Source of the DNA: an uncultured bacterium
GTDB taxonomy: Bacteria > Cloacimonadota > Cloacimonadia > Cloacimonadales > Cloacimonadaceae
Direction: 5' to 3'
Assembly: GCA_938009275.1 (NCBI GenBank)
Contig: CALLHY010000030.1
Location: 11,776 to 75,775, forward strand
Length of the DNA: 64,000 bases
This document shows positions 1 to 64,000 of this stretch, in pieces. Numbering within the stretch: the stretch's first letter is position 1; each line of letters begins with the position of its first letter. Made by a program: the position numbers and the translations under genes. The notes under the pieces were generated by a model. That model searched no databases. It saw nothing but the letters and a program-made list of their open reading frames with translations, and had not been told where the DNA came from.

Positions 1-453
1 AAAACAATGAAACACCGCTTCCTTAACAGATTCTCTTTTTAGTATGTTATAGCATTCCTGATGTGCTTGTCTATCGTGAACTACCACCGGTAAATCATAT
101 TCCACTGCCAGATGCGCCTGGTTGGCAAAAACCTCCCGCTGCACTGGGAAGGGTGATAGATTTCTAAAGAAATCCAAGCCTATCTCACCAATTGCAAGCA
201 CTTTCTTTTCTCTGGCCAATCTTTTTACTAATTCGGCATCAAAGTCTTGCGCATCATGAGGATGGAAGCCAACAGTAGAAAATATGTGCAAGTGTTTCTT
301 TGCCAATTCCAAAGAGCTTAAGGATGTTTCCTTATTGAATGCAATATTCAGGATATATTCTATCCCGCTGTTAAAACATTTACTGATCAAGCTTTCCCGA
401 TCGGAATCGAAATCAGGATGATCTAAATGAGCATGAGTTTCAAATAGCTTCAT
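1..453 (-). CDS. TatD-family metal-dependent hydrolase/DNase, N-terminal part only (gene runs off the window start)
   Basis: Absent from the ORF track because the window edge cuts it. My minus-strand translation from the ATG at complement 451-453 gives MKLFETHAHLDHPDFDSDRESL...FHPHDAQ...IGEIGLDF...VVVHDRQAH, which carries TatD/YcfH-type motifs. Confidence 0.8.
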   Translation of the reverse strand, partial: MKLFETHAHLDHPDFDSDRESLISKCFNSGIEYILNIAFNKETSLSSLELAKKHLHIFSTVGFHPHDAQDFDAELVKRLAREKKVLAIGEIGLDFFRNLSPFPVQREVFANQAHLAVEYDLPVVVHDRQAHQECYNILKRESVKEAVFHCF

Positions 454-585
454 TATCTGTTACTTAACCCCTGATTAATACTGAATGCAATAGAAATCTA
501 CTCTCATATTTCTGTCAAGCAGTTCCCCACATACTATCATACTTCTAGTTCTCAAGAATGTTATTATCAGATTGCCGAACGTAAG

Positions 586-654
586 CTTCCCTGCTGCTTC
601 CTTGCTGCTATCCTGTGTCGAATACAGGATAGCAGCAAGGAAGCAGCAGGGAAG
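586..654. repeat. Perfect palindrome (31-bp arms, 7-nt loop); copy 1 of a palindromic repeat family, probably a terminator for the Na/Pi gene
   Basis: The arm cttccctgctgcttccttgctgctatcctgt (586-616) is the exact reverse complement of 624-654. It lies just downstream of the minus-strand gene ending at 803. Related copies are at 17062-17133 and 22795-22815. Confidence 0.9.
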
Positions 655-802
655 AAGGCAGATAATACAAAGATCAGTCTGATTTTTTGTATGATGATAT
701 TGGGCAACAGGTATCTATTCGGCAAAGGCACCGTAGTTTCTCATAGCCGCGATCTGTTGAAATGTGAAACACAGACTGGGTATTGAGAGCGGGTTTGCTG
801 GA

Positions 803-2485
803 TCAGTCGCCTGATTCGTCCATAGGTTCTCGGTCTTGGCTGTAGATGAAGTTGTGACTTCCAGCTTTCACCAAGTTCTTTAGTTTATCGGCAATTATCT
901 CTACACCATCCAGGTAGTCGATGGTATTCAATCCGCCTGCTGCATCACAATCACCGTTTTGGATTTGCCTAAGCACTTCATCTCGTAGGGTTTGATGTTG
1001 TTCGTTAATTCTACCCTCTATTTCAATTATCTTATATGTGTAATCAATTTTCAGTTCTTCGAGATACTCAATGGATAGATCGATCATAAAAATCACTTTG
1101 GCATGTAGATCGTCTATCATCTTCACGAAAACTGGGCAAAGCTGATGCTTTTGGGCTGGAACCTGGTAGTTTAGAATTCTGTTTATATCTTCGGTGAAAT
1201 CACCTAGCTTTTCTATATCGTTAACGGTATGCAACAGGGCGGGAATCTTTTGGATGATGTCGTCTGCATTGGTACGCTCATTAACAGCAACCAGATAAAG
1301 AGTAATCTCCTTCTGCAGATTATCCACGGCAGTTTCTATCCGGCTAATCCTTATCTGCTTTTTGTAGTTTTTGTCTTTGAATGCTTCGTAGGACACGATA
1401 AGCCCCATGCGCACCAGACGTAGCATTTCACGCAATTCCTTCATCACCTGGCCAATGGCAAGCTCTGCGTCACTGATAATGTGATAATTCAAGTGTTTCG
1501 GTTCACCCAAAGACAGTGTTTCCTCTTTTCCCTGAGGTATAATTGCCTTTGCCAGTTTTGCCAATAGGCCTGCGAAAGGAAGAAACACAATTGTGCACAG
1601 GATATTGAAAAGAGTATGACCATTGGCTACGTGTCGGGCTACGTTCTCACCCGCAAACACGTTTCCGGGGGTAAAGCTATTTACTAGTGAAGTATAGAGC
1701 CCAACATATGTGAGCGTTCCTACCAGGATGGTGCCGAAAAGATTAAACAGAGTGTGCACCAAAGCTACTCGTTTGGCAGTAGTATTAGAGCCTATGCCTG
1801 CCAGCCAGGCGGTAATTGTAGTGCCGATATTATCACCAAAAACCAGATATAAGGCACCCTCAAATGGAATTAAGCCATTGTTCGCCAGAACTATAACGAT
1901 ACCAACTGAGGCCGATGAACTTTGGATAAGCATGGTAAATAGAGTGCCAGTAAGTATACCTAAAACCGGATTTGCAGCTATGCTAACCATGAAGTCTCTG
2001 GCAAGCTGGGATTCTTTTAATGGAGATACGGCAGCGGACATCACATTCAGCCCAACAAAAAGCAAGCCAAAGCCGATTAATATCTGACTCCAGCGTTCCA
2101 TTTTGCGGCTTTTCCGCATGAACAGCAGAATAACACCGGTTATAACAAATACGTAGGCATATTGACCTATGTTAAAGGCAATTAATTGAGCGGTGATGGT
2201 AGTACCAATATTGGCTCCCATCACTACTCCCACAGCTTGGTTCAGGGTCATTATCCCCGTATTTACCAGTCCAATCATCATCACTGTTGTAGCAGAGCTA
2301 CTTTGAATTAGGGCAGTAACTCCCAATCCTACAAAAACGCCTCTTAGAGGTGTGCTGGTGAGTTTCTTAAGAATCTTGCGAAATTCAGCTCCGGCAACGG
2401 CGTGCAGGTTGTCGCTCATTTTGTTCATCCCGAACAAAAACAGGGCTAAACCTCCAAGTAAATTAATGATTTGGAATAAGTTCAT
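803..2485 (-). CDS. Na+/phosphate cotransporter family protein with C-terminal PhoU-like domain
   Basis: 560-aa ORF. The N-terminus LLGGLALFLFGMNKMSDNL, the repeated QSSSA(T/S) motifs and multiple TM segments are typical of the Na/Pi-cotransporter II-related family. The C-terminal third is soluble and helical. Confidence 0.85.
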   Translation of the reverse strand: MNLFQIINLLGGLALFLFGMNKMSDNLHAVAGAEFRKILKKLTSTPLRGVFVGLGVTALIQSSSATTVMMIGLVNTGIMTLNQAVGVVMGANIGTTITAQLIAFNIGQYAYVFVITGVILLFMRKSRKMERWSQILIGFGLLFVGLNVMSAAVSPLKESQLARDFMVSIAANPVLGILTGTLFTMLIQSSSASVGIVIVLANNGLIPFEGALYLVFGDNIGTTITAWLAGIGSNTTAKRVALVHTLFNLFGTILVGTLTYVGLYTSLVNSFTPGNVFAGENVARHVANGHTLFNILCTIVFLPFAGLLAKLAKAIIPQGKEETLSLGEPKHLNYHIISDAELAIGQVMKELREMLRLVRMGLIVSYEAFKDKNYKKQIRISRIETAVDNLQKEITLYLVAVNERTNADDIIQKIPALLHTVNDIEKLGDFTEDINRILNYQVPAQKHQLCPVFVKMIDDLHAKVIFMIDLSIEYLEELKIDYTYKIIEIEGRINEQHQTLRDEVLRQIQNGDCDAAGGLNTIDYLDGVEIIADKLKNLVKAGSHNFIYSQDREPMDESGD

Positions 2486-2949
2486 ACGCTTATAATGTTC
2501 CTCTTAAGCCAAGATAAACAAGTCTTTTTTATGTGCCTGTAACGGTCAAGCAGTATTTATTTTGCATGTGACTTGTTTCAATTTTCGCAGAAGGGCTTTG
2601 CTTTATGCAACCCAATTATGAATTCTACTAATTCAGATTAGCAATAGCCTACTATCGCAGTAGAATATTTATGCAGGATTCGCTGATGAGGATTGTATTA
2701 TAAATGTGTGGCGAAAGATCAGCATTGGATTAGATTAGAATGTCCGGCTTGATTTTTGGCAAAACATATTTCGTGCATTATCTATCTGTATGTATGTCAA
2801 GCAGATTACATCATGTTTGATTTCGTTGGATATGGACAAGTGATATTTTAGTAATGGTTCGGCTTCATTCTTGCTTAAACCATATAAGTACGAAGAAGTG
2901 AAACCTTCAAATAGTGATTTTTAATGATTGAATTAAATAAGGAGTGGAA

Positions 2950-5900
2950 ATGAAAAACCACGCGTTGTTACTCGTATTGCTGGTTTTGGGATCATTGCTG
3001 TTTGCTGTCCCAGGAACCATCAAACTTCAGAATTCTCCCATGGCAGTTGAATTGCTGCGTAATGGCTCCGACGGGCTTAATGTCCGTTATGCCATAGATG
3101 AACTGCATCACAGACAAATCAACTCAAAAGAAGGTGTGTGGACAGAGCTGTCTATTTCGAATTACACCACAACCAACCGTGAGGGAGTTCCCTCACTGCC
3201 ATTAATCCGTCAGCTAATAGGTGTCCCCATTGGTGCTGAAGTATCGGTGTCCTTTGTAAACTCAGACACCAAGACCATAGATTTGACAGGAAGCGGCATT
3301 ACCTATCCCATTATTCCTCGTCAGGCATCTGTTGCCAAATGCGAAGACCCTGCCAGTCTTGCCTTCGCCGTGAATCGTGATTTTTACAATAGCAACTCCT
3401 GGACAGATGATCAACACATCAGTGTAACAGAATTAGGCATTTTACGCGGAACCCGTATATTTGCGCTGGACTTTGCTCCGGTTCGCTACAATCCATTACG
3501 GAAGAAAATTGAAGTTGTATACAACGCCGAAGTTCGTGTAAACTTCAGCGGATCTGACCTTGATGCCACCAGAGAGCTTAAAGAGCGCACCTATTCTCCA
3601 GCTTTCGAACGCAATCTGGCCGGAGTGTTGTTCAACTATGAACCCTCCAGGCCAAGCTTGAACCGTTACCCGATCGGATATGTTATCATCATGCCCGATA
3701 ACTATGCAAGCGCAATGCAGCCTTTTATCGATTGGAAGAGAAGAGAAGGTTACAATGTTATAGTATCCCCCACCTCTGTTACTGGTACCACAGCCAACAA
3801 CATTAAGACATACATGCAAAATTTGTGGAATAATGCCACTACCACCAATCCAGCTCCTTCTTATTTGCTAATTGTTGGGGACGTAGCCCAGGTTCCGGCA
3901 AATACCGGATCAACTGGTTCACATCCCACAGACTTGAATTATGTTCGTTTACAGGGCACAGATTATATGCCCGAGATGTATTTCGGCCGTTTCTCTGCTA
4001 CCAGCGTAGCGGAAGTTACCAATCAGGTTAACAAAACTCTCATGCATGAGCAATACACTATGCCCAACGACGAATACCTGGCAAAATCGGTACTAATAGC
4101 TGGTGTTGATAGTAGCTATGGCCCTTCACATGCCAATGGCCAGATAAATTATGGTGCAAACAACTATTTCAACGCTAATAATGGTATTACCAGCACCAAT
4201 TTTATGTATCCTGCGTCTGGTAGCTCTGCATCATCAATTGTGCAGAATGTATCTAACGGCGTTGGATATGTAAACTATACTGCTCATGGTTCTGAAACTA
4301 GCTGGTCTGATCCCAGCTTCACCATCAGTAATATAAACAGTTTACAAAATACCAATGAATACTCCTATGTAGTAGGAAACTGCTGCATCACGAATAAATT
4401 CGACGTAGGCACTTGCTTCGGCGAGGCTTGGTTACGCGCCAGTAATAAGGGTGCCATTATTTATATTGGTGGCACGAATAACACTTATTGGGATGAAGAC
4501 TATTATTGGGCTGTTGGCTACAAACCACCTGTGGTTAGCACCGGCTCACCTTTCGTGGCAAACCGGACTGGTGCTTATGACGCCATCTTCCATACTCACA
4601 ATGAAGCATTTGCAGATTGGGGTGGAAATGCAGGGAGCATGGTACTGATGGGTAATCTCGCTGTTGTAACATCTAATAGTAGCCGTATAAACTACTATTG
4701 GGAGATCTATTCCATTATGGGCGATCCCTCCCTAATCCCCTATCTTGGCATTCCTCAGCAGAACTCATTCCAAGCACCTCCCCAGATATTCTTGGGTGTA
4801 GGCAGCATGGATATCCAAGCCGATCCCTATACCTGGGTTTCATTATCTATGAATAATGTTATTCATGGCGTTGGGCTTACTAACGAAAGCGGTGCACTGA
4901 CTCTGAACTTTACCCCCTTTACTCAGCCAGGAAATGCTCAAATAGTAATGACCCGCTCACGCCGTCGTCCTCTTATAAACAACATTCAAGTAATAGCTAA
5001 TGTGGGACCCTACATTACCATGGGACAAATGCAGATTTCAGACGATAACAATGGAATCCCAGAAGCAGGAGAGACCATTAGCCTTTCCGCTCCCTTCAAT
5101 AACGTTGGTATTGAGAATGCCACCAACCTTAGCTGCACCCTAACGTCTGAAAGCGAATGGGTTCAGATAAACACTCCCCAGATTTCCATCCCGGATATCA
5201 GTGCCGGAAATAGTGTAAACATGAGCAATGCATACAATGTGGTTATAAATCCCAACATACCTGATCAGACTGATGTAGTATTTAACTTTATTGTTCAAAG
5301 TGGAGCCAATACTTGGGAGATTCAAAGAACCATTACCGTAGATGCCCCGAACATGATATTCGGCTCACCCGTTGTTTTCGACAGCAGCGGAGATGGCATA
5401 TATCAGAGCGGGGAAACCTTGAATGTTACTTTAGACATCAGCAATACTGGTCACATGCTAACTGGAAATGGTAGCGTGTCACTATTTGTGGCTACCGACA
5501 ATGCCTATATTGACGTAGTGAACTTCTCAATCCCCACATTGCCGATAGACTATGTTCTACCTCTAAACTTCAATGTGCAGATTAACGAAACTGCTGCCGA
5601 CGGCGACATAGTTCGGGTTGGTGTGCTCTTTAACTCAGGCGTACTAATGGCAAATAGCTCGTTGATATTCCCAGTAGGCCTGGTTGGAGAAGGATTTGAA
5701 TCCGGAACCTTTGGCGCATACCCGTGGGTAAACACCAGCAGTAGCCCCTGGACAATCACTACCGGAACCGGAAATGTACACAGCGGAAACTATAGTGCCA
5801 AATCAGGCCCTATCTCAAACTATGGCTCTACAACTCTTCAGATAACTCATACAGCTTCAGTTGATGGATATATGAAGTTCTGGCGTAAGGTGAGCAGTGA

Positions 5901-6738
5901 AACCGGTCATGACTACTTAACTTTCTACATCAACGGTGCCGTTATGGCCGCATGGAGCGGAGCACAAGACTGGACAGAGATGATGTATCCCGTTTCTGCT
6001 GGAACTAATATATATAAATGGACATACTCCAAAGATGGTTCAACAGCTAACGGAAGTGACTGCGCCTGGATAGATGATGTGGTCTTTCCCGGCTCTGGTA
6101 ACGTGAGCTTCCCTATGTTATATAGCTCAACCAGTAATATAGATTTTACAGGTGCTCAGCCAAATTCTACCCTCAGTTCGGATATTATTATCCGCAACTT
6201 AGGAAATGCTCCTTTAACAGGAACAATATCAGTGCCAACAGGCTTCAGCTTGAGTTTAAATGGAATCAGCCTGCCCATCGATTATTCTTACCAGATTGAT
6301 GCTGGGGTAACAAGATCATACTCTATTAGCTATACAACTGGACCTGTGGTATCTTATATTGATGAAGAGATTATGATCACAGCCAATGATCCAGATAATC
6401 CTGTTCTTATAATCCCGATAGTAGTTGGTACTGGTAACAGTGATGTAAACATTAGCCCTGTTGAAAACAATCTAGACAGGAACTACCCTAATCCGTTTAA
6501 TCCTGAAACAACCATCCGCTTCTCAATTAAGGAAGGCGGTAATGTGCAACTGAACGTTTACAACCTAAAGGGTCAGCTGATCCGTAGCTTGGTGAACGCC
6601 CAGTTATCTGCCGGCCAGCATCGGATAGTTTGGAATGGCAAAGATAATAATGGAAATGCCGTTGCCAGCGGTATATATCTATATAAGATGGAAACAGCAA
6701 ACTACTCTTCAATGCAGAAGATGATGCTAATGAAGTAA
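2950..6738 (+). CDS. Secreted gingipain-like cysteine peptidase (family C25) with Ig-like domains and a T9SS-type C-terminal sorting domain
   Basis: AGGAG at 2940-2944 precedes the ATG at 2950 (MKNHALLLVLLVLG signal peptide). Catalytic-type motifs are YTAHGSETSW (His) and VVGNCCITNKF (Cys). The C-terminus reads NYPNPFNPETTIRFSI...GIYLYKM...KMMLMK. Confidence 0.85.
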   Translation: MKNHALLLVLLVLGSLLFAVPGTIKLQNSPMAVELLRNGSDGLNVRYAIDELHHRQINSKEGVWTELSISNYTTTNREGVPSLPLIRQLIGVPIGAEVSVSFVNSDTKTIDLTGSGITYPIIPRQASVAKCEDPASLAFAVNRDFYNSNSWTDDQHISVTELGILRGTRIFALDFAPVRYNPLRKKIEVVYNAEVRVNFSGSDLDATRELKERTYSPAFERNLAGVLFNYEPSRPSLNRYPIGYVIIMPDNYASAMQPFIDWKRREGYNVIVSPTSVTGTTANNIKTYMQNLWNNATTTNPAPSYLLIVGDVAQVPANTGSTGSHPTDLNYVRLQGTDYMPEMYFGRFSATSVAEVTNQVNKTLMHEQYTMPNDEYLAKSVLIAGVDSSYGPSHANGQINYGANNYFNANNGITSTNFMYPASGSSASSIVQNVSNGVGYVNYTAHGSETSWSDPSFTISNINSLQNTNEYSYVVGNCCITNKFDVGTCFGEAWLRASNKGAIIYIGGTNNTYWDEDYYWAVGYKPPVVSTGSPFVANRTGAYDAIFHTHNEAFADWGGNAGSMVLMGNLAVVTSNSSRINYYWEIYSIMGDPSLIPYLGIPQQNSFQAPPQIFLGVGSMDIQADPYTWVSLSMNNVIHGVGLTNESGALTLNFTPFTQPGNAQIVMTRSRRRPLINNIQVIANVGPYITMGQMQISDDNNGIPEAGETISLSAPFNNVGIENATNLSCTLTSESEWVQINTPQISIPDISAGNSVNMSNAYNVVINPNIPDQTDVVFNFIVQSGANTWEIQRTITVDAPNMIFGSPVVFDSSGDGIYQSGETLNVTLDISNTGHMLTGNGSVSLFVATDNAYIDVVNFSIPTLPIDYVLPLNFNVQINETAADGDIVRVGVLFNSGVLMANSSLIFPVGLVGEGFESGTFGAYPWVNTSSSPWTITTGTGNVHSGNYSAKSGPISNYGSTTLQITHTASVDGYMKFWRKVSSETGHDYLTFYINGAVMAAWSGAQDWTEMMYPVSAGTNIYKWTYSKDGSTANGSDCAWIDDVVFPGSGNVSFPMLYSSTSNIDFTGAQPNSTLSSDIIIRNLGNAPLTGTISVPTGFSLSLNGISLPIDYSYQIDAGVTRSYSISYTTGPVVSYIDEEIMITANDPDNPVLIIPIVVGTGNSDVNISPVENNLDRNYPNPFNPETTIRFSIKEGGNVQLNVYNLKGQLIRSLVNAQLSAGQHRIVWNGKDNNGNAVASGIYLYKMETANYSSMQKMMLMK

Positions 6739-6749
6739 CTAATTGTTAT

Positions 6750-6782
6750 GGGTTTGACGTTCCTGATGGGAACGTCAAACCC
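6750..6782 (+). terminator. Hairpin between the two C25 peptidase genes
   Basis: gggtttgacgttcc (6750-6763) pairs perfectly with ggaacgtcaaaccc (6769-6782) around a 5-nt loop. There is no clean T-tract directly after it. Confidence 0.5.
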
Positions 6783-6842
6783 AATAATAGATATCATAGA
6801 TTTGTTTTTTTAGATTAAGTGCATAGAATACATGGAGGAACC

Positions 6843-9800
6843 ATGAGACCCATATTGATTATAATAAGCTTGCTAATAGCGATCACATCGCTTTTTGCAG
6901 CGCAGATCACGGTAAGTGGATATCAAAATGATTTTCGCATAACCAGTGGTACAAACAACAACATGGAATTGGAGTTTACTTTAGGAAGTTTCTATAGTAA
7001 CCCCATTAGCATAAACGGAAGTGAATGGCACACTGTTTCACTACCTAAGGAAGCCATATCGCTTGAAGCAGGCTTTCCCGAGCTTCCTATTGTTTCCCGA
7101 AGCGTAATTATTCCTGCTACCGCCGCGATGCAGCTAAGCACATTAAGCAGCGAATACGTAGATATTCAGATGCAAGTCGCGCCATCTAAGGGAAACCTGA
7201 CCAGAAACATAAATCCAGAGTCTGTAGCCTATAGCTTTGCGGATGTATATGAAAGTAATGAAGCTTATCCAGAGCAGATTACCAGCTTAACCGAGCCCTT
7301 TATTCTTCGTGATTATCGTGGAATAACCATTCGTGTAAACCCCTTCCAATACTTTCCCGCAACAGGAACTTTACGTGTTTACACCAAGCTAAGTCTTTCC
7401 CTACAAGTAAACGGAACAGACCTTAACAATGCCATATCATCTTCAAAATCCAGCTATGCCCGCAGTTTTGAAAGCATTTACCAGAACATGTTTTTAAACT
7501 TTGGTGACGCCAAATACCCCAGCTTAGGTGAAGAAGGCAGCATACTGGTTATCAAACACAGCATGTTTGATGCTACATTGCAACCTTGGGTGGACTGGAA
7601 GCGTCAGATTGGATTTGACGTTACTGTAGTAGATGTTACTACAACCGGTGCATCTGCCAACCAGATAAAAACCTATATTCAAAACTTCTATAATGCCGAT
7701 AACAACCTGATGTTCGTTCAGATTTTTGGCGATGCTCCCCAGGTTCCCTCCCTGTCTTCGGGTGGCGGTGGCAGTGATCCGTCTTATGCTCTTCTTGCTG
7801 GAAGTGACAACTATCCAGACATTTTTGTTGGCAGATTCTCTGCATCCAACGTTAATGACATGCAAACCCAGGTTCAGCGCAGCATCTATTACGAAAGAGA
7901 TATCCAGGTTGGTGCCGACTATCTGGCAAAAGCCATGGGAATCGCCTCTTCCGAAGGTGGTGGTGGACAGGGTGATAACAACGAAAGTGACATCCAACAC
8001 ATGAATCTCATCCGTACAGATTTGTTAAACTATGGCTACACCTCGGTAGACCAGGTTTACGATCCGAGCGCGTCTGCAGCAACAGTCAGCACCAATTTGA
8101 ACGCCGGACGAGGATTCATAAACTACGTTGGTCATGGTTCAGACACCTCCTGGGTAACCACAGGTTTTAGCAATTCTCACGTTAACAACCTTACAAACAG
8201 CAACATGCTGCCATTCATAGTATCCGTAGCCTGCGTTAATGGAAACTTTGTTAGTCAGACCTGTTTTGCAGAAGCTTGGATGCGTGCCACACACAATACC
8301 ACTGGTGCCCCAACTGGAGCAATAGCCATTTATGCCTCCACGGTTAATCAAGGGTGGAATCCGCCCATGCGTGGACAGGATGAAATAACAGACCTCCTGA
8401 TTGCCGAATCAAAACATAGAATTGGCAGCCTTTATTTTAATGGCTCATCCAAGATGATTGAGGCTTATGGCACCTCCGGTGTGTCTGAGTACAAAAACTG
8501 GACAATCTTTGGCGACGCTTCACTAATGGTGCGCACACAAAACCCCAGTCTGATGAATGCCAGCTACAATCCAGTGCTGCTAATGGGAGTATCAAACTTC
8601 AGCATCCAGACAGAGCCAAATGCCTACATTACCCTTAGCAATGCCGGAACTATATACGGTAAAGCAGTAGCCAATGCCACTGGTAATGCCTCAATTACTC
8701 TAAATCCTGCCCCAGCAGAACCGATGAACTTAACCTTAACTGTGGTGGCATTTAATAAGCAAACTCTTATTCAAACCATCCAGGTTCTGCCCAATGACGG
8801 CCCTTATCTGATGTTGGATAGTATTAGCATTAGCGATGATAACGACTCCATTCCCCAATATGGCGAACTGGTTCAGCTTTCACTAAATGTAAACAACATT
8901 GGCAGCGAAGCTGCAAACAACGTTTCTGTGTCACTAAGCACATCCGACAGTAATGTTACAATCGTAAATCCGATGTTTAGCATACCCACTGTTGATGCTA
9001 ATGGTGGCGGATTATTCGGTAACATCCCCATTCAAATTAGCTCTTCCATTCCCGATCAGCATGAAGTTATAATTAACGTACACATGCAAGAAGAAAATGG
9101 TGATACCTTCGATTTCGAACGCAGTTTCGTGGTTAACGCCCCACAAATCAGTTGGGGAACCATAGAGATTGACGATACAGATGGCAACAACAATGGCAGA
9201 GTGGACGCGGGTGAATCAATCGTTTTCACGCTTAACCTTAGCAATACAGGCCATGCTGATGCAACTGATATTAGCTCAACCATTCTTATTAACGGCGTAG
9301 ACCACTATTATGTAGAGCCGGTTCTTCCCGAGATTGCATCTGTCCCCGTGGGATTCCAGGAGATGCTTATCTACAGAGTATCATTCAGTTCTCAGATACC
9401 CACCGGCACCCAAATTCAGATAACAGCCATGGCTTTTCACGGTGACTATCTGGCAATGAATACCTATAGTCTTACCCTCGGATTAGAATTAGAGAATTTT
9501 GAAGCCGGCTTCTCTTCCATGCCCTGGACTTTCCAAGGCGGCACATGGTTAGATACTCAAAGCAGTTACAACGGTTCGATGGCTGCGAAATCTCCAGCCA
9601 TTAACCACGGCACAAACACAAGCATGAGCATCACCAAGAACATACAGAATGCCGGCAGCCTGTCCTTCTGGAAAAAGGTATCCAGTGAAGCTACTTACGA
9701 TAAGCTAACCTTCCATATAAACGGCCTTTTAATGGGTGAATGGAGCGGTACATCTGATAGCTGGAGCCAGGTAAGTTATCCTGTTCAGGCAGGACTCAAT

Positions 9801-10535
9801 ATCTTCACCTGGAAATATACCAAAGATGGCGGCGGCTCTGTTGGCAGTGACTGCGCCTGGATAGACGACATCATCTTCCCCTCTACCAACGAGATTCTGG
9901 GTGATCCCATCTTATCAGTCATTACCGAAAACATAAACTTTGGTGATGTTCCTGCTAATAACTCCATTAGCCAAACCATTACTATCACCAATAGTGGCAC
10001 TGCCGCCATGATGGGTGTGGTTAATAGCACAGCTCCCTTCTACTTAGGTGAAAATCCAGCACAGAATTCCTTAACAGAAAGCTATTACCTGCCCGCCGGT
10101 GAAACCATGGAAATGATGGTAACCTTCGCACCTACCTATGCCAATAACTACAGCGCAAATATTACTATCAGCTCAGACGATCCCAATATGCCAGAAGCCA
10201 TCGTACCGGTTTTGGGAACCAGCGGAACAGTCAGTAACCAGGATTTAGTAAACCCATTGGTTACTGCTTTACATGGAAACTATCCAAATCCCTTCAATCC
10301 CAATACCAACATCAAGTTCAGCCTCAAGGAGAACAGCCCAGTCCAACTGGATATCTACAATATCTCCGGGCAGAAAGTTCGAACATTGCTAAATGCCAAT
10401 ATGGCTGCAGGCAATCATATTGTAACATGGAACGGTTTGGATAACTCGGGTAGATCAGTTGGTAGCGGTGTGTATTTCTTCAAGATGAATTCCGGTAAAT
10501 ACACCAGCACCAAGAAAATGATTCTAATGAAATAA
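6843..10535 (+). CDS. Second gingipain-like C25 peptidase paralog with T9SS-type C-terminal sorting domain
   Basis: GGAGGA at 6834-6839 precedes the ATG at 6843 (MRPILIIISLLIAITSLFA). Motifs are YVGHGSDTSW (His), IVSVACVNGNF (Cys) and the shared module SDCAWIDD(V/I)(V/I)FP. The C-terminus reads NYPNPFNPNTNIKFSL...GVYFFKM...KMILMK. Confidence 0.85.
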   Translation: MRPILIIISLLIAITSLFAAQITVSGYQNDFRITSGTNNNMELEFTLGSFYSNPISINGSEWHTVSLPKEAISLEAGFPELPIVSRSVIIPATAAMQLSTLSSEYVDIQMQVAPSKGNLTRNINPESVAYSFADVYESNEAYPEQITSLTEPFILRDYRGITIRVNPFQYFPATGTLRVYTKLSLSLQVNGTDLNNAISSSKSSYARSFESIYQNMFLNFGDAKYPSLGEEGSILVIKHSMFDATLQPWVDWKRQIGFDVTVVDVTTTGASANQIKTYIQNFYNADNNLMFVQIFGDAPQVPSLSSGGGGSDPSYALLAGSDNYPDIFVGRFSASNVNDMQTQVQRSIYYERDIQVGADYLAKAMGIASSEGGGGQGDNNESDIQHMNLIRTDLLNYGYTSVDQVYDPSASAATVSTNLNAGRGFINYVGHGSDTSWVTTGFSNSHVNNLTNSNMLPFIVSVACVNGNFVSQTCFAEAWMRATHNTTGAPTGAIAIYASTVNQGWNPPMRGQDEITDLLIAESKHRIGSLYFNGSSKMIEAYGTSGVSEYKNWTIFGDASLMVRTQNPSLMNASYNPVLLMGVSNFSIQTEPNAYITLSNAGTIYGKAVANATGNASITLNPAPAEPMNLTLTVVAFNKQTLIQTIQVLPNDGPYLMLDSISISDDNDSIPQYGELVQLSLNVNNIGSEAANNVSVSLSTSDSNVTIVNPMFSIPTVDANGGGLFGNIPIQISSSIPDQHEVIINVHMQEENGDTFDFERSFVVNAPQISWGTIEIDDTDGNNNGRVDAGESIVFTLNLSNTGHADATDISSTILINGVDHYYVEPVLPEIASVPVGFQEMLIYRVSFSSQIPTGTQIQITAMAFHGDYLAMNTYSLTLGLELENFEAGFSSMPWTFQGGTWLDTQSSYNGSMAAKSPAINHGTNTSMSITKNIQNAGSLSFWKKVSSEATYDKLTFHINGLLMGEWSGTSDSWSQVSYPVQAGLNIFTWKYTKDGGGSVGSDCAWIDDIIFPSTNEILGDPILSVITENINFGDVPANNSISQTITITNSGTAAMMGVVNSTAPFYLGENPAQNSLTESYYLPAGETMEMMVTFAPTYANNYSANITISSDDPNMPEAIVPVLGTSGTVSNQDLVNPLVTALHGNYPNPFNPNTNIKFSLKENSPVQLDIYNISGQKVRTLLNANMAAGNHIVTWNGLDNSGRSVGSGVYFFKMNSGKYTSTKKMILMK

Positions 10536-10557
10536 TATCAACCTTAGATATGCCTTA

Positions 10558-10590
10558 AGGGAGGGGAGTTCACCCCTCCCTTTATGCTTT
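10558..10590 (+). terminator. Rho-independent terminator after the second C25 peptidase gene
   Basis: agggagggg (10558-10566) pairs with cccctccct (10573-10581) around a 6-nt loop, followed by ttatgctttt. Confidence 0.75.
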
Positions 10591-10635
10591 TAACTACTTA
10601 ATCTCGCAAGCAATATCGTGTCTCCAGATAAGATA

Positions 10636-10654
10636 AAGCTTCAAAATGAAGCTT
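10636..10654. repeat. Small palindrome aagcttca-aaa-tgaagctt; a second copy is at 63922-63940
   Basis: 8-bp arms with a 3-nt loop. The 20-nt strings aagcttcaaaatgaagcttc (here) and aagcttcaagatgaagcttc (63922-63941) differ at one position. Confidence 0.5.
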
Positions 10655-10936
10655 CCTTGAACGAATTACTAATGAATTACCCATGAAATACGGATGAGAT
10701 ACGTAATTCATGCGTAATTCTAGCGTAAATCGTGCAGGCAGAATGTAGGCAGTAGCTTGTATTGTAACAACGGTGGGAGTATCGATGAACGAATATTTAT
10801 CAGGTCATCAATACTTATTGACAACGTTCGCCGATAATATGGAATGGTAATTGCACACAGTTTTGGTGGCTGTCTTTGATACACCATCGGGAGCGGTGTG
10901 CAAAGATAGCTAACTTTGAGACTTACAGGGGAGTAA

Positions 10937-12127
10937 ATGACTGTTCTGATTCTTGCGACGTTGCTTCTGGTGATAAACTGGATAATAGAATACCGGAGGC
11001 ATACCCGTAATGTGTTATCCATTCCTATCAGGATACACGTGAACGGTACCAGAGGGAAATCCAGTGTTACACGATTGATAGCCGCGGGATTGCGCGCTGG
11101 CGGAAAGCGGACAGTGGCAAAGATTACCGGAACCCTTCCCAGAGTGGTGATGCCTGATGGCCAGGAAGCGGCCATAATTCGCTTGATGGGAGCTAACATC
11201 ATTGAGCAAAAGTATATCTTCCGTCATGCTGTAAGTCATAAGCCTGATGCTATTGTAATCGAATGTATGGCGGTAAATCCGGTATTTCAATGGATAACCG
11301 AACGCAAGTTTATCCGTAGCACCATAGCCGTTATTACCAATTGCAGACCAGATCACCTTGATCTGATGGGCTCAACCGTGCAAAGCGTAACCATGAGCCT
11401 TAGCAACACCATTCCCCGTAATGGAGTATGTTATACAGCCGAACATGAACACTTTGGTATATTGGAAAAGGTGGCAAAGAGCAGAAACTGCAAGATACAT
11501 AAGATTAGACCAAGCGATGTCACTCAGGAAGAAGTGGATAGTTTTCAATATATTGAACACTTAGAAAATGTGCAACTTGCCTTGGCAGTTTGCGCGGAAG
11601 CAGGCGTGCCCCGAGAGATTGCTTTAAAGGGTATGCAAAAAGCCCATCCAGACCCAGGAGCTCTTAAAAAATACCGCATTGTTGATGGCAATAAAGTGAT
11701 AAACTTTTATAACATCTTCGCAGCCAACGACCCGCAATCTACTGTAAGCATTATAAACATGATTACAGGTAATTTGAAAGGGGTGGAGAAGATTGTTATC
11801 CTTAATAGTCGCGCCGATCGTTTGTTCCGCAGCCAGCAACTGGTTGAAGCCGTCAAAGATACAGACTACTCCTATATTCTATTAACCGGAGAAATCCCGG
11901 AGAAAGTAGAAACCTTCGCCTTGCAAGCAGGCATTCCGAAAGATAAGCTCTTTGCTCTGGGAGAGCCCCTTACGGAAGTGATATATCAGAAGGTACTGGA
12001 ATTGACCGGAACCGAAGCACATGTGCTTGGTATCGGAAACATAGCGGGAAACATAAAATATGGAGCACAGATTGTAGCCCATTTCAAGCATAAAATGAAA
12101 GATATTAATAAAAGGAGCCGTAAGTGA
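10937..12127 (+). CDS. pgsB: Poly-gamma-glutamate synthase PgsB/CapB (Mur-ligase-like amide ligase)
   Basis: GGGGAG RBS. IPIRIHVNGTRGKSSVTRLIAAGLRAGGKRTVAKITGT, IVIECMAVNP and VITNCRPDHLDLMG match the PgsB/CapB signature regions. Confidence 0.85.
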   Translation: MTVLILATLLLVINWIIEYRRHTRNVLSIPIRIHVNGTRGKSSVTRLIAAGLRAGGKRTVAKITGTLPRVVMPDGQEAAIIRLMGANIIEQKYIFRHAVSHKPDAIVIECMAVNPVFQWITERKFIRSTIAVITNCRPDHLDLMGSTVQSVTMSLSNTIPRNGVCYTAEHEHFGILEKVAKSRNCKIHKIRPSDVTQEEVDSFQYIEHLENVQLALAVCAEAGVPREIALKGMQKAHPDPGALKKYRIVDGNKVINFYNIFAANDPQSTVSIINMITGNLKGVEKIVILNSRADRLFRSQQLVEAVKDTDYSYILLTGEIPEKVETFALQAGIPKDKLFALGEPLTEVIYQKVLELTGTEAHVLGIGNIAGNIKYGAQIVAHFKHKMKDINKRSRK

Positions 12128-12579
12128 TAGATGCAGTAGTGCAAGCCGCAGTCGGAATCGGCGTAATAATCAGCTTAATCTTTAGTGAACTATTGGGAGC
12201 ATCAGCAGGTGGTATTGTTGTGCCAGGCTACTTAGCTCTATATTTGGATAAACCACTTCAGATACTTGGAACCCTGTTAATCAGTTTGGCAACATGGGGT
12301 ATAATACGCATTATTGGTAATTTTACCCTGCTTTTTGGTAAGCGTAGAATGGTGCTTAGTATCCTTATTGGCTTCATCTTGGGTTGGGCATCCAGAATGT
12401 TGGTGTTCAATGACCTTACTGTCACTCAGTTGCAAATGCAATCAATTGGCTACATAGTCCCAGGCCTTATTGCTAACTGGTTTGAACGTCAAGGCTTCCT
12501 AAAAACCATTTCTACAATGGGTATCGCTGCAGTATTAGTACGTTTGGTGCTGATGGTAGTGTTCCATGGGGAGATATAA
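12124..12579 (+). CDS. pgsC: Poly-gamma-glutamate biosynthesis membrane protein PgsC/CapC
   Basis: GTG start overlaps the pgsB stop (GTGA). The 151-aa protein is polytopic and contains SELLGASAGGIVVPGYLALYLD, typical of CapC/PgsC. Confidence 0.8.
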   Translation: MIDAVVQAAVGIGVIISLIFSELLGASAGGIVVPGYLALYLDKPLQILGTLLISLATWGIIRIIGNFTLLFGKRRMVLSILIGFILGWASRMLVFNDLTVTQLQMQSIGYIVPGLIANWFERQGFLKTISTMGIAAVLVRLVLMVVFHGEI

Positions 12580-12580
12580 T

Positions 12581-13702
12581 ATGTACCGCCCATCATTAAA
12601 ATCTGGTCGCTCCCTTGTAGCTCTATTTGTGCTGTCTGTAGTTCTGTTCTACATAGCACAGGTTAATTATGTTCATATTAAAACAGATAATTACGACATG
12701 AAAGTAGCAGCCGCTCAGTTAATGAAAAACGCCATTGATACATTGCAGGTGGAGCTACAAAACAGAAACATGGAGATTGACCCCATAGATGATCCGCTAA
12801 AGACCGGACTGATTGGAATGCGCCTTAGCTCTATTACTACCGATAGAGGATTGTTATCCGAAAAGCGGGCAGCTATTAACCCCAATATTGCTGCAATTTT
12901 CGTAGAAGAATTCACCAGGCTAAAACTGTCCCCGGGAGATCATATAGCGGTAGGTATTACTGGCAGTAACCCGGCAGTGAACCTGGCACTTTATTCCGCT
13001 ATCCAAGTAATGGGCTTGAATCCTAAGATAATTTTAGCCGTATCCTCCGCTTCTTATGGAGCTAACAGGGAAGACCTGACCTGGCTGGACATCGAAAGCA
13101 TAATGCGTGAAAAACGTTTATTCAATTTTAGCAGCTCTTATGCGTCATTGGGCGGCAAAGAAGACCTTGCGGTTGGTCTGTCGGACAATGGCATAACTGC
13201 CTTACGTGAAGCAATGAACAGAAACCAGGTACCATTATTGATGGGTTCCAGCTTAATGGATAACATAGATATCAGAATGGCAGCTTACGAAGAACTACTG
13301 CCAGCAGATCAAAGATATCAGCTATTCGTGAACGTAGGTACCGGCTTGGCTAACGTTGGTAGCGAACCTAACGCCAACCTGATCCCAGAAGGGGTAAATA
13401 GGAAGCTGGCAGAACGTGCCTACGAAAAAGAAGGCGTTATGATGAAAATGGCTAAGCGTAATGTAACGGTCTTGCACGTCCGCCGTATCCTGCGTTGGGC
13501 AAAGAAGTATGACCTGCCAGTAAGCATAGATACCATGCCCAAGGTTGGAGAAGGCAAGGTGTTTAGTTCGCTAATCCACAATCAAACCGTAAACGTTATC
13601 TGCTTGTTTGTCCTGCTTGCAGCCATAATAGCAGTAATAGTGTTTGATCGTCATGACCGGCGTTTTATGGCCAACATCGTAGATCCAGACGAAGAATTAT
13701 AA
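12581..13702 (+). CDS. Membrane-anchored protein in the PgsA position of the operon; possible poly-gamma-glutamate system protein, not CapA-like by eye
   Basis: ATG at 12581 follows GGGGAG (12568-12573). It has one N-terminal and one C-terminal TM helix. The assignment rests on operon position only. Confidence 0.45.
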   Translation: MYRPSLKSGRSLVALFVLSVVLFYIAQVNYVHIKTDNYDMKVAAAQLMKNAIDTLQVELQNRNMEIDPIDDPLKTGLIGMRLSSITTDRGLLSEKRAAINPNIAAIFVEEFTRLKLSPGDHIAVGITGSNPAVNLALYSAIQVMGLNPKIILAVSSASYGANREDLTWLDIESIMREKRLFNFSSSYASLGGKEDLAVGLSDNGITALREAMNRNQVPLLMGSSLMDNIDIRMAAYEELLPADQRYQLFVNVGTGLANVGSEPNANLIPEGVNRKLAERAYEKEGVMMKMAKRNVTVLHVRRILRWAKKYDLPVSIDTMPKVGEGKVFSSLIHNQTVNVICLFVLLAAIIAVIVFDRHDRRFMANIVDPDEEL

Positions 13703-13713
13703 GGAAAGTATAA

Positions 13714-14538
13714 ATGATTAAACGTATTGCAATAGCCCTGACCATCGTATTGTTCGGCTGCACTATGTATGCCCAAACCAAACCCAGGTACAAAGCTCTG
13801 AACTTCGATAATCCTGGCACCAGACGAGTATTGAAAACCGAAGCAGGAAGCTTCTATTACTATCGCTCATTGCCAGAAAAGTCTATGAAGCTAAACACCA
13901 ATGGCATTCAAAAGCTACAGCTTCGCAGCTTTAGCACCGAACCACTGCGCAAGCCAGAGCTGATCACCATTGTAGCCAAAACCAGAACCACTCACTCATT
14001 AAAGCAGATTGCAACAGTAAAAACCTATTCTGTTTACGAAGATATTATCATAGACTTGCCTGTCGATACCAAAAGCATCGAAGTATTATGCTACTCCAGA
14101 GCCGTATATATGCGCGCCTTCCACGTAATACCACCGAAGCCAGCAAAGGCTGTGAAGCTTGCCAATTTGGTGCTGAAAGCACATGGCGGAGCAGTAAGCC
14201 TATTGCATAACGGCTCAAGTAGTGATTACTACAGCTTCCTGCCTTCACAAGCTCTGAAGTTCAGCGTTAATAACAAACACAATGCCGTAGTTTATGTACG
14301 CCCGCGCCTTCTTGACCGCAGCACTCCAAAACTTGGATTATATAAGAATGGAGAACTGGTAGAAACCATAGAATTCAGTTTAAAAAGGACAAACAAATAC
14401 CGTGTTCAAGGCATCAAGAACCTTGGAGTTGCAAAAAAGATTGATCTACCCCACAATAGTAACAATAGTGAGTATGAATTAAAAGCACTTAGCGATCACT
14501 TGTTTATCGCCAAACCAGTGCTGATTAAACAAAAGTAA
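13714..14538 (+). CDS. Predicted lipoprotein of unknown function in the pgs operon
   Basis: The signal peptide carries a lipobox (IVLFGC). The gene starts 11 nt after the upstream gene. Confidence 0.55.
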   Translation: MIKRIAIALTIVLFGCTMYAQTKPRYKALNFDNPGTRRVLKTEAGSFYYYRSLPEKSMKLNTNGIQKLQLRSFSTEPLRKPELITIVAKTRTTHSLKQIATVKTYSVYEDIIIDLPVDTKSIEVLCYSRAVYMRAFHVIPPKPAKAVKLANLVLKAHGGAVSLLHNGSSSDYYSFLPSQALKFSVNNKHNAVVYVRPRLLDRSTPKLGLYKNGELVETIEFSLKRTNKYRVQGIKNLGVAKKIDLPHNSNNSEYELKALSDHLFIAKPVLIKQK

Positions 14539-14549
14539 ACGGAGTTTGA

Positions 14550-15605
14550 ATGGCACTTATCTCATCGAAACATAATTCGTCATCACAAACACCACGCCGA
14601 ACTGATAACAGGAATCTGTTTGTATTCGGTTTGATAGCAGCTTTAAGCTTCATTAGCAGCATCTTAGCCGCACAGATTACGGGCAGTGTGTCCATCTATG
14701 CGAACTATAGTGATAACGCCTTTCAGCTTTCGGACTATGATTTTGACCGCTATAATAACGATCACAGGCTGTTAGATTTTGTGGAGACAACTGATGATGT
14801 AAACCTTGGCACCCAGATTGAAATTGGCTACCCATTGCATTACCGATGGTGGAAGTTTACTCCATCTGTGGTTGCCAACATAAACCAGAACCTTAGCAAC
14901 ACAGAGAAATACCGCCGCGACTCCACCGTAAAATTAAGAATTGACCGGTATTATTGGTACCTTATTGCCCGCTATCAATACCAACCCCACATCTATTTCA
15001 GAGACTTTAATGATGGCGATGGCACTGATAATCTGGAAAACTATAGCTACAGCCGTAACACTACCCGAGCCGATCTGGCTATAAGACCGCTACGAAACAC
15101 CACAGTAAAGGCCAATTTCAGAGTGGAAGACTATCGCTATAATGAATTCTTTACCGAAGCTGATGGTCAGGCATTAACCGGAGGCTTGGGGATATCCTAT
15201 CGCTTCCCAACTTTTACAGTTGATGCAGGTGTGGATTACCGCACCTATGATAATGATAATCGCACCACCGAAGCCGATGCTTCCTATGATGCCAATATCT
15301 ACAAGGCTAAACTAACCATGCCCAGAATGCCCGTTTCCGATACGGGCCACATGACTTGGCAACCATCTTTAGGCATCAATTATCAGGAGAAGTTTTATCA
15401 AGGCGGAGGTTCCTGGTATGGTGGAAGAGCCGACTATACCTACTCCATGACCGCAGGATTCGAATGGTTTTTTAATCCTCGCATCAATTTATCGCTTGAC
15501 TACTCACATGTATTCCGTAGTGTAGAGTCCAATAATAGTTCTGTAGTACAGCTAAAGGAATACAGTGAAAACAAGTTCGGTGCGTCAGTGAACTATAAGT
15601 TCTAA
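14550..15605 (+). CDS. Predicted outer-membrane beta-barrel protein in the pgs operon
   Basis: N-terminal signal/anchor, an alternating Y/R/D/N-rich sequence, and a C-terminal ...SVNYKF with terminal Phe typical of OMPs. Confidence 0.5.
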   Translation: MALISSKHNSSSQTPRRTDNRNLFVFGLIAALSFISSILAAQITGSVSIYANYSDNAFQLSDYDFDRYNNDHRLLDFVETTDDVNLGTQIEIGYPLHYRWWKFTPSVVANINQNLSNTEKYRRDSTVKLRIDRYYWYLIARYQYQPHIYFRDFNDGDGTDNLENYSYSRNTTRADLAIRPLRNTTVKANFRVEDYRYNEFFTEADGQALTGGLGISYRFPTFTVDAGVDYRTYDNDNRTTEADASYDANIYKAKLTMPRMPVSDTGHMTWQPSLGINYQEKFYQGGGSWYGGRADYTYSMTAGFEWFFNPRINLSLDYSHVFRSVESNNSSVVQLKEYSENKFGASVNYKF

Positions 15606-15620
15606 ATAAGTGAGGTTATT

Positions 15621-15947
15621 ATGCAGTTTCGTCAAGAAGATAACAGCAAGAAGATAAAAGAGTTTCTCGATCTGGTAGAAAACCATAAGGTGGACATCCG
15701 GCATTACAAAAGCCCCGTATTAGTATGGGCTGTTCAGGATGGCACAACATACTATTCATTTTGGGATGCTGATATTCTGATGCGCTTTGGTTTAGAAAAT
15801 GTTGATGGGTGGGATTTCGAAGAAGACTTGCTATTTTGCCCCGATTGGATGGCCGATAATGAGGACGAAGACTTGGATGATCTGGACGATGACGATGATG
15901 ATGATCTGGGGCTGATCTGTAACCTCAAGATAGACAACAAAAAGTAA
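15621..15947 (+). CDS. Small, highly acidic hypothetical protein with a poly-Asp tract
   Basis: 108-aa ORF containing DNEDEDLDDLDDDDDDDLGL. It sits 15 nt from each neighbour in the same operon. Confidence 0.45.
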   Translation: MQFRQEDNSKKIKEFLDLVENHKVDIRHYKSPVLVWAVQDGTTYYSFWDADILMRFGLENVDGWDFEEDLLFCPDWMADNEDEDLDDLDDDDDDDLGLICNLKIDNKK

Positions 15948-15962
15948 TCACTCATTGGCAAT

Positions 15963-16970
15963 ATGCGCATAGCAATAATCGGAGGCGGAGGATGGGGGCT
16001 TGCCCTGGCCAAGCTGCTTCATGATAATCATCACTCGGTTATTGTTTGGGAACACAACCCCGGATTTGTAAAAATCCTACAAAACACTCACAGCAATCCG
16101 CATTTGTTAAAGGGAGTTAGTCTCCCCCATGCTGTGAGATTTACCGACGATTTTAATGCCATTGTAAATGAGCAATCTGATGTGCTTCTTCTGGCCACCC
16201 CCTCTCAATTCATCCGTTCCACTCTGCGCAAAATACCCTCCGAGCTTTGGGAATCCCCAAACCTAAAGGCAGTGGTGAATGTTGCCAAAGGTATCGAAGA
16301 CGGTAGTTTGCAAACCATAGATGCTATCCTGAAAGAGGAACTCCCCGATCATCTGTCTCACCTCATTTGCGCCCTTTCAGGGCCTTCACATGCCGAGGAA
16401 GTGGCAAAGAGACTACCAACCACTGTTGTGATTGCCGGGAGTAATGAAGACCTGTTAAAACAACTGCAAGAGGCATTTAGCAATTCATATTTCCGGGTTT
16501 ACCGCAGTGATGATCTTATCGGTGTAGAGATTGGCGGAGCAGTTAAGAATATTATTGCGATTGCTGCCGGCATCATCCGCGGTTTAGGATTTGGGGACAA
16601 TACCATAGGAGCTTTGCTTACGCGAGGGATTGTAGAAATCAGTCGGCTCGGAATAGCCATGAATGCTCGCCCCGAAACGTTTTTAGGCTTATCTGGTATA
16701 GGCGACTTGATTACCACAGCCACCAGCCCGCATAGCCGCAACCGGCATGTAGGTGTGGAGATTGGTAAGGGCAGAAGGCTTACCGATATTTTGTCTGAAA
16801 TGAGCATGGTTGCAGAGGGAGTAACCACCACGCGCAGCGTGCATATGCTGGCTAGAAAACTCGGTGTAGACATGCCAATCGTTGATCAAGTCTATGCAGT
16901 GTTGTTTGAAGATAAACCACCCCTTGATGCTATCTCGGAACTAATGACCAGAGAGCTAAAAGCCGAGTAA
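15963..16970 (+). CDS. gpsA: NAD(P)H-dependent glycerol-3-phosphate dehydrogenase
   Basis: MRIAIIGGGGWGLALA Rossmann start, with GVEIGGAVKNIIAIAAG and GLSGIGDLITT motifs. Confidence 0.9.
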   Translation: MRIAIIGGGGWGLALAKLLHDNHHSVIVWEHNPGFVKILQNTHSNPHLLKGVSLPHAVRFTDDFNAIVNEQSDVLLLATPSQFIRSTLRKIPSELWESPNLKAVVNVAKGIEDGSLQTIDAILKEELPDHLSHLICALSGPSHAEEVAKRLPTTVVIAGSNEDLLKQLQEAFSNSYFRVYRSDDLIGVEIGGAVKNIIAIAAGIIRGLGFGDNTIGALLTRGIVEISRLGIAMNARPETFLGLSGIGDLITTATSPHSRNRHVGVEIGKGRRLTDILSEMSMVAEGVTTTRSVHMLARKLGVDMPIVDQVYAVLFEDKPPLDAISELMTRELKAE

Positions 16971-17061
16971 GTAACTATCTGCAACCCTATTAGTTAAGCT
17001 TAACACAGCCTCAATGTTTTTGTAGAAACATATATCCAGCAACAACAATGGGATACTACTC

Positions 17062-17133
17062 CTTCCCTGCTTCTTCCTTGCAGCTCTCCTGTGTCGAACA
17101 GGGGATAGCAGCAAGGAAGCAGCAGGAAAGAAG
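17062..17133. repeat. Imperfect copy 2 of the long palindromic repeat, between convergent gpsA and murA
   Basis: cttccctgcttcttccttgcagctctcctgtgtcgaacaggggatagcagcaaggaagcagcaggaaagaag is roughly 90 percent identical by eye to 586-657. Confidence 0.85.
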
Positions 17134-17209
17134 CCAGTTACTGGTACAAAAGTAAGACTTCTACAGCGAGCGCAGCTTCGCTACCTCTGCACCTACAGGT
17201 TTCGGCAGC

Positions 17210-18463
17210 CTAGGAATCCATACGGGTAATCTTTGCTCCAATGGAGTTTAGCTTTTCTTCTATCCGGTCATAACCTCTATCGATATGATATATGCGGGAG
17301 ACTGTTGTAGTTCCCTGGGCAACGATACCTGCAAGTACCAGGGCAGCACTCGCTCGCAGATCGGTTGCCATTACCTCAGCTCCGCTAAGCTGCTCCACTC
17401 CCTTTATTGATGCCACGTTTCTATCCATTCTTATGTTTGCCTGCAAGCGGTTAAGCTCGGCAACATGCATAAAACGATCGGGGAAGATGGTATCTTCCAC
17501 AAAGCTAATACCTTCAGAGAGTGCCATTAACACGCTGAACTGTGCCTGTAAGTCAGTCGGGAAGCCCGGATGAGGCAGGGTTATGATGTTCACCGGCTTA
17601 ATTCTAAGGGGTGGGTTCACGCAGATAAAGTTCTCGCCGATGTCAAACTCACAGCCTGCTTCGCGCATCTTGTCCAATAGCGCAGTTAAGTGCAATGGCT
17701 CGCAGTTCTCCACCGTGACTGGTGAAGTGCTTAATGCTCCAGCAACCAGGAAAGTTCCAGCTTCGATGCGGTCAGGAATCATGGTCATTTCCACTGGGAA
17801 GAGATCATCAACTCCATCTATACAAAGTGTGGTAGTCCCCTTACCACTTATTCTGGCACCCATTTTGTTCAGTATATCTATGGTAGTATCCACTTCTGGT
17901 TCCATAGCAGCATTGTACATGCGTGTATGCCCCTTTGCCAATACTGCTGCCATTAAGGCATTTATTGTTGCGCCTACGCTGGACTTTTCGAAGTAGATAT
18001 CTCCACCAGTAAGCTGTTTAGCCTGAGCGTGAATGTATCCGTGCTCAATCTCGATTTTTGCACCCAAAGCTTCCATGGCTTTGAGGTGTAAGTCAACTGG
18101 TCTGGTGCCAATAGCGCAGCCGCCTGGGAACGATACTCTCGCCTCACCCAAACGTGCCAACAGAGGCCCCAAAACATATATGGAAGCACGCATTTTGCTA
18201 ACCAATTCATAGGGAGCTTCTGTATAGCACACATCTTTGGAGTCTATACTCATGCTGCCCTTGCCATAATCCACTCTGGCCCCAAGCACGCGCAATAGAT
18301 GAGCCATCGCTTTCAAATCATTAAGATTGGGGACATTACGTAGCACCGACTTTCCCGGTGCAAGTAAACAAGCCGCCATTATTGGCAATATGGCGTTCTT
18401 GGCTCCGCTAACCTGGATTGAGCCGCAGAGATTGCGGTTACCTTCAATTACAAATCGTTCCAT
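17210..18463 (-). CDS. murA: UDP-N-acetylglucosamine 1-carboxyvinyltransferase
   Basis: 417 aa. The sequence MERFVIEGNRNLCGSIQVSGAKNAILPIMAA...RASIYVLGPLLAR...GGCAIGTRPVD matches MurA along its full length. Confidence 0.95.
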   Translation of the reverse strand: MERFVIEGNRNLCGSIQVSGAKNAILPIMAACLLAPGKSVLRNVPNLNDLKAMAHLLRVLGARVDYGKGSMSIDSKDVCYTEAPYELVSKMRASIYVLGPLLARLGEARVSFPGGCAIGTRPVDLHLKAMEALGAKIEIEHGYIHAQAKQLTGGDIYFEKSSVGATINALMAAVLAKGHTRMYNAAMEPEVDTTIDILNKMGARISGKGTTTLCIDGVDDLFPVEMTMIPDRIEAGTFLVAGALSTSPVTVENCEPLHLTALLDKMREAGCEFDIGENFICVNPPLRIKPVNIITLPHPGFPTDLQAQFSVLMALSEGISFVEDTIFPDRFMHVAELNRLQANIRMDRNVASIKGVEQLSGAEVMATDLRASAALVLAGIVAQGTTTVSRIYHIDRGYDRIEEKLNSIGAKITRMDS

Positions 18464-18493
18464 CTATAAACCTCATTCATTATAATACTAAAC

Positions 18494-19315
18494 TTATGGG
18501 TACACCAGCAGATACCTGTTTCTGCCCTGTAAATCGGAATATGGATCAAATCTGCTATAACCCATCTTTTGAGAAAGAATACCAATGTCAGCCCGTTGCA
18601 AAGCTCCATGCTCCAAGGCAATGAAACCACTTGGACTTAGGTGTTGCCTTGCTCTACCTAGAATAGTCCGGTAGCAATCCAAGCCATCTTCCCCGCCGAA
18701 CAATGCCTTCCATGGCTCATGATCTTTAACCCGCGTACCAAGTTGTTCCATCTCTGTGGCTGTCACATACGGAGGATTTGAGATGATGGCATCGTATTTG
18801 TTACCATTATCGGGAAACATATCACCCTGATAAAAAGTGATATCTGTACGGCAATCGGATGCGTTTTTCTTAGCTATCTCCAGAGCCTTTGGGCAAATGT
18901 CTATCGCTTCTACACTCAAGCTGGGACACGAGCTCTTTAATGCGATGGCAATAGCCCCGCTGCCTGTGCCAATGTCCAAAACCCTGTAATAATTCTTTAG
19001 CCTGGATAAAGCAAGTTCTACCAAGCCTTCGGTTTCTGGCCGGGGGATTAACACTCCAGGAGCTACGCTTAGTTCATTGCCGAAAAATGCTGCTTTCCCC
19101 GTAATGTATTGGGGAGGCTCTCCTGCTATCAGACGGTTAAAATCGATCAGTGCTCGATCAATCTCCACCTCAGATAGCTTCTTGTCGGAATTCAATGTCA
19201 GTTGTGCCCTACTAATCCCCACGAGTGGTTCTAAAACATAAAAGAAATCTGCTTCCGGTATTGCGGAAGATGCAGCCAGAGTTTTAGCCCTGTTAATCAG
19301 GTCACCCAACGTCAT
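18494..19315 (-). CDS. prmC: Peptide chain release factor N5-glutamine methyltransferase (HemK/PrmC)
   Basis: VLDIGTGSGAIAIAL SAM motif and IISNPPYV catalytic motif. Confidence 0.85.
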   Translation of the reverse strand: MTLGDLINRAKTLAASSAIPEADFFYVLEPLVGISRAQLTLNSDKKLSEVEIDRALIDFNRLIAGEPPQYITGKAAFFGNELSVAPGVLIPRPETEGLVELALSRLKNYYRVLDIGTGSGAIAIALKSSCPSLSVEAIDICPKALEIAKKNASDCRTDITFYQGDMFPDNGNKYDAIISNPPYVTATEMEQLGTRVKDHEPWKALFGGEDGLDCYRTILGRARQHLSPSGFIALEHGALQRADIGILSQKMGYSRFDPYSDLQGRNRYLLVYP

Positions 19316-19317
19316 GC

Positions 19318-20229
19318 TTAACCGCTATTAGTAATTTTCTTGCTTACCGACACTCTCCTGCCACCTTTGGAGAATTCTAATGTATCGGCAAGGTGATATA
19401 GCATGGATATTCCTCTTCCGTGTTCGTCGAGATTCAGCTTTGGTTCCTCTACTACGCGCTTCAGCCATTCCTCATAATCAAAACCGGGGCCGTCATCTTC
19501 TACGGCAATCTTGATTGTGTGAGCTTGATGGTCTATGCAAAACTCAAAACGTAATCTCTTTGCGGCAATCTCGGGGCGAGATAACCGCTCAGCGATAATC
19601 TGCTGCATCCCATTATGATCCAGCATTCGTTCACTAATGCTTAGCCCCAGAGTGCCATGGATGAATGCATTGTATATCATCTCGTCTACACAGATAAGCA
19701 ACTCATTCAGCAGGTTATGATTAAGCTGGAAGCTTTGTCGCAAGTAAGCGTTGAACACCTTGGATACCGCAAACTTGGAGAAACGTTTGGGGTCGATAAC
19801 AAACTGGAATTGGGCCAATTCTGTGTTCTGATAAAAGTCGCTAAAGTCGTTTCTTGTTCGCTTGCGTTCCATTAAACCGTGAATGGAGCGAATAATCTGT
19901 TTGGTATCCACTGGTTTGCGGATAAAATCAGACGCACCCAGCCTGATAGCTTCGATGAAGTAGTCGTGATCCAGGTAGCCAGTCATTAGAATCACGTCCA
20001 ATTCACGATCATAATCCCTACGAACTTTACCAAGAAGATCAAGCCCGGTAATCCCTGGCATTTCGATGTCGCAAATGATGATATCATATTCACCACTGTG
20101 TATCCTGCGCAGGGCATCACTGCCATTGAAGGCAGAATCCACCTCATAACCACTAACTTTCAGGATGGTACTGAGGCTGTTGACGATGGCTATGCTATCA
20201 TCAACCACCAGGATTTTCGCCTGCTTCAT
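19318..20229 (-). CDS. Response-regulator receiver domain fused to an RsbW/SpoIIAB-like HATPase (anti-sigma-type Ser kinase) domain
   Basis: REC domain: KILVVDDS...IIICDIEMPG...DFIRKP. C-terminal N-box EMIYNAFIHG, G1 box VEDDGPGFD and G2 box GRGISML. Confidence 0.75.
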   Translation of the reverse strand: MKQAKILVVDDSIAIVNSLSTILKVSGYEVDSAFNGSDALRRIHSGEYDIIICDIEMPGITGLDLLGKVRRDYDRELDVILMTGYLDHDYFIEAIRLGASDFIRKPVDTKQIIRSIHGLMERKRTRNDFSDFYQNTELAQFQFVIDPKRFSKFAVSKVFNAYLRQSFQLNHNLLNELLICVDEMIYNAFIHGTLGLSISERMLDHNGMQQIIAERLSRPEIAAKRLRFEFCIDHQAHTIKIAVEDDGPGFDYEEWLKRVVEEPKLNLDEHGRGISMLYHLADTLEFSKGGRRVSVSKKITNSG

Positions 20230-20538
20230 TTACCCCAGATTAACAGTGAAAAGCTGGTTCAGTTTCAGCATCGAAAACAGCTCATAAACGCTGTTTGAAC
20301 TCCGAATCACCTCGATTTCACCACCAGTTGAAATAAAGTCTTTGTAGAATAAAAGAATCTTGCCAATGCCTGTGGAGCTAATATTTCGGCAATCGAACAA
20401 ATCAAGTTCTAACAGGTTAGCCTTAGAAGCAACTACTTCAGCTAGCTTCTCTTGCAAAACGTGGGCGTTCTCGCTGTTGAGTATACCTTCAATCTTCATG
20501 TTAGCAACGTTGCCACTAATAACGAGATCAATATTCAT
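20230..20538 (-). CDS. STAS-domain anti-sigma-factor antagonist (SpoIIAA/RsbV-like)
   Basis: The start at 20538 (MNIDLV) is preceded by GAGGT on the minus strand; the ORF could instead extend to 20574. Its stop abuts the start of the REC-kinase gene. Confidence 0.7.
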   Translation of the reverse strand: MNIDLVISGNVANMKIEGILNSENAHVLQEKLAEVVASKANLLELDLFDCRNISSTGIGKILLFYKDFISTGGEIEVIRSSNSVYELFSMLKLNQLFTVNLG

Positions 20539-20606
20539 GTGTACCTCACTCGGCTTTTTTTTCTTTGTTTTCATAGATTAAGACATCCGCATTGATTGTC
20601 AAGCAT

Positions 20607-22718
20607 TTATTGCACATAGCCCCGTATCCGCTTCAAAACTTCGTTCTGAACATTAACGGGTGTTATCTCATATTTTTTGAATTCCAAGGTATAAATTGCC
20701 CGTCCCTGGCTTAATGAACGGATGCGGGTGGAATAGCCAAACAGCTCGGATAAAGGGGCTTCAGCAGTAAGCTCTTGCTGGTATTCGCTGTGTCTGCGCA
20801 TCACATCAATCTTGCCACGCTTGGCATTAATGTCGCTTATAATATCACCAATGAAGTCATCTGGGCTTAGTACTGTTAGCAGCATTATTGGCTCCATTAT
20901 AACCGGTGATGCCTCGCGTAAACCACGGCTTACTGCCATACCTGTGGCTATCTTGAAAGCAAGTTCGTTAGAATCAACCGGATTAAAGTCTCCTCCTATC
21001 AATTCTACTTTTACTCGTTCCACATTACCGCTAATCAATGGCCCATCATTCAGCGCGTTCAGAGCCGCTTCCTCTATTGCTTTATGGTATTCCAGTGGTA
21101 TTTGATCATCAGCAATGTTACTTACAAATACATTGCGTGCTTCATCGGGTAGCTCGCTAAGGGCAAGCGGAGTTATCCTGAACACCACCTTGGCATAGTT
21201 GCCCTTTCCGTTCATATCCCGCTGGAAAACCTCGGTAATTGATACCTGCTTGGTAATGGTTTCCTTATACGATACTTGCGGATTACCAACATTTGCCGCA
21301 ACCCCAAACTCACGCCGAAGTCTATCAACTATGATATCCAGATGCAGCTCCCCCATTCCTGATATCAGCATTTGCCCGCTATCTTTGTCGATATGCACTT
21401 TAAAAGTTGGGTCTTCCTCCTCCAGGCGGGTTAATGCCAAGCCCAGATTCTCTTGATCAGCCTTGGTTTTCGGTTCGATGGCAATGGAGATAACAGAATC
21501 AGGAAAATGCATCTTAGACAGTAAGATATCTATGTTTCCATCCGTTAGGGTGTCACCTGTTGCAATAAATTTGGCACCCACAATAGCCCCAATGTCACCG
21601 GCATGAAGGTTATCCAGATCATTCTTTCGGTTACTCATCATTTGCAGCATTCGCGAGATGCGTTCTTTCTTGCCGCTGGTTTGGTTATAAAACATCGCCC
21701 CCTTCTTTACCGTACCGGAATACACGCGAATGTACACCAGCTTCCCCAGATATTTATCGATCTGAACTTTGAAAGCCAAGGCCACAAACGGTTCATTGGG
21801 ATCGGGAGGCACTATTTTTTCTTCATGCGTTTGAGGATCAAAGCCTTTGGTTACGCCAATGTCCAGGGGTGAGGGAAGGAAGTCGCAAACAGCATCCAAC
21901 AGAAGCTGTAAGCCCTTGTTTTTAAGCGAGCTGCCGCATAGCACCGGGATGAACTTATGCTGTATGGTGGCAGTCCTGATTGCCTGTTTTAATAGTTCTA
22001 CAGGCACTTCTTCCCCCTCAAGAAACAGCATCATCAGTTCGTCGCTATACTCGCTTACCGCTTCCAACAGCTCTTCACGCATCTGCTTTGCAGTGGGTAA
22101 AAGCTTTTCGGGAATATCGGAGAGCTGAACTTCTGAGCCGGAAGTGAGGGGATCAAAATGCCATGCTTTCATAGTAATAAGGTCTATTACTCCCTCGAAA
22201 TTGTCTTCTTTGCCAATGGGGAAGTTTATTGGATGTGCATTAGGAGTTAAACGCTCATGTATCATTTGGATAACACGCTCATAATCCGCACCGGTTCTGT
22301 CCAACTTATTCACATAAGCCAGGCGCGGGACATTATATCTATCTGCTTGATGCCATACTGTTTCCGATTGAGGTTCCACACCTCCAACCGCGCAAAAGAC
22401 CCCAACGGCACCATCCAAAACACGCAGTGACCGCTCTACCTCTGCTGTGAAATCCACATGGCCAGGGGTGTCGATGATGTTTATCCGGTAGTTGTTCCAC
22501 AGGCATGTAACCGTGGCAGCGGTGATGGTAATACCGCGTTCGCGTTCTTGCTCCATCCAGTCGGTAAAGGCATTGCCATCATGCACTTCGCCCATCTTAT
22601 GCAGGAATCCGGTATAAAACAGTATTCTTTCGGTAGTTGTGGTTTTACCAGCGTCAATATGCGCCATTATGCCGATATTACGTATTTGGGAAAGCGGACT
22701 GTCCGCGTCGCTATTCAT
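20607..22718 (-). CDS. fusA: Elongation factor G family GTPase
   Basis: 703 aa with G1-G4 motifs [20 protein letters not shown] and NKLD, plus full EF-G domains II-V. It is not in an rpsL-rpsG-tuf context, so it may be an EF-G paralog. Confidence 0.85.
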
Positions 22719-22794
22719 AGATTATTCCTTTATAGTCGTGTGTAGGGACAAGAAAAACTTGGCGGGATTGTTTGTCTATCAAAAAAAGCTATTA

Positions 22795-22815
22795 CTGCTG
22801 CTTCCTTGCTCCTAC
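22795..22815. repeat. Half copy of the long palindromic repeat (left arm only)
   Basis: ctgctgcttccttgctcctac matches the left arm of 586-616. Confidence 0.5.
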
Positions 22816-22909
22816 TGCTTATGCAATAGGCATGAATTACGGATGAAACCCGTAGTTCTTCCTAATGATTCTGATGCCCGGGCAGGAGAAAAGCAACTGA
22901 TTATATAGC

Positions 22910-22940
22910 AAGGCTGATACATTTAGCACGTATCAGCCTT
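22910..22940 (-). terminator. Hairpin downstream of the efflux operon
   Basis: aaggctgatac (22910-22920) pairs with gtatcagcctt (22930-22940). It lies 25 nt past the permease stop on the minus strand and has no clear U-tract. Confidence 0.45.
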
Positions 22941-22964
22941 AAGTTATAGTATAATTGTTAATGC

Positions 22965-24182
22965 TTATTCGTATCTTAGGGCATCAATTAGATTAAGGTT
23001 AGCAGCTTTCGAGGCAGGATACCAACCAAAAAATATACCAATGGCCATAGAAAACCCAACGGATAAAACTACCGACCATGGGGTCACAGCCACGCTCCAC
23101 TTCATTATGTCACCCACAATCTTTGCTGCGGCAAAGCCGAGAAAGATGCCTAATATACCGCCTATGATGCTTATGGCAACTGCTTCTATTATGAATTGTA
23201 GCAAAACATCACGTTTCCCGGCACCAACCGCCATTCTAATCCCGATTTCTTTTATTCGTTCCGTTACCGAGACCAGCATGATGTTCATGATGCCTATTCC
23301 GCCAACCAGCAGCGAGATTCCAGCTATTGATGCCAGGAGAATAGTTAATGTATTAGATACACTGTTAGCTGTGTCAGCAAGTTCGGTTTGAGTTCTAACC
23401 GAGAACACTTCGCTGGTGGTTCCTCTATGCCTGCTTTGCAGCAGATCAAGTATATCTTGTTGCACTACTTGTATGGCTTCTTTGCTCTTTGCGGACACTA
23501 GCACCATCATATTGCGCCAACGTTGCCCCAGTAGCCTGGTATAAACCGTAGTGTAGGGTGCTATAACCGTGTCATCCTGATCCATGCCCATCACATTCTG
23601 GCCTTTAGCTTCCAGCACTCCTTTCACGGTAAAGGGGATATTTCGGATGCGTATTATCTTGTCCACGGGGTCAACATCTCCAAAGAGGTTGTCGGCAACT
23701 GTCTTGCCAATCACACACACTTTGGCACCCATCTCAACTTCAGAAGCATGGAACAGCTCACCTTGACTGGTCTTCATATCGCGAATGAAGAAATAATCCG
23801 CATCGACGCCCATTATACCTGTGCGCCAGTTACTGCCTTCAAACTTCAGCTGCCCCCAAGTGTTGTACACTGTAGATGCATACAGCACACCGTCAACGTT
23901 ATCCCTAATAGCTTCCACGTCTTCAACTTCCAGCAAGGTTCCGCCCCCTGCGGCTTGCCTGACGTTCGAAGAAGATTGCATAAAATTAACGGTTACCATT
24001 ATTACATTCGTGCCCATAGAGTTAACCTGGTCCTCCACAATCTTCTTAGCTCCCTGTCCGATGGCAAGCATGGTTATTACTGCTGCAACACCGATTATAA
24101 TGCCCAGCATAGTAAGAAAGGTTCTGGTTTTATTCCTGGTTAGCGATTTCAAGGCGATTCGAATAATTCCAAAGATAGACAT
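22965..24182 (-). CDS. ABC transporter permease, MacB/FtsX type
   Basis: IRIALKSLTRNKTRTFLTMLGIIIGVAAVI N-terminus, a large periplasmic domain and a C-terminal FtsX-like four-TM region. Confidence 0.85.
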   Translation of the reverse strand: MSIFGIIRIALKSLTRNKTRTFLTMLGIIIGVAAVITMLAIGQGAKKIVEDQVNSMGTNVIMVTVNFMQSSSNVRQAAGGGTLLEVEDVEAIRDNVDGVLYASTVYNTWGQLKFEGSNWRTGIMGVDADYFFIRDMKTSQGELFHASEVEMGAKVCVIGKTVADNLFGDVDPVDKIIRIRNIPFTVKGVLEAKGQNVMGMDQDDTVIAPYTTVYTRLLGQRWRNMMVLVSAKSKEAIQVVQQDILDLLQSRHRGTTSEVFSVRTQTELADTANSVSNTLTILLASIAGISLLVGGIGIMNIMLVSVTERIKEIGIRMAVGAGKRDVLLQFIIEAVAISIIGGILGIFLGFAAAKIVGDIMKWSVAVTPWSVVLSVGFSMAIGIFFGWYPASKAANLNLIDALRYE

Positions 24183-24943
24183 TAATCCTCCTCGTCCAAT
24201 GAAGGGAGATTCATTAAGTCATCCGTCGCAATGCGAGGACTTGGGTTAACCCTATCGCTAATAATCTTACCGTCACGGAAGGTTATCAGTCTATCTGAGT
24301 ATTGAGCAATATCGTTCTCATGGGTTACCAATACTATTGTTTTGCCCTGCCTGTGCAGTTCCTGGAACACAGCCATTACTTCTATGCTGGTGCGGGTATC
24401 AAGATTACCTGTAGGTTCGTCGGCAAGGATGAACACAGGATCATTTACTATAGCCCGAGCAATGGCCACACGCTGCTGCTGACCACCGGAAAGCTGGTTT
24501 GGGAAATGCTTTGCTCTATCGGCAATACCAACAATAGACAGTGCATGCCTGGCTTTTTCGTGCCTTTCGTGCAGTGAGCACTTTTTGCAATAGAGAAGTG
24601 GCAGTTCCACGTTCTCCAGTGCAGTAGTGCGGGGCAACAGGTAGAAGCTTTGGAATACATATCCAATCTTTTGGTTGCGTATCTGTGATAGCTCAGTTTC
24701 GCTCATTTGGTGCACGGCAATACCGTCCAGAATGTATGAACCAGATGTCGGTTTGTCAAGACAGCCGAGTAGATTCATGAACGTTGTTTTTCCGCTGCCA
24801 CTGGCACCCATAATGGCTATAAATTCACCAGTGTTTATGTTTAGGTCTATTCCGCGCAGAGCATGAACCTGAATGTCACCCATGGTATAGGTCTTTATCA
24901 GGTGTTCTGTGCTTAATAATCGTGTCTTATCCTGATTTGCCAT
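24182..24943 (-). CDS. ABC transporter ATP-binding protein (MacB/LolD type)
   Basis: Walker [10 protein letters not shown], signature [14 protein letters not shown] and Walker [12 protein letters not shown]. Confidence 0.9.
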
Positions 24944-24945
24944 AT

Positions 24946-26340
24946 TTAGAATCTACGCCCCATTCCCGGGCCAGTAGGCGATGTGTTATTATTCTGCTTT
25001 ATATCCTTGTAAATAACGCCCGTGATAAATGATGCTTTTTCGTCTAAGCCTTCTACCACCTCAACAAATGCACCGTCTGAGATTCCGATCTTTACCGGTA
25101 CCGGCTTCGGGGTATTTCCTTCAAGCACCCAAACTATAGCTGTTCTTGTTCTGGCTCCACTGCCGAACCCCATACTCATAGGCGCAAAGCCGGGACCGGC
25201 TCCACGTCCGCCACCACCGCCTTGTCGGGCTGCCATCTTTGCCTTTATACTGTCGGGCATGTTTCCGCCTTGTTTGAAAGTCGGTTTTGGCAATTCAGCT
25301 TTCTTTTCAGTGGCTTTGGCTTCACCTTGGGCAACGGATTTGGCTTTCTCAGCAGCAGCTTTCATGGCATTACGCCCTGCATTCAGAAGCTCATCATCCC
25401 ATTTGAGGCCAAACTGCTCCCAAATCTCCTGACTGGGTCTAAATCTGGTGGCAGTCTCTGGTATGCGCATAGTATTCTCTTTTGCCTGAATAACTATGGT
25501 TACATTTGTTGTCATGCCGGGTAACAGCTTGCGTTCCGGATTTGCCGCGTCTATTATAACGCTGTAAGACACCACATTGGAATCGGTTGTTGGATTAAGG
25601 CGTATCTGCTTCACCGAGCCTTCAAAGCGGTTCGTAGGATAGGCGTCAACGTTGAATTCTACTGGCAAGCCTATCTTTACCTTTCCGATATCTGCCTCGT
25701 CCACATTTGCTGTAATCTGCATCTGATCCAGGTTGTTTGCTATCTTGAACAAGGTTGGTGAACTCATGCTGGCTGCAACAGTTTGCCCTTCATCCACATC
25801 GCGTGATACTATTATGCCATCAATTGGACTGGTTATGGAGGCATTGTCCAGGTTCTTCTGTGCCCGCTGCAAGTTCAAACGGGCATTGGCAACCGATTGC
25901 TGGGCTGTTTCATACTTGAATCTAGCTTTGGTTACGTCGTATTCTGGTGTCATGTTCTTTTTGAATAGCTCTTTTAGCAGTTCATAGTCCAGCTTGGCCT
26001 CTTCCATTGCGGTAGTTGCCTTGGATAGATCACCCTTTGAAGCTTCCAGATTGGTTCTAAGTATCTCCGTATCGAGCTTGGCAAGCAATTCACCTTTCCT
26101 AACCCGATCATTAAAGTCCTTGTATATCTTGTCTATCTTCCCGCTAACTTCCGTGCCCACGGAGACTAACACATAAGGATTTAGCGATCCAGTTGCAGTT
26201 ACTACTTCTCTAACGGAGCCCTGAGATGCAGTGTCCGTTCTCCATTCCGGCATGTTTTTTTTCTTTTTATAGCGTCCCCAAAGCACCACAGATGCTACAA
26301 TGAGGATTATTACAACGATGAATTTTATGTATTTCTTCAT
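24946..26340 (-). CDS. Efflux periplasmic adaptor (HlyD/MacA family) with a Gly-rich insertion near the C-terminus
   Basis: Signal anchor, coiled-coil hairpin and barrel-sandwich segments, plus a QGGGGGRGAGPGFAPMSMGFGSG insert. Confidence 0.8.
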   Translation of the reverse strand: MKKYIKFIVVIILIVASVVLWGRYKKKKNMPEWRTDTASQGSVREVVTATGSLNPYVLVSVGTEVSGKIDKIYKDFNDRVRKGELLAKLDTEILRTNLEASKGDLSKATTAMEEAKLDYELLKELFKKNMTPEYDVTKARFKYETAQQSVANARLNLQRAQKNLDNASITSPIDGIIVSRDVDEGQTVAASMSSPTLFKIANNLDQMQITANVDEADIGKVKIGLPVEFNVDAYPTNRFEGSVKQIRLNPTTDSNVVSYSVIIDAANPERKLLPGMTTNVTIVIQAKENTMRIPETATRFRPSQEIWEQFGLKWDDELLNAGRNAMKAAAEKAKSVAQGEAKATEKKAELPKPTFKQGGNMPDSIKAKMAARQGGGGGRGAGPGFAPMSMGFGSGARTRTAIVWVLEGNTPKPVPVKIGISDGAFVEVVEGLDEKASFITGVIYKDIKQNNNTSPTGPGMGRRF

Positions 26341-26349
26341 GTTTGATAG

Positions 26350-27594
26350 TTACCATTTCCCTAAGATTTGCTGTGAGAGCAGCTTATTAATAGCTTCTTG
26401 TTTGGCTATTATCTGATACCTGTTTGCATTATAGGCAATATCGGCATCTATGTATTCAGTACGGGTCTTGTCCAGTTCCAATAGCTGAATAAGCCCCAGT
26501 TTATAGCGTTCTTCACCTTGCTTTATCTGTTCGCGGGATTGGGCAAGCCTCTCGCTATAAAGCTCGTCCAAACGCACCAGATACTGCAGTTCACGGTTCA
26601 TGTCGGCATAGTCACGCTCTAATTGATCCTTGGTGTCATCATAACTCAGCTTGGTGATATGCCTGCTAATCTTGGTTCGAATGTCGGATTCACGGTTTTT
26701 GAACTGATTCCACAGCGAATAAGATAGAGACAGGTTCACGCCATGATTGGTGCTGTAGCTGTCGAATTCAAAATCTTCACCGCCAACTCTTCGGGCAAAG
26801 CTATAGCCAACCGACACCTTGGGTAGGTAATCCAGAAAGCTTTGTTTCAAGTTCAAGTCTGCTTTCTTAAGATCATGTTCCAAAATCTTTAGCTCTGTAA
26901 CCCCGGAAGTAGTGAAAGCTGGTGCTTCCTTGTCAGTATGCACTTCGATGTCTGCCAGATCAAAGCCTTCATCTTGCATCTGCACCAAGGCAAATAGCTT
27001 GTTACGAGCCGAGGCAATGCTGTTTTCCAATTGGATAATGCCAATGCGCGAGTTCATTACTGCAATCTCACTTTGCTTTACTTCGAATGGCGTAGTTTTC
27101 CCAAGCTGTAATAGCACCTTGTTTTGCTCCCAAACTCTGGTTTGAATGGCTAAGTTTTCTTGCAGTGATTCCTGACGCTTGGAGGCGGAAAGAACATCCA
27201 CGTAAGCACTGAATACCTGATAGGCATAGTCCCGGTTAGATTGTTCAAGCCTTAGCTTCGCGCTTTCATTCTCAATGGATGACTGCCTATAGTTAAAGTA
27301 AGCTGCATCATTCAGGCTAATGGTTTTAGATATGGATATGCCTGCTGAACTGCTCAAATCCTTATTCTGTATCACAGGATCAAAGTCCTTATCCACACCC
27401 GCAGTAAGCATTGCATCGGGCAGCAGGTTCCACTTGGCAGAATTCAGATTGCTTAAGCTTGATTTGGCATTCAGCTCGTTACGCTGAACACTATAGCTAT
27501 GGCTTAGGCCATAGTTAATCATCTGCTCCAAGGTATATTCACCGGCCATCAAATATACCGGCAGCATCAATAATAGGAAGGCTAAGCGTTTCAT
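26350..27594 (-). CDS. TolC-family outer-membrane efflux protein
   Basis: The likely start is MKRLAFLLLMLPVYLMAG (residue 23 of the track ORF). It has two repeats of the coiled-coil/beta pattern typical of TolC-family proteins. Confidence 0.8.
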   Translation of the reverse strand: MKRLAFLLLMLPVYLMAGEYTLEQMINYGLSHSYSVQRNELNAKSSLSNLNSAKWNLLPDAMLTAGVDKDFDPVIQNKDLSSSAGISISKTISLNDAAYFNYRQSSIENESAKLRLEQSNRDYAYQVFSAYVDVLSASKRQESLQENLAIQTRVWEQNKVLLQLGKTTPFEVKQSEIAVMNSRIGIIQLENSIASARNKLFALVQMQDEGFDLADIEVHTDKEAPAFTTSGVTELKILEHDLKKADLNLKQSFLDYLPKVSVGYSFARRVGGEDFEFDSYSTNHGVNLSLSYSLWNQFKNRESDIRTKISRHITKLSYDDTKDQLERDYADMNRELQYLVRLDELYSERLAQSREQIKQGEERYKLGLIQLLELDKTRTEYIDADIAYNANRYQIIAKQEAINKLLSQQILGKW

Positions 27595-27868
27595 GTTCCC
27601 TCTTGTTATGTTAATCTGTAAAAATCTAAAAAACCTATCGAAGTGTGCGGCTAATGCCACCTTTGTCTATATGTCATACATTCGAAAGCCTGTTTTCCTG
27701 CAAGATATTTTTTGGCTCACGCTGCTTTACTCTACCCATTCTGTAGTGCATGTTGAACGCTGGCATACTTAGCTAAACTGAGCACCACGAAAAAAACCTC
27801 TTGCCTGAAAGCATGCAAGTTTAAAACTGGCACTTGGAAATAAACACATAATAATAAAGGAGATACCA

Positions 27869-28870
27869 ATGGCTTTCAACCTAAGAAACCGCCACTTCCT
27901 AACCCTGATGGATTTTAGCCCTAAGGAAATCAAGTATTTGCTCGATCTTTCTCTCGACCTCAAAAAAGCTAAATATGCCGGAACCGAACAGCAGAAACTG
28001 AAAGGCAAAAACATTGCCCTCATCTTCGAAAAAGACAGCACCCGTACCCGCTGCGCCTTCGAAGTTGCCGCTCTGGATCAGGGTGCCCACGTTACCTATC
28101 TTGGCCCCACCGGAAGCCAAATGGGCAAAAAGGAATCCATTGCCGATACAGCACGCGTGCTTGGCAGAATGTATGACGGCATAGAATACCGCGGTTATGG
28201 ACAGGAAATCGTGGAAGAGCTGGCTAAGTACGCTGGCGTACCAGTTTGGAACGGACTTACCACAGAAGACCACCCCACCCAGGTGCTGGCAGACTTTATG
28301 ACCGCCATGGAACACCTGAACAAGCCCACCCACGAGATGACCTTCGTATATGCCGGTGACGGACGCAACAACGTTGCCAATGCCCTGATGATTGGTGCTT
28401 GCAAAACAGGTATGGACTTCCGCATTGTTGCCCCCAAAAGCCTGTTCCCCGAAAAGAAACTCCTTGCCAAATGCCAGGCTGTTGCCAAAGAAACCGGTGC
28501 CAAGATTACCGTTACCGACGACATTGCCAAAGGTGTGAAAGGCGCAGACGTTATCTACACCGATGTTTGGGTTAGCATGGGCGAGCCGGACAGCGTTTGG
28601 GAAAGCCGTATTAAGCTGCTGAAACCCTATCAGGTGAATGCCGACATGATGAAGAAGACAGGGAAATCAACCACACTATTTATGCACTGCCTGCCTGCTT
28701 TCCACGATCTTAATACCACCGTTGGCAAACAGATTTACGAAAAGTTCGGGCTTACCAGCATGGAAGTTAGTGATGACGTTTTCGAAGGCCCCAATAGCGT
28801 GGTTTTCGATGAAGCCGAAAACAGAATGCACACTATTAAAGCAGTTATGGTGGCAACTTTAGGCGCGTAA
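27869..28870 (+). CDS. argF: Ornithine carbamoyltransferase
   Basis: STRTR, HPTQ, DVWVSMG and HCLPAF motifs. AAGGAG RBS. Confidence 0.9.
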
Positions 28871-28893
28871 CTGATACAAACTATAGCAACCCG

Positions 28894-28922
28894 GGAGAGG
28901 CTTAATCGCCTCTCCTTTCTTT
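28894..28922 (+). terminator. Rho-independent terminator of argF
   Basis: ggagaggc (28894-28901) pairs with gcctctcc (28908-28915), followed by tttcttt. Confidence 0.7.
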
Positions 28923-28932
28923 ACCCCAGCGC

Positions 28933-29110
28933 TTCTTCGACCTCTCGACTCCCCCGCACTCCAGCACTCCAGCACTTTCTATCACTCTTCCACTTTTCCA
29001 CTTTCGTAGCTACGGAAAGCTACGTTACCTCTCGACCCTCTCGACCTCTCGACCCCTCGACTTCTCGACCTCTCGACTCCCCCGCACGCCAGAACACCAG
29101 CACCCCAGCA
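28933..29110. repeat. Pyrimidine-rich cryptic repeat built of about 8-nt units ending in -gac or -cac, including a roughly 45-bp direct repeat
   Basis: The units read ctctcgac / cctctcgac / ccctcgac / ttctcgac / tccagcac / ttttccac. The block ttcgacctctcgactcccccgcac[t/g]ccag.ac.ccagcac occurs at about 28936-28975 and again at about 29062-29110. A central hairpin is cgtagc-tacggaaa-gctacg. Confidence 0.8.
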
Positions 29111-29334
29111 CATATCACACTCTATCCACTCATAAAAGACCTCGGCATTTTGCATACCTCTACTATACTGGGGGTGGACAAAAATGAAAAATAATGGACA
29201 AAAACTAGATATATTTTGTGCGCATTGCCATAAGCATCTGCATATAGTAGCGTAAGAATGTTAGGCTTTGATGTAATATGGGCTAACCCCATTGTCGTTC
29301 CCGACTCAATCGGGAATCCAGTTCTGTATCAACA

Positions 29335-29339
29335 CCGTT
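29335..29339. repeat. Left copy of the putative 5-bp target-site duplication CCGTT
   Basis: CCGTT immediately precedes the left inverted repeat. The same pentamer immediately follows the right inverted repeat at 60411-60415. Confidence 0.5.
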
Positions 29340-29370
29340 TATAAACTGACACCCAAAGCTGCAAGTTGTG
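29340..29370 (+). repeat. Left terminal inverted repeat
   Basis: tataaactgacacccaaagctgcaagttgtg compared with the reverse complement of 60380-60410 (tgcaaactgacaacgaaaactgcatattgtg) gives 24 of 31 matches, including a 9-nt core aaactgaca. Confidence 0.6.
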
Positions 29371-29549
29371 ACACAAGGTGAAAGTGGGGATAAGGCTTTA
29401 TGTGGTGGTGATATACGATGGACTTGCTTTGGAAATGTCCAAGCGCCTATTTGGACGTAATTGGACTGATTGCTGACACTTTAGCTGCAAATTAGGGGGG
29501 CGTTTGGACAGGCTTTGGAAAGAGCAGTTGGGAATTTTATTCTAGCAAA

Positions 29550-30305
29550 TTAATAAAAGCGCAATTGGAGTGCGATTGTGCCGATCAAGAAAGCTCCGTA
29601 ATTCCAATCTGAGTCTAAAACCAGAACCGGATAGTCTATATTAAATGGTTGGAGGATAATCTGTTGCCTGTGGTGGTCGATCTGCACCTTCTTGATGGTG
29701 AGACCATCGTCAGTCCTTACAACTGCAATTTTACCATCTGCATTTTCCCAGCTTAGATCACTCTTGATGACCACGATGTCCTGATGTAGGATCACAGGCT
29801 CCATGCTCTTGCCATTTATTTGAAAGACAGTGTATTGCTTGGGATTGCCAGGCAGAAATGAGATTGGCAATTGAATCTGTCCCACCTGACTCCACTCGTC
29901 TTTAATCTCTATCGGAGGTCCGGCAGCTATTTCACCAACTATGGGAAAGGTGATAGACCGAGTAGGATCGAAGTCCTGATTGTTGATGGGATGCAGGATT
30001 GGTGATACTATTGATGGAGTTGAGTTATCTGTATTGGTTTGCTTAGTGGGCGTCTGATTGGACTGGATAAGCTCCTGGAACTCATCTTTGGCATACATAG
30101 AACCGTTTCCAGTAAAGAGCCAGTGGAGGTTGATCTGATCTTTGGAGAGGGCTTCCAAGAACTCCGGATCGGGATAGCGCTCATTCAGCTTGTATCTTGA
30201 TAGGGAGGCACGAGAGATGCCATACTTATTGGCAAACTGGTAATCCTTCAGGCGCATGGCCTTAATCACCAAGCTAAGACGTTGTCCTATTGTAGGTTTA
30301 TTCAT
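29550..30305 (-). CDS. CI/LexA-like repressor (XRE HTH plus S24 autopeptidase domain)
   Basis: N-terminal HTH: IGQRLSLVIKAMRLKDYQFANKYGISRASLSRY. C-terminal GKSMEPVILHQDIVVI (Ser) and a downstream TIKKV (Lys). It is transcribed toward the left end, like Mu c. Confidence 0.85.
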   Translation of the reverse strand: MNKPTIGQRLSLVIKAMRLKDYQFANKYGISRASLSRYKLNERYPDPEFLEALSKDQINLHWLFTGNGSMYAKDEFQELIQSNQTPTKQTNTDNSTPSIVSPILHPINNQDFDPTRSITFPIVGEIAAGPPIEIKDEWSQVGQIQLPISFLPGNPKQYTVFQINGKSMEPVILHQDIVVIKSDLSWENADGKIAVVRTDDGLTIKKVQIDHHRQQIILQPFNIDYPVLVLDSDWNYGAFLIGTIALQLRFY

Positions 30306-30602
30306 TGTTAACTCCGTATAGCAACTTTACCATTGACCGTTTCCTTGTGGCTGCAGTTATGGTTCCTGATGCCAGTCTACCGGGAGGTGGATTGGAGTCA
30401 ATACTAAAGTGCATACTGTGACTCTGACAAATAATAAGTGATTGCCGGACAATCTTTAAGAAATCCCACAAACTTAACAGAAAGGACTTCCCAAGATTCT
30501 GCCGCTGTTGTTGTTAGCACCCTACTAATACATAAGAGAGGTGTAGTATGACTACAGCGAAAGCAAGACCAATCGGAAGGCAGAAACTGGCGAAATGTGG
30601 GG

Positions 30603-30734
30603 ATGTCCAAGCGGGTAGCCCTGTCCAAGTGGGGGGTGAAAAACAGCCTAACTCATTGATAACTATGATGAGAGGGCAAAATGTCCAAGCGCTTAGCCTC
30701 ATTTTACGGCAGTCTCTGGGAAAATGTCCAAGTG
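30603..30734 (+). promoter_or_regulatory. Array of four direct ATGTCCAAG(C/T)G-type sites in the divergent repressor/early-operon control region (putative operators)
   Basis: Sites are at 30603-30613, 30622-30631 (tgtccaagtg), 30681-30691 and 30724-34. A fifth copy is at 29435-29445, and TGGACA (the reverse complement) recurs at 29176, 29196, 29453 and 29505. Confidence 0.55.
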
Positions 30735-30760
30735 GGTCACGGTTCTTAAAGGATATACAG

Positions 30761-31126
30761 ATGGATTGTAGAGTCGATTACATCTGGCTGCCCTTGGACA
30801 GGGTGGCCATGCTGCTGGGCAAGAACCTGAAGACGATCAGGCGTATGGTTGCAGCCGGGAAACTGATAGCGCTGAAGCATCAGATCCCCACCAAGAACGG
30901 AGCCACGATCAAAACCTTCATCCTGGCTACGGAAGAGATCATAGCAGCCGAGTATGAGCGGTATCGGGATAAGTTGAGAAGGCCAGAACTCTATTTCGAG
31001 GAAGAGATTAAACTGGGCGAATGTAGCTTCCCCAGTGTTTTCCTAGTCTACTATGAAGATGCTTTAATGGACACAAATGGTCCCACTAACACAACTATCG
31101 GAGGCAATGATGTATCCGCTCGATGA
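30761..31126 (+). CDS. Small HTH DNA-binding protein in the Ner position (excisionase/MerR-like HTH)
   Basis: I prefer the internal start MDCRVDYIWLPLDRVAMLLGKNLKTIRRMVAAGKLIAL. The upstream part of track ORF 30548-31126 is occupied by the operator repeats. Confidence 0.5.
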   Translation: MDCRVDYIWLPLDRVAMLLGKNLKTIRRMVAAGKLIALKHQIPTKNGATIKTFILATEEIIAAEYERYRDKLRRPELYFEEEIKLGECSFPSVFLVYYEDALMDTNGPTNTTIGGNDVSAR

Positions 31127-33656
31127 AAGACCCACTCCTGAGTTCTTCGACCAGTATAAGGCAAAGCTGGCAGAATTGAATGAGCTATTGAAGAACCAAG
31201 GGCTATCCCTGGAGATCAAGCCAGGCGGCAGATGCTTTGTGGTGGACAGAACCAGAAAGGATGCTCCGGAACCCGAGAAGAGCCATCTGATCGCCTATGC
31301 GGAGCAGTTCAATAAGGATACCACGCTGCCTGATAAAGACGAATCTGATAAAGAAGACTACTATGGCTATGACGAACAGCAGTTCTTTGAAGTGGTGATC
31401 TCTCAGATACACGAAGCCAAAGATAATGATGTGGTGATCGATCTTTTTCCAGACTACATTGATCTGGCTCCGGTGGAAGAGGAGAAGCTACTGCACAAGG
31501 AAGAGGCGCAGCTCTATGCCCAGTTCTGCTTCGAGGCGATCAAGAGGCTGGATGCGGCACAATCGCGCACCACTGCCTGGAAGAGGATCACCACCGACTA
31601 CAACGCGGGCAGGATAGTACCGGAACTGAGGGAACTCAAAGGTCCGAGGCAGGAAAGGGCACTACGGGAATGGATCAAAACCTATTATGAGAGCAACTTC
31701 AACATGTTTGCCCTGATCCATAAGAGCAAGAGCACCCGCAAGGAACGCAAGATCACCTTTCACGAACAGCAGTATCTGCTCAACAAGCTGCTCAGTCCCA
31801 ACCGAATCAAGATCGGTTCCGCCATCGTCAATATGAAGCAGATGGCCAGGCAGGGCTTTCTGGATTCACCAACCCATGAACGGACTCTAAGACGCTGGTG
31901 CGAGGAATGGGCGGAGACCCATCCGGCTGAGTGGTATCAGGCCAGAGAGGGCAGTAAATATGTATCGGAGCGAGTCATAAAGTCTATCCGCAGAGACGAT
32001 AGCAGCTTAGCTGTGGGCGAAGTATGGGTGGCCGATGGACATACCCTATCCTTTGATATCATCAATCCCCAGACCGGCAGAGCCCAACGCATGACCATGA
32101 TCATGGTGATGGACTGGGCAAGCAGGTATCCGGTGGGAGCATCTTTAGCCTTTACCGAAGATAGTCAACATATCCTGACCGCTTTCCGCAATGGCTTCAT
32201 CAACGCCTCGCAGATTGCCGATAATGATAGGCAGACCATGGCGGTGTTACCCCAGTATGTCTATCTGGATAATGGCAAGGCCTTCAGGTCAAAGCTCTTT
32301 CATGAACAATGGGAGGATCATGACCTGAACAAGGAACTGGGTGGCATCTTCCCCCGACTCGATATAGGAGTCAGGTTCGCAGAGAGTTACAATGCCAAAG
32401 CCAAAATCATCGAGCGGTTCTTCAAGACCTTTCAGGAGCAGTTTGAGCGGTTCATCTCCACTTTCAGAGGTGCAAGCGTCGCCGATAAGCCAGCCCACTA
32501 CGGCAGAAACGAGAAGTGGGCAAAGAAGCTGTATACCGGCAAGCCGCCTACCATAGAAGAGACGATGCAGATGATCAACTTCTACGTATGCAAATGCTAT
32601 GGCGAGACACCACATGGATCACTGCAGCATCGGACTCCCTATGAGGTATTCAGTGCTGCCAGGATAGCCGAGAATCGCCAGATCGAGATATCCAAGCTCA
32701 ACTTCATGATGATGGCAATGGAACGCAAGAACATCCGCAACGAGGGCATCCGGCTCAACAAGCTGCTCTACTGGGACAGAAAGCTGGTCGATCATGTGGG
32801 ACAGCCCTGCATCATTCGGTATGACTATAGTGATGCCAGATGGATAGTGGTCTATGACAAGAACGATACCTTCATCTGCCAGGCGGCACTACGTCAGACC
32901 CAGCATCCCTTCATAGAAGTATCGATGGACAAAGCGGTCTCGCATAAGGCACTCAACAAGGAATACAATGAGATCAAGAAGCTGAGACGGGATAAGGAAC
33001 GCAGCGCTCAGAAATGGGTGATGTCTACCCAGGAATCGGTGGACGCGCTCTTGAGGCAACATGCGAAAAGGCCAGAAGTGCCAGATGAACTGGAAGACAA
33101 GGAATCGCTGTTCAATAGCCCACCCATGCTGGAAGCACCGCCACCTGATCCGGATGAAATCATCGAAGAGATGACCAGGCAAGCCATGCGCAACATGCCG
33201 CTGCATCCGAGTATGCTTGATAACAGAGCAAACCCTGAGAATCAGGATGATGAAACCGAACATGAGAATCCATTTGAAGCTCAGCGCAGGAAAGATGCTG
33301 AAATCAGAACCGTGCTTGAGCGGATGGGCTTTGATTGTCGGGAATTCAGGGGTGAGATACCTCAGTTCTTTATCGACATGGCCAATAACCAAATCCGCAA
33401 GCAGCAAGCAGAACAAAACAAAGCACAGGCAAACACTGATACAAAGCCTGAAAAAGCAGCAAGCGAGCAGAACAAATACCCAGATCAGGACAGTACAGAT
33501 AAACGCCAACACACACTTGATGAGATAGATATTGAACTAATGCGCTCTGAGGGCATCCCCATCCCCGGTGAAGACGATAAGGATGATGATAATCCTAAGG
33601 AGCCTATAGAATACCTAGATAAAGAGACGCTCCGCAGAATCGGGATCATCAAGTAG
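31107..33656 (+). CDS. DDE transposase of the MuA/TnsB/TniA (rve integrase-core plus Mu-transposase C-terminal barrel) type
   Basis: Candidate DDE triad: VWVADGHTLSF, YVYLDNGKAFRS and AKIIERFFKT. It has a beta-barrel-type segment IRNEGIRLNKLLYW and a long charged C-terminal tail. The start could be 31077, 31107 or 31110. Confidence 0.8.
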   Translation: MMYPLDERPTPEFFDQYKAKLAELNELLKNQGLSLEIKPGGRCFVVDRTRKDAPEPEKSHLIAYAEQFNKDTTLPDKDESDKEDYYGYDEQQFFEVVISQIHEAKDNDVVIDLFPDYIDLAPVEEEKLLHKEEAQLYAQFCFEAIKRLDAAQSRTTAWKRITTDYNAGRIVPELRELKGPRQERALREWIKTYYESNFNMFALIHKSKSTRKERKITFHEQQYLLNKLLSPNRIKIGSAIVNMKQMARQGFLDSPTHERTLRRWCEEWAETHPAEWYQAREGSKYVSERVIKSIRRDDSSLAVGEVWVADGHTLSFDIINPQTGRAQRMTMIMVMDWASRYPVGASLAFTEDSQHILTAFRNGFINASQIADNDRQTMAVLPQYVYLDNGKAFRSKLFHEQWEDHDLNKELGGIFPRLDIGVRFAESYNAKAKIIERFFKTFQEQFERFISTFRGASVADKPAHYGRNEKWAKKLYTGKPPTIEETMQMINFYVCKCYGETPHGSLQHRTPYEVFSAARIAENRQIEISKLNFMMMAMERKNIRNEGIRLNKLLYWDRKLVDHVGQPCIIRYDYSDARWIVVYDKNDTFICQAALRQTQHPFIEVSMDKAVSHKALNKEYNEIKKLRRDKERSAQKWVMSTQESVDALLRQHAKRPEVPDELEDKESLFNSPPMLEAPPPDPDEIIEEMTRQAMRNMPLHPSMLDNRANPENQDDETEHENPFEAQRRKDAEIRTVLERMGFDCREFRGEIPQFFIDMANNQIRKQQAEQNKAQANTDTKPEKAASEQNKYPDQDSTDKRQHTLDEIDIELMRSEGIPIPGEDDKDDDNPKEPIEYLDKETLRRIGIIK

Positions 33657-33665
33657 GGGGCGGCC

Positions 33666-34373
33666 ATGAAACAGGGAAAACTGATAACTACAGCCAATGT
33701 AGTCAAGGCTGATCGTGCCATTGAATATCTGCAGCGCAGACCGAAACTGGAGTTGGTGGGATTGGGACTGGTGTATGGCAAACCCGGGCTGGGTAAAAGC
33801 ACTTGGGCAAGCAGAACCGCCTTCAATAAGGGCTACATCTATCTCCGGCTGGAATCCACTACTACTCCCAAGAACTTCGCACAAAGGCTGCTCAACTCAC
33901 TGGCAAGCAGATACAACTACGGGAATGTGCCCACCTGTGGAGCTACCAATACCATCTTCAAGCGCTGCAAGGCAATCCTGGAGAACCATGAGGATGCAGT
34001 AATCATAGTTGATGAGATCGACTATGCATTCAGCAACAAGCAGCTCTTGGGTGCGATCCGGGATATAGTGGATGAGACCCTGGCCATCGTGATCCTGGTG
34101 GGCATGCAGAATGCCAAAGAGAAGCTGCTGCAGGTAAACGAATACTACTTTGACCGCTGCAATGTGTTCTGCGAGTTCAGCAGCAGTAACAAGAAAGATA
34201 TCTCAGAACTCTGCCGGCAGGTAATGGATAAAACGCCAAATGAGTCCATGAAAGAGATGATCTATCGTGAATCGACAGGGAACTTGAGACGAGCAGTTAA
34301 GCTCATCTATGGCGTCGAGAATGCGATTGGTGGCAATCATAATACTACCGCTCAAGCAAGCGAGATCAACTGA
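33666..34373 (+). CDS. AAA+ transposition ATPase (MuB/TniB-like)
   Basis: Walker A GKPGLGKST and Walker B VIIVDEIDYA. It lies directly downstream of the transposase. Confidence 0.8.
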   Translation: MKQGKLITTANVVKADRAIEYLQRRPKLELVGLGLVYGKPGLGKSTWASRTAFNKGYIYLRLESTTTPKNFAQRLLNSLASRYNYGNVPTCGATNTIFKRCKAILENHEDAVIIVDEIDYAFSNKQLLGAIRDIVDETLAIVILVGMQNAKEKLLQVNEYYFDRCNVFCEFSSSNKKDISELCRQVMDKTPNESMKEMIYRESTGNLRRAVKLIYGVENAIGGNHNTTAQASEIN

Positions 34374-34380
34374 GGTGAAC

Positions 34381-34950
34381 ATGGGAACCGAAGGAACGAC
34401 AAAACAAGATCATCCCACATGCTCAAGCCCACAACTGGCTGATAAAGCCGAGATACTGGTTCGCAACTTCGTGAGCCAGTATCGTCGGCCGTTCTCTGCA
34501 GAAACAATCGCAATCTATACTGGCATATCCACCAAACGGCTGAAGCCAATCATAGACCGACTTATCGCAGATCAGCAGATCAAGGTAGTATCCATTGATC
34601 CTGAGCAGATATATGTTAAGGCTAATCGCTATATGGGGATATACGAAAAGACGCATGATCATAATCGCTGGAATTTTGATCCAGACAAGGCGATGATCTT
34701 ACTGAAGGAAGTCGAAGCCAACAAACATAGGAACGTCCGAACCATTTCCAAGGCCATCGGTAAATCCAGGCAGTGGGTGTATGTGTATCTGGAAGCCCTT
34801 GCTTCGATCGGAGCAATTGAGAAAGTGGATGGTTGTTACAAGTTAATCACTAAGGACTTTGTGTGGGCTATTGGAACGAATATCAAAAAGGGGATACTGG
34901 CGAGCAAAAAAAGTGATTCGCTCATCTGCTTGCCACTCAATCAAGTATAG
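34381..34950 (+). CDS. Hypothetical protein with two winged-helix-like segments
   Basis: ATG at 34381 follows GAGGTG. The segments FSAETIAIYTGISTKRLKPIIDRLIADQQIKVV and RTISKAIGKSRQWVYVYLEALASIGAIEKV look like wHTH units. Confidence 0.45.
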   Translation: MGTEGTTKQDHPTCSSPQLADKAEILVRNFVSQYRRPFSAETIAIYTGISTKRLKPIIDRLIADQQIKVVSIDPEQIYVKANRYMGIYEKTHDHNRWNFDPDKAMILLKEVEANKHRNVRTISKAIGKSRQWVYVYLEALASIGAIEKVDGCYKLITKDFVWAIGTNIKKGILASKKSDSLICLPLNQV

Positions 34951-34985
34951 GTCGATCTTGCTTTTGTCTTGCGGAGATGCTGAAG

Positions 34986-35029
34986 ATTCTCATTGACAAA
35001 ATATGCTATTACTACACGTATGTCCATAA
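34986..35029 (+). promoter_or_regulatory. Conserved element GATT(T)TCTCATTGACA-N8-TA.TA upstream of cargo operon 1, followed by an ATGTCCA operator-like word
   Basis: gattctcattgacaaaatatgctattac (34986-35013) resembles gattttctcattgacagaagaagctaatat (44356-44385) upstream of cargo operon 2. An atgtcca word sits at 35021-35027. Confidence 0.35.
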
Positions 35030-35043
35030 GGAGTTATTGAAAG

Positions 35044-35712
35044 ATGATAGTATTAAGTTTATCAAGATTGAGTGTACTCGAAAGAGCTGCAAAGGCCTAT
35101 TCAGAAGGCGATCTTAGAGAGATTGAGATAAGTGCCCAACGCTTGTATCCAGATGGGAACTACCCCTTTGTTGTATCACCGGAGTTCCCCTTCCCCTTGC
35201 ATCTGTTCAGTCCGCGTTTAACGGCTATGCTCACTAAGGATGAAGATCAATTAGAGGCTATGGCTATGTGGAGCCGGATAACTGCTAGGGAGAACATTAT
35301 CCGCATGATCACAGCTACAGAACTTGAACGAACCGCAGCGGAAAGCCTTGGCAAGCAGTTTGAGGTTATCTATAAGAAAGATACTGATGATGTGAAAATG
35401 AAGCGGAAACAGATGATTGGCTATATGATAAAAGTGGTGATGGAGTGTTTTGGGTACCTGGTTTATAGCAGTCGTATGCTGGTAAACACCCGCAGAGGCG
35501 ATGAAAATGATGCAAAGCGGAAATCCAATTACTTCACAACTGCTACCAGATACGCACTGATGAGCAAAAGGGACAGAAATGCTCTCTTAAACTTGGTTGA
35601 TGAGAAACACAAGACATCGTTCCTTTCTATAACGGACAGCCTTCTGGAGCGTAATACGAAGTATCAATCCAAATTCAATATTGATGGCATGACGAACTGG
35701 GAATCACTGTAG
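35044..35712 (+). CDS. Hypothetical protein, first gene of the nine-gene cargo operon
   Basis: AAGGAG RBS, 222 aa, no motif I recognise. Confidence 0.55.
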   Translation: MIVLSLSRLSVLERAAKAYSEGDLREIEISAQRLYPDGNYPFVVSPEFPFPLHLFSPRLTAMLTKDEDQLEAMAMWSRITARENIIRMITATELERTAAESLGKQFEVIYKKDTDDVKMKRKQMIGYMIKVVMECFGYLVYSSRMLVNTRRGDENDAKRKSNYFTTATRYALMSKRDRNALLNLVDEKHKTSFLSITDSLLERNTKYQSKFNIDGMTNWESL

Positions 35713-35724
35713 GGAGAAGATAGG

Positions 35725-37542
35725 ATGAAGATCGAGGGTATTGAACCAGTAGAAATCCTGCACAAGCTGATTGAATTGAAACCAATGAAACATGATATGG
35801 AGGATGAGCAGGAACCTACTCAAAATGCCGTTACTACTGCTATTGATGCCTCCAATGCTAAGCTAATCAACAAGCATGTTCGCCAATTGATTAAACACCC
35901 ACTGTTTGAGAGTTACAGCCTTTCTCAACAGGATGTGATGGTAATCGCCGATCTCTGGCAATTTCATCTCGAACTGCCTGGCAGGGGCAGTAGCTGGGCA
36001 AGTATCTGCGCCAGTGCCAAGATTAGGCGTTATCAGGCGATTGCATGCCTGAAATACGTTACCGGGCTCTTAGAACGCAATATCATCTGCTTTGATGAGA
36101 GGATTGAGGGAAACTACTATCTTAATCCTATGATCCTGCAATCTGCCGAATACACTCTCAGCAAAGACCTCATCCTGAAGATATTGGGGAGGGATATAAG
36201 AGAAGACCTGGAACTGGTCATCAAAGATAACTGGCAGGATGATAAGGACTTCATGAGTGACCTGAGACTGATTTTTAATCTCTGCTACAATACCTTTGGC
36301 GAATTGGGCAGCAGGTCTCCTGTACTGGAGTATCCGATTCTATCGGCTTGCTTGCATCTTCTCAAAGACAGAATACTGGCTGCTCCGGATAGCCTGGGCA
36401 TAAAAGAACTCATACGCCAACATAGCCTAAGAGAAGACCAGCTGTTCATAATACTTGTGGTCATGTATCACCAACTATGTTGTGATGATAGAATAACTGA
36501 GGCAGATCTGGCTCTCTCTCTGGCCCCAGATCCCAGATTCAGGTGGCTGCAGCAACAACTCCTTAGCGATGATTCCGTCTTGATATCTTCCGGGCTTATC
36601 AGCAGAGAACAACGCTTCCATCGGGCCCAGGTGAACACTATAGGTATTCCGCATGAAACACTTAAAACGCTGGGGTATAGGTCTAAAACCTCTGAAGATG
36701 TGGTGATAAAGCTTACCCCATACTTTCAAAAGTGCCAGCCCAAGCAGACCCTGGGTGATGTGATTATTCCCGAATCAGATAAGCAACTTATTTCCCAGAT
36801 AATAACAAAGTGCAAGCCTTATAAACGCAGAGACCTGGAAAAATGGGGATTCAAGATCGAAAGTAATAAACAAGGTGCGGTACTGCTGTTGTACGGTGCT
36901 CCTGGAACCGGCAAGACTTTTACTGCCGGCGCCATAGCCAATGAACTTCACAGAGATTTGGTCACTCTCAACGTACCCGAACTAAGAAACAAATACTACG
37001 GAGAGACCGAGAAGCTGATCAAGAAAGCTTTCTGCGAGATGCGGGAGCTGGCTACTAAGGAAGAGAATGCTCCAGTGTTTCTGCTCAATGAAGCAGATCA
37101 ATTGATCCATGAAAGGATCTCCATCACTTCAACCTGCAGCACTATCGAGAACTCCATCCAGAGCATTATATTGGAGGAAATGGAAACTTTCCCGGGCATC
37201 CTGATCCTAACCACGAACCTTGAGACTAACCTCGATGAGGCCTTCTTTCGCCGCTTTGATCTCAAGTTCAGATTTGGACTACCGGATCTCGAAAGCAGAC
37301 GCAAGCTGTGGAGGATGTATCTCAGAAAGGAGATTCCAGGATCAGAGGATATCGATGTTGAGCCATTAGCGCAGAAATATCAGTTCAGCGGCGCACAGAT
37401 CGCACTGGTGGTGCAAAACGCCTGTATTGAAGCGATTGGTCGAACTGGAAAATCAAAACGGCTCTATCTTCAAGACCTACTTAAATATGCAGATCTTGAG
37501 CTACCTTGGGCAGACAAAGTAAATAAAAGTATAGGGTTTTAG
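35725..37542 (+). CDS. Classic-clade AAA+ ATPase with a roughly 370-aa N-terminal domain of unknown function
   Basis: Walker A GAPGTGKT, Walker B-like VFLLNEADQL (Asn in place of the usual Asp) and an SRH region LTTNLETNLDEAFFRRFD. Confidence 0.8.
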   Translation: MKIEGIEPVEILHKLIELKPMKHDMEDEQEPTQNAVTTAIDASNAKLINKHVRQLIKHPLFESYSLSQQDVMVIADLWQFHLELPGRGSSWASICASAKIRRYQAIACLKYVTGLLERNIICFDERIEGNYYLNPMILQSAEYTLSKDLILKILGRDIREDLELVIKDNWQDDKDFMSDLRLIFNLCYNTFGELGSRSPVLEYPILSACLHLLKDRILAAPDSLGIKELIRQHSLREDQLFIILVVMYHQLCCDDRITEADLALSLAPDPRFRWLQQQLLSDDSVLISSGLISREQRFHRAQVNTIGIPHETLKTLGYRSKTSEDVVIKLTPYFQKCQPKQTLGDVIIPESDKQLISQIITKCKPYKRRDLEKWGFKIESNKQGAVLLLYGAPGTGKTFTAGAIANELHRDLVTLNVPELRNKYYGETEKLIKKAFCEMRELATKEENAPVFLLNEADQLIHERISITSTCSTIENSIQSIILEEMETFPGILILTTNLETNLDEAFFRRFDLKFRFGLPDLESRRKLWRMYLRKEIPGSEDIDVEPLAQKYQFSGAQIALVVQNACIEAIGRTGKSKRLYLQDLLKYADLELPWADKVNKSIGF

Positions 37543-37550
37543 GGGGTATA

Positions 37551-38462
37551 ATGAAACCTGACAGAATGATAAATCGGAAAATGGTGGAAGCTGCCTTGAT
37601 TATGAAACAGATCAATGGCGAAATAATTCAAACCATCTCACATGACGTGGATTTGAAACACGTATACTGCGCCAACTATGCAAACAGCGTGATCGATGGC
37701 ATCTCTGCTGATATGTTCTGCTGCGACCTTATTCGTGGAGATGGAGGAGAACTGAGCAATTCATCAGGATCAGCACCAAAATTCAATTCAATTTCATCCT
37801 CAGCAGCACTCGCGGTTAGCACATTTGCGCCATGGAAGACCCACTTGGATGATCTAACAGTTGATCTCGGAACAAAGCAAATGGCAGGATTTGACAAACT
37901 GGAATTTGAACATATTGCCGAAACCGCCATCCCCAAAGCCAAGAAGCATCCTAATCTGGATGTTTGGCTGGAATCTGATGATGCAATCCTCGCTGTTGAG
38001 TGTAAGTTTTGCGAGTTCCTATCCGGGAGAACTGAGAAAGCAAGTCTGCATAGTGCCTACAAAAGGCTTGCAGCAACTATGGAGCAAAGTAATCCTTGGG
38101 TGAAGGCGATTGATTTTTTTACAAACGAGATGGGCGAATGTAAATACAGGTTCTTTGATGCTGTTCAAATCATTCGTCATTACTTTGGTGTTTTGAACTC
38201 CGGCCAGAAAGAGAAACATCTGCTCTATCTATACTGGCATCCGGCAAACGAGGATTGGATGGATATCCATCCCTTTGATTTGCACATGAAGGAACTGAAG
38301 GAGTTTTCGGGGCTTGTATCACAGGCAACGGATGTCAGTTTCCACTATATGAGTTTCAATGAGCTTTGGGAGCAATGGGCTGCCACTGATAAAAAAGTAG
38401 TTCAGAAGCATATCAAAGCGCTGAGACAGAAATACTCTGTAAATATAACTGAAAAACAATAA
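37551..38462 (+). CDS. Putative PD-(D/E)xK-fold nuclease, paralog 1
   Basis: LDVWLESDDAILAVECKF has D-x13-E-x-K spacing, followed by AVQIIRHY. Confidence 0.5.
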   Translation: MKPDRMINRKMVEAALIMKQINGEIIQTISHDVDLKHVYCANYANSVIDGISADMFCCDLIRGDGGELSNSSGSAPKFNSISSSAALAVSTFAPWKTHLDDLTVDLGTKQMAGFDKLEFEHIAETAIPKAKKHPNLDVWLESDDAILAVECKFCEFLSGRTEKASLHSAYKRLAATMEQSNPWVKAIDFFTNEMGECKYRFFDAVQIIRHYFGVLNSGQKEKHLLYLYWHPANEDWMDIHPFDLHMKELKEFSGLVSQATDVSFHYMSFNELWEQWAATDKKVVQKHIKALRQKYSVNITEKQ

Positions 38463-38480
38463 ACATAAGGAGATAAGGTC

Positions 38481-39398
38481 ATGGACATCAACGACATAAT
38501 CAATAGTTGCGGTAACCTTCTACAGCAGAATCAGAATGTAGCAGGACACATAAAAAAGTTTCGAAATAGAGCGCAAATTGATCACGATGAGACATTGCTG
38601 ACCTTAGTTTTAGCAAATGCCTTTGATGCAGATAAGGTCAATAACTATGCAAGTGTTAGCAGCTTACTTGGCCAAGTTATGTCACACAGAAATTTAAAAA
38701 CAAATGCCCCTGTATTTTCGAAAGATCACTCTGTGTATATAGAATACCAGACACCAAACTTGAAACACTACAACAAGTTTATTCGAGAAAACTGGTTTAA
38801 TGACTCCTTCCCAAAACACCCATACAAAGACAGAGTTAAAAGAATTGAAGACAGGTTAAAAAAAGGTGATAGACACGATATAGAGGGTAGCACACACTTC
38901 GATATGGTTATCACTTGTCCAAATAAGGACAAAGTGTATTTTGAATGTAAGTATCTCTCAGACATTGATTGCAAGACTACTTATGTTCCGTGTCGTGACC
39001 AGATATCCAGATGTTTGGATGCAGCATTATGTGATGCAACCGATAAATTAAAGAATCCAGAGGGACTGCAACATCTATGGTTTTTCTTGATAACACCTGA
39101 GATGTTTCGTATCAAAGAATTTGGTGGCTCACGTAATAACAACAGAATCTTCCATCCAGAAAGATCACGTTTATACGGCTACAAAATGAGGGATTTGGTA
39201 GATGAGAAGTACTTAGGCTATAACTTCCCACATTTACCCAAATCAATTAATCTGAAATTGCTTAGTGAACGTATTTTCTGGATGACGTGGGAAGAAGCAG
39301 CGCAATATGTTGTAAACAATATTCTCGTTGTACAGCATGCCGATTTAGTAAGGTCCATCTTTAATGATAGAAATCTGTGGAGAGGAAACAATGAATAA
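38481..39398 (+). CDS. Putative PD-(D/E)xK-fold nuclease, paralog 2
   Basis: FDMVITCPNKDKVYFECKY has the same D-x13-E-C-K spacing as the upstream gene, followed by RDQISRCL. Its length is similar (305 vs 303 aa). Confidence 0.5.
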   Translation: MDINDIINSCGNLLQQNQNVAGHIKKFRNRAQIDHDETLLTLVLANAFDADKVNNYASVSSLLGQVMSHRNLKTNAPVFSKDHSVYIEYQTPNLKHYNKFIRENWFNDSFPKHPYKDRVKRIEDRLKKGDRHDIEGSTHFDMVITCPNKDKVYFECKYLSDIDCKTTYVPCRDQISRCLDAALCDATDKLKNPEGLQHLWFFLITPEMFRIKEFGGSRNNNRIFHPERSRLYGYKMRDLVDEKYLGYNFPHLPKSINLKLLSERIFWMTWEEAAQYVVNNILVVQHADLVRSIFNDRNLWRGNNE

Positions 39399-40305
39399 CA
39401 CCAATCGAGTTGTTAGCAATAAGGAGTTTGACGAAAGAGTGAAAGCAGTTACAACTAAACATCTCCGTGCCATACACGAGAGACTGCATGACTTGACTGC
39501 TCTCAAACTTTCTTGGGAAGATAAAAGGAAAACGCCTAATCAGTCTTCTCCACACTCGAAAGCATCCCAAAGAATTCCAGTTGATATTGTAGTTTTTGAC
39601 ACTGCTACTTTGTTGAACAAGCTAGGTATTGACTATGAATTCGATTTTTGGTATGCGCTACTTCGAGGCTTTTCTGACCCAGTCTTTGATAGATTATCGA
39701 TAGACCATATGTGCGATGACAATGGAATTCCCGTGGCAGCTGAAGGTATATTATCAAAGATAAGAAGACTTTCTGATGAGTTTGAAAATAGTTATGATGA
39801 CTTGTCGGTGTTTTTAGGGAAGATACTTCGTGAAGAGTGGTTTGGAGAATCAAACAAGCATGTTGAAGACCTTCTGGGTGTATTTTTCTCCTGTGAAGAC
39901 ATCAGAATAGAGCTATACGCACAAGTAATAGCATTTTACTCAATTATCTTGGGCGTGTCGAGTGAATTGCTAGCTGTCGTAGTTCTAATCCATGAACAGG
40001 CTCATGCCTACACGATGGCAGGTTTTGATATTAGTGGCAACAGGGGTAGGTTATTATGCTCCTATTATGACAAATACGTTATCGAGGGATTAGCCCAGTA
40101 TTATACTGAAGCAGTCTGCGGTCAATTGGAGAATTCTATTACTGGAGTAAGTGACGCCTTCTTTAAGCTGCGCGCAGGGCAAAGAGAGCCTTACACAGAC
40201 TATCAACAATGGATGGGTAGTGGTGTTTTTGACCATGAAAGAGTAAGAAAAGAGCTGATGTTGTACAGAGGAAGTGTTTCAAGCTTAGAGCCTGCACTTT
40301 GGTGA
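39391..40305 (+). CDS. Putative gluzincin-type metallopeptidase (HExxH ... E)
   Basis: VLIHEQAHAY has a Glu 27 residues after the second His (IEGLAQYY). The ATG at 39391 overlaps the upstream stop (ATGAATAA). Confidence 0.45.
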   Translation: MNNTNRVVSNKEFDERVKAVTTKHLRAIHERLHDLTALKLSWEDKRKTPNQSSPHSKASQRIPVDIVVFDTATLLNKLGIDYEFDFWYALLRGFSDPVFDRLSIDHMCDDNGIPVAAEGILSKIRRLSDEFENSYDDLSVFLGKILREEWFGESNKHVEDLLGVFFSCEDIRIELYAQVIAFYSIILGVSSELLAVVVLIHEQAHAYTMAGFDISGNRGRLLCSYYDKYVIEGLAQYYTEAVCGQLENSITGVSDAFFKLRAGQREPYTDYQQWMGSGVFDHERVRKELMLYRGSVSSLEPALW

Positions 40306-40339
40306 ATATAACAAACATCCGACTTGAAAAGGGGGTTGC

Positions 40340-41149
40340 GTGCTTTCAAAAATTGATCAGTTATTGCTGGATGCTGGAACTGGTAATGCAGACGCTCAAA
40401 ACCAGTTAGGAGATGCTTACTTCGATGGAATCGGAATTGAGCAAGACCGCGCTAAAGCATTCGAATGGTATCTCCGAGCTGCTGAACAGGGTCATGGAAA
40501 GGCTCAATATAACGTAGCCTATGCTTATGCCAATGGAATTGGAACTCAGAAGAACACATCTGAAGCTATCAAATGGTACGGCAAATCAGCAGATCAGGGT
40601 GTGGCTCTGGCTCAGTATGTCCTGGCGAAGTTACTAATCGATGGGCAGTACGTAGAACAAGACTTAGGCCAAGGTCTGGATTTGCTGCAAAATGCCTCAG
40701 ATCAAGGACTAGATCTTGCGCAATATGATCTGGGGACTATCTTCCTAGATGGCAAGATCGTCGTGCCCGATGTAAGCAAGGGTATCAGGATACTAACTCT
40801 TGCAGCCGAGCAAGGGAATAAAGACGCTCAATTCAATCTTGGCTTGGCCTATTCCAGTCTACCCGAACCAAACTGTCCCAAAGCCGAGAAATACCTTCGA
40901 GAAGCATCATTCAATGGCCATTTTAAGGCGATGTTCGAGTTATCCAGACTATACACGATCAACATGAGAGACTACAAGCAGGGCCTATTGTGGACAATTG
41001 TAGCCTTAGAATACTGTGAAAAACAGGATGAACAGAGGATTTGTCGGGTCAAGCATAACTTGGAAAACAAGCTGAATACGGCCGAGTGTGAAGCAGTTAT
41101 ATTTCAGGCAAGGGACATCATAACCAGATTGGACGCAAGGCTTAGTTGA
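40340..41149 (+). CDS. Sel1-like repeat (SLR/TPR-family) protein
   Basis: At least five repeats of the A.QxxLGxxYxxGxGVxQDxxKAxxWYxKAAxQG type. GTG start. Confidence 0.85.
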   Translation: MLSKIDQLLLDAGTGNADAQNQLGDAYFDGIGIEQDRAKAFEWYLRAAEQGHGKAQYNVAYAYANGIGTQKNTSEAIKWYGKSADQGVALAQYVLAKLLIDGQYVEQDLGQGLDLLQNASDQGLDLAQYDLGTIFLDGKIVVPDVSKGIRILTLAAEQGNKDAQFNLGLAYSSLPEPNCPKAEKYLREASFNGHFKAMFELSRLYTINMRDYKQGLLWTIVALEYCEKQDEQRICRVKHNLENKLNTAECEAVIFQARDIITRLDARLS

Positions 41150-41178
41150 CCTGGTCAAGAGTCGATTAAGGAGGATAG

Positions 41179-42546
41179 ATGAGTTTTGTTCATTTACACG
41201 TACACAGCGAATATAGCTGGTTGGATGGAGCCTGCATCATCGATGATCTGGTGCAGAGAGCGGTGCAGTATAAGATGCCGGCAGTGGCGATCACCGATCG
41301 CAATAGTGTGGCGGGGGCGTTCCGCCTCTGGCAAGCTTGCGTAAAAGCTGGCATCAAACCGATCATTGGGCTGGAGATAGCAGTCCTAAACAATCCCGGA
41401 GATGGCAGAGCCTTTTCCGTTATCCTGCTGGCCAGGAATGGCTCCGGTTACGAAAATCTCTGCCATCTGGTCTCTCTGGCTTATGAGCAGGATGCTCTAG
41501 CCCCAAAGATCACTAAAAACCAATTGGCAGAGCATGCTCAAGATCTGATCTGCCTATCCTTCAGCGTAGTGGGAGAGCTTTGCACCCTGTTGTTGGAGGG
41601 CAGAGATGTCGAGGCAAGGCAGGTTTCGGATTGGTATCATGAGGTCTTTGGCGAAGATTACTTCTACGAAATCCAGAACCACGAGCTGCCCTCTGAAGCG
41701 GTTGCCATGAATAAAGTTCTGAATCTGGCTTACCAGACCAAGATACCCGTGGTTCTCACCAATGACTGTCATTGCATGGATCGTAGTGACTCTATCTCGA
41801 TCGATGCCCTGAACTGCATCAGAAAGGGCTTGGATTTCGCTCATTCGGAAGCCAAACGCTTTGCCTGCAATGAGTACTATCTCAAATCGCCCAAAGAGAT
41901 GAAAGCGCTCATTGGTTTCCCACCTCAGCTTATCAAGAACACTCTGGATATAGCCAATAAAATCGATGTAACGGATGGCTATATACCTGTTTCTGAGAGC
42001 GATCTATCCGTATCCAAGGTGGTGGGATTACTAAGCAGCTACTCATCCACCTTGAAGATCAAATTCAAGCCCAGCAGCAGGCATATTTCTTTATCTTTGA
42101 TGGATCATCAGTCCGCGGATGTATTGGAGCATCTCCGCCAGCAACTGCCAGATTTTGAGTTCATTCACTTTACTGAGTATGATCCCTGGACGCCAAGAAG
42201 TATCTATGCCGCTGTCCTGAATGCAATGAAGGTCCCGGAAGAGAAGATCAGGGATCTTTGTGGTTTGATCCCTGCTGAGGCAAAGACCCTCCGAGAAGCC
42301 GTCTTGATCGATAGCGATTTCTCCTGTCTATCCAGTGAGGACTATGTTTGTTCATTGGCTGCAGAGATAGGCGATACCTTGATTAGTACTTACAAAGAAG
42401 AAAGACCGGCGAGACACAGTTATGCCTTGATCCCTAAGGATATGCCAGTTCCGATAGTCCGAGATATGTATGGACAGCAAAGATGCCAGTACGACTTGTG
42501 CATGATTACCCAGGCTGGCATAATCAGCCTGGAGTTTCAAATATGA
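41179..42546 (+). CDS. Stand-alone DnaE-type PHP (polymerase/histidinol-phosphatase) domain protein with an unrelated C-terminal half
   Basis: MSFVHLHVHSEYS, AITDRNSVAG, GLEI, FYEIQNH and VLTNDCHC parallel the N-terminal PHP region of Pol III alpha. No palm or fingers sequence follows. Strong AAGGAGG RBS. Confidence 0.75.
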   Translation: MSFVHLHVHSEYSWLDGACIIDDLVQRAVQYKMPAVAITDRNSVAGAFRLWQACVKAGIKPIIGLEIAVLNNPGDGRAFSVILLARNGSGYENLCHLVSLAYEQDALAPKITKNQLAEHAQDLICLSFSVVGELCTLLLEGRDVEARQVSDWYHEVFGEDYFYEIQNHELPSEAVAMNKVLNLAYQTKIPVVLTNDCHCMDRSDSISIDALNCIRKGLDFAHSEAKRFACNEYYLKSPKEMKALIGFPPQLIKNTLDIANKIDVTDGYIPVSESDLSVSKVVGLLSSYSSTLKIKFKPSSRHISLSLMDHQSADVLEHLRQQLPDFEFIHFTEYDPWTPRSIYAAVLNAMKVPEEKIRDLCGLIPAEAKTLREAVLIDSDFSCLSSEDYVCSLAAEIGDTLISTYKEERPARHSYALIPKDMPVPIVRDMYGQQRCQYDLCMITQAGIISLEFQI

Positions 42547-42580
42547 GATTAGTCAAAATCAATCATATTGAGGAGATAAA

Positions 42581-43465
42581 ATGAATAGGGAGACTAAGCC
42601 AAGGAAACTGAAGGACAGCTCCAAAACGAGAGTGATGCCTTTCTTTACTTACCTATTCGAACATTATGGCATTGGACCCAGTTGGATTCCCACCTTACTT
42701 GGGATGGCTACAAAGAATCAGGATCTCGCTAACATGATGTCTGCGATGAATTGCAGTATCAGCACCGACAAAAGAAAACAGACGACAACCAAGCAGGTTG
42801 ATAGCCAACAGAATAGGAAGAATTGCTTTGAATACTCCATAGCACCTTCTGTTGCTTTTCTCAAATGGCTTATCTTGAATCCGGGAAAATTGACATGGCC
42901 AAAAACCAAGGGGGTTGAGAAGGTTTTCAATAACTTAAGAACACAAAAAATGAGAACGTCCCTGATTCATCCTGCCAACGCCAATGAAAGGGAGGTTGTA
43001 CAGCAGTATGCTCTGAATCAGCTTATGCTGATTAGTAATAGAGGAATCGTAGTTAAAACCTCTAAGGACAAAGCTGAAGCTTGGGTTAAGTTTGAAGGAT
43101 ACACAAGGTTGGATTGTTTGCTTGAGACTGCGGATTATGTCCTGGCTATTGAAGGTAAAAGAAATGAGGGTGTATCAAGATCGATTCATTGGTATCCTCA
43201 ACGTAACCAAATTGTTAGAAACCTGGAAGTTCTCCGAGAGTATGCTGGGACTAAACAATACGCATTAATCCTTATGAACAAAGATGGAACAGATCCTATT
43301 AAGGATGCTGATTTTGTATTGAGTCTACCCCATATGAGCAGAAAGGCAGTTCAAGAAATCTCACGTCACTACTTAGGGAGCATATCGTGGAGAGAAGCAT
43401 GTGAAGTACTCAATGTACCATACTCTAATCTTCCAGATACGATCTGTGATGCGATTAAACAATAA
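42581..43465 (+). CDS. Putative PD-(D/E)xK-fold nuclease, paralog 3
   Basis: RLDCLLETADYVLAIEGKRNEG has D-x12-E-x-K spacing, followed by RNQIVRNL. Confidence 0.45.
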   Translation: MNRETKPRKLKDSSKTRVMPFFTYLFEHYGIGPSWIPTLLGMATKNQDLANMMSAMNCSISTDKRKQTTTKQVDSQQNRKNCFEYSIAPSVAFLKWLILNPGKLTWPKTKGVEKVFNNLRTQKMRTSLIHPANANEREVVQQYALNQLMLISNRGIVVKTSKDKAEAWVKFEGYTRLDCLLETADYVLAIEGKRNEGVSRSIHWYPQRNQIVRNLEVLREYAGTKQYALILMNKDGTDPIKDADFVLSLPHMSRKAVQEISRHYLGSISWREACEVLNVPYSNLPDTICDAIKQ

Positions 43466-43506
43466 AAGCGAGTTACCCATCGGTAATATGAAACTATGAG
43501 GAGACT

Positions 43507-44229
43507 ATGATACCAATCACATTCTTGTCCCACGCTTGCGATATTCTCGCAGACACAAATGCAGGGTTGCCCGGTTCAAAGATTGCAGAATACTGCGCAG
43601 CATACGCTGTAGACTACAACGTTGATATACCTTATGGCACCTATCCTTTTTTCGATAGTCCAAACAAGCGAACGGCACTCCCTAAGAATCTCCAGGCTTT
43701 CAAACCAGAGCAGCAGTTCGCAATCATCAAGGAGTTGTGTGAATTAGAAAAGTGGTCTGACGAATCCAAGATCAAAGACCTGAAAATCAAACTAATATCA
43801 CGATTTGGCAGTTTGTTTCAGGGTTCTGAGTGCATCAACGAGATACTGATTGAAGAAACCAAGCACTGGCTGGAACCTTATACAAAGTCAAAGCAAAACT
43901 ACTTATATGCCTTGGACAAATTCAATAATGGCGTGTTTCTTAGGAATTCTCTTGATGACCTAAGGCTGTCTCTTGAATTGCTACTGCAAGAAATCTTTGG
44001 AAATTCTAAGTCATTGGAGAACCAAATCAATGAAGTTGGGTCATTGGTTATCTCGATGGGAGGATCGAAAGAATTCGCCAATATGTTTCAGAAACTCGTG
44101 GAGTACTATACCAAGTATCAAAACACCTATATCAAGCATGACGACAGGGTCATGGAGCTTGAGATTGAGTTTATTTTTGAGCTCACATCGTCTTTCATGA
44201 AGCATTTTGTTAGGCTATCTGATCGCTAA
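43507..44229 (+). CDS. Hypothetical protein, last gene of the nine-gene operon
   Basis: GAGGAG RBS, 240 aa, helical by eye, no motif recognised. Confidence 0.5.
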   Translation: MIPITFLSHACDILADTNAGLPGSKIAEYCAAYAVDYNVDIPYGTYPFFDSPNKRTALPKNLQAFKPEQQFAIIKELCELEKWSDESKIKDLKIKLISRFGSLFQGSECINEILIEETKHWLEPYTKSKQNYLYALDKFNNGVFLRNSLDDLRLSLELLLQEIFGNSKSLENQINEVGSLVISMGGSKEFANMFQKLVEYYTKYQNTYIKHDDRVMELEIEFIFELTSSFMKHFVRLSDR

Positions 44230-44355
44230 AAGCATAGTTTGGTAATGTATTCATCATCGGAGAATCGCTGGTCTGGATCAGAAACCAATGTCTAATACAA
44301 ATCAAGGTTCAATTAGAATCAAACACGAATGATCCTTTCTGCTAGGGTGGAAAAG

Positions 44356-44386
44356 GATTTTCTCATTGACAGAAGAAGCTAATATG
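44356..44386 (+). promoter_or_regulatory. Second copy of the TCTCATTGACA-N8-TA.TA element, upstream of cargo operon 2
   Basis: See 34986-35029. TTGACA is at 44366-44371. Confidence 0.35.
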
Positions 44387-44408
44387 ATTGTTTGACTTTT
44401 GGCGTGTA

Positions 44409-44686
44409 ATGGCCGAAATTAATGATGCGACTAAACGCTTGAAAGAGGCAACTGATCAGACCTTGGGAGTGTTAGGCGGATCATCTAGTTCTTTTTTTAA
44501 GGAATCAGGATGATGAGATTAGAAGACATTAAGGCAGGAGCCCTGATTCAGGGCATGGAACCAGGGGAAGTAGTGCGCATTGTTACCAGTGAGCCTATCA
44601 GGATTTTGTTTCCATGCAATTCTTCAAATCAGCACGCTTACAGCCTTATCCAAGTACTTGCAGATATGTTGGGAACAATGATATAG
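44409..44686 (+). other. Two short overlapping ORFs (34 aa and 58 aa, ATGA junction); either small leader genes or the remnant of a decayed gene
   Basis: My translations are 44409-44513 [34 protein letters not shown] and 44510-44686 [58 protein letters not shown]. Both fall below the ORF-track length cutoff. Confidence 0.25.
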
Positions 44687-44702
44687 ACGGAGGCGACAGA
44701 GA

Positions 44703-47700
44703 GTGAAGAACCTAGCCAAGAGCATCTTAAACTACTACTCTACCTACAACGAGACCAGATTCCGCTTTGATACCAGGATAAACTTTGCCTGGAGCAATGA
44801 CGACAAGACGCTGGATATTCCCTTTTTTCCTGAAGTCGCCCAAAACCTGTTAAATGAGATACAGGAGGGTAAAAGGATACATCTTTCAATCCATCCTGAA
44901 GAGCACAGCATTTCTTTGGATAGAAGGGCATTTATTGATGAGGTTTCCAGGGAAGCCAAAGATCTGTTTCCCAGATTACCAGAGACCTTTGACCCGGCAA
45001 ATCAAGAAACCAACAATGCTCTCAGGCAGTTCAATCTGGATCTTCGCTCCAAAGTCCAGGCTATACAATACAACATGCAAGCCCAGAAGATTGCCGAACT
45101 GCAAAATCTGCATGGGACATCGCATCAGCCCAAAACTAGCTTCAACCCTAGCATCAATGAGCAACTTATCTATGACAGCATCCAACGTGAGATAAACGTC
45201 ACGACTGATATTGAGCACTTTAAAGAGGCAGTCCTGCAGATCATCAAGAATTCCGAGTATACACTGGTCCTGTTTGACTTGTTTGCCCAGTTGAGGGATT
45301 TGGATAGGAAGATTGGTCTGGACAGAGTCTATCTCTTTGCCCACCAAATCAGTAATGAAGTTGGCAGCTATCCCCTCTACTTTGTTGAGTTGAGCATTGA
45401 CAACCAATTTGCTTCCATTAGTCTGGTGCAGACCCAGAAGATCATCTACTTGAATACACCAGCTATCAACGCCAACAAGCCCCAAGATGTACTGACATTA
45501 CCACGTGCTGAAGAAATGAGCAACGCACTGGCTACCATACGTCAGTTGAATGGCTTTCTAAATACCATCTACCACGGCCCCCAGGATTTTCTGATGCAGG
45601 ACAAATTCCCCAGCTTGATTTTGCCCAACTATCCAGAGATCTCCTCCCGGGTGGGATTTCAGATCGTAAAACAGGACTCAAACAACCTCCTGGATTACTC
45701 AGAATTACTAGCGCTATCTGACTCTTCAGTAGGGCAGAAATTCCTCAATTTAATAGACCAATACATCAATTCCAATGTTCCCTCTACGCAAAAAGAAGTA
45801 GAACAGCAATACTGGGATAAATACCCTCCCCGGGATGTCTGGAACATTGTCGATGACAATCCCTTCCCCTTAAACAAGTCTCAGAAAAAGATCCTTTTGG
45901 CTGCCCAAAATGAGAAAAACAAGATTATCGTTGTGGAAGGTCCTCCCGGTACCGGGAAATCGCATACTATCTCTGCGCTTGTCTATATGGCTTCAGGCTT
46001 GGGTAAAAGCGTTTTGATCACATCACACAAGAAGCAAGCGCTGGATGTCATCGAAGGTTATCTGACTGCTAAGTTTAGAAGCTTGAATCAAACAGGCAAG
46101 CCAGCCATCATCAGAATGGACAAGGCAAGCGATGGAATCGCCAATCCACCCGCTCAGACTCTGGCTAATCCAGCTTTCAACGGAGCCGCCAATAGGGTTC
46201 AGAGAATTAATATTACTGCAACAGAGCAAAAACTACAAGAGACTCTGGATAGGATCAAAGAGCAGAACCAAGTCTATTGGAAGCAGTTCAATTCGGCTTT
46301 GGTTTCGAATGATCTCATCTCCGAATACCTCGATCTGGAAAAGGATCTACAACTCCCGGAGAGCGAGATTTTTATATGTAACTTCACAGAGAAGGACGCT
46401 TCCGATCTGCTCGGATTCTTCAACCAGTTGCAGGAGATTGATTTCCCCCTCAGTTATCAGCACTTGAAGGAGTATTTCCAGAAAAGGGAAAGGTACGAGG
46501 CCTATAGAAAAGCACTGGAGCATCTAAACAAAGAAAAGACCATACCGACCTCAGCCGCTCCTGAAAGCGTAGATTTATCTTCACTGGAGGGCTTTAGCCA
46601 GATAGTTAAAGCATTAGCCATATCAATAAAAGGCGGTTTCAGTGTTTTCCAAGATGATTTGAAACCCATCAAGTTGCGCTGGGGGGATAAGTATCTTCCC
46701 CGGGCAGATGAGTTGGAATCGCTATCGGCTCTGCTAAATGATATCGAAAAGCACAGCGGATTACTGGCTGGCAAGGAAAGTAAAAAGAAACGCGAAGAGG
46801 CGGAACATGCCCTTGAACAGGATCACCCGGAGTTCTGTGACCAGGTCTTCAAGCTTAGAAAGGTCAAGGAAGCCAGAAAATACCTGGATGAAATCAAAAA
46901 GAAACTGGCTCAAAACTCAAGCGACTCCCAATTCACAGATGCTTATCTGCTGGCTGAGCACAAAAGAGTCAGCTTTGAAAGTATTAAGAGCAACCTTCAG
47001 CAGCTCGGGCATATAGATCATGCTGAGCTTATCCAAACCATAGCCGATCAAACCGGAAAAAAGAAAGATGACCTCACATTGCAGGACCTTGTAACTGGAG
47101 TTGACCTATTAGGATCTCAGAACGAGACTGGCCTGGCAAACAGCCTGATTGAAGAGCTGGCAGCCATGTTGGAAACCGATGTCAGCGCTCTTCCCCTGAT
47201 TAATACCAGATTAAAAAGAGCGCATGAGGTAGTAAGCAAGATTCAGGATACTGACTGGGATTGGTTTGATAAACTATATGATACATACCCAGCCTGGCTG
47301 GAACATCTGGGCATCGGATTGCACGATCTGAGCAACTGGAAGCAGATCCCCGCCGAAATGTTCGAGAAGATGCTCAGGTTGATCCAACTGCAGAATGAAC
47401 TGGCTGCCTTATCGGGAGCAAGTAAACCTGCACAACAGGACATTCAGGAATTCTATCGCCTTGTCCATCAGAGATATGAATATCAAAACGATGAACGCTA
47501 TTCCGACCTGATGAATTTCACAGGAGATATCAGCCGGATGCAGACCTCGATCCTCACTAAAAAACGCCTCTCCTCAGAACAAACCAGTGTGATGAACCAG
47601 CATCTAACCTGCGTGATCGCCCAACCCAGCCTGATCACGGATTACTTTCCCATGGAGGAGGATATCTTTGATTACCTGATCATCGATGAAGCTTCCCAGG

Positions 47701-49109
47701 TCTCGATTGCGGATTCATTATCGCTGATCCTGCGGGCCAAACAGGTGATCATATTTGGAGACGAACTCCAATATGGCGCGGTCAGCGCGGTTAACGTGGC
47801 AGAGCATTATGCCAGTGCCTATTTCAAGGAGATCATCCGCAGCTATAGCAAAGATCAAAACTTCCATGTCTCAGATGAAGATACTGACAGGCTGAGCCGC
47901 GAGGTCAGCAAGGCCTCTGTTGATGAAGATGAGGAGGAGACTTCCCGGATTTTCCTGCCCTCAGCCGGGAACATCGAATGGCTGAAAACCTTCAGCATCA
48001 GGACTTCCACCTTGGCTTTCTGCAGGGCGATGGCCAATTACAGTTCTGCCCTTGATGTTCACTTCCGCAGTTTCCAGGAGATCATCTCCTATTCTGCCCA
48101 GTTCTTTTACAAACAAAACAGCATCGATCTGATCATCAACCGGATCAGGACCAAACCCATCAAGCAGGTACTTAGATTTATCAGGGTAGAAACCAAAACC
48201 CATTCAGCCTCAAACGTGAACCTTGATGAGATCGAAGTGATCATGGATGAATTGAAACAACTGCACGAGCAAAATTTCAAGGGTACTGTCGGCGTGATCT
48301 GCTCTTTCAAAGAACAGCAGGCCAGGATGGAAAAGGAATTCCGGAACAAGAACTATATTACCCATTTGAAGGCTGATAATAATCTGAAGGTCTGGTTTGT
48401 AGGAGACGTGCAAGGTGAAGAGAGAGACCTGATCTTCTATTCCTTTGTCCAGGACGATAAATATAAGACAGCCGATCTCCGGACCATCTATCCTGTGGTG
48501 GGCGGCACAGCCGACAATATCCGCAAACTGAAGATGCAAAGGCTGAATGTGGGCTTTTCCCGCGCCAAGGACACCATGGTCTTCGTACATAGCATGCCCT
48601 TGGAAAAATATAACGATACCACTCTGGGCGCTGCTCTGCAACATTATCATGAGCAATTGGAAAACACACGGGACAACTATATTGAGGATGAGGGCATATT
48701 CGAATCTGAAGCAGAGAAAGAGCTGTATCGTCTGATCACGCAAACTGAGTTTTACCAGAAGCACAAGGATAAGATCAAGCTGGTGGCACAGTTCGAGATC
48801 GGTAAATACCTGGAAGATCAATACCAGCGTTATATCCCCAAATACCGGGTGGACTTTCTGCTTACTCTCAGCCAGGGAGGCAGGGAAAGATCGCTGATCC
48901 TGGAGTATGACGGCTTTGAATACCACTTTGATCCCAACTCGCCCCACGACCCCCAATATCTGGAGTATGACCTGGCCCGCCAATTGGAACTTGAGAGCTA
49001 TGGCTACAAGTTCCTACGCATAAATAAATTCAATCTGCTGCCCTCAGACCCGGCGCAGACCAAGATAAGCACCCTGAACAAATATTTGCAACAAGCCCTG
49101 GAGGAATAA
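44703..49109 (+). CDS. Large SF1 (Upf1/DNA2-like) helicase with a C-terminal DUF559/Vsr-like endonuclease-fold domain
   Basis: GTG start after GGAGG. Motifs are VVEGPPGTGKSHT (Walker A), YLIIDEASQV (motif II), IIFGDELQ and LNVGFSRAKDTMVFV (motif VI). The C-terminus reads YRVDFLL...LILEYDGFEYHF...YGYKFLRINKF. Confidence 0.85.
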   Translation: MKNLAKSILNYYSTYNETRFRFDTRINFAWSNDDKTLDIPFFPEVAQNLLNEIQEGKRIHLSIHPEEHSISLDRRAFIDEVSREAKDLFPRLPETFDPANQETNNALRQFNLDLRSKVQAIQYNMQAQKIAELQNLHGTSHQPKTSFNPSINEQLIYDSIQREINVTTDIEHFKEAVLQIIKNSEYTLVLFDLFAQLRDLDRKIGLDRVYLFAHQISNEVGSYPLYFVELSIDNQFASISLVQTQKIIYLNTPAINANKPQDVLTLPRAEEMSNALATIRQLNGFLNTIYHGPQDFLMQDKFPSLILPNYPEISSRVGFQIVKQDSNNLLDYSELLALSDSSVGQKFLNLIDQYINSNVPSTQKEVEQQYWDKYPPRDVWNIVDDNPFPLNKSQKKILLAAQNEKNKIIVVEGPPGTGKSHTISALVYMASGLGKSVLITSHKKQALDVIEGYLTAKFRSLNQTGKPAIIRMDKASDGIANPPAQTLANPAFNGAANRVQRINITATEQKLQETLDRIKEQNQVYWKQFNSALVSNDLISEYLDLEKDLQLPESEIFICNFTEKDASDLLGFFNQLQEIDFPLSYQHLKEYFQKRERYEAYRKALEHLNKEKTIPTSAAPESVDLSSLEGFSQIVKALAISIKGGFSVFQDDLKPIKLRWGDKYLPRADELESLSALLNDIEKHSGLLAGKESKKKREEAEHALEQDHPEFCDQVFKLRKVKEARKYLDEIKKKLAQNSSDSQFTDAYLLAEHKRVSFESIKSNLQQLGHIDHAELIQTIADQTGKKKDDLTLQDLVTGVDLLGSQNETGLANSLIEELAAMLETDVSALPLINTRLKRAHEVVSKIQDTDWDWFDKLYDTYPAWLEHLGIGLHDLSNWKQIPAEMFEKMLRLIQLQNELAALSGASKPAQQDIQEFYRLVHQRYEYQNDERYSDLMNFTGDISRMQTSILTKKRLSSEQTSVMNQHLTCVIAQPSLITDYFPMEEDIFDYLIIDEASQVSIADSLSLILRAKQVIIFGDELQYGAVSAVNVAEHYASAYFKEIIRSYSKDQNFHVSDEDTDRLSREVSKASVDEDEEETSRIFLPSAGNIEWLKTFSIRTSTLAFCRAMANYSSALDVHFRSFQEIISYSAQFFYKQNSIDLIINRIRTKPIKQVLRFIRVETKTHSASNVNLDEIEVIMDELKQLHEQNFKGTVGVICSFKEQQARMEKEFRNKNYITHLKADNNLKVWFVGDVQGEERDLIFYSFVQDDKYKTADLRTIYPVVGGTADNIRKLKMQRLNVGFSRAKDTMVFVHSMPLEKYNDTTLGAALQHYHEQLENTRDNYIEDEGIFESEAEKELYRLITQTEFYQKHKDKIKLVAQFEIGKYLEDQYQRYIPKYRVDFLLTLSQGGRERSLILEYDGFEYHFDPNSPHDPQYLEYDLARQLELESYGYKFLRINKFNLLPSDPAQTKISTLNKYLQQALEE

Positions 49110-49110
49110 A

Positions 49111-51318
49111 GTGAGCAAGATCCATCTATCCGACCAAGAAAAAGAGATCATCGCCAAATGCATCAATGAGAATGTCGAGTTTCCGCTGGAAATAGTAAAA
49201 AAGATCGCCCCCGGGTTCTTTGACAAGCTCGCCCAAGCCGGTGAGTTCGATTATAGACGGCTCGATAAATACAAAATCCCCATTCTGGATTATGAGGGAA
49301 AACGCAGCGAACCTGCCATCCTCGCTTCAGCCGCGCTCTTGGGTGAAAGCTCACCTCTGCAGATCCTGCGCTATTTTGACGGTAAAGAATTCAAGCACAA
49401 CGGTGACAGCCAGGAAGAGATCTTCGATATTCTGGAGAAGCAGAAGCGTGGCGAAGATGACTGGCGCAACCTGATCGTCCAGGGCGACAATCTGCTCTTT
49501 CTCAAAGCCTGCTACCTGAATCAGGACCCTTTGATCAAGGACAAGGTCAAAGGCAAGGTCAAACTGGTCTATATCGACCCGCCTTTTGGAACTGGTGATG
49601 AGTATGGGGATACGGGTGGAGTTATGAGTTATAGTGCTAAGTTAGCCGGAGCAGAGTTTATCGAATCCGTTAGAGAAAGGCTTATCTTTCTAAAGCAAAT
49701 GCTTATGGATGAAGGCAGTATCTTTGTCCGTCTTGATTATCATTTTAGTAACTATGTTAAAGTTGTTATGGATGAAGTTTTCGGATCTGAGAACTTCAGG
49801 AATGAGATTGTTATCGGAAGAACAAAAACTGCTTATTATGCTAATGTTCAAAGAACTAACCCTAAGAACTTGAGTATAAACTACGATGTTTTGTTTTGGT
49901 ACAGCATCCGACCCGAAACTACATTCAAAAATCTTAACAACGAAGTTATTATCGAGGCTAGGGATGCTTACTGGAAGGATCTCAAAACGTTTTACCCAAG
50001 ACCTGAGAAGAGGTATGAGCTTCTAGGAGTCACAATTGATGATAATTGTAGTTGGATGTGGAAGAAGGAAGACGCGCTAAAAGCAGATCATAACTATCAA
50101 GAATTTCTCGAAGTTAATAAAAAAAGGAAAGTTAGCTTGGAGGATTATTGGGAAGAGCATGACAGAGCCATTAGATTCATCCGTAGAGAAAATAACACAG
50201 TGAAGTACTGGATTGAGCCCATTAGTAAGGTTCCACATAACAACTGGATCAATATCGAGGGTTATTCTCGCGCATATGGTTATCCCACTGAGAACTCAGA
50301 AACCCTTTTAGAGAGAGTAATTGTTATGGCATCAGATTCTGATGAACTTGTTATGGATGTGTTTGGCGGCTCTGGAACAACTGCTGCAGTAGCTGAAAAA
50401 CTTGGACGAAGATGGATAACGGGAGACTTTGGAAAGCATTCTATATATACGATGCAAAAACGGATTTTAACTATCGCTGATTCAAAGAAACTTAGTTCCA
50501 ATGAGAGTAAAGGTGATAAATACGGTAAGAACGCTAAGCCATTCATAATTGCCTCAGTTGGCAGCTTCGACTTCAGCCGGATTGTTAACTTAAGGCAGCA
50601 CAAGGAAGCCTACATCAATTTCATACTAACTCTGTTCAACATCCAGGAGCGCAGTTCTGAGGAGCTGGCAAAGTACAAATTGCCCAATATCTATGGTCTG
50701 AAGGATGGCGATCCGGTGGAGATCTATCCCATCTGGGAAGACGACTACCTGAAGAATATCAAGATCGATAAGGAATACCTGAAAGGCCTGGCTGAAGCAG
50801 AGGGTGGCAAGCTCAAGGGTAACTATTATATCATTGCCCCGGAGATCTGTGACCGGGTGGGCGACTGGGATTATAGAACCTCCCAGGGCAATACCGTTAG
50901 CTTCAAGATCCTGAGCTACCCATACAAGATATTGGAAGAGATCAGCCGCTCCCAGCAGCTTTCCGAGCAGCCGGGCAGCTCTTCCGAGATCAATAAACTC
51001 ATCTCATCCACTCGTTTCTATTTTAACCAGGAAGTAACATGTAAGCTCAAATGGCATCCTCAGGGTTTAGTGATATCTGATCTTGAGACAGCCATCACCG
51101 ACAAAGCCGGTAATGAGATCCAAGGTCTGGACGCCCTGGCCATGGTGCTGATCGATAAGAACTACGACGGCAAGATGTTCACCATGGAAGCTGCGGTCTA
51201 CCGCAAGGACATCAAAGACGATGGCATCATCAACGTGGATAAGCTAACCGATAAAGTGGCGGTGATCGTGATCGACCGGCATGGCAACGAAAGTAAGATC
51301 ATAATCCTGGAGAAATGA
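49111..51318 (+). CDS. mod: Type III-like DNA methyltransferase (beta-class N6A/N4C, Mod)
   Basis: Motif IV VYIDPPFGTG precedes motif I VMDVFGGSGTTAAVA, which is the beta-class order. The GTG start is 1 nt after the upstream stop. Confidence 0.85.
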   Translation: MSKIHLSDQEKEIIAKCINENVEFPLEIVKKIAPGFFDKLAQAGEFDYRRLDKYKIPILDYEGKRSEPAILASAALLGESSPLQILRYFDGKEFKHNGDSQEEIFDILEKQKRGEDDWRNLIVQGDNLLFLKACYLNQDPLIKDKVKGKVKLVYIDPPFGTGDEYGDTGGVMSYSAKLAGAEFIESVRERLIFLKQMLMDEGSIFVRLDYHFSNYVKVVMDEVFGSENFRNEIVIGRTKTAYYANVQRTNPKNLSINYDVLFWYSIRPETTFKNLNNEVIIEARDAYWKDLKTFYPRPEKRYELLGVTIDDNCSWMWKKEDALKADHNYQEFLEVNKKRKVSLEDYWEEHDRAIRFIRRENNTVKYWIEPISKVPHNNWINIEGYSRAYGYPTENSETLLERVIVMASDSDELVMDVFGGSGTTAAVAEKLGRRWITGDFGKHSIYTMQKRILTIADSKKLSSNESKGDKYGKNAKPFIIASVGSFDFSRIVNLRQHKEAYINFILTLFNIQERSSEELAKYKLPNIYGLKDGDPVEIYPIWEDDYLKNIKIDKEYLKGLAEAEGGKLKGNYYIIAPEICDRVGDWDYRTSQGNTVSFKILSYPYKILEEISRSQQLSEQPGSSSEINKLISSTRFYFNQEVTCKLKWHPQGLVISDLETAITDKAGNEIQGLDALAMVLIDKNYDGKMFTMEAAVYRKDIKDDGIINVDKLTDKVAVIVIDRHGNESKIIILEK

Positions 51319-54185
51319 GCATGGCCAGGGAATACAGAAACAAAATCAGCCTCTCGGAATTGACCCTGGATATCGATCACCGGAAGTATGATATCGGGCA
51401 ATTTGATTTTTCCGAGATCGAAGAGTATGTGCGAGAAATCTCCAATGGCAGGCAGTATCAGTTTGACGCTATCCGGCAGATTATGGTCTACCTCTGGGGC
51501 GGGCGCTATGAATCGATAGAGGACCTGGCCCGGCAGAACTTCAAAAAGAAGGAAGCCATCCGGCAGAGGTTCTCATCGGAAAAAAAACTGCTCTCCCAGA
51601 TCCCTTTACCCGGCAAGCTCTCCGGGGTTTGCTACATGGCCACCGGAGCGGGAAAATCCTATGTGATCTTTGCTATTGCCTATCTTTCGATCCTCTTGGG
51701 GAAAGTGAAACGGGTGCTGGTGCTGGGGCCTCCCTCCACGGTAATCGAACAAGGATTGACAGAAAAATTCCGGGATTATATGTACTCACCCAAGGGACTG
51801 GCAATGAAGAATAAATTGCCGGAGAAATACCGGAACATCCAGGTCAGCCTGTGCAACGCCAATGACATTGTGGATGATTACAGCATCGTTATCGAGAATA
51901 TTAACGCTGTCTATACCAAAGGCGAGAATGCGATCACGGATATGCTCTTCAAGCATACCGAAGAAGTACTGGTTTTGAGCGATGAAGTGCACCACGCCTA
52001 TTCCCACTTGAAATTTGGCGATGCCGGAGTAGCCTTCGATTTCGATGGTATGAATTTCGGTAAAGGCGAAGATAAGAATGAGCGCTTGTGGATGAAGTTT
52101 CTGCGGGACAATCTTCTGGAAGACCAGAAACTGAGCGAGGAAACCAAGATCAAGCGCCATATTGGCTTCACGGGGACGCCTTATAACCAGAACGATTTCT
52201 TCCCTGACGTGATCTTTGATTATTCGATCAAGGACGCCCTGGAGGAGGGGATCATCAAGAGGATCAATCCTTTGCTGAAGATCAAGACCTCGGATGATGA
52301 TTCCGATCTTACCCAGGATCAGAGATATGAGCAGATCATCCAGACCCATCTGGATAACAAGGATAGATATTCCTACGGAGGGAAGGTAAAACCCATAAGC
52401 ATCTTTATCAACAACACCCAAAAAGCCGCCCAGGATAATGCAGACAAGTTTTACACAGTTTACAGCCGTTATCTTGCAAAGCATGATCCATTTTATCAAG
52501 GCCAAACCGTTAACGCTATCGAAGGTCTGCTACGTAATGACAAAGTGGTGATTGTAGCTACATCCTCAGCCAATCGGGAAGACTACCTGGATCAACTGAA
52601 CAGGATCGAGGAAACTGATCCAGTTAAAACCGGGGGCAGGACAGAATTTATCTTTGCGGTGAATAAACTCTCCGAAGGGTGGGATGTGGACAATGTGTTC
52701 CAGATCGTTCCCATGCAGGAGAAGGTGTTCAACTCCAAGCTGCTGATCTCTCAAGTTTTGGGAAGAGGGCTCAGGTTACCTCGTAAGGTTTCGTATTTTG
52801 AGCTTAAGGGCAACTACCCCGAAGTGGTGATCACCAATCATGAGAAGTTTGGCGAGACAGTGCGCAATCTCCTGGATGAGGTGCGTGAATGTGATTTGAT
52901 CGTATCTTCTAAGGTGTTTACATCAAAAGACGAGAGTCCGCGATTTAATCATCATTTCACTTTGTTCAACCTGGATTATGACTTGGTAAAAGAAATCGTG
53001 GATAAAGAGCCGGAACAGGAATCAAACCGGTCTTTGACGTTGAAACCTCAGACCAGTTCTATGACGGCGGATGTGCAATATCTACATGGGGAAAAGACTT
53101 TCACTCTGACCAAGGACTTCAGCTCTTTGGATGAGGTGGTTCTGAGCGTTTTCAGGAAGATGAAGAATGTGGAGTTTGAAAATCAGCGTCTAAACTTGGA
53201 TCGTTCTCTTGATCTGTCAAAACTCACCAACCGTGATTATATTAGAGAAGTCATCCGTGCAGCCATGCAGGATGCTGGTATCACGCAAGATGCGCTCACA
53301 AACGAGAATAAGAAGGCTGTGGAGCTTTATTTCAACAGCTTCCTGCCCCGGGGTGAGAAGAGTGTCAGGTTTGATAGAAAAGTCAATCTGGCTACTGCCT
53401 TGCGAACTCTGGAAATGAACGCCAGCAGCGTCCGGGCCGGAGCACTGGATCAAAGCAGTTCGCTGTTTGTCTCGGATGATTGGGAAAATGAGCTATCGAA
53501 TGAGTATCACATTTTTATCAATGAACTTGCCCTAACATCAGGCAAATCTGCTGATCAAACCACGATATTTGATACTGGCATTTCCGATCTGGATACCGAT
53601 CTGATCCAGAAACCGTATGAGGGCAAGAGATTCTTTACCGTAAATCTTAGCGCTTTCAAAACACCCCAAAACTGCGTTGTTTGCTCCCATATCCCGGAGA
53701 CCAACTTCATCATCGGATTGATCAAACATGCAGCCTATCTTGAGAGCTGGATCAAGTCCCCGGATATGGGTTTCTACTCCCTGGGCTATGAATACTGGAA
53801 AAGGGGCAAGGACAGGGTCCGGCGATTCTTTAATCCGGATTTCTTCATCCGCATTGATCTGGCCCGTTATCTCACGAATTGTGGTAAGAACATGCATGAT
53901 TCGGATAAAAGAAAGCTGATAGGTTTGCAGGATCAGGGTATCAGGGAACTGGTCTGCGTCGTGGAGATCAAAGCCGAAGATGATTTTGAAGAAGTAACCA
54001 ATGCTAAGGATGAGCACGGTTCCCGCCACTTTGAAGAGCTAAACAAGGAACTCAAACAAGCCAATCCGATCGATCTGCACCTAACCAGCCGGGAAACAAA
54101 GGATCAGCACTACTCCTTCTTCCTGCTGAGAGCGGATGGATTCGAATCTTGGTTCAGAAAGCTCAGGAATGGGGCTTTGATATAG
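51315..54185 (+). CDS. res: Type III restriction enzyme Res subunit (SF2 helicase plus C-terminal PD-(D/E)xK nuclease)
   Basis: ATGA overlap with mod. Motifs are MATGAGKSYV, LSDEVHHAY and NKLSEGWDVDNVFQIV. The C-terminus has NPDFFIRIDL...VVEIKAEDD. Confidence 0.85.
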   Translation: MSMAREYRNKISLSELTLDIDHRKYDIGQFDFSEIEEYVREISNGRQYQFDAIRQIMVYLWGGRYESIEDLARQNFKKKEAIRQRFSSEKKLLSQIPLPGKLSGVCYMATGAGKSYVIFAIAYLSILLGKVKRVLVLGPPSTVIEQGLTEKFRDYMYSPKGLAMKNKLPEKYRNIQVSLCNANDIVDDYSIVIENINAVYTKGENAITDMLFKHTEEVLVLSDEVHHAYSHLKFGDAGVAFDFDGMNFGKGEDKNERLWMKFLRDNLLEDQKLSEETKIKRHIGFTGTPYNQNDFFPDVIFDYSIKDALEEGIIKRINPLLKIKTSDDDSDLTQDQRYEQIIQTHLDNKDRYSYGGKVKPISIFINNTQKAAQDNADKFYTVYSRYLAKHDPFYQGQTVNAIEGLLRNDKVVIVATSSANREDYLDQLNRIEETDPVKTGGRTEFIFAVNKLSEGWDVDNVFQIVPMQEKVFNSKLLISQVLGRGLRLPRKVSYFELKGNYPEVVITNHEKFGETVRNLLDEVRECDLIVSSKVFTSKDESPRFNHHFTLFNLDYDLVKEIVDKEPEQESNRSLTLKPQTSSMTADVQYLHGEKTFTLTKDFSSLDEVVLSVFRKMKNVEFENQRLNLDRSLDLSKLTNRDYIREVIRAAMQDAGITQDALTNENKKAVELYFNSFLPRGEKSVRFDRKVNLATALRTLEMNASSVRAGALDQSSSLFVSDDWENELSNEYHIFINELALTSGKSADQTTIFDTGISDLDTDLIQKPYEGKRFFTVNLSAFKTPQNCVVCSHIPETNFIIGLIKHAAYLESWIKSPDMGFYSLGYEYWKRGKDRVRRFFNPDFFIRIDLARYLTNCGKNMHDSDKRKLIGLQDQGIRELVCVVEIKAEDDFEEVTNAKDEHGSRHFEELNKELKQANPIDLHLTSRETKDQHYSFFLLRADGFESWFRKLRNGALI

Positions 54186-54212
54186 TATCATTACACATTA
54201 AGGAAGTATTGT

Positions 54213-55265
54213 ATGACAAACACAACTGATAAAGCGCTGCTGGTTGGCAATGGCATCAACAGGGTGTTTTGCGATTCAGACTACTCCTGGAGTGATCTAT
54301 TACAGGATCTGTCAAACATTCGTTCGGGAAATATTGATCTGAGTAATCCCTTTAAGCCTTTACCTCTAGCCTTTGAAGAGATTCTTAAAGCTAAAAACAA
54401 CGATTATAAAAATGCTGTTCGAGTGTTGAAAAAGAAAACTGCTGAGATATTTGCAAAGCTTCCTGTTCGGGAAGTCCACAGAATGATAGCCGGTAATACT
54501 AAGTATCGGAATATAATGACCACAAATTACGAGTATACTTTGGAAAAAGCTTATGCAGAGATTCATTATCCAAATAGTGACTTCAGGGATCATTGCATAA
54601 GTAAGTTAAGCACAAATGAAGAAATTCACAGTCTTATGAGAAAGTATGAGTTTGCTGATGAGCGCCTTGTAGTTTGGCATATCCATGGTGAGATTAATCA
54701 TACCAAGTATTCAAATGCGGAAAAAATCCTGCCTAGCAATTCAATCTTGATCGGATACAATCAATACATATCATATCTTGATACTATCTATCGGTATTTC
54801 TTTACAAATAAGAAGACCAAATATACAGAATACTCATCTCTACAGGAGAAAATGACTAAATGCATGGCTGACCTGAATAGATTGGACATCGACACCTGGA
54901 TCGATTTCTTCTTTTTCAGAGATATTGATATCATTGGACTTACACTGGACTTCTCAGAGATGCATCTTTGGTGGATACTCAATCGCCGATTTAGCCTAAT
55001 CAAAGACTCTGATATATTCAATGAGGAGTCTGATAAAAAGGCATCATTTAACCCAACAAACACGATCACATACTACTACCCCAAACTAAGCAAGAACTGC
55101 TTGGAAGAGAAGTGCTCTGATGCCCTGAATGATGTTAAACAAAAGGCAATATTGAATATGCTCGAAGTGTTAGGAGTAATCACCAAAGCCGTAAAGTGTA
55201 GATCCTATGAAGATTATTATACTCATGTATTGGGTAATAACGTAATCGCTTCGCAGCGAGCATAA
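54213..55265 (+). CDS. AbiH-like / SIR2_2-like protein (tentative)
   Basis: The N-terminal ALLVGNGINRVF...YSWSDLL and the later VVWHIHGEINH resemble the GNG/GAG start and the (K/H)xHG motif of AbiH and SIR2_2-type defence proteins. This is recollection only. Confidence 0.4.
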   Translation: MTNTTDKALLVGNGINRVFCDSDYSWSDLLQDLSNIRSGNIDLSNPFKPLPLAFEEILKAKNNDYKNAVRVLKKKTAEIFAKLPVREVHRMIAGNTKYRNIMTTNYEYTLEKAYAEIHYPNSDFRDHCISKLSTNEEIHSLMRKYEFADERLVVWHIHGEINHTKYSNAEKILPSNSILIGYNQYISYLDTIYRYFFTNKKTKYTEYSSLQEKMTKCMADLNRLDIDTWIDFFFFRDIDIIGLTLDFSEMHLWWILNRRFSLIKDSDIFNEESDKKASFNPTNTITYYYPKLSKNCLEEKCSDALNDVKQKAILNMLEVLGVITKAVKCRSYEDYYTHVLGNNVIASQRA

Positions 55266-55338
55266 GCGCTAAAAGGCTGTTTCGGCATTAGCATTATTGC
55301 ATACAGTTTTTATTGCTTTGGGGATATTGGGAGAATGA

Positions 55339-58300
55339 ATGTCATACAAAGCTTTGGATGAAGTTCTAAGCAACTTTCAAGATAGAATAATCGGCGTAAA
55401 ATCGATCGATTCTCGTGAGGCTGTATATGAGTCTATACCGGAAAGTTGCCATAGCTCCATTAAGAAGGGGCTGGCAACTTTGGGTATCAAGCAATTGTAT
55501 AGCCACCAAGCCAAGATGTTTTCGGAAGTATACGAGGGCAGGAATGTTATCATTACCACGGGTACTTCCAGTGGAAAATCTTTGGCTTTTTACCTGCCAG
55601 TACTACAAAGTATCATTGAAGATTCACGCGTAAGAGCACTCTTTGTCTATCCAACCAAAGCTCTGGCACAAGATCAAAAAGCAAGCCTGGAGAAGTTCCT
55701 TAAAGCAATCAAATGCAAACCAGAGATAACTGTTGGAGTATACGATGGAGACACTCCGCCCTCAGAACGAAAGAGCATACGAGACCATGCGAATATCATA
55801 CTGACCAATCCGGACATGCTGAATGTCAGCTTCCTGCCAAACCATAATAAGTATGGATTCCAAGAGATCTTTCGATATCTTGACTTTGTGGTCCTGGATG
55901 AGTTGCATGTTTATCGAGGAGCCTTCGGGACACATGTGGCAAATCTCATGCGCAGATTACTCCGTATCTGTAACTACCACGGAGTATCTCCACAATTTCT
56001 TTGCAGCAGTGCCACCATTGCCAATCCTCTTGAACTAGCGCAAAATATCTGTTCCAAACCATTTATCCATCTCGAACAGGATGGTTCGTTCAATTCCGGG
56101 AAAAAGCTGGTTTTTTGGCAGTGTCCACTTCATAATGATTCTCTCAATGAGGTTACAAACCTGATACCTGATCTGGTTGTTAATGATATCAGTAGCATCA
56201 CATTCTGTCAGAGCCGGCGAGACGTAGAGGTTGCTTCACGGGAGATCTGTGGAATCCTGGCTCAGCAGCACGGAAGTATTCATCTACAAAACAAAGTGTC
56301 GGCTTATCGCTCTGGCCTCACTCCCAATGAGAGAAGATCTATCGAGTTTAACCTGCGCACGGGAAAACTTAGAGGAGTGATTTCGACTAATGCGCTCGAA
56401 TTGGGTATAGATATTGGATCATTGGATGCGGTTGTAATGGCAGGATTCCCGGGAACCAAAGCTAGCTTCTGGCAACAAGCTGGTAGAGCAGGCAGAAGAT
56501 CCGGGGATGCTTGGATAGTAATCATTCTATCCAATCGGCCTATTGAACATTACATTGCCCAAGACCTCGATTGGTTAACAGATTCCAGCGTGGAAAATGC
56601 GATAATAGATATCAGCAATATTTTCATTCAGATGGCTCACATCAGAGCCGCAGCATATGAGTTACCGCTATCAAGAACAGACATCAAGTACTTCCATGAT
56701 CTTGGTGTAATAGCTCAAAAGCTAGTTGAGACTGGCGAACTGACTCAGGAAAGTGATCAATTCCTATGGGCTCATAAAAACAATACTAATCCCGCAATGG
56801 AGATCAGTTTACGTAACATGAGCAACGAAAGCATCGATGTTGTGGATAGACAGAGTGAAAAGACTATTACATCTACAGATCTGATTACCGCAAAGTATGA
56901 GCTTTTCCCGGGAGCTATCTACCTCCATGACGGTGTTCAGTATAAAGTACTGGCATTAGATTTTGAACAAAAACAAGCCATATTAACCGGAGTTAACAGC
57001 AACCACTACACTGTGCCTTTCGTGAATACCTCGGTCAGAATACTCGGAACAGTACATCATAAACCAATATTCAGGTGTAAGGCTGCTTGGGGTGACGTCA
57101 AAGTAACTGCCCTAATCAATGCTTATAAAAAAATAGCATATTTCACTCATGAGAACCTTGGCTATGAAGAACTGGATACCGATCAAAGGGTTGATTTGGA
57201 TACCGAGGGTACCTGGATATTGCTGCCGGAAAACCTGCAAGCATTGCCTTCAAGACTAGGATCTGGAGAAGAATCTCCCGTGAACAGAGACTCCAAATAT
57301 GATATTGATGGATTGGTCTTTGCCCTGGTAAACGCGGCATCGATCAGAACAATGGCTTCTTATAGTGATATCGGCGGTACGGTATTTGGGATCGATAAAC
57401 CCCCCAAGTCATCTCTGTTGATCTATGACAAATACAATGGAGGGCTTGGATTTGCCCAGAAGATCTACGAAGTGATTGATGATGTGATCCTGGATGCGAT
57501 AAAAATTGTCGAATCCTGTCCATGTAAACATGGCTGTCCTTCATGTGTTGGACATATGCAAATTGATAAGAACATCGTTTTATGGGCACTGCGCAATCTA
57601 AGGGTAGAATCGCCTATGCCAGAATCTCTGGAGCTGTTACAACAAACTCCCTTAGTAAATCCTAATCCAATCATCCGGGAAAAGTACAAATTGAACTGGA
57701 TCGAAGAGCATTGGAGCGAATTCGCCGATAGTTTCAAGCTAAGCTATCCAGATACCTATCAATTTCTCTTACTCGTACAAGGAGTAACTATACTGGAAAG
57801 CACGATTCACATAGCGGTTTGGAAGTCCAGGATTTATTTTTTGCCAGATTACAAGGACTACTTATCGTCGGTCAGGGAAGATATCCGGAAGTCGATTCAT
57901 GAGCCAGTGGAGGTTATAATTGACTTAGAGGATGATCCTGGGCTTCAAGCAAAGCAAGCAAAACTTGATAGGCATTTCAACAAAAGCCCTGCCATCGAAG
58001 TAAAAGGTTCAAGTCCTCCAGAGGGGGGTATACAATCTACTGCTACTAAAAAATCTTCTGCAGATTCTCAGAAGAGCGAGTCTCTTGACGATGCCGGTGC
58101 CATGGTTACAGAATTCGATTCAAGTACTTCTGAATTGCTTCTTTGGTGCCTGGAGTATGAAGATTATGAACAAGTACTGGATCTGCCAAACAAAGTCTTA
58201 GTATCGATCCTTACGCAAAAATCGGGAAGCCAAGTTATAAAAGCAATCCGTAGCTCTGCAAACTACCAAAAGTTGCTGAAATATATCGTTAAAATGCATC

Positions 58301-60117
58301 GTTCATCTAGTGTCCAATGCACTGCATTAAGCCTTGTAGAAGATGATTTATTCATTGTTGACACAGCTCTCAATAGTCTTTATGCCAGTATTCGCCAAAC
58401 AGCTGCTGATATGATCGTCGACCCGCAATTGCTTCTAAAGATAGCATTGAATGACAGAAGCAGTAAGATACGGGCATCTATGGTGGAGAGAATTAAAGAT
58501 CCAGCATTGTTAGAGCAGGTAGTTCTGGATAGCAAAGAGCAGGATACCATGAAGCAAGCGCTCAAATTAATCGATGACATTGATATTTTAACAAGATTGT
58601 CGTCAGAAAGTAAGTTTGCTGCAATTAGAAACATGGCTTTATCACGACTAAATAAAACACGAAACCGAATCGAAAAAGCTGAGAGAGCCGCAGAAAATGA
58701 AGGGCAAAATCATAAGCCACAAAAACAACAATCAGCTTTCGATAAAATGATGAAGGCAACCGGTACTGTCAAACCGATTTATCAACGAGGCAAAGGACCT
58801 GAAAAACGAAAAACACCATGGGTAGAATTGAGGGACAAGTATCAGGAGGAGTTTTCAGGTATCAAGATTGAACGTCCGCAATTGAATTTAGAAGTATTCA
58901 ACAAGAGCAAGGACTTAACCAAGCTGATCAGGTCCATCTTAGTAGAAGAGAACACCTGGGTACAGGAACAAGACCTCTTTATTGTAGAAGAGGACTCATG
59001 GGAACAGGTACAAGACCTATACACTCTCGTTGCACTGAAGAAAATTGCGTTTGAACTTTCTGGCAAAAAATCTAACGCTAAACTAACGATTGAAACCGAA
59101 TCAGTTTTTAAGGATATTGTTCTAAGTAAAAGAAGCCAGAAATCCAAGCTGGCTGCTATACGGGGTATTGATGATCAACAATTCTTAAAATACCTGCTTT
59201 TTGCCGGAGCAGATAAAGATCATCGCTTGGCTGCAGTGCAAAACATAACCGACCTGTATTTATTGGAACAACTCACTAAACTGGATCGTAGCAAGGATGT
59301 CCGCGAGCAAGCTTATCATAGGTTGTTAGATCTCAAATGGGCAGCTACTAGAGGTGATGGAATTGATAATAGTCTGGCAGTTTTTTTTAAAAAGTCTAGT
59401 CTTGTTGTTATCGACACAGAAACAACTGGATTGACTCCAACCGATCGGATCTGTCAACTTGCTCTTGTTAAGTTTGATTCGTCCGGTGTTGAGACTTTTT
59501 CTGACTACTGTAATCCTCATGTTCCAGTTAATCCCTTTGCTTATATGGTTCATGGCTTATCAGACTCGTTTCTAAAGAAACAGAAAGATATCAAGAAAAC
59601 TCCAACCTACAAGAAGTTGAATGAGTTTATCGCTGAAAAATGCGTTTTCGTTTTTCACAATGCTCCATTTGATCTTCGTTTCCTGTCTTACGCTGGTGTT
59701 AAGATTAATAATCCTGTGGTAGATACCTTGAAAATAATCAGGCAGATGAAGTGTTTCCAGGATAATAAGCTGAGCACAGCATTAACATTTCTAAAGAGAA
59801 TCTTCCCTGACTTGAATGTCAAACCACATGATGCTCTGGGCGATGCTATGACCACTCTGCATTTATTAAAATGGCTGTACCAAGCTTATCCTTGTCACGT
59901 TGGTAGAATGATCTACGAGGGTGGCAATTATTCAGCACATACTGACACTGTTCCACGCACGCCTACCCGATCCCGTAAAAAGAGTAGTAAAAAGCCAAAA
60001 AGTAAGGTTGTCAAAGAACCCAAGGCGAAATCTATAAGTAATGTATCCTTTGACGAGGAAGAAGATGACTTATTCGAATTATACGACGATTTAGAAGATG
60101 ATTTTTACGATTTCTAG
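55339..60117 (+). CDS. YprA/MrfA-type DEAD/DEAH helicase with DUF1998 zinc module, fused to HEAT-like repeats and a C-terminal DnaQ-like DEDDh 3'-5' exonuclease
   Basis: Helicase: LYSHQ, TGTSSGKSLAFYLP, PTKALAQDQ, VLDELHVYRG, TNALELGIDIG and QQAGRAGRR. DUF1998: YDKYNGGLGF...CPCKHGCPSCV. Exonuclease: VVIDTETTGL, FHNAPFDLRFL and HDALGDA. The tail reads ...EEEDDLFELYDDLEDDFYDF. Confidence 0.85.
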   Translation: MSYKALDEVLSNFQDRIIGVKSIDSREAVYESIPESCHSSIKKGLATLGIKQLYSHQAKMFSEVYEGRNVIITTGTSSGKSLAFYLPVLQSIIEDSRVRALFVYPTKALAQDQKASLEKFLKAIKCKPEITVGVYDGDTPPSERKSIRDHANIILTNPDMLNVSFLPNHNKYGFQEIFRYLDFVVLDELHVYRGAFGTHVANLMRRLLRICNYHGVSPQFLCSSATIANPLELAQNICSKPFIHLEQDGSFNSGKKLVFWQCPLHNDSLNEVTNLIPDLVVNDISSITFCQSRRDVEVASREICGILAQQHGSIHLQNKVSAYRSGLTPNERRSIEFNLRTGKLRGVISTNALELGIDIGSLDAVVMAGFPGTKASFWQQAGRAGRRSGDAWIVIILSNRPIEHYIAQDLDWLTDSSVENAIIDISNIFIQMAHIRAAAYELPLSRTDIKYFHDLGVIAQKLVETGELTQESDQFLWAHKNNTNPAMEISLRNMSNESIDVVDRQSEKTITSTDLITAKYELFPGAIYLHDGVQYKVLALDFEQKQAILTGVNSNHYTVPFVNTSVRILGTVHHKPIFRCKAAWGDVKVTALINAYKKIAYFTHENLGYEELDTDQRVDLDTEGTWILLPENLQALPSRLGSGEESPVNRDSKYDIDGLVFALVNAASIRTMASYSDIGGTVFGIDKPPKSSLLIYDKYNGGLGFAQKIYEVIDDVILDAIKIVESCPCKHGCPSCVGHMQIDKNIVLWALRNLRVESPMPESLELLQQTPLVNPNPIIREKYKLNWIEEHWSEFADSFKLSYPDTYQFLLLVQGVTILESTIHIAVWKSRIYFLPDYKDYLSSVREDIRKSIHEPVEVIIDLEDDPGLQAKQAKLDRHFNKSPAIEVKGSSPPEGGIQSTATKKSSADSQKSESLDDAGAMVTEFDSSTSELLLWCLEYEDYEQVLDLPNKVLVSILTQKSGSQVIKAIRSSANYQKLLKYIVKMHRSSSVQCTALSLVEDDLFIVDTALNSLYASIRQTAADMIVDPQLLLKIALNDRSSKIRASMVERIKDPALLEQVVLDSKEQDTMKQALKLIDDIDILTRLSSESKFAAIRNMALSRLNKTRNRIEKAERAAENEGQNHKPQKQQSAFDKMMKATGTVKPIYQRGKGPEKRKTPWVELRDKYQEEFSGIKIERPQLNLEVFNKSKDLTKLIRSILVEENTWVQEQDLFIVEEDSWEQVQDLYTLVALKKIAFELSGKKSNAKLTIETESVFKDIVLSKRSQKSKLAAIRGIDDQQFLKYLLFAGADKDHRLAAVQNITDLYLLEQLTKLDRSKDVREQAYHRLLDLKWAATRGDGIDNSLAVFFKKSSLVVIDTETTGLTPTDRICQLALVKFDSSGVETFSDYCNPHVPVNPFAYMVHGLSDSFLKKQKDIKKTPTYKKLNEFIAEKCVFVFHNAPFDLRFLSYAGVKINNPVVDTLKIIRQMKCFQDNKLSTALTFLKRIFPDLNVKPHDALGDAMTTLHLLKWLYQAYPCHVGRMIYEGGNYSAHTDTVPRTPTRSRKKSSKKPKSKVVKEPKAKSISNVSFDEEEDDLFELYDDLEDDFYDF

Positions 60118-60245
60118 CCATTGTATACTTATTATTCATAGATTAGTTCTAGCTTGCGATAGTTAATACTTGTTTGAAGTCTCGGGCAGGATGTTTAGAA
60201 CTTTTGAGATCACCTAGGCATCCATTATCAGCAGTAAACATTTCA

Positions 60246-60410
60246 TTTGCAGAAATCCTGTCAGAATTTGCAGTTTTCGGTGATCCGATTTGCAGAAAGC
60301 CTGTCCAAAACCACCTAAACAGGTCTTGGGAAGGATGAGCAAGGATGTCCCACGATGCGACAGTTTGCAGATTTCGCTGCACAATATGCAGTTTTCGTTG
60401 TCAGTTTGCA
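60246..60410. repeat. Right-end array of TTTGCAG-type sites (putative transposase-binding sites), including the right terminal inverted repeat 60380-60410
   Basis: TTTGCAG occurs at 60246, 60267, 60289 and 60364, TATGCAG at 60385 and the terminal TTTGCA at 60405-60410. The inverse CTGCAA(A/G) is at 29359 and 29485 in the left end. Confidence 0.6.
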
Positions 60411-60415
60411 CCGTT
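60411..60415. repeat. Right copy of the putative 5-bp target-site duplication CCGTT
   Basis: It immediately follows ...TGTCAGTTTGCA. Confidence 0.5.
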
Positions 60416-60682
60416 ACTTTATCACTCCTTCACCCTATTGGCTCGTTTTTTCTTGACAATTGAACTACACACAAAAAACTCCGCAAAGCTATATTTTGTA
60501 ACAACGAGAGCTTGCATATAAAAACAGCTAAAGGCAGTGTGTATGAAGGATGAATGCAGTTTGGCATCATCATTTCATGAGGATATGCTTGTTAAGCCCA
60601 ACATATCCAAAGACATTCATTAGAATACCCGCTTGTGTTTCGTGTAGATGAGAGATTAAGAACATAATGAACTGGAGGTAAT

Positions 60683-61396
60683 GTGATTACGATACTTTCG
60701 TTAATCATTAATGTGTTAATTATTATTGCAGGACTTGCTTTTGGATTCTCGTGGAAGCATTGGGCTCCTCGTTTGCTTGAATATGCCTTCGACAAGAAGC
60801 TCATCAAATACAAAACCGATTTGGAGACAGAGAAGGAAAAGCAACTCGCGGAATATGGAAAAACCATAACCGGGTTTAATAAGTGCTTCGATAAAAAATA
60901 CGAAATCTATCCGGTTTTATACGGAAGTATTATAAAGCTTCATGGAGAGTTAAAAAACAGCTGGGATCAGATTCCAGATACTCACGATTTCCAAGTACAA
61001 ACAGAAGGTGAATTCAGCGATTACATAGACACGTTTATATTCTCAAGCCCAGATAGGTGGGGTCTAGTAGAAAAGAAAAAAAATGGTCACATAATCAAGC
61101 AAGATATCCTTAGATTATTGCCTCAGCACTTTCTTCTAAGCATAGGAGAAACAAACAACTACTTTTTGGAGCAACTGATATTCATCTCAAGAGATATTGA
61201 ATCGTTGTTTGAAAAGTTCCGCGAGAATGCTAAAACGATACATTCAGCATACCGGCAAATAACTTCATATCCTAACATCGGAGATCAATGGGGTGTAATT
61301 GAAACAACATGCGAAGAAAATCGTAAGTTAGTAGAGGATATATTACGTCAAATGCGTTCAGAATTAGAACATAATATCTCTAGTCAGGATTCATGA
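60683..61396 (+). CDS. Hypothetical protein with a single N-terminal TM helix
   Basis: GTG start 5 nt after GGAGG. The sequence begins MITILSLIINVLIIIAGLAFGFSW and continues into a soluble helical domain. Confidence 0.5.
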   Translation: MITILSLIINVLIIIAGLAFGFSWKHWAPRLLEYAFDKKLIKYKTDLETEKEKQLAEYGKTITGFNKCFDKKYEIYPVLYGSIIKLHGELKNSWDQIPDTHDFQVQTEGEFSDYIDTFIFSSPDRWGLVEKKKNGHIIKQDILRLLPQHFLLSIGETNNYFLEQLIFISRDIESLFEKFRENAKTIHSAYRQITSYPNIGDQWGVIETTCEENRKLVEDILRQMRSELEHNISSQDS

Positions 61397-61406
61397 GGGA
61401 TAAGAA

Positions 61407-62861
61407 ATGGATAAAAAGGGAAGATTCAAAGTATTCATATCTTACAGTTGGGATCCCAACCATTTTGATAAGAAGGTTGAGTATATAGTTACAAGACTTC
61501 TCAACAATGGGGTAGATGTCATTTTCGACAAGTATGATTGTAAGCCAGGTAATAATGTTTACAAGTTTATGGAAGACTCGGTAAACAATCCTATTGTGGA
61601 TCACGTTCTGATAATGTGCACAGAAGCTTACAAGAAGAAAGCAGACGACAGAGAAAAAGGGGTTGGTGCTGAGACACTGATTATCTCTCCAAAAGTATAT
61701 CAGAATTGCATGCAAAGTAAATTCATTCCAGTTATCTTGGAAAATGATGGTAATGGAAAACCCTATAAGCCAACCTATATTGAGTCCAATATTCATATTG
61801 ACTTGTCGGATGAAGCAGAATTCGAGGCTGAGTTTGACAAGCTTCTAAGATTCATATACAATAAGCCGCTACTTGTTAAACCAGAATTGGGGTCACCTCC
61901 TGCGTTTCTGGAAAATGAGGAAAAAGGGATTATTATAAACTCTCCATTAAAGTACAAAGCATTCCATAAAGCATTAGTAAACGGCAAACCTAACTATCTG
62001 CAACTTCTGCATGAATTTGGAGAGGAGTTTATAAATGATATGGCTCAATTCGAAATCCCAAAAAGCGAAGTAGAGAATCTTGCTTCCGACAAAATAGATG
62101 AGTTAATTCTTAAGAAGATAGAAGAAACAATAACACTCAGCCAAACACTTGAAGAACTGGCTATTGATTTTGGCTATTACTGGGATATGATAATAGAAAC
62201 GGAAGTTATCCAATTTATAGAAAATTATGCATCTTATGCAGTATCATTAGAAACTAGATACAAACATGAATTATCAACTCGAGATTATAGATCTGATGTG
62301 GTAAGGTTCATCCTGTATTTGTTCATTGTTATGTTATCAGCAGCACTAATCCAAAGAAGACGATGTAAAGAATTGAAAACACTGATCGAGCATAAATACC
62401 AGGTTTTCAATACTCTGGATTATACTCAAACTACAGAGCATGATGTGCTAGCCTTCGCGAAGTTCTCATTTTTTCCTTTATCGATTAGTAACATGACTAG
62501 CAGGAACAACACAAATCCAAGGGTTGCTCTGCAAAAAACACTGTCTTCACGCCTTCATAAATTCAAACTCCATGACTTTCAAGAGGCTGACTTTGTGTTG
62601 GGTTTTGTTTCATATACTAGAGCAGAAGTTCAAAAGGTTAAAGGTGAGCATTGGCGGAGCTTTACGCTTACTAACATTCCAGATGTTAAATTGCTACACC
62701 AAATGTGCTCAAAAGCCATTTACGATGCAGCTAAGTGTCTTTTTGGAATTGATGATCCAAGAGAGTTAAGCATGAAATATGGCAGCTATGCGTATAATTA
62801 CAACCCTGGTTTCCCTTCGAACGTTTTTTATCCCTACTATGAGTTTGCTACGCTACCTTAA
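61407..62861 (+). CDS. TIR/SEFIR-like domain protein with a roughly 330-aa C-terminal domain of unknown function
   Basis: FKVFISYSWDPNHFDKKVEYIVTRLLNNGVDVIFDKYDCKPGNN...HVLIMCTEAYKKKADDREKGVGAE follows the bacterial TIR/SEFIR pattern, including a candidate catalytic Glu. Confidence 0.65.
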   Translation: MDKKGRFKVFISYSWDPNHFDKKVEYIVTRLLNNGVDVIFDKYDCKPGNNVYKFMEDSVNNPIVDHVLIMCTEAYKKKADDREKGVGAETLIISPKVYQNCMQSKFIPVILENDGNGKPYKPTYIESNIHIDLSDEAEFEAEFDKLLRFIYNKPLLVKPELGSPPAFLENEEKGIIINSPLKYKAFHKALVNGKPNYLQLLHEFGEEFINDMAQFEIPKSEVENLASDKIDELILKKIEETITLSQTLEELAIDFGYYWDMIIETEVIQFIENYASYAVSLETRYKHELSTRDYRSDVVRFILYLFIVMLSAALIQRRRCKELKTLIEHKYQVFNTLDYTQTTEHDVLAFAKFSFFPLSISNMTSRNNTNPRVALQKTLSSRLHKFKLHDFQEADFVLGFVSYTRAEVQKVKGEHWRSFTLTNIPDVKLLHQMCSKAIYDAAKCLFGIDDPRELSMKYGSYAYNYNPGFPSNVFYPYYEFATLP

Positions 62862-62876
62862 AATCGAGGTCAATTA

Positions 62877-63782
62877 ATGATCTCGTTACCAGTAACTGAG
62901 CAGTACGATACCTCAATTATATGGGACGTATTTTATGATGAGTGCAAAGCGGATGGATATTGGCATTGTTTCCTGTTTATTCCACAAAGTAAGATACAAT
63001 GCATATATGAACTTATCAGCAAAGCGCGTTCCGTTTCTCGGTTTAATGACGCTATTCACTACAAAAACATAGGGCAAAGTGCGAAGCTGAAGAGCAATAG
63101 GGTGGTATTCGTTCGCGTGCTTATGGATATTCTATTATATATCATACAACAACAGAAGATTGATGCAGTGATAGAATGGAATGGAAAAAGGGAGAAATTT
63201 TCACATCCGATTGGAGCCAGGTTGGTGATACTTCGCAAAACAACTGAACTTGTTAACGCTTCTGAGTCTCAAACGCTAGTTGAGGCTACTTTTCGGATGG
63301 GGTTAAAAGGTGCACTTCATTACTTGTTCACTCAGGAAACACCAGTTATCGACAATATATTCGTTGACTATTCCGAGGAATCATTCAAAAGATGTTTTAA
63401 TGAAGACAATATGTGGGAATCAGTTAAGACAGAACTAAGAAATAATATCACTTTCACTAGCGGTTCGTCGTTAAAATTCATAAGTAAACAAGATTACAGC
63501 CTAGATTGCCCAACTAGTCAGATAATGCAATTTGTAGACGTGATTCTCGGTTCATTCCGCACATGCGTAATGCAAAACACTGAATTCCATGCTAGGTATG
63601 TCGCAGCAGAACAGATTAGACGCGTGCTATTAAAGGATTACGAGAATCATGCCAGGATGAAGGAAAGCAGGTATTATAAAGGATACAGCTTGTCTGAAGC
63701 AAGGCTTGTTAATAATTGGATGTTTGATCCTATGAAAATTAAGGTAGATAAGAGTCAGTATGAGATATTCGATTTATTATGA
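62877..63782 (+). CDS. Hypothetical protein, possibly DUF3800-like
   Basis: 301 aa, 15 nt after the TIR gene. VFYDECKADGYWHCFLFIP faintly resembles the DUF3800 N-terminal DE motif. Weak. Confidence 0.35.
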   Translation: MISLPVTEQYDTSIIWDVFYDECKADGYWHCFLFIPQSKIQCIYELISKARSVSRFNDAIHYKNIGQSAKLKSNRVVFVRVLMDILLYIIQQQKIDAVIEWNGKREKFSHPIGARLVILRKTTELVNASESQTLVEATFRMGLKGALHYLFTQETPVIDNIFVDYSEESFKRCFNEDNMWESVKTELRNNITFTSGSSLKFISKQDYSLDCPTSQIMQFVDVILGSFRTCVMQNTEFHARYVAAEQIRRVLLKDYENHARMKESRYYKGYSLSEARLVNNWMFDPMKIKVDKSQYEIFDLL

Positions 63783-63921
63783 TTTGCTGATCAGTAAGAA
63801 ATGTATAAGGAGAACGATTCGGCATTCACAGTAGCTGTATACTTGTCAGTACTGTCTTAGACATATAAGTTGTCTGTATCCGTTTCATTGTTCAACTGCA
63901 TCCTGATGTTTGCATTAAGAA

Positions 63922-63940
63922 AAGCTTCAAGATGAAGCTT
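63922..63940. repeat. Second copy of the aagcttca-N3-tgaagctt palindrome
   Basis: See 10636-10654. Confidence 0.5.
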
Positions 63941-64000
63941 CTACCATACCCGTCAGGATGGCGTGTCCACGACTTATCAGTACGATTAGCATGGTGGATA

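What the first reader, a model, noticed from the sequence alone, without database searches (positions are those of the whole stretch)
55339..60117. Single polypeptide fusing a MrfA/YprA-like helicase (with DUF1998) to a MrfB-like DEDDh exonuclease through HEAT-like repeats
Residues 1 to about 745 carry all the YprA/MrfA (COG1205-type) helicase motifs and the four-Cys DUF1998 module (CPCKHGCPSCV). Residues from about 1390 onward form a DnaQ-like exonuclease (DTET, HNAPFD, HDALGDA). About 640 residues lie between them, including HEAT/PBS-lyase-like repeats (for example KIRASMVERIKDPALLEQV and KDVREQAYHRLLDL). In Bacillus subtilis, MrfA (helicase) and MrfB (DEDDh exonuclease) are separate adjacent genes acting together in mitomycin-adduct repair. 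A fusion of both activities is a Rosetta-stone link for that pairing. Here it sits in a defence operon on a transposon, which suggests the repair module has been repurposed against foreign DNA.
Basis: partly seen in the sequence, partly recalled or inferred. Interest (0 to 1): 0.7.

Follow-up and report, generated by a model that had tools for sequence, protein, structure and literature searches.

The report
Transposon-borne MrfA helicase fused to exonuclease
One 1,592-residue protein joins a MrfA/YprA-type DNA helicase to a working-looking proofreading-type 3'-5' exonuclease through HEAT repeats. It is the last gene of a methylation-based defence operon carried by a 31-kb Mu/Tn7-like transposon, so it is most likely a DNA-shredding defence effector rather than a repair enzyme.

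Summary
ORF 55339-60117 encodes 1,592 aa. Residues 2-739 align end to end with B. subtilis MrfA/YprA (488 bits), with all helicase motifs and the four-Cys MZB/DUF1998 module. Residues 1351-1530 form a DEDDh exonuclease with an invariant catalytic pentad. HEAT-like repeats lie between them.

Two parts of the interpretation need correcting:
- The exonuclease is not MrfB-like. It is DnaQ-epsilon/PolC-type (PF00929, H-x4-D), and MrfB is not detected even by a family profile at E<=10.
- MrfA-MrfB fusions are already in the literature, so the Rosetta-stone point is not new.

The context is new as far as I could find. The gene ends a tight five-gene operon: an SF1 helicase with a DUF559 nuclease domain, a Type III-like methylase with a swapped target-recognition domain, a Res-like helicase, a SIR2-like protein, and the fusion. 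The first three genes and the fusion recur in another arrangement at 44-66% identity.

The operon lies in a 31,071-bp transposon (29340-60410) flanked by a 5-bp target duplication, in a Cloacimonadota genome. The fusion family is very rare. Its helicase is of the "repair-branch" type, which the 2025 YprA survey does not link to defence.

Most likely role: a processive helicase-exonuclease effector. No activity or defence role has been tested.

The parts
55339..60117 (+). Whole ORF, 1,592 aa: YprA/MrfA helicase, alpha/beta CTD, HEAT repeats, DEDDh exonuclease, basic/acidic tail
55501..56025 (+). RecA1 / DEAD domain (res 55-229), with motif I GTSSGKS 75-81, DELH 187-190, SAT 224-226
   Evidence: Pfam PF00270 E 2.6e-30; motif positions; invariant in 9 homologs
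56179..56499 (+). RecA2 / Helicase_C (res 281-387), with motif VI QQAGRAGRR 379-387
   Evidence: Pfam PF00271 E 5e-17
56605..56817 (+). Winged-helix domain (res 423-493), HRQ1/MrfA type
   Evidence: Pfam PF22982, 40.8 bits
57322..57549 (+). MZB / DUF1998 zinc module (res 662-737), with C727, C729, C733 and C736
   Evidence: Pfam PF09369 E 6e-17; the four Cys are invariant; aligned to the MrfA C-terminus
57679..57951 (+). Small alpha/beta C-terminal domain (res 781-871). The ~880-910-aa chromosomal YprA helicases align with the query to about residue 875. No Pfam family and no confident PDB fold match.
   Evidence: pLDDT >90; Foldseek best E 0.013; unfused relatives cover 48-55% of the query
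58120..58713 (+). HEAT-like alpha-solenoid block A (res 928-1125), ending in a long helix
   Evidence: AF2 helices, pLDDT 80-91; phmmer hits to HEAT-repeat proteins; only 22-34% identical to distant homologs
59077..59358 (+). HEAT-like block B (res 1247-1340), packed just before the exonuclease. Also present in the stand-alone 383-aa paralog P0124.
59389..59928 (+). DEDDh 3'-5' exonuclease, DnaQ-epsilon/PolC type (res 1351-1530): D1359, E1361, D1445, H1497, D1502
   Evidence: PF00929 E 1.8e-25; PDB PolC/epsilon/DnaQ; Foldseek DnaQ 8h2f TM 0.76; pentad invariant
59935..60114 (+). Disordered tail (res 1533-1592): K/S-rich basic half, then an acidic half ending ...DDLEDDFYDF
   Evidence: pLDDT <30; composition; terminal YDF/YNF/EDF recurs in five sequences of the alignment, this one included
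44703..49109 (+). Operon gene 1: 1,468-aa SF1 helicase (AAA_11/AAA_12) with a C-terminal DUF559/Vsr-like nuclease domain
   Evidence: PADLOC MkoA/PDC-S37/Hhe-like partial hits; 57% identical ortholog in L004
49111..51318 (+). Operon gene 2: N6/N4 DNA methyltransferase, Type III Mod-like, with a swapped central target-recognition segment
   Evidence: PF01555; PADLOC MTase_III; res ~200-400 are 14-38% identical while the flanks are 96-100% identical to L091/L094
51315..54185 (+). Operon gene 3: ResIII/SNF2 helicase, Type III Res-like, with a putative C-terminal PD-ExK motif (D842...E884-x-K886, read by eye)
54213..55265 (+). Operon gene 4: SIR2_2-like protein, present only in the colinear version of the operon
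   Evidence: PF13289, 29.6 bits
29340..60410 (.). 31,071-bp Mu/Tn7-like transposon carrying the operon. It has imperfect terminal inverted repeats, subterminal TTTGCAG repeats, and 5-bp direct repeats CCGTT at 29335-29339 and 60411-60415. It includes the transposase (31077-33656) and a TniB/MuB-like ATPase (33666-34373).

Best explanation
The protein is a single-chain helicase-nuclease. Its parts, in order:
- A YprA/MrfA-family SF2 DNA helicase. MrfA is a 3'-5' helicase; that polarity is inferred here by homology.
- A small alpha/beta domain.
- Two HEAT-like scaffolds.
- An epsilon/PolC-type DEDDh 3'-5' exonuclease that looks catalytically competent.

I propose it is the DNA-degrading effector of a methylation-based defence operon that travels as cargo of a Mu/Tn7-like transposon.

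Inferred model. The Type III-like methylase marks host DNA. The Res-like and SF1-Vsr helicase-nucleases recognise or nick unmethylated invader DNA. The fusion protein loads at the resulting 3' end or nick. The helicase feeds single-stranded DNA to the tethered 3'-5' exonuclease, giving processive destruction. This is functionally like Cas3, RecB, WRN, or DISARM DrmAB plus DrmC. The HEAT blocks would act as a docking surface for partners or a trigger. The acidic tail ending in Phe may act as a DNA or SSB-tail mimic that keeps the enzyme off until it is engaged.

Shown by computation: the domain identities, the intact catalytic residues, the operon linkage and the transposon carriage. Inferred only: the polarity, the substrate, the order of events, and the roles of the HEAT repeats and the tail.
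For: Enzyme identity:
- End-to-end match to MrfA with all helicase motifs and four invariant Cys.
- Exonuclease PF00929 E 1.8e-25, pentad invariant, DnaQ/epsilon/ExoX/TREX fold at TM 0.7-0.76.
- Helicase and exonuclease are the most conserved regions (57-69% and 47-67% against distant homologs). The HEAT and CTD regions drift to 21-34%. That pattern fits two constrained enzymes joined by an adaptable scaffold.

Defence context:
- The operon is tight: a 1-nt gap, a 4-nt overlap, then 27- and 73-nt gaps.
- The methylase has a TRD swap between near-identical operons, typical of restriction-modification specificity change.
- PADLOC calls MTase_III and REase_III. The SF1 helicase carries DUF559.
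- The first three genes (SF1 helicase, methylase, Res-like helicase) and the fusion co-occur in every locus with enough flank. The loci are colinear in L005-7, L091 and L094, and divergent in L004 and L092, at 44-66% identity.
- Relatives of the SF1 helicase are widespread. In two of the three contexts I looked up it sits with a methylase and a Res-like helicase plus other defence-type fourth genes: SIR2-STAND-TPR, or Abi_2 with a giant AAA protein.
- Without the three-gene core, the fusion sits among TaqI_C, HTH-M78 and Fic genes or next to a reverse transcriptase.
- The element is a transposon with a 5-bp target duplication.

Precedents: YprA helicases with fused or adjacent nucleases are the core of DISARM, Druantia and ARMADA (10.1101/2025.09.15.676423). 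Hna is an SF2-helicase-like protein that acts as a 3'-5' ssDNA exonuclease in defence (10.1101/2025.11.12.688083).
Against: - No experiment supports defence, and the host is an uncultured Cloacimonadota bacterium.
- The helicase is far closer to the repair enzyme MrfA (488 bits) than to DruE (66 bits in PDB, 138 in PADLOC) or DrmA (75 bits). Its nearest unfused relatives are chromosomal genes next to a UvrD-like helicase in housekeeping surroundings. By homology alone, repair is the default reading.
- The fusion also occurs without the three-gene core, and relatives of the core occur without the fusion. Physical or functional coupling is therefore not proven.
- There are few independent loci, and many are close relatives.
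- The 73-nt gap before the gene could hold its own promoter.
Confidence: 0.55

Rival explanations
1. The fusion is an autonomous single-gene defence module, a helicase-exonuclease in the manner of Hna or Hhe. It merely sits beside, or is 'embedded' at the end of, an independent Type III-like system. It would sense its own trigger, for example phage ssDNA or a phage SSB, through the HEAT repeats or the tail.
For: - It is found alone in Cloacimonetes HGW-3, next to unrelated defence-type genes, and next to a reverse transcriptase in L010.
- Relatives of the SF1 helicase occur without the fusion, in two cases with a methylase, a Res-like helicase and other fourth genes.
- It is less conserved than the core genes (44% against 57-66%).
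- A 73-nt gap lies upstream.
- Defence genes are often nested within or beside larger systems (10.1101/2024.01.29.577857).
Against: Every locus with a close relative (>=56% identity) of this SF1 helicase and readable flanks has the fusion adjacent. That holds in two different orientations, which is more than a shared island would predict.
Confidence: 0.22
2. It is a DNA repair or processing enzyme, as MrfAB is. The transposon would carry it to repair lesions, or to process flaps and gaps left by Mu-type transposition, or to limit self-damage by the neighbouring nucleases.
For: - The best homolog is the repair helicase MrfA.
- The nearest unfused relatives are chromosomal and paired with a UvrD-like helicase.
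- Bell et al. place MrfB-associated and MrfB-fused YprA helicases in the repair branch.
- The gene lies 293 bp from the transposon end.
Against: - Its neighbours are a methylase with TRD swapping, two helicase-nucleases and a SIR2-like protein, not repair genes.
- The fusion family is extremely rare and patchy: one of 185,579 species genomes. That distribution is typical of mobile defence genes, not of repair functions.
- The exonuclease is not MrfB.
Confidence: 0.13
3. It is an RNA-directed or nucleotide-signal-linked effector, with the exonuclease acting on RNA or oligonucleotides, as RNase T and Orn do.
For: PF00929 also covers RNases. Weak hits to Rv2179c-like and RNase T appear. A SIR2-like gene lies upstream.
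Against: The best matches are DNA proofreading exonucleases (PolC, epsilon, DnaQ, ExoX, TREX). The partner domain is a DNA helicase with an OB-CON-MZB DNA clamp.
Confidence: 0.04

Closest known systems
B. subtilis MrfA (YprA) with MrfB (YprB), and the MrfA-MrfB fusions noted by Burby & Simmons 2018/2019 and Bell et al. 2025
   Same: The helicase half is colinear with MrfA over 737 residues (488 bits), with the same RecA1-RecA2-WH-OB-CON-MZB order. A 3'-5' helicase is paired with a DEDDh 3'-5' exonuclease, and a helical-repeat domain accompanies the exonuclease.
   Different: The exonuclease is epsilon/PolC-type (PF00929, H-x4-D), not MrfB-type. The repeats are HEAT and lie N-terminal to the exonuclease, not TPR at the C-terminus. 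There is an extra alpha/beta CTD and a charged tail. The genomic context is a transposon-borne methylase/nuclease operon, not a chromosomal repair pair.
Defence-branch YprA systems: DISARM (DrmA/B/C), Druantia DruE, ARMADA ArmC, Dpd DpdJ
   Same: A YprA-family helicase with DUF1998 is coupled to a nuclease, fused or adjacent, and often to a methylase and a second SNF2/ResIII-type helicase. They are carried on mobile elements.
   Different: Sequence matches are confined to the generic helicase core (DruE 138 bits, DrmA 75 bits, DpdJ 86 bits). The helicase half is colinear with MrfA without large insertions and has the HRQ1/MrfA-type winged helix, so it shows none of the zinc-module, BrxA-like or MarR-like additions that Bell et al. 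describe for this branch. The nuclease is DEDDh rather than PLD or Vsr. The methylase is PF01555 Type III-like rather than PglX-like. The partners (SF1-DUF559 helicase, SIR2-like) differ.
Hna, a single-protein SF2-helicase-like 3'-5' ssDNA exonuclease defence system
   Same: One polypeptide combines SF2 helicase motifs with 3'-5' exonuclease action on DNA. It is autoinhibited and triggered by a phage SSB. This is a precedent for how such a protein can work in defence.
   Different: No homology beyond the SF2 core was shown here. Hna is much smaller and lacks the DUF1998, HEAT and DEDDh modules. I did not test Hna membership specifically.
WRN, S. aureus DinG, Cas3 and RecB: other helicase-nuclease fusions
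   Same: The logic is the same: a translocase tethered to a nuclease for processive DNA resection. WRN and SaDinG also use DEDD-type 3'-5' exonuclease domains.
   Different: The helicase families differ (RecQ, XPD-like DinG, Cas3, SF1 RecB). In WRN and SaDinG the exonuclease is N-terminal. None has the MZB or HEAT modules.

Membership tests
YprA/MrfA helicase family (COG1205, TIGR03817-like) | SF2 motifs I, II (DExH), III and VI in two RecA domains | tested here: met
   GTSSGKS 75-81, DELH 187-190, SAT 224-226, QQAGRAGRR 379-387, invariant in 9 homologs; PF00270 and PF00271
YprA/MrfA helicase family (COG1205, TIGR03817-like) | Winged-helix, then the OB-CON-MZB (DUF1998) module with four zinc-binding Cys, fused to the helicase | tested here: met
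   PF22982 and PF09369 above threshold; C727/C729/C733/C736 invariant; colinear with 6znp residues 4-732; TIGR03817 566 bits over 711 of 742 positions, though below the equivalog cut-off of 874
YprA/MrfA helicase family (COG1205, TIGR03817-like) | 3'-5' DNA unwinding; role in mitomycin C adduct repair | not testable with these tools
   Needs biochemistry and genetics
MrfB/YprB exonuclease | YprB-type RNase H-like exonuclease domain (PF13482; family assignment from memory) and detectable similarity to MrfB (PDB 8UN9) | tested here: not met
   PF13482 scores 19.4 bits, below the 22 cut-off, against PF00929 at 90.8 bits. A family profile searched against all PDB sequences at E<=10 does not find 8UN9. 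It is not in the Foldseek top 50.
MrfB/YprB exonuclease | Catalytic His four residues before the last Asp (H258/D262), and a C-terminal TPR domain (PMC11194089) | tested here: not met
   H1497 and D1502 are five residues apart (H-x4-D), as in E. coli epsilon. There is no TPR. The HEAT-like repeats lie N-terminal to the exonuclease.
DnaQ-epsilon/PolC-type DEDDh exonuclease (PF00929) | Exo I DxE, Exo II D, Exo III H-x4-D, on an RNase H-like fold | tested here: met
   D1359, E1361, D1445, H1497 and D1502 are invariant. PF00929 E 1.8e-25. PolC, epsilon, DnaQ and ExoX are the top PDB hits. Foldseek TM 0.70-0.76.
HEAT / PBS-lyase-like repeats | Tandem helix-turn-helix repeats of ~30-40 residues forming an alpha-solenoid, recognised by PF02985 or PF13646 | tested here: inconclusive
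   No significant Pfam HEAT hit in this protein. However, homolog P0010 passes PF02985 (28.6 bits against a cut-off of 23.5). Exhaustive phmmer hits in the region are proteins that themselves score as HEAT/HEAT_2. AF2 shows paired short helices.
Druantia DruE | ~1,800-2,100-aa YprA-like helicase with a C-terminal PLD or Vsr domain, next to DruH or DruA-D/DruM-F-G | tested here: not met
   PADLOC DruE hits are limited to the helicase core (for example profile positions 92-288 of 2,023). No PLD or Vsr domain is present. No Dru partners are in the operon.
DISARM | DrmA helicase, separate DrmB (DUF1998), DrmC PLD nuclease, with DrmMI/DrmD or DrmMII/DrmE | tested here: not met
   The DrmA hit is 75 bits and partial. 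The helicase and DUF1998 are in one chain. There is no PLD gene. The methylase is PF01555.
Type III restriction-modification (for the neighbouring genes) | Mod (N6/N4 methylase with a variable TRD) followed by Res (ResIII helicase with a C-terminal PD-ExK nuclease) | tested here: inconclusive
   Mod features are met (PF01555; PADLOC MTase_III E 6e-43; TRD swap). Res matches only weakly (PADLOC REase_III E 7e-11; NCBIfam BPTD_3080 62.9 bits against a cut-off of 800). The nuclease motif was read by eye. A Type III system does not include the SF1-DUF559 helicase.
Hma (helicase, methylase, ATPase) | Three-gene operon with an m5C methyltransferase (PMC8565338) | tested here: not met
   The methylase is N6/N4 type. 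No Hma model appears among the PADLOC hits for the three core proteins.

The most novel reading that the evidence does not exclude
A helicase of the MrfA 'repair' type, not the DISARM/Druantia/ARMADA 'defence' lineage, has independently captured an epsilon-like proofreading exonuclease through a HEAT scaffold. It now serves as the processive DNA-destruction arm of an undescribed methylation-dependent defence system. The core of that system (SF1-Vsr helicase, Type III-like Mod, Res-like helicase) appears widespread and accepts interchangeable fourth genes. If so, this is a second, convergent recruitment of YprA helicases into immunity, and the three-gene core is a new system class.
Probability: 0.35. 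Interest if true: 0.65.

Novelty: new variant of a known kind. Interest (0 to 1): 0.45.

Why it matters
YprA-family helicases are now seen as the common engine of DISARM, Dpd, Druantia and ARMADA. The 2025 family survey separates a "repair" branch (MrfA, with or without MrfB) from a "defence" branch. This locus suggests the boundary is leaky. A MrfA-type helicase, with a different DEDDh exonuclease attached, is embedded in a transposon-borne methylase/nuclease operon.

If it does act in defence, three things follow:
- It gives a compact, single-chain helicase-exonuclease for studying how YprA helicases hand DNA to a nuclease. That question is still open for MrfAB.
- It points to a widespread but unnamed three-gene core (SF1-DUF559 helicase, Mod, Res-like) that swaps accessory effectors.
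- It adds a DEDDh 3'-5' exonuclease to the short list of nuclease types used by YprA systems.

The limits are that the family is very rare, is found mostly in uncultured Cloacimonadota, and has not been tested.

Tried and rejected
- A protein search with the spacer, exonuclease and tail (res 745-1592) returned only 2 hits. I suspect the low-complexity tail filled the word index. I repeated the search exhaustively without the tail.
- I looked for the fusion on plasmids and in IMG/VR viral contigs. Only generic exonuclease-domain matches appeared.
- I tested whether the SF1 helicase-methylase-helicase core is the published Hma system. It is not: Hma has an m5C methylase, and no PADLOC Hma hit appeared.
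- I tested DruE and DISARM membership and rejected both.
- I searched the Bell et al. supplements for MrfB, DnaQ, HEAT and fusion entries and found nothing.
- Two 2025 preprints on defence-system modularity mention YprA or DEDDh only in passing.
- The generic inverted-repeat finder (minimum 18 nt) missed the transposon ends. I found them by eye and by k-mer comparison.
- The fold search of the alpha/beta CTD gave no confident match. Its weak resemblance to KH-like domains (uS3, DnaA domain I) is not reliable.
- The promoter and terminator scans were at background level.
- L093 carries the SF1 helicase with no fusion upstream, and its downstream side is cut off, so it is uninformative.
- I could not obtain the MrfB sequence for a direct pairwise alignment. 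I could not retrieve the published MrfA-MrfB fusions to see which exonuclease type they carry.
Full report

Yes. The window has a single ORF at 55339-60117 on the + strand, 1,592 codons, with an ATG start preceded by GGGAGAA.

Pfam finds five domains:

| Domain | Residues | E-value |
|---|---|---|
| DEAD | 55-229 | 2.6e-30 |
| Helicase_C | 281-387 | 5e-17 |
| HRQ1/MrfA-type winged helix | 423-493 | 4.7e-10 |
| MrfA zinc-binding domain (MZB = DUF1998) | 662-737 | 6.3e-17 |
| RNase_T-type exonuclease | 1356-1509 | 1.8e-25 |

- Against all PDB sequences, residues 2-739 align without large gaps to residues 4-732 of B. subtilis YprA/MrfA (6znp; 488-490 bits, E about 1e-145). The next hits are far weaker: Lhr at about 92 bits and DruE (9tu7) at 66 bits.
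- In an alignment with eight homologs at 43-88% identity, the Walker A Lys, DELH, the four Cys, and the exonuclease pentad D1359/E1361/D1445/H1497/D1502 are all invariant.
- Eleven clusters (P0001-P0011) from separate NCBI, JGI, ENA and Logan samples carry both the helicase/MZB and exonuclease domains. The fusion is therefore not an assembly or frameshift artefact.

**2. Anatomy of the C-terminal 850 residues**

An AlphaFold2 model of residues 741-1592, built on the 11-sequence alignment (mean pLDDT 72), shows these parts in order:

- a confident small alpha/beta domain (781-871)
- a disordered stretch (872-926)
- a run of short paired helices ending in a long helix (928-1125)
- a second disordered stretch
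- more helices, including a second repeat block (1247-1340)
- a compact alpha/beta exonuclease (1351-1530)
- a disordered tail (1533-1592)

Exonuclease domain. The exonuclease part of the model superposes on the DnaQ domain 8h2f, E. coli epsilon, ExoX and TREX1/2, with target-normalised TM 0.6-0.76.

HEAT repeats. The evidence is indirect but consistent.
- Pfam finds nothing significant in this protein's spacer.
- The 44%-identical homolog P0010 passes PF02985.
- An exhaustive phmmer search of 1.84 billion representatives matches residues ~935-1160 to multi-repeat proteins at E down to 1e-21. Those proteins themselves score as HEAT/HEAT_2.

Alpha/beta domain 781-871. Re-modelled with 41 sequences it has pLDDT above 90, but it has no confident structural relative (best Foldseek E 0.013). 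The nearest unfused relatives are ~880-910-aa YprA helicases of Bacteroidota and Clostridia. They cover 48-55% of the query, that is, to about residue 875. The fusion therefore looks like one of those helicases with a linker-HEAT-exonuclease module added.

Tail. It is K/S-rich and then strongly acidic, and ends ...DDLEDDFYDF. A terminal YDF, YNF or EDF recurs in five sequences of the alignment, this one included.

Conservation by region. Against the three distant homologs, identity is 57-69% for the helicase and 47-67% for the exonuclease. It falls to 21-34% for the alpha/beta domain and the first HEAT block.

**3. Is the exonuclease MrfB-like?**

No.
- MrfB (PDB 8UN9) is a DEDDh enzyme with His258 four residues before Asp262. 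It resembles DEDDy family-B polymerase exonucleases and carries a C-terminal TPR domain (PMC11194089).
- Here His and Asp are five residues apart, as in epsilon. PF13482 is, from memory, the YprB-type model; it scores 19.4 bits, below its cut-off of 22, against 90.8 bits for PF00929.
- A profile of the family's HEAT-plus-exonuclease region, searched against every PDB sequence at E<=10, finds PolC-exo, epsilon, DnaQ and ExoX but not 8UN9.
- 8UN9 is also absent from the Foldseek top 50.
- The helical repeats are HEAT, not TPR, and they precede the exonuclease rather than follow it.

The closest stand-alone relatives of the exonuclease are small proteins. One is P0124, 383 aa, made of HEAT-like repeats plus the exonuclease. 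A gene of that length and domain content lies directly downstream of the fusion gene in locus L004 and matches fusion residues 1241-1518 at 35% identity. I take P0124 to be that gene. This suggests the HEAT-exonuclease unit existed as a separate gene before it was fused.

**4. Is the Rosetta-stone point new?**

No. The legend of Fig. 6 in Burby & Simmons (10.1101/426304) already marks an organism in which the MrfA and MrfB homologs are one protein. Bell et al. [quoted passage not shown]

**5. Surroundings**

The gene is the last of five on one strand:
- 44703-49109: a 1,468-aa SF1 helicase (AAA_11/AAA_12) with a C-terminal DUF559/MTES_1575 Vsr-like nuclease domain.
- 49111-51318: an N6/N4 methylase that PADLOC scores as Type III Mod (E 6e-43).
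- 51315-54185: a ResIII/SNF2 helicase that PADLOC scores weakly as Type III Res. It has a C-terminal D...ExK motif that I read by eye.
- 54213-55265: a SIR2_2-like protein.
- 55339-60117: the fusion.

The gaps between successive genes are 1 nt, a 4-nt overlap, 27 nt and 73 nt.

Co-occurrence.
- Close relatives (78-88% identity) keep the same five-gene order (L005-7, L091, L094).
- Two more distant loci (L004, L092) keep the SF1 helicase, methylase and Res-like helicase at 57-70% identity. There the fusion (44-60% identical) is divergently oriented upstream, and SIR2 is absent.
- In every locus with readable flanks, the fusion is adjacent to these three genes.

Methylase. Between operons that are 94-98% identical in the two helicases, the methylase is 96-100% identical at both ends but only 14-38% identical over residues ~200-400. 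This is a target-recognition-domain swap, the signature of changing restriction-modification specificity.

How widespread the core is.
- Full-length relatives of the SF1 helicase at ~40% identity number in the hundreds of clusters.
- In two of the three contexts I looked up, it again sits with a PF01555 methylase and a 942-aa ResIII/SNF2 protein, but with other fourth genes. One has a 1,035-aa SIR2-STAND-TPR protein. The other has an embedded Abi_2 gene and a 2,055-aa AAA protein. The third has no complete core.
- The core is not Hma, which has an m5C methylase. I found no paper that names it.

The fusion without the core. In Cloacimonetes HGW-3 it is followed by TaqI_C, HTH/M78 and Fic genes. 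In L010 it sits next to a reverse transcriptase.

**6. The transposon**

Upstream lie a CI/S24-type repressor (29550-30305, minus strand), an 859-aa transposase with rve and Mu-transposase C-terminal domains (31077-33656), and a TniB/MuB-like AAA protein (33666-34373).
- The intergenic DNA after the fusion gene carries four TTTGCAGWWWKC repeats (none of 100 shuffles reached four).
- It shares inverted segments with the DNA left of the repressor.
- Reading both sides, the left end is 29340 (TATAAACTGACAC...) and the right end is 60410 (...GTCAGTTTGCA). The termini match at 11 of 14 positions.
- Both ends are flanked by CCGTT (29335-29339 and 60411-60415). A 5-bp target duplication is what Mu and Tn7 make (from my own knowledge of these elements).
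- Homology with L006 downstream of its fusion gene ends right after ...TTTGCA.

The element is 31,071 bp, and the fusion gene's stop codon is 293 bp from its right end.

L004 shares other element genes at 40-54% identity: the TniB-like ATPase, a 605-aa AAA protein, a PHP protein and a 294-aa ORF. It is therefore a related element. The host is a Cloacimonadota bacterium, judged from the ornithine carbamoyltransferase cluster.

**7. How rare is it?**

- The exhaustive search finds the linker-plus-exonuclease module in only three other 50%-identity clusters.
- Among 185,579 species-representative genomes, only Cloacimonetes HGW-3 has it.
- None of 72,556 plasmids has it, and no IMG/VR contig has it.
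- Only four JGI metagenome contigs carry the close SF1 helicase.

**8. Most likely mechanism (inference)**

- MrfA is a 3'-5' helicase whose OB-CON-MZB module clamps the tracked strand (PMC7797055, abstract only).
- Epsilon-type DEDDh enzymes remove nucleotides from 3' ends of single strands.
- Tethered together, the two would form a resection machine, like Cas3, RecB or WRN. Within the YprA family, the parallels are DrmAB plus DrmC, or DruE with its PLD domain.
- The neighbours are a specificity-swapping methylase and two helicase-nucleases. I therefore think the fusion destroys unmethylated invader DNA after it has been recognised or nicked.
- The fast-evolving HEAT blocks are candidates for partner or trigger binding.
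- The acidic tail ending in Phe resembles the C-terminal tails of SSB and T7 gp2.5 (from memory). It could be autoinhibitory. Hna, an SF2-type 3'-5' exonuclease released by a phage SSB, is a precedent for that kind of control (10.1101/2025.11.12.688083).

I give this model 0.55. An autonomous single-gene defence module gets 0.22, a repair or transposition-processing role 0.13, and an RNA-directed role 0.04.

**9. Comparison with known families and verdict**

- It is a member of the YprA/MrfA helicase family and of the epsilon-type DEDDh family.
- It is not MrfB-like, not DruE and not DISARM.
- It works like the helicase-nuclease effectors of the YprA defence systems.
- Its helicase is of the type that the 2025 survey assigns to repair. 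Its nuclease type and its partners are not among those described there.

I rate it a new variant of a known kind, with interest 0.45. The architecture and context are solid and somewhat unexpected. The headline Rosetta-stone claim is already published, the MrfB assignment is wrong, the family is very rare, and nothing has been tested.

Noticed in passing
window 29335-29360 and 60240-60415: Transposon ends. The 5-bp direct repeat CCGTT flanks a 31,071-bp element (29340-60410). The termini are imperfectly inverted (TATAAACTGACA / TGCAAACTGACA), and four TTTGCAGWWWKC subterminal repeats lie at the right end.
   Followed up: yes
window 49111-51318 (residues ~200-400 of the methylase): The central segment of the methylase is only 14-38% identical to that of otherwise 94-100% identical operons (L091, L094). 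This is a target-recognition-domain swap.
   Followed up: yes
window 44703-54185; L096 10001-20618; L097 10001-19165: The SF1 helicase (DUF559 C-terminus) has hundreds of ~40%-identical full-length relatives. In two of the three contexts I looked up it sits with an N6/N4 methylase and a ResIII/SNF2 helicase, plus different fourth or embedded genes (SIR2-STAND-TPR; Abi_2 with a 2,055-aa AAA protein). I found no name for this three-gene core in PADLOC, NCBIfam or the literature.
   Followed up: partly
window 59935-60114 (residues 1533-1592): The tail is basic and then acidic, and disordered. It ends ...FYDF. A terminal YDF, YNF or EDF recurs in homologs down to 44% identity, and it resembles SSB and T7 gp2.5 C-terminal tails.
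   Followed up: no
L004 14984-16135: A stand-alone 383-aa gene made of HEAT-like repeats plus the same exonuclease subtype (35% identical to fusion residues 1241-1518; I take it to be P0124) lies directly downstream of the fusion gene. It may be the unfused form of the C-terminal module.
   Followed up: partly
window 60683-63782: Just outside the transposon's right end are a 237-aa ORF, a 484-aa TIR/SEFIR-domain protein (61407-62861) and a 301-aa ORF with no family hits. This may be a separate defence locus into or beside which the transposon inserted.
   Followed up: no
window 35725-44229: Other transposon genes: a 605-aa AAA+ protein, an REase-ARP/PD-(D/E)xK protein (37551-38462), a 455-aa PHP-domain protein (41179-42546) and several ORFs with no family. 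The AAA, PHP and 294-aa ORFs recur at ~40% identity in the related element L004. They may be element backbone or a second cargo system.
   Followed up: partly
L008 8001-13321; L009 8001-12701: The nearest unfused relatives are ~880-900-aa YprA helicases carrying the extra C-terminal region. In both Marinifilum and Oxobacter they are followed immediately by a UvrD/PcrA-like helicase, in housekeeping surroundings. This may be a conserved helicase pair.
   Followed up: no
L010 4664-6283: In one metagenome contig a shorter fusion homolog (P0011, 1,426 aa) is followed by a 539-aa reverse transcriptase (RVT_1).
   Followed up: no
window 28920-29110: Tandem-like short repeats (CTCGAC... and CCAGCAC... 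units) lie between the ornithine carbamoyltransferase gene and the left end of the transposon.
   Followed up: no
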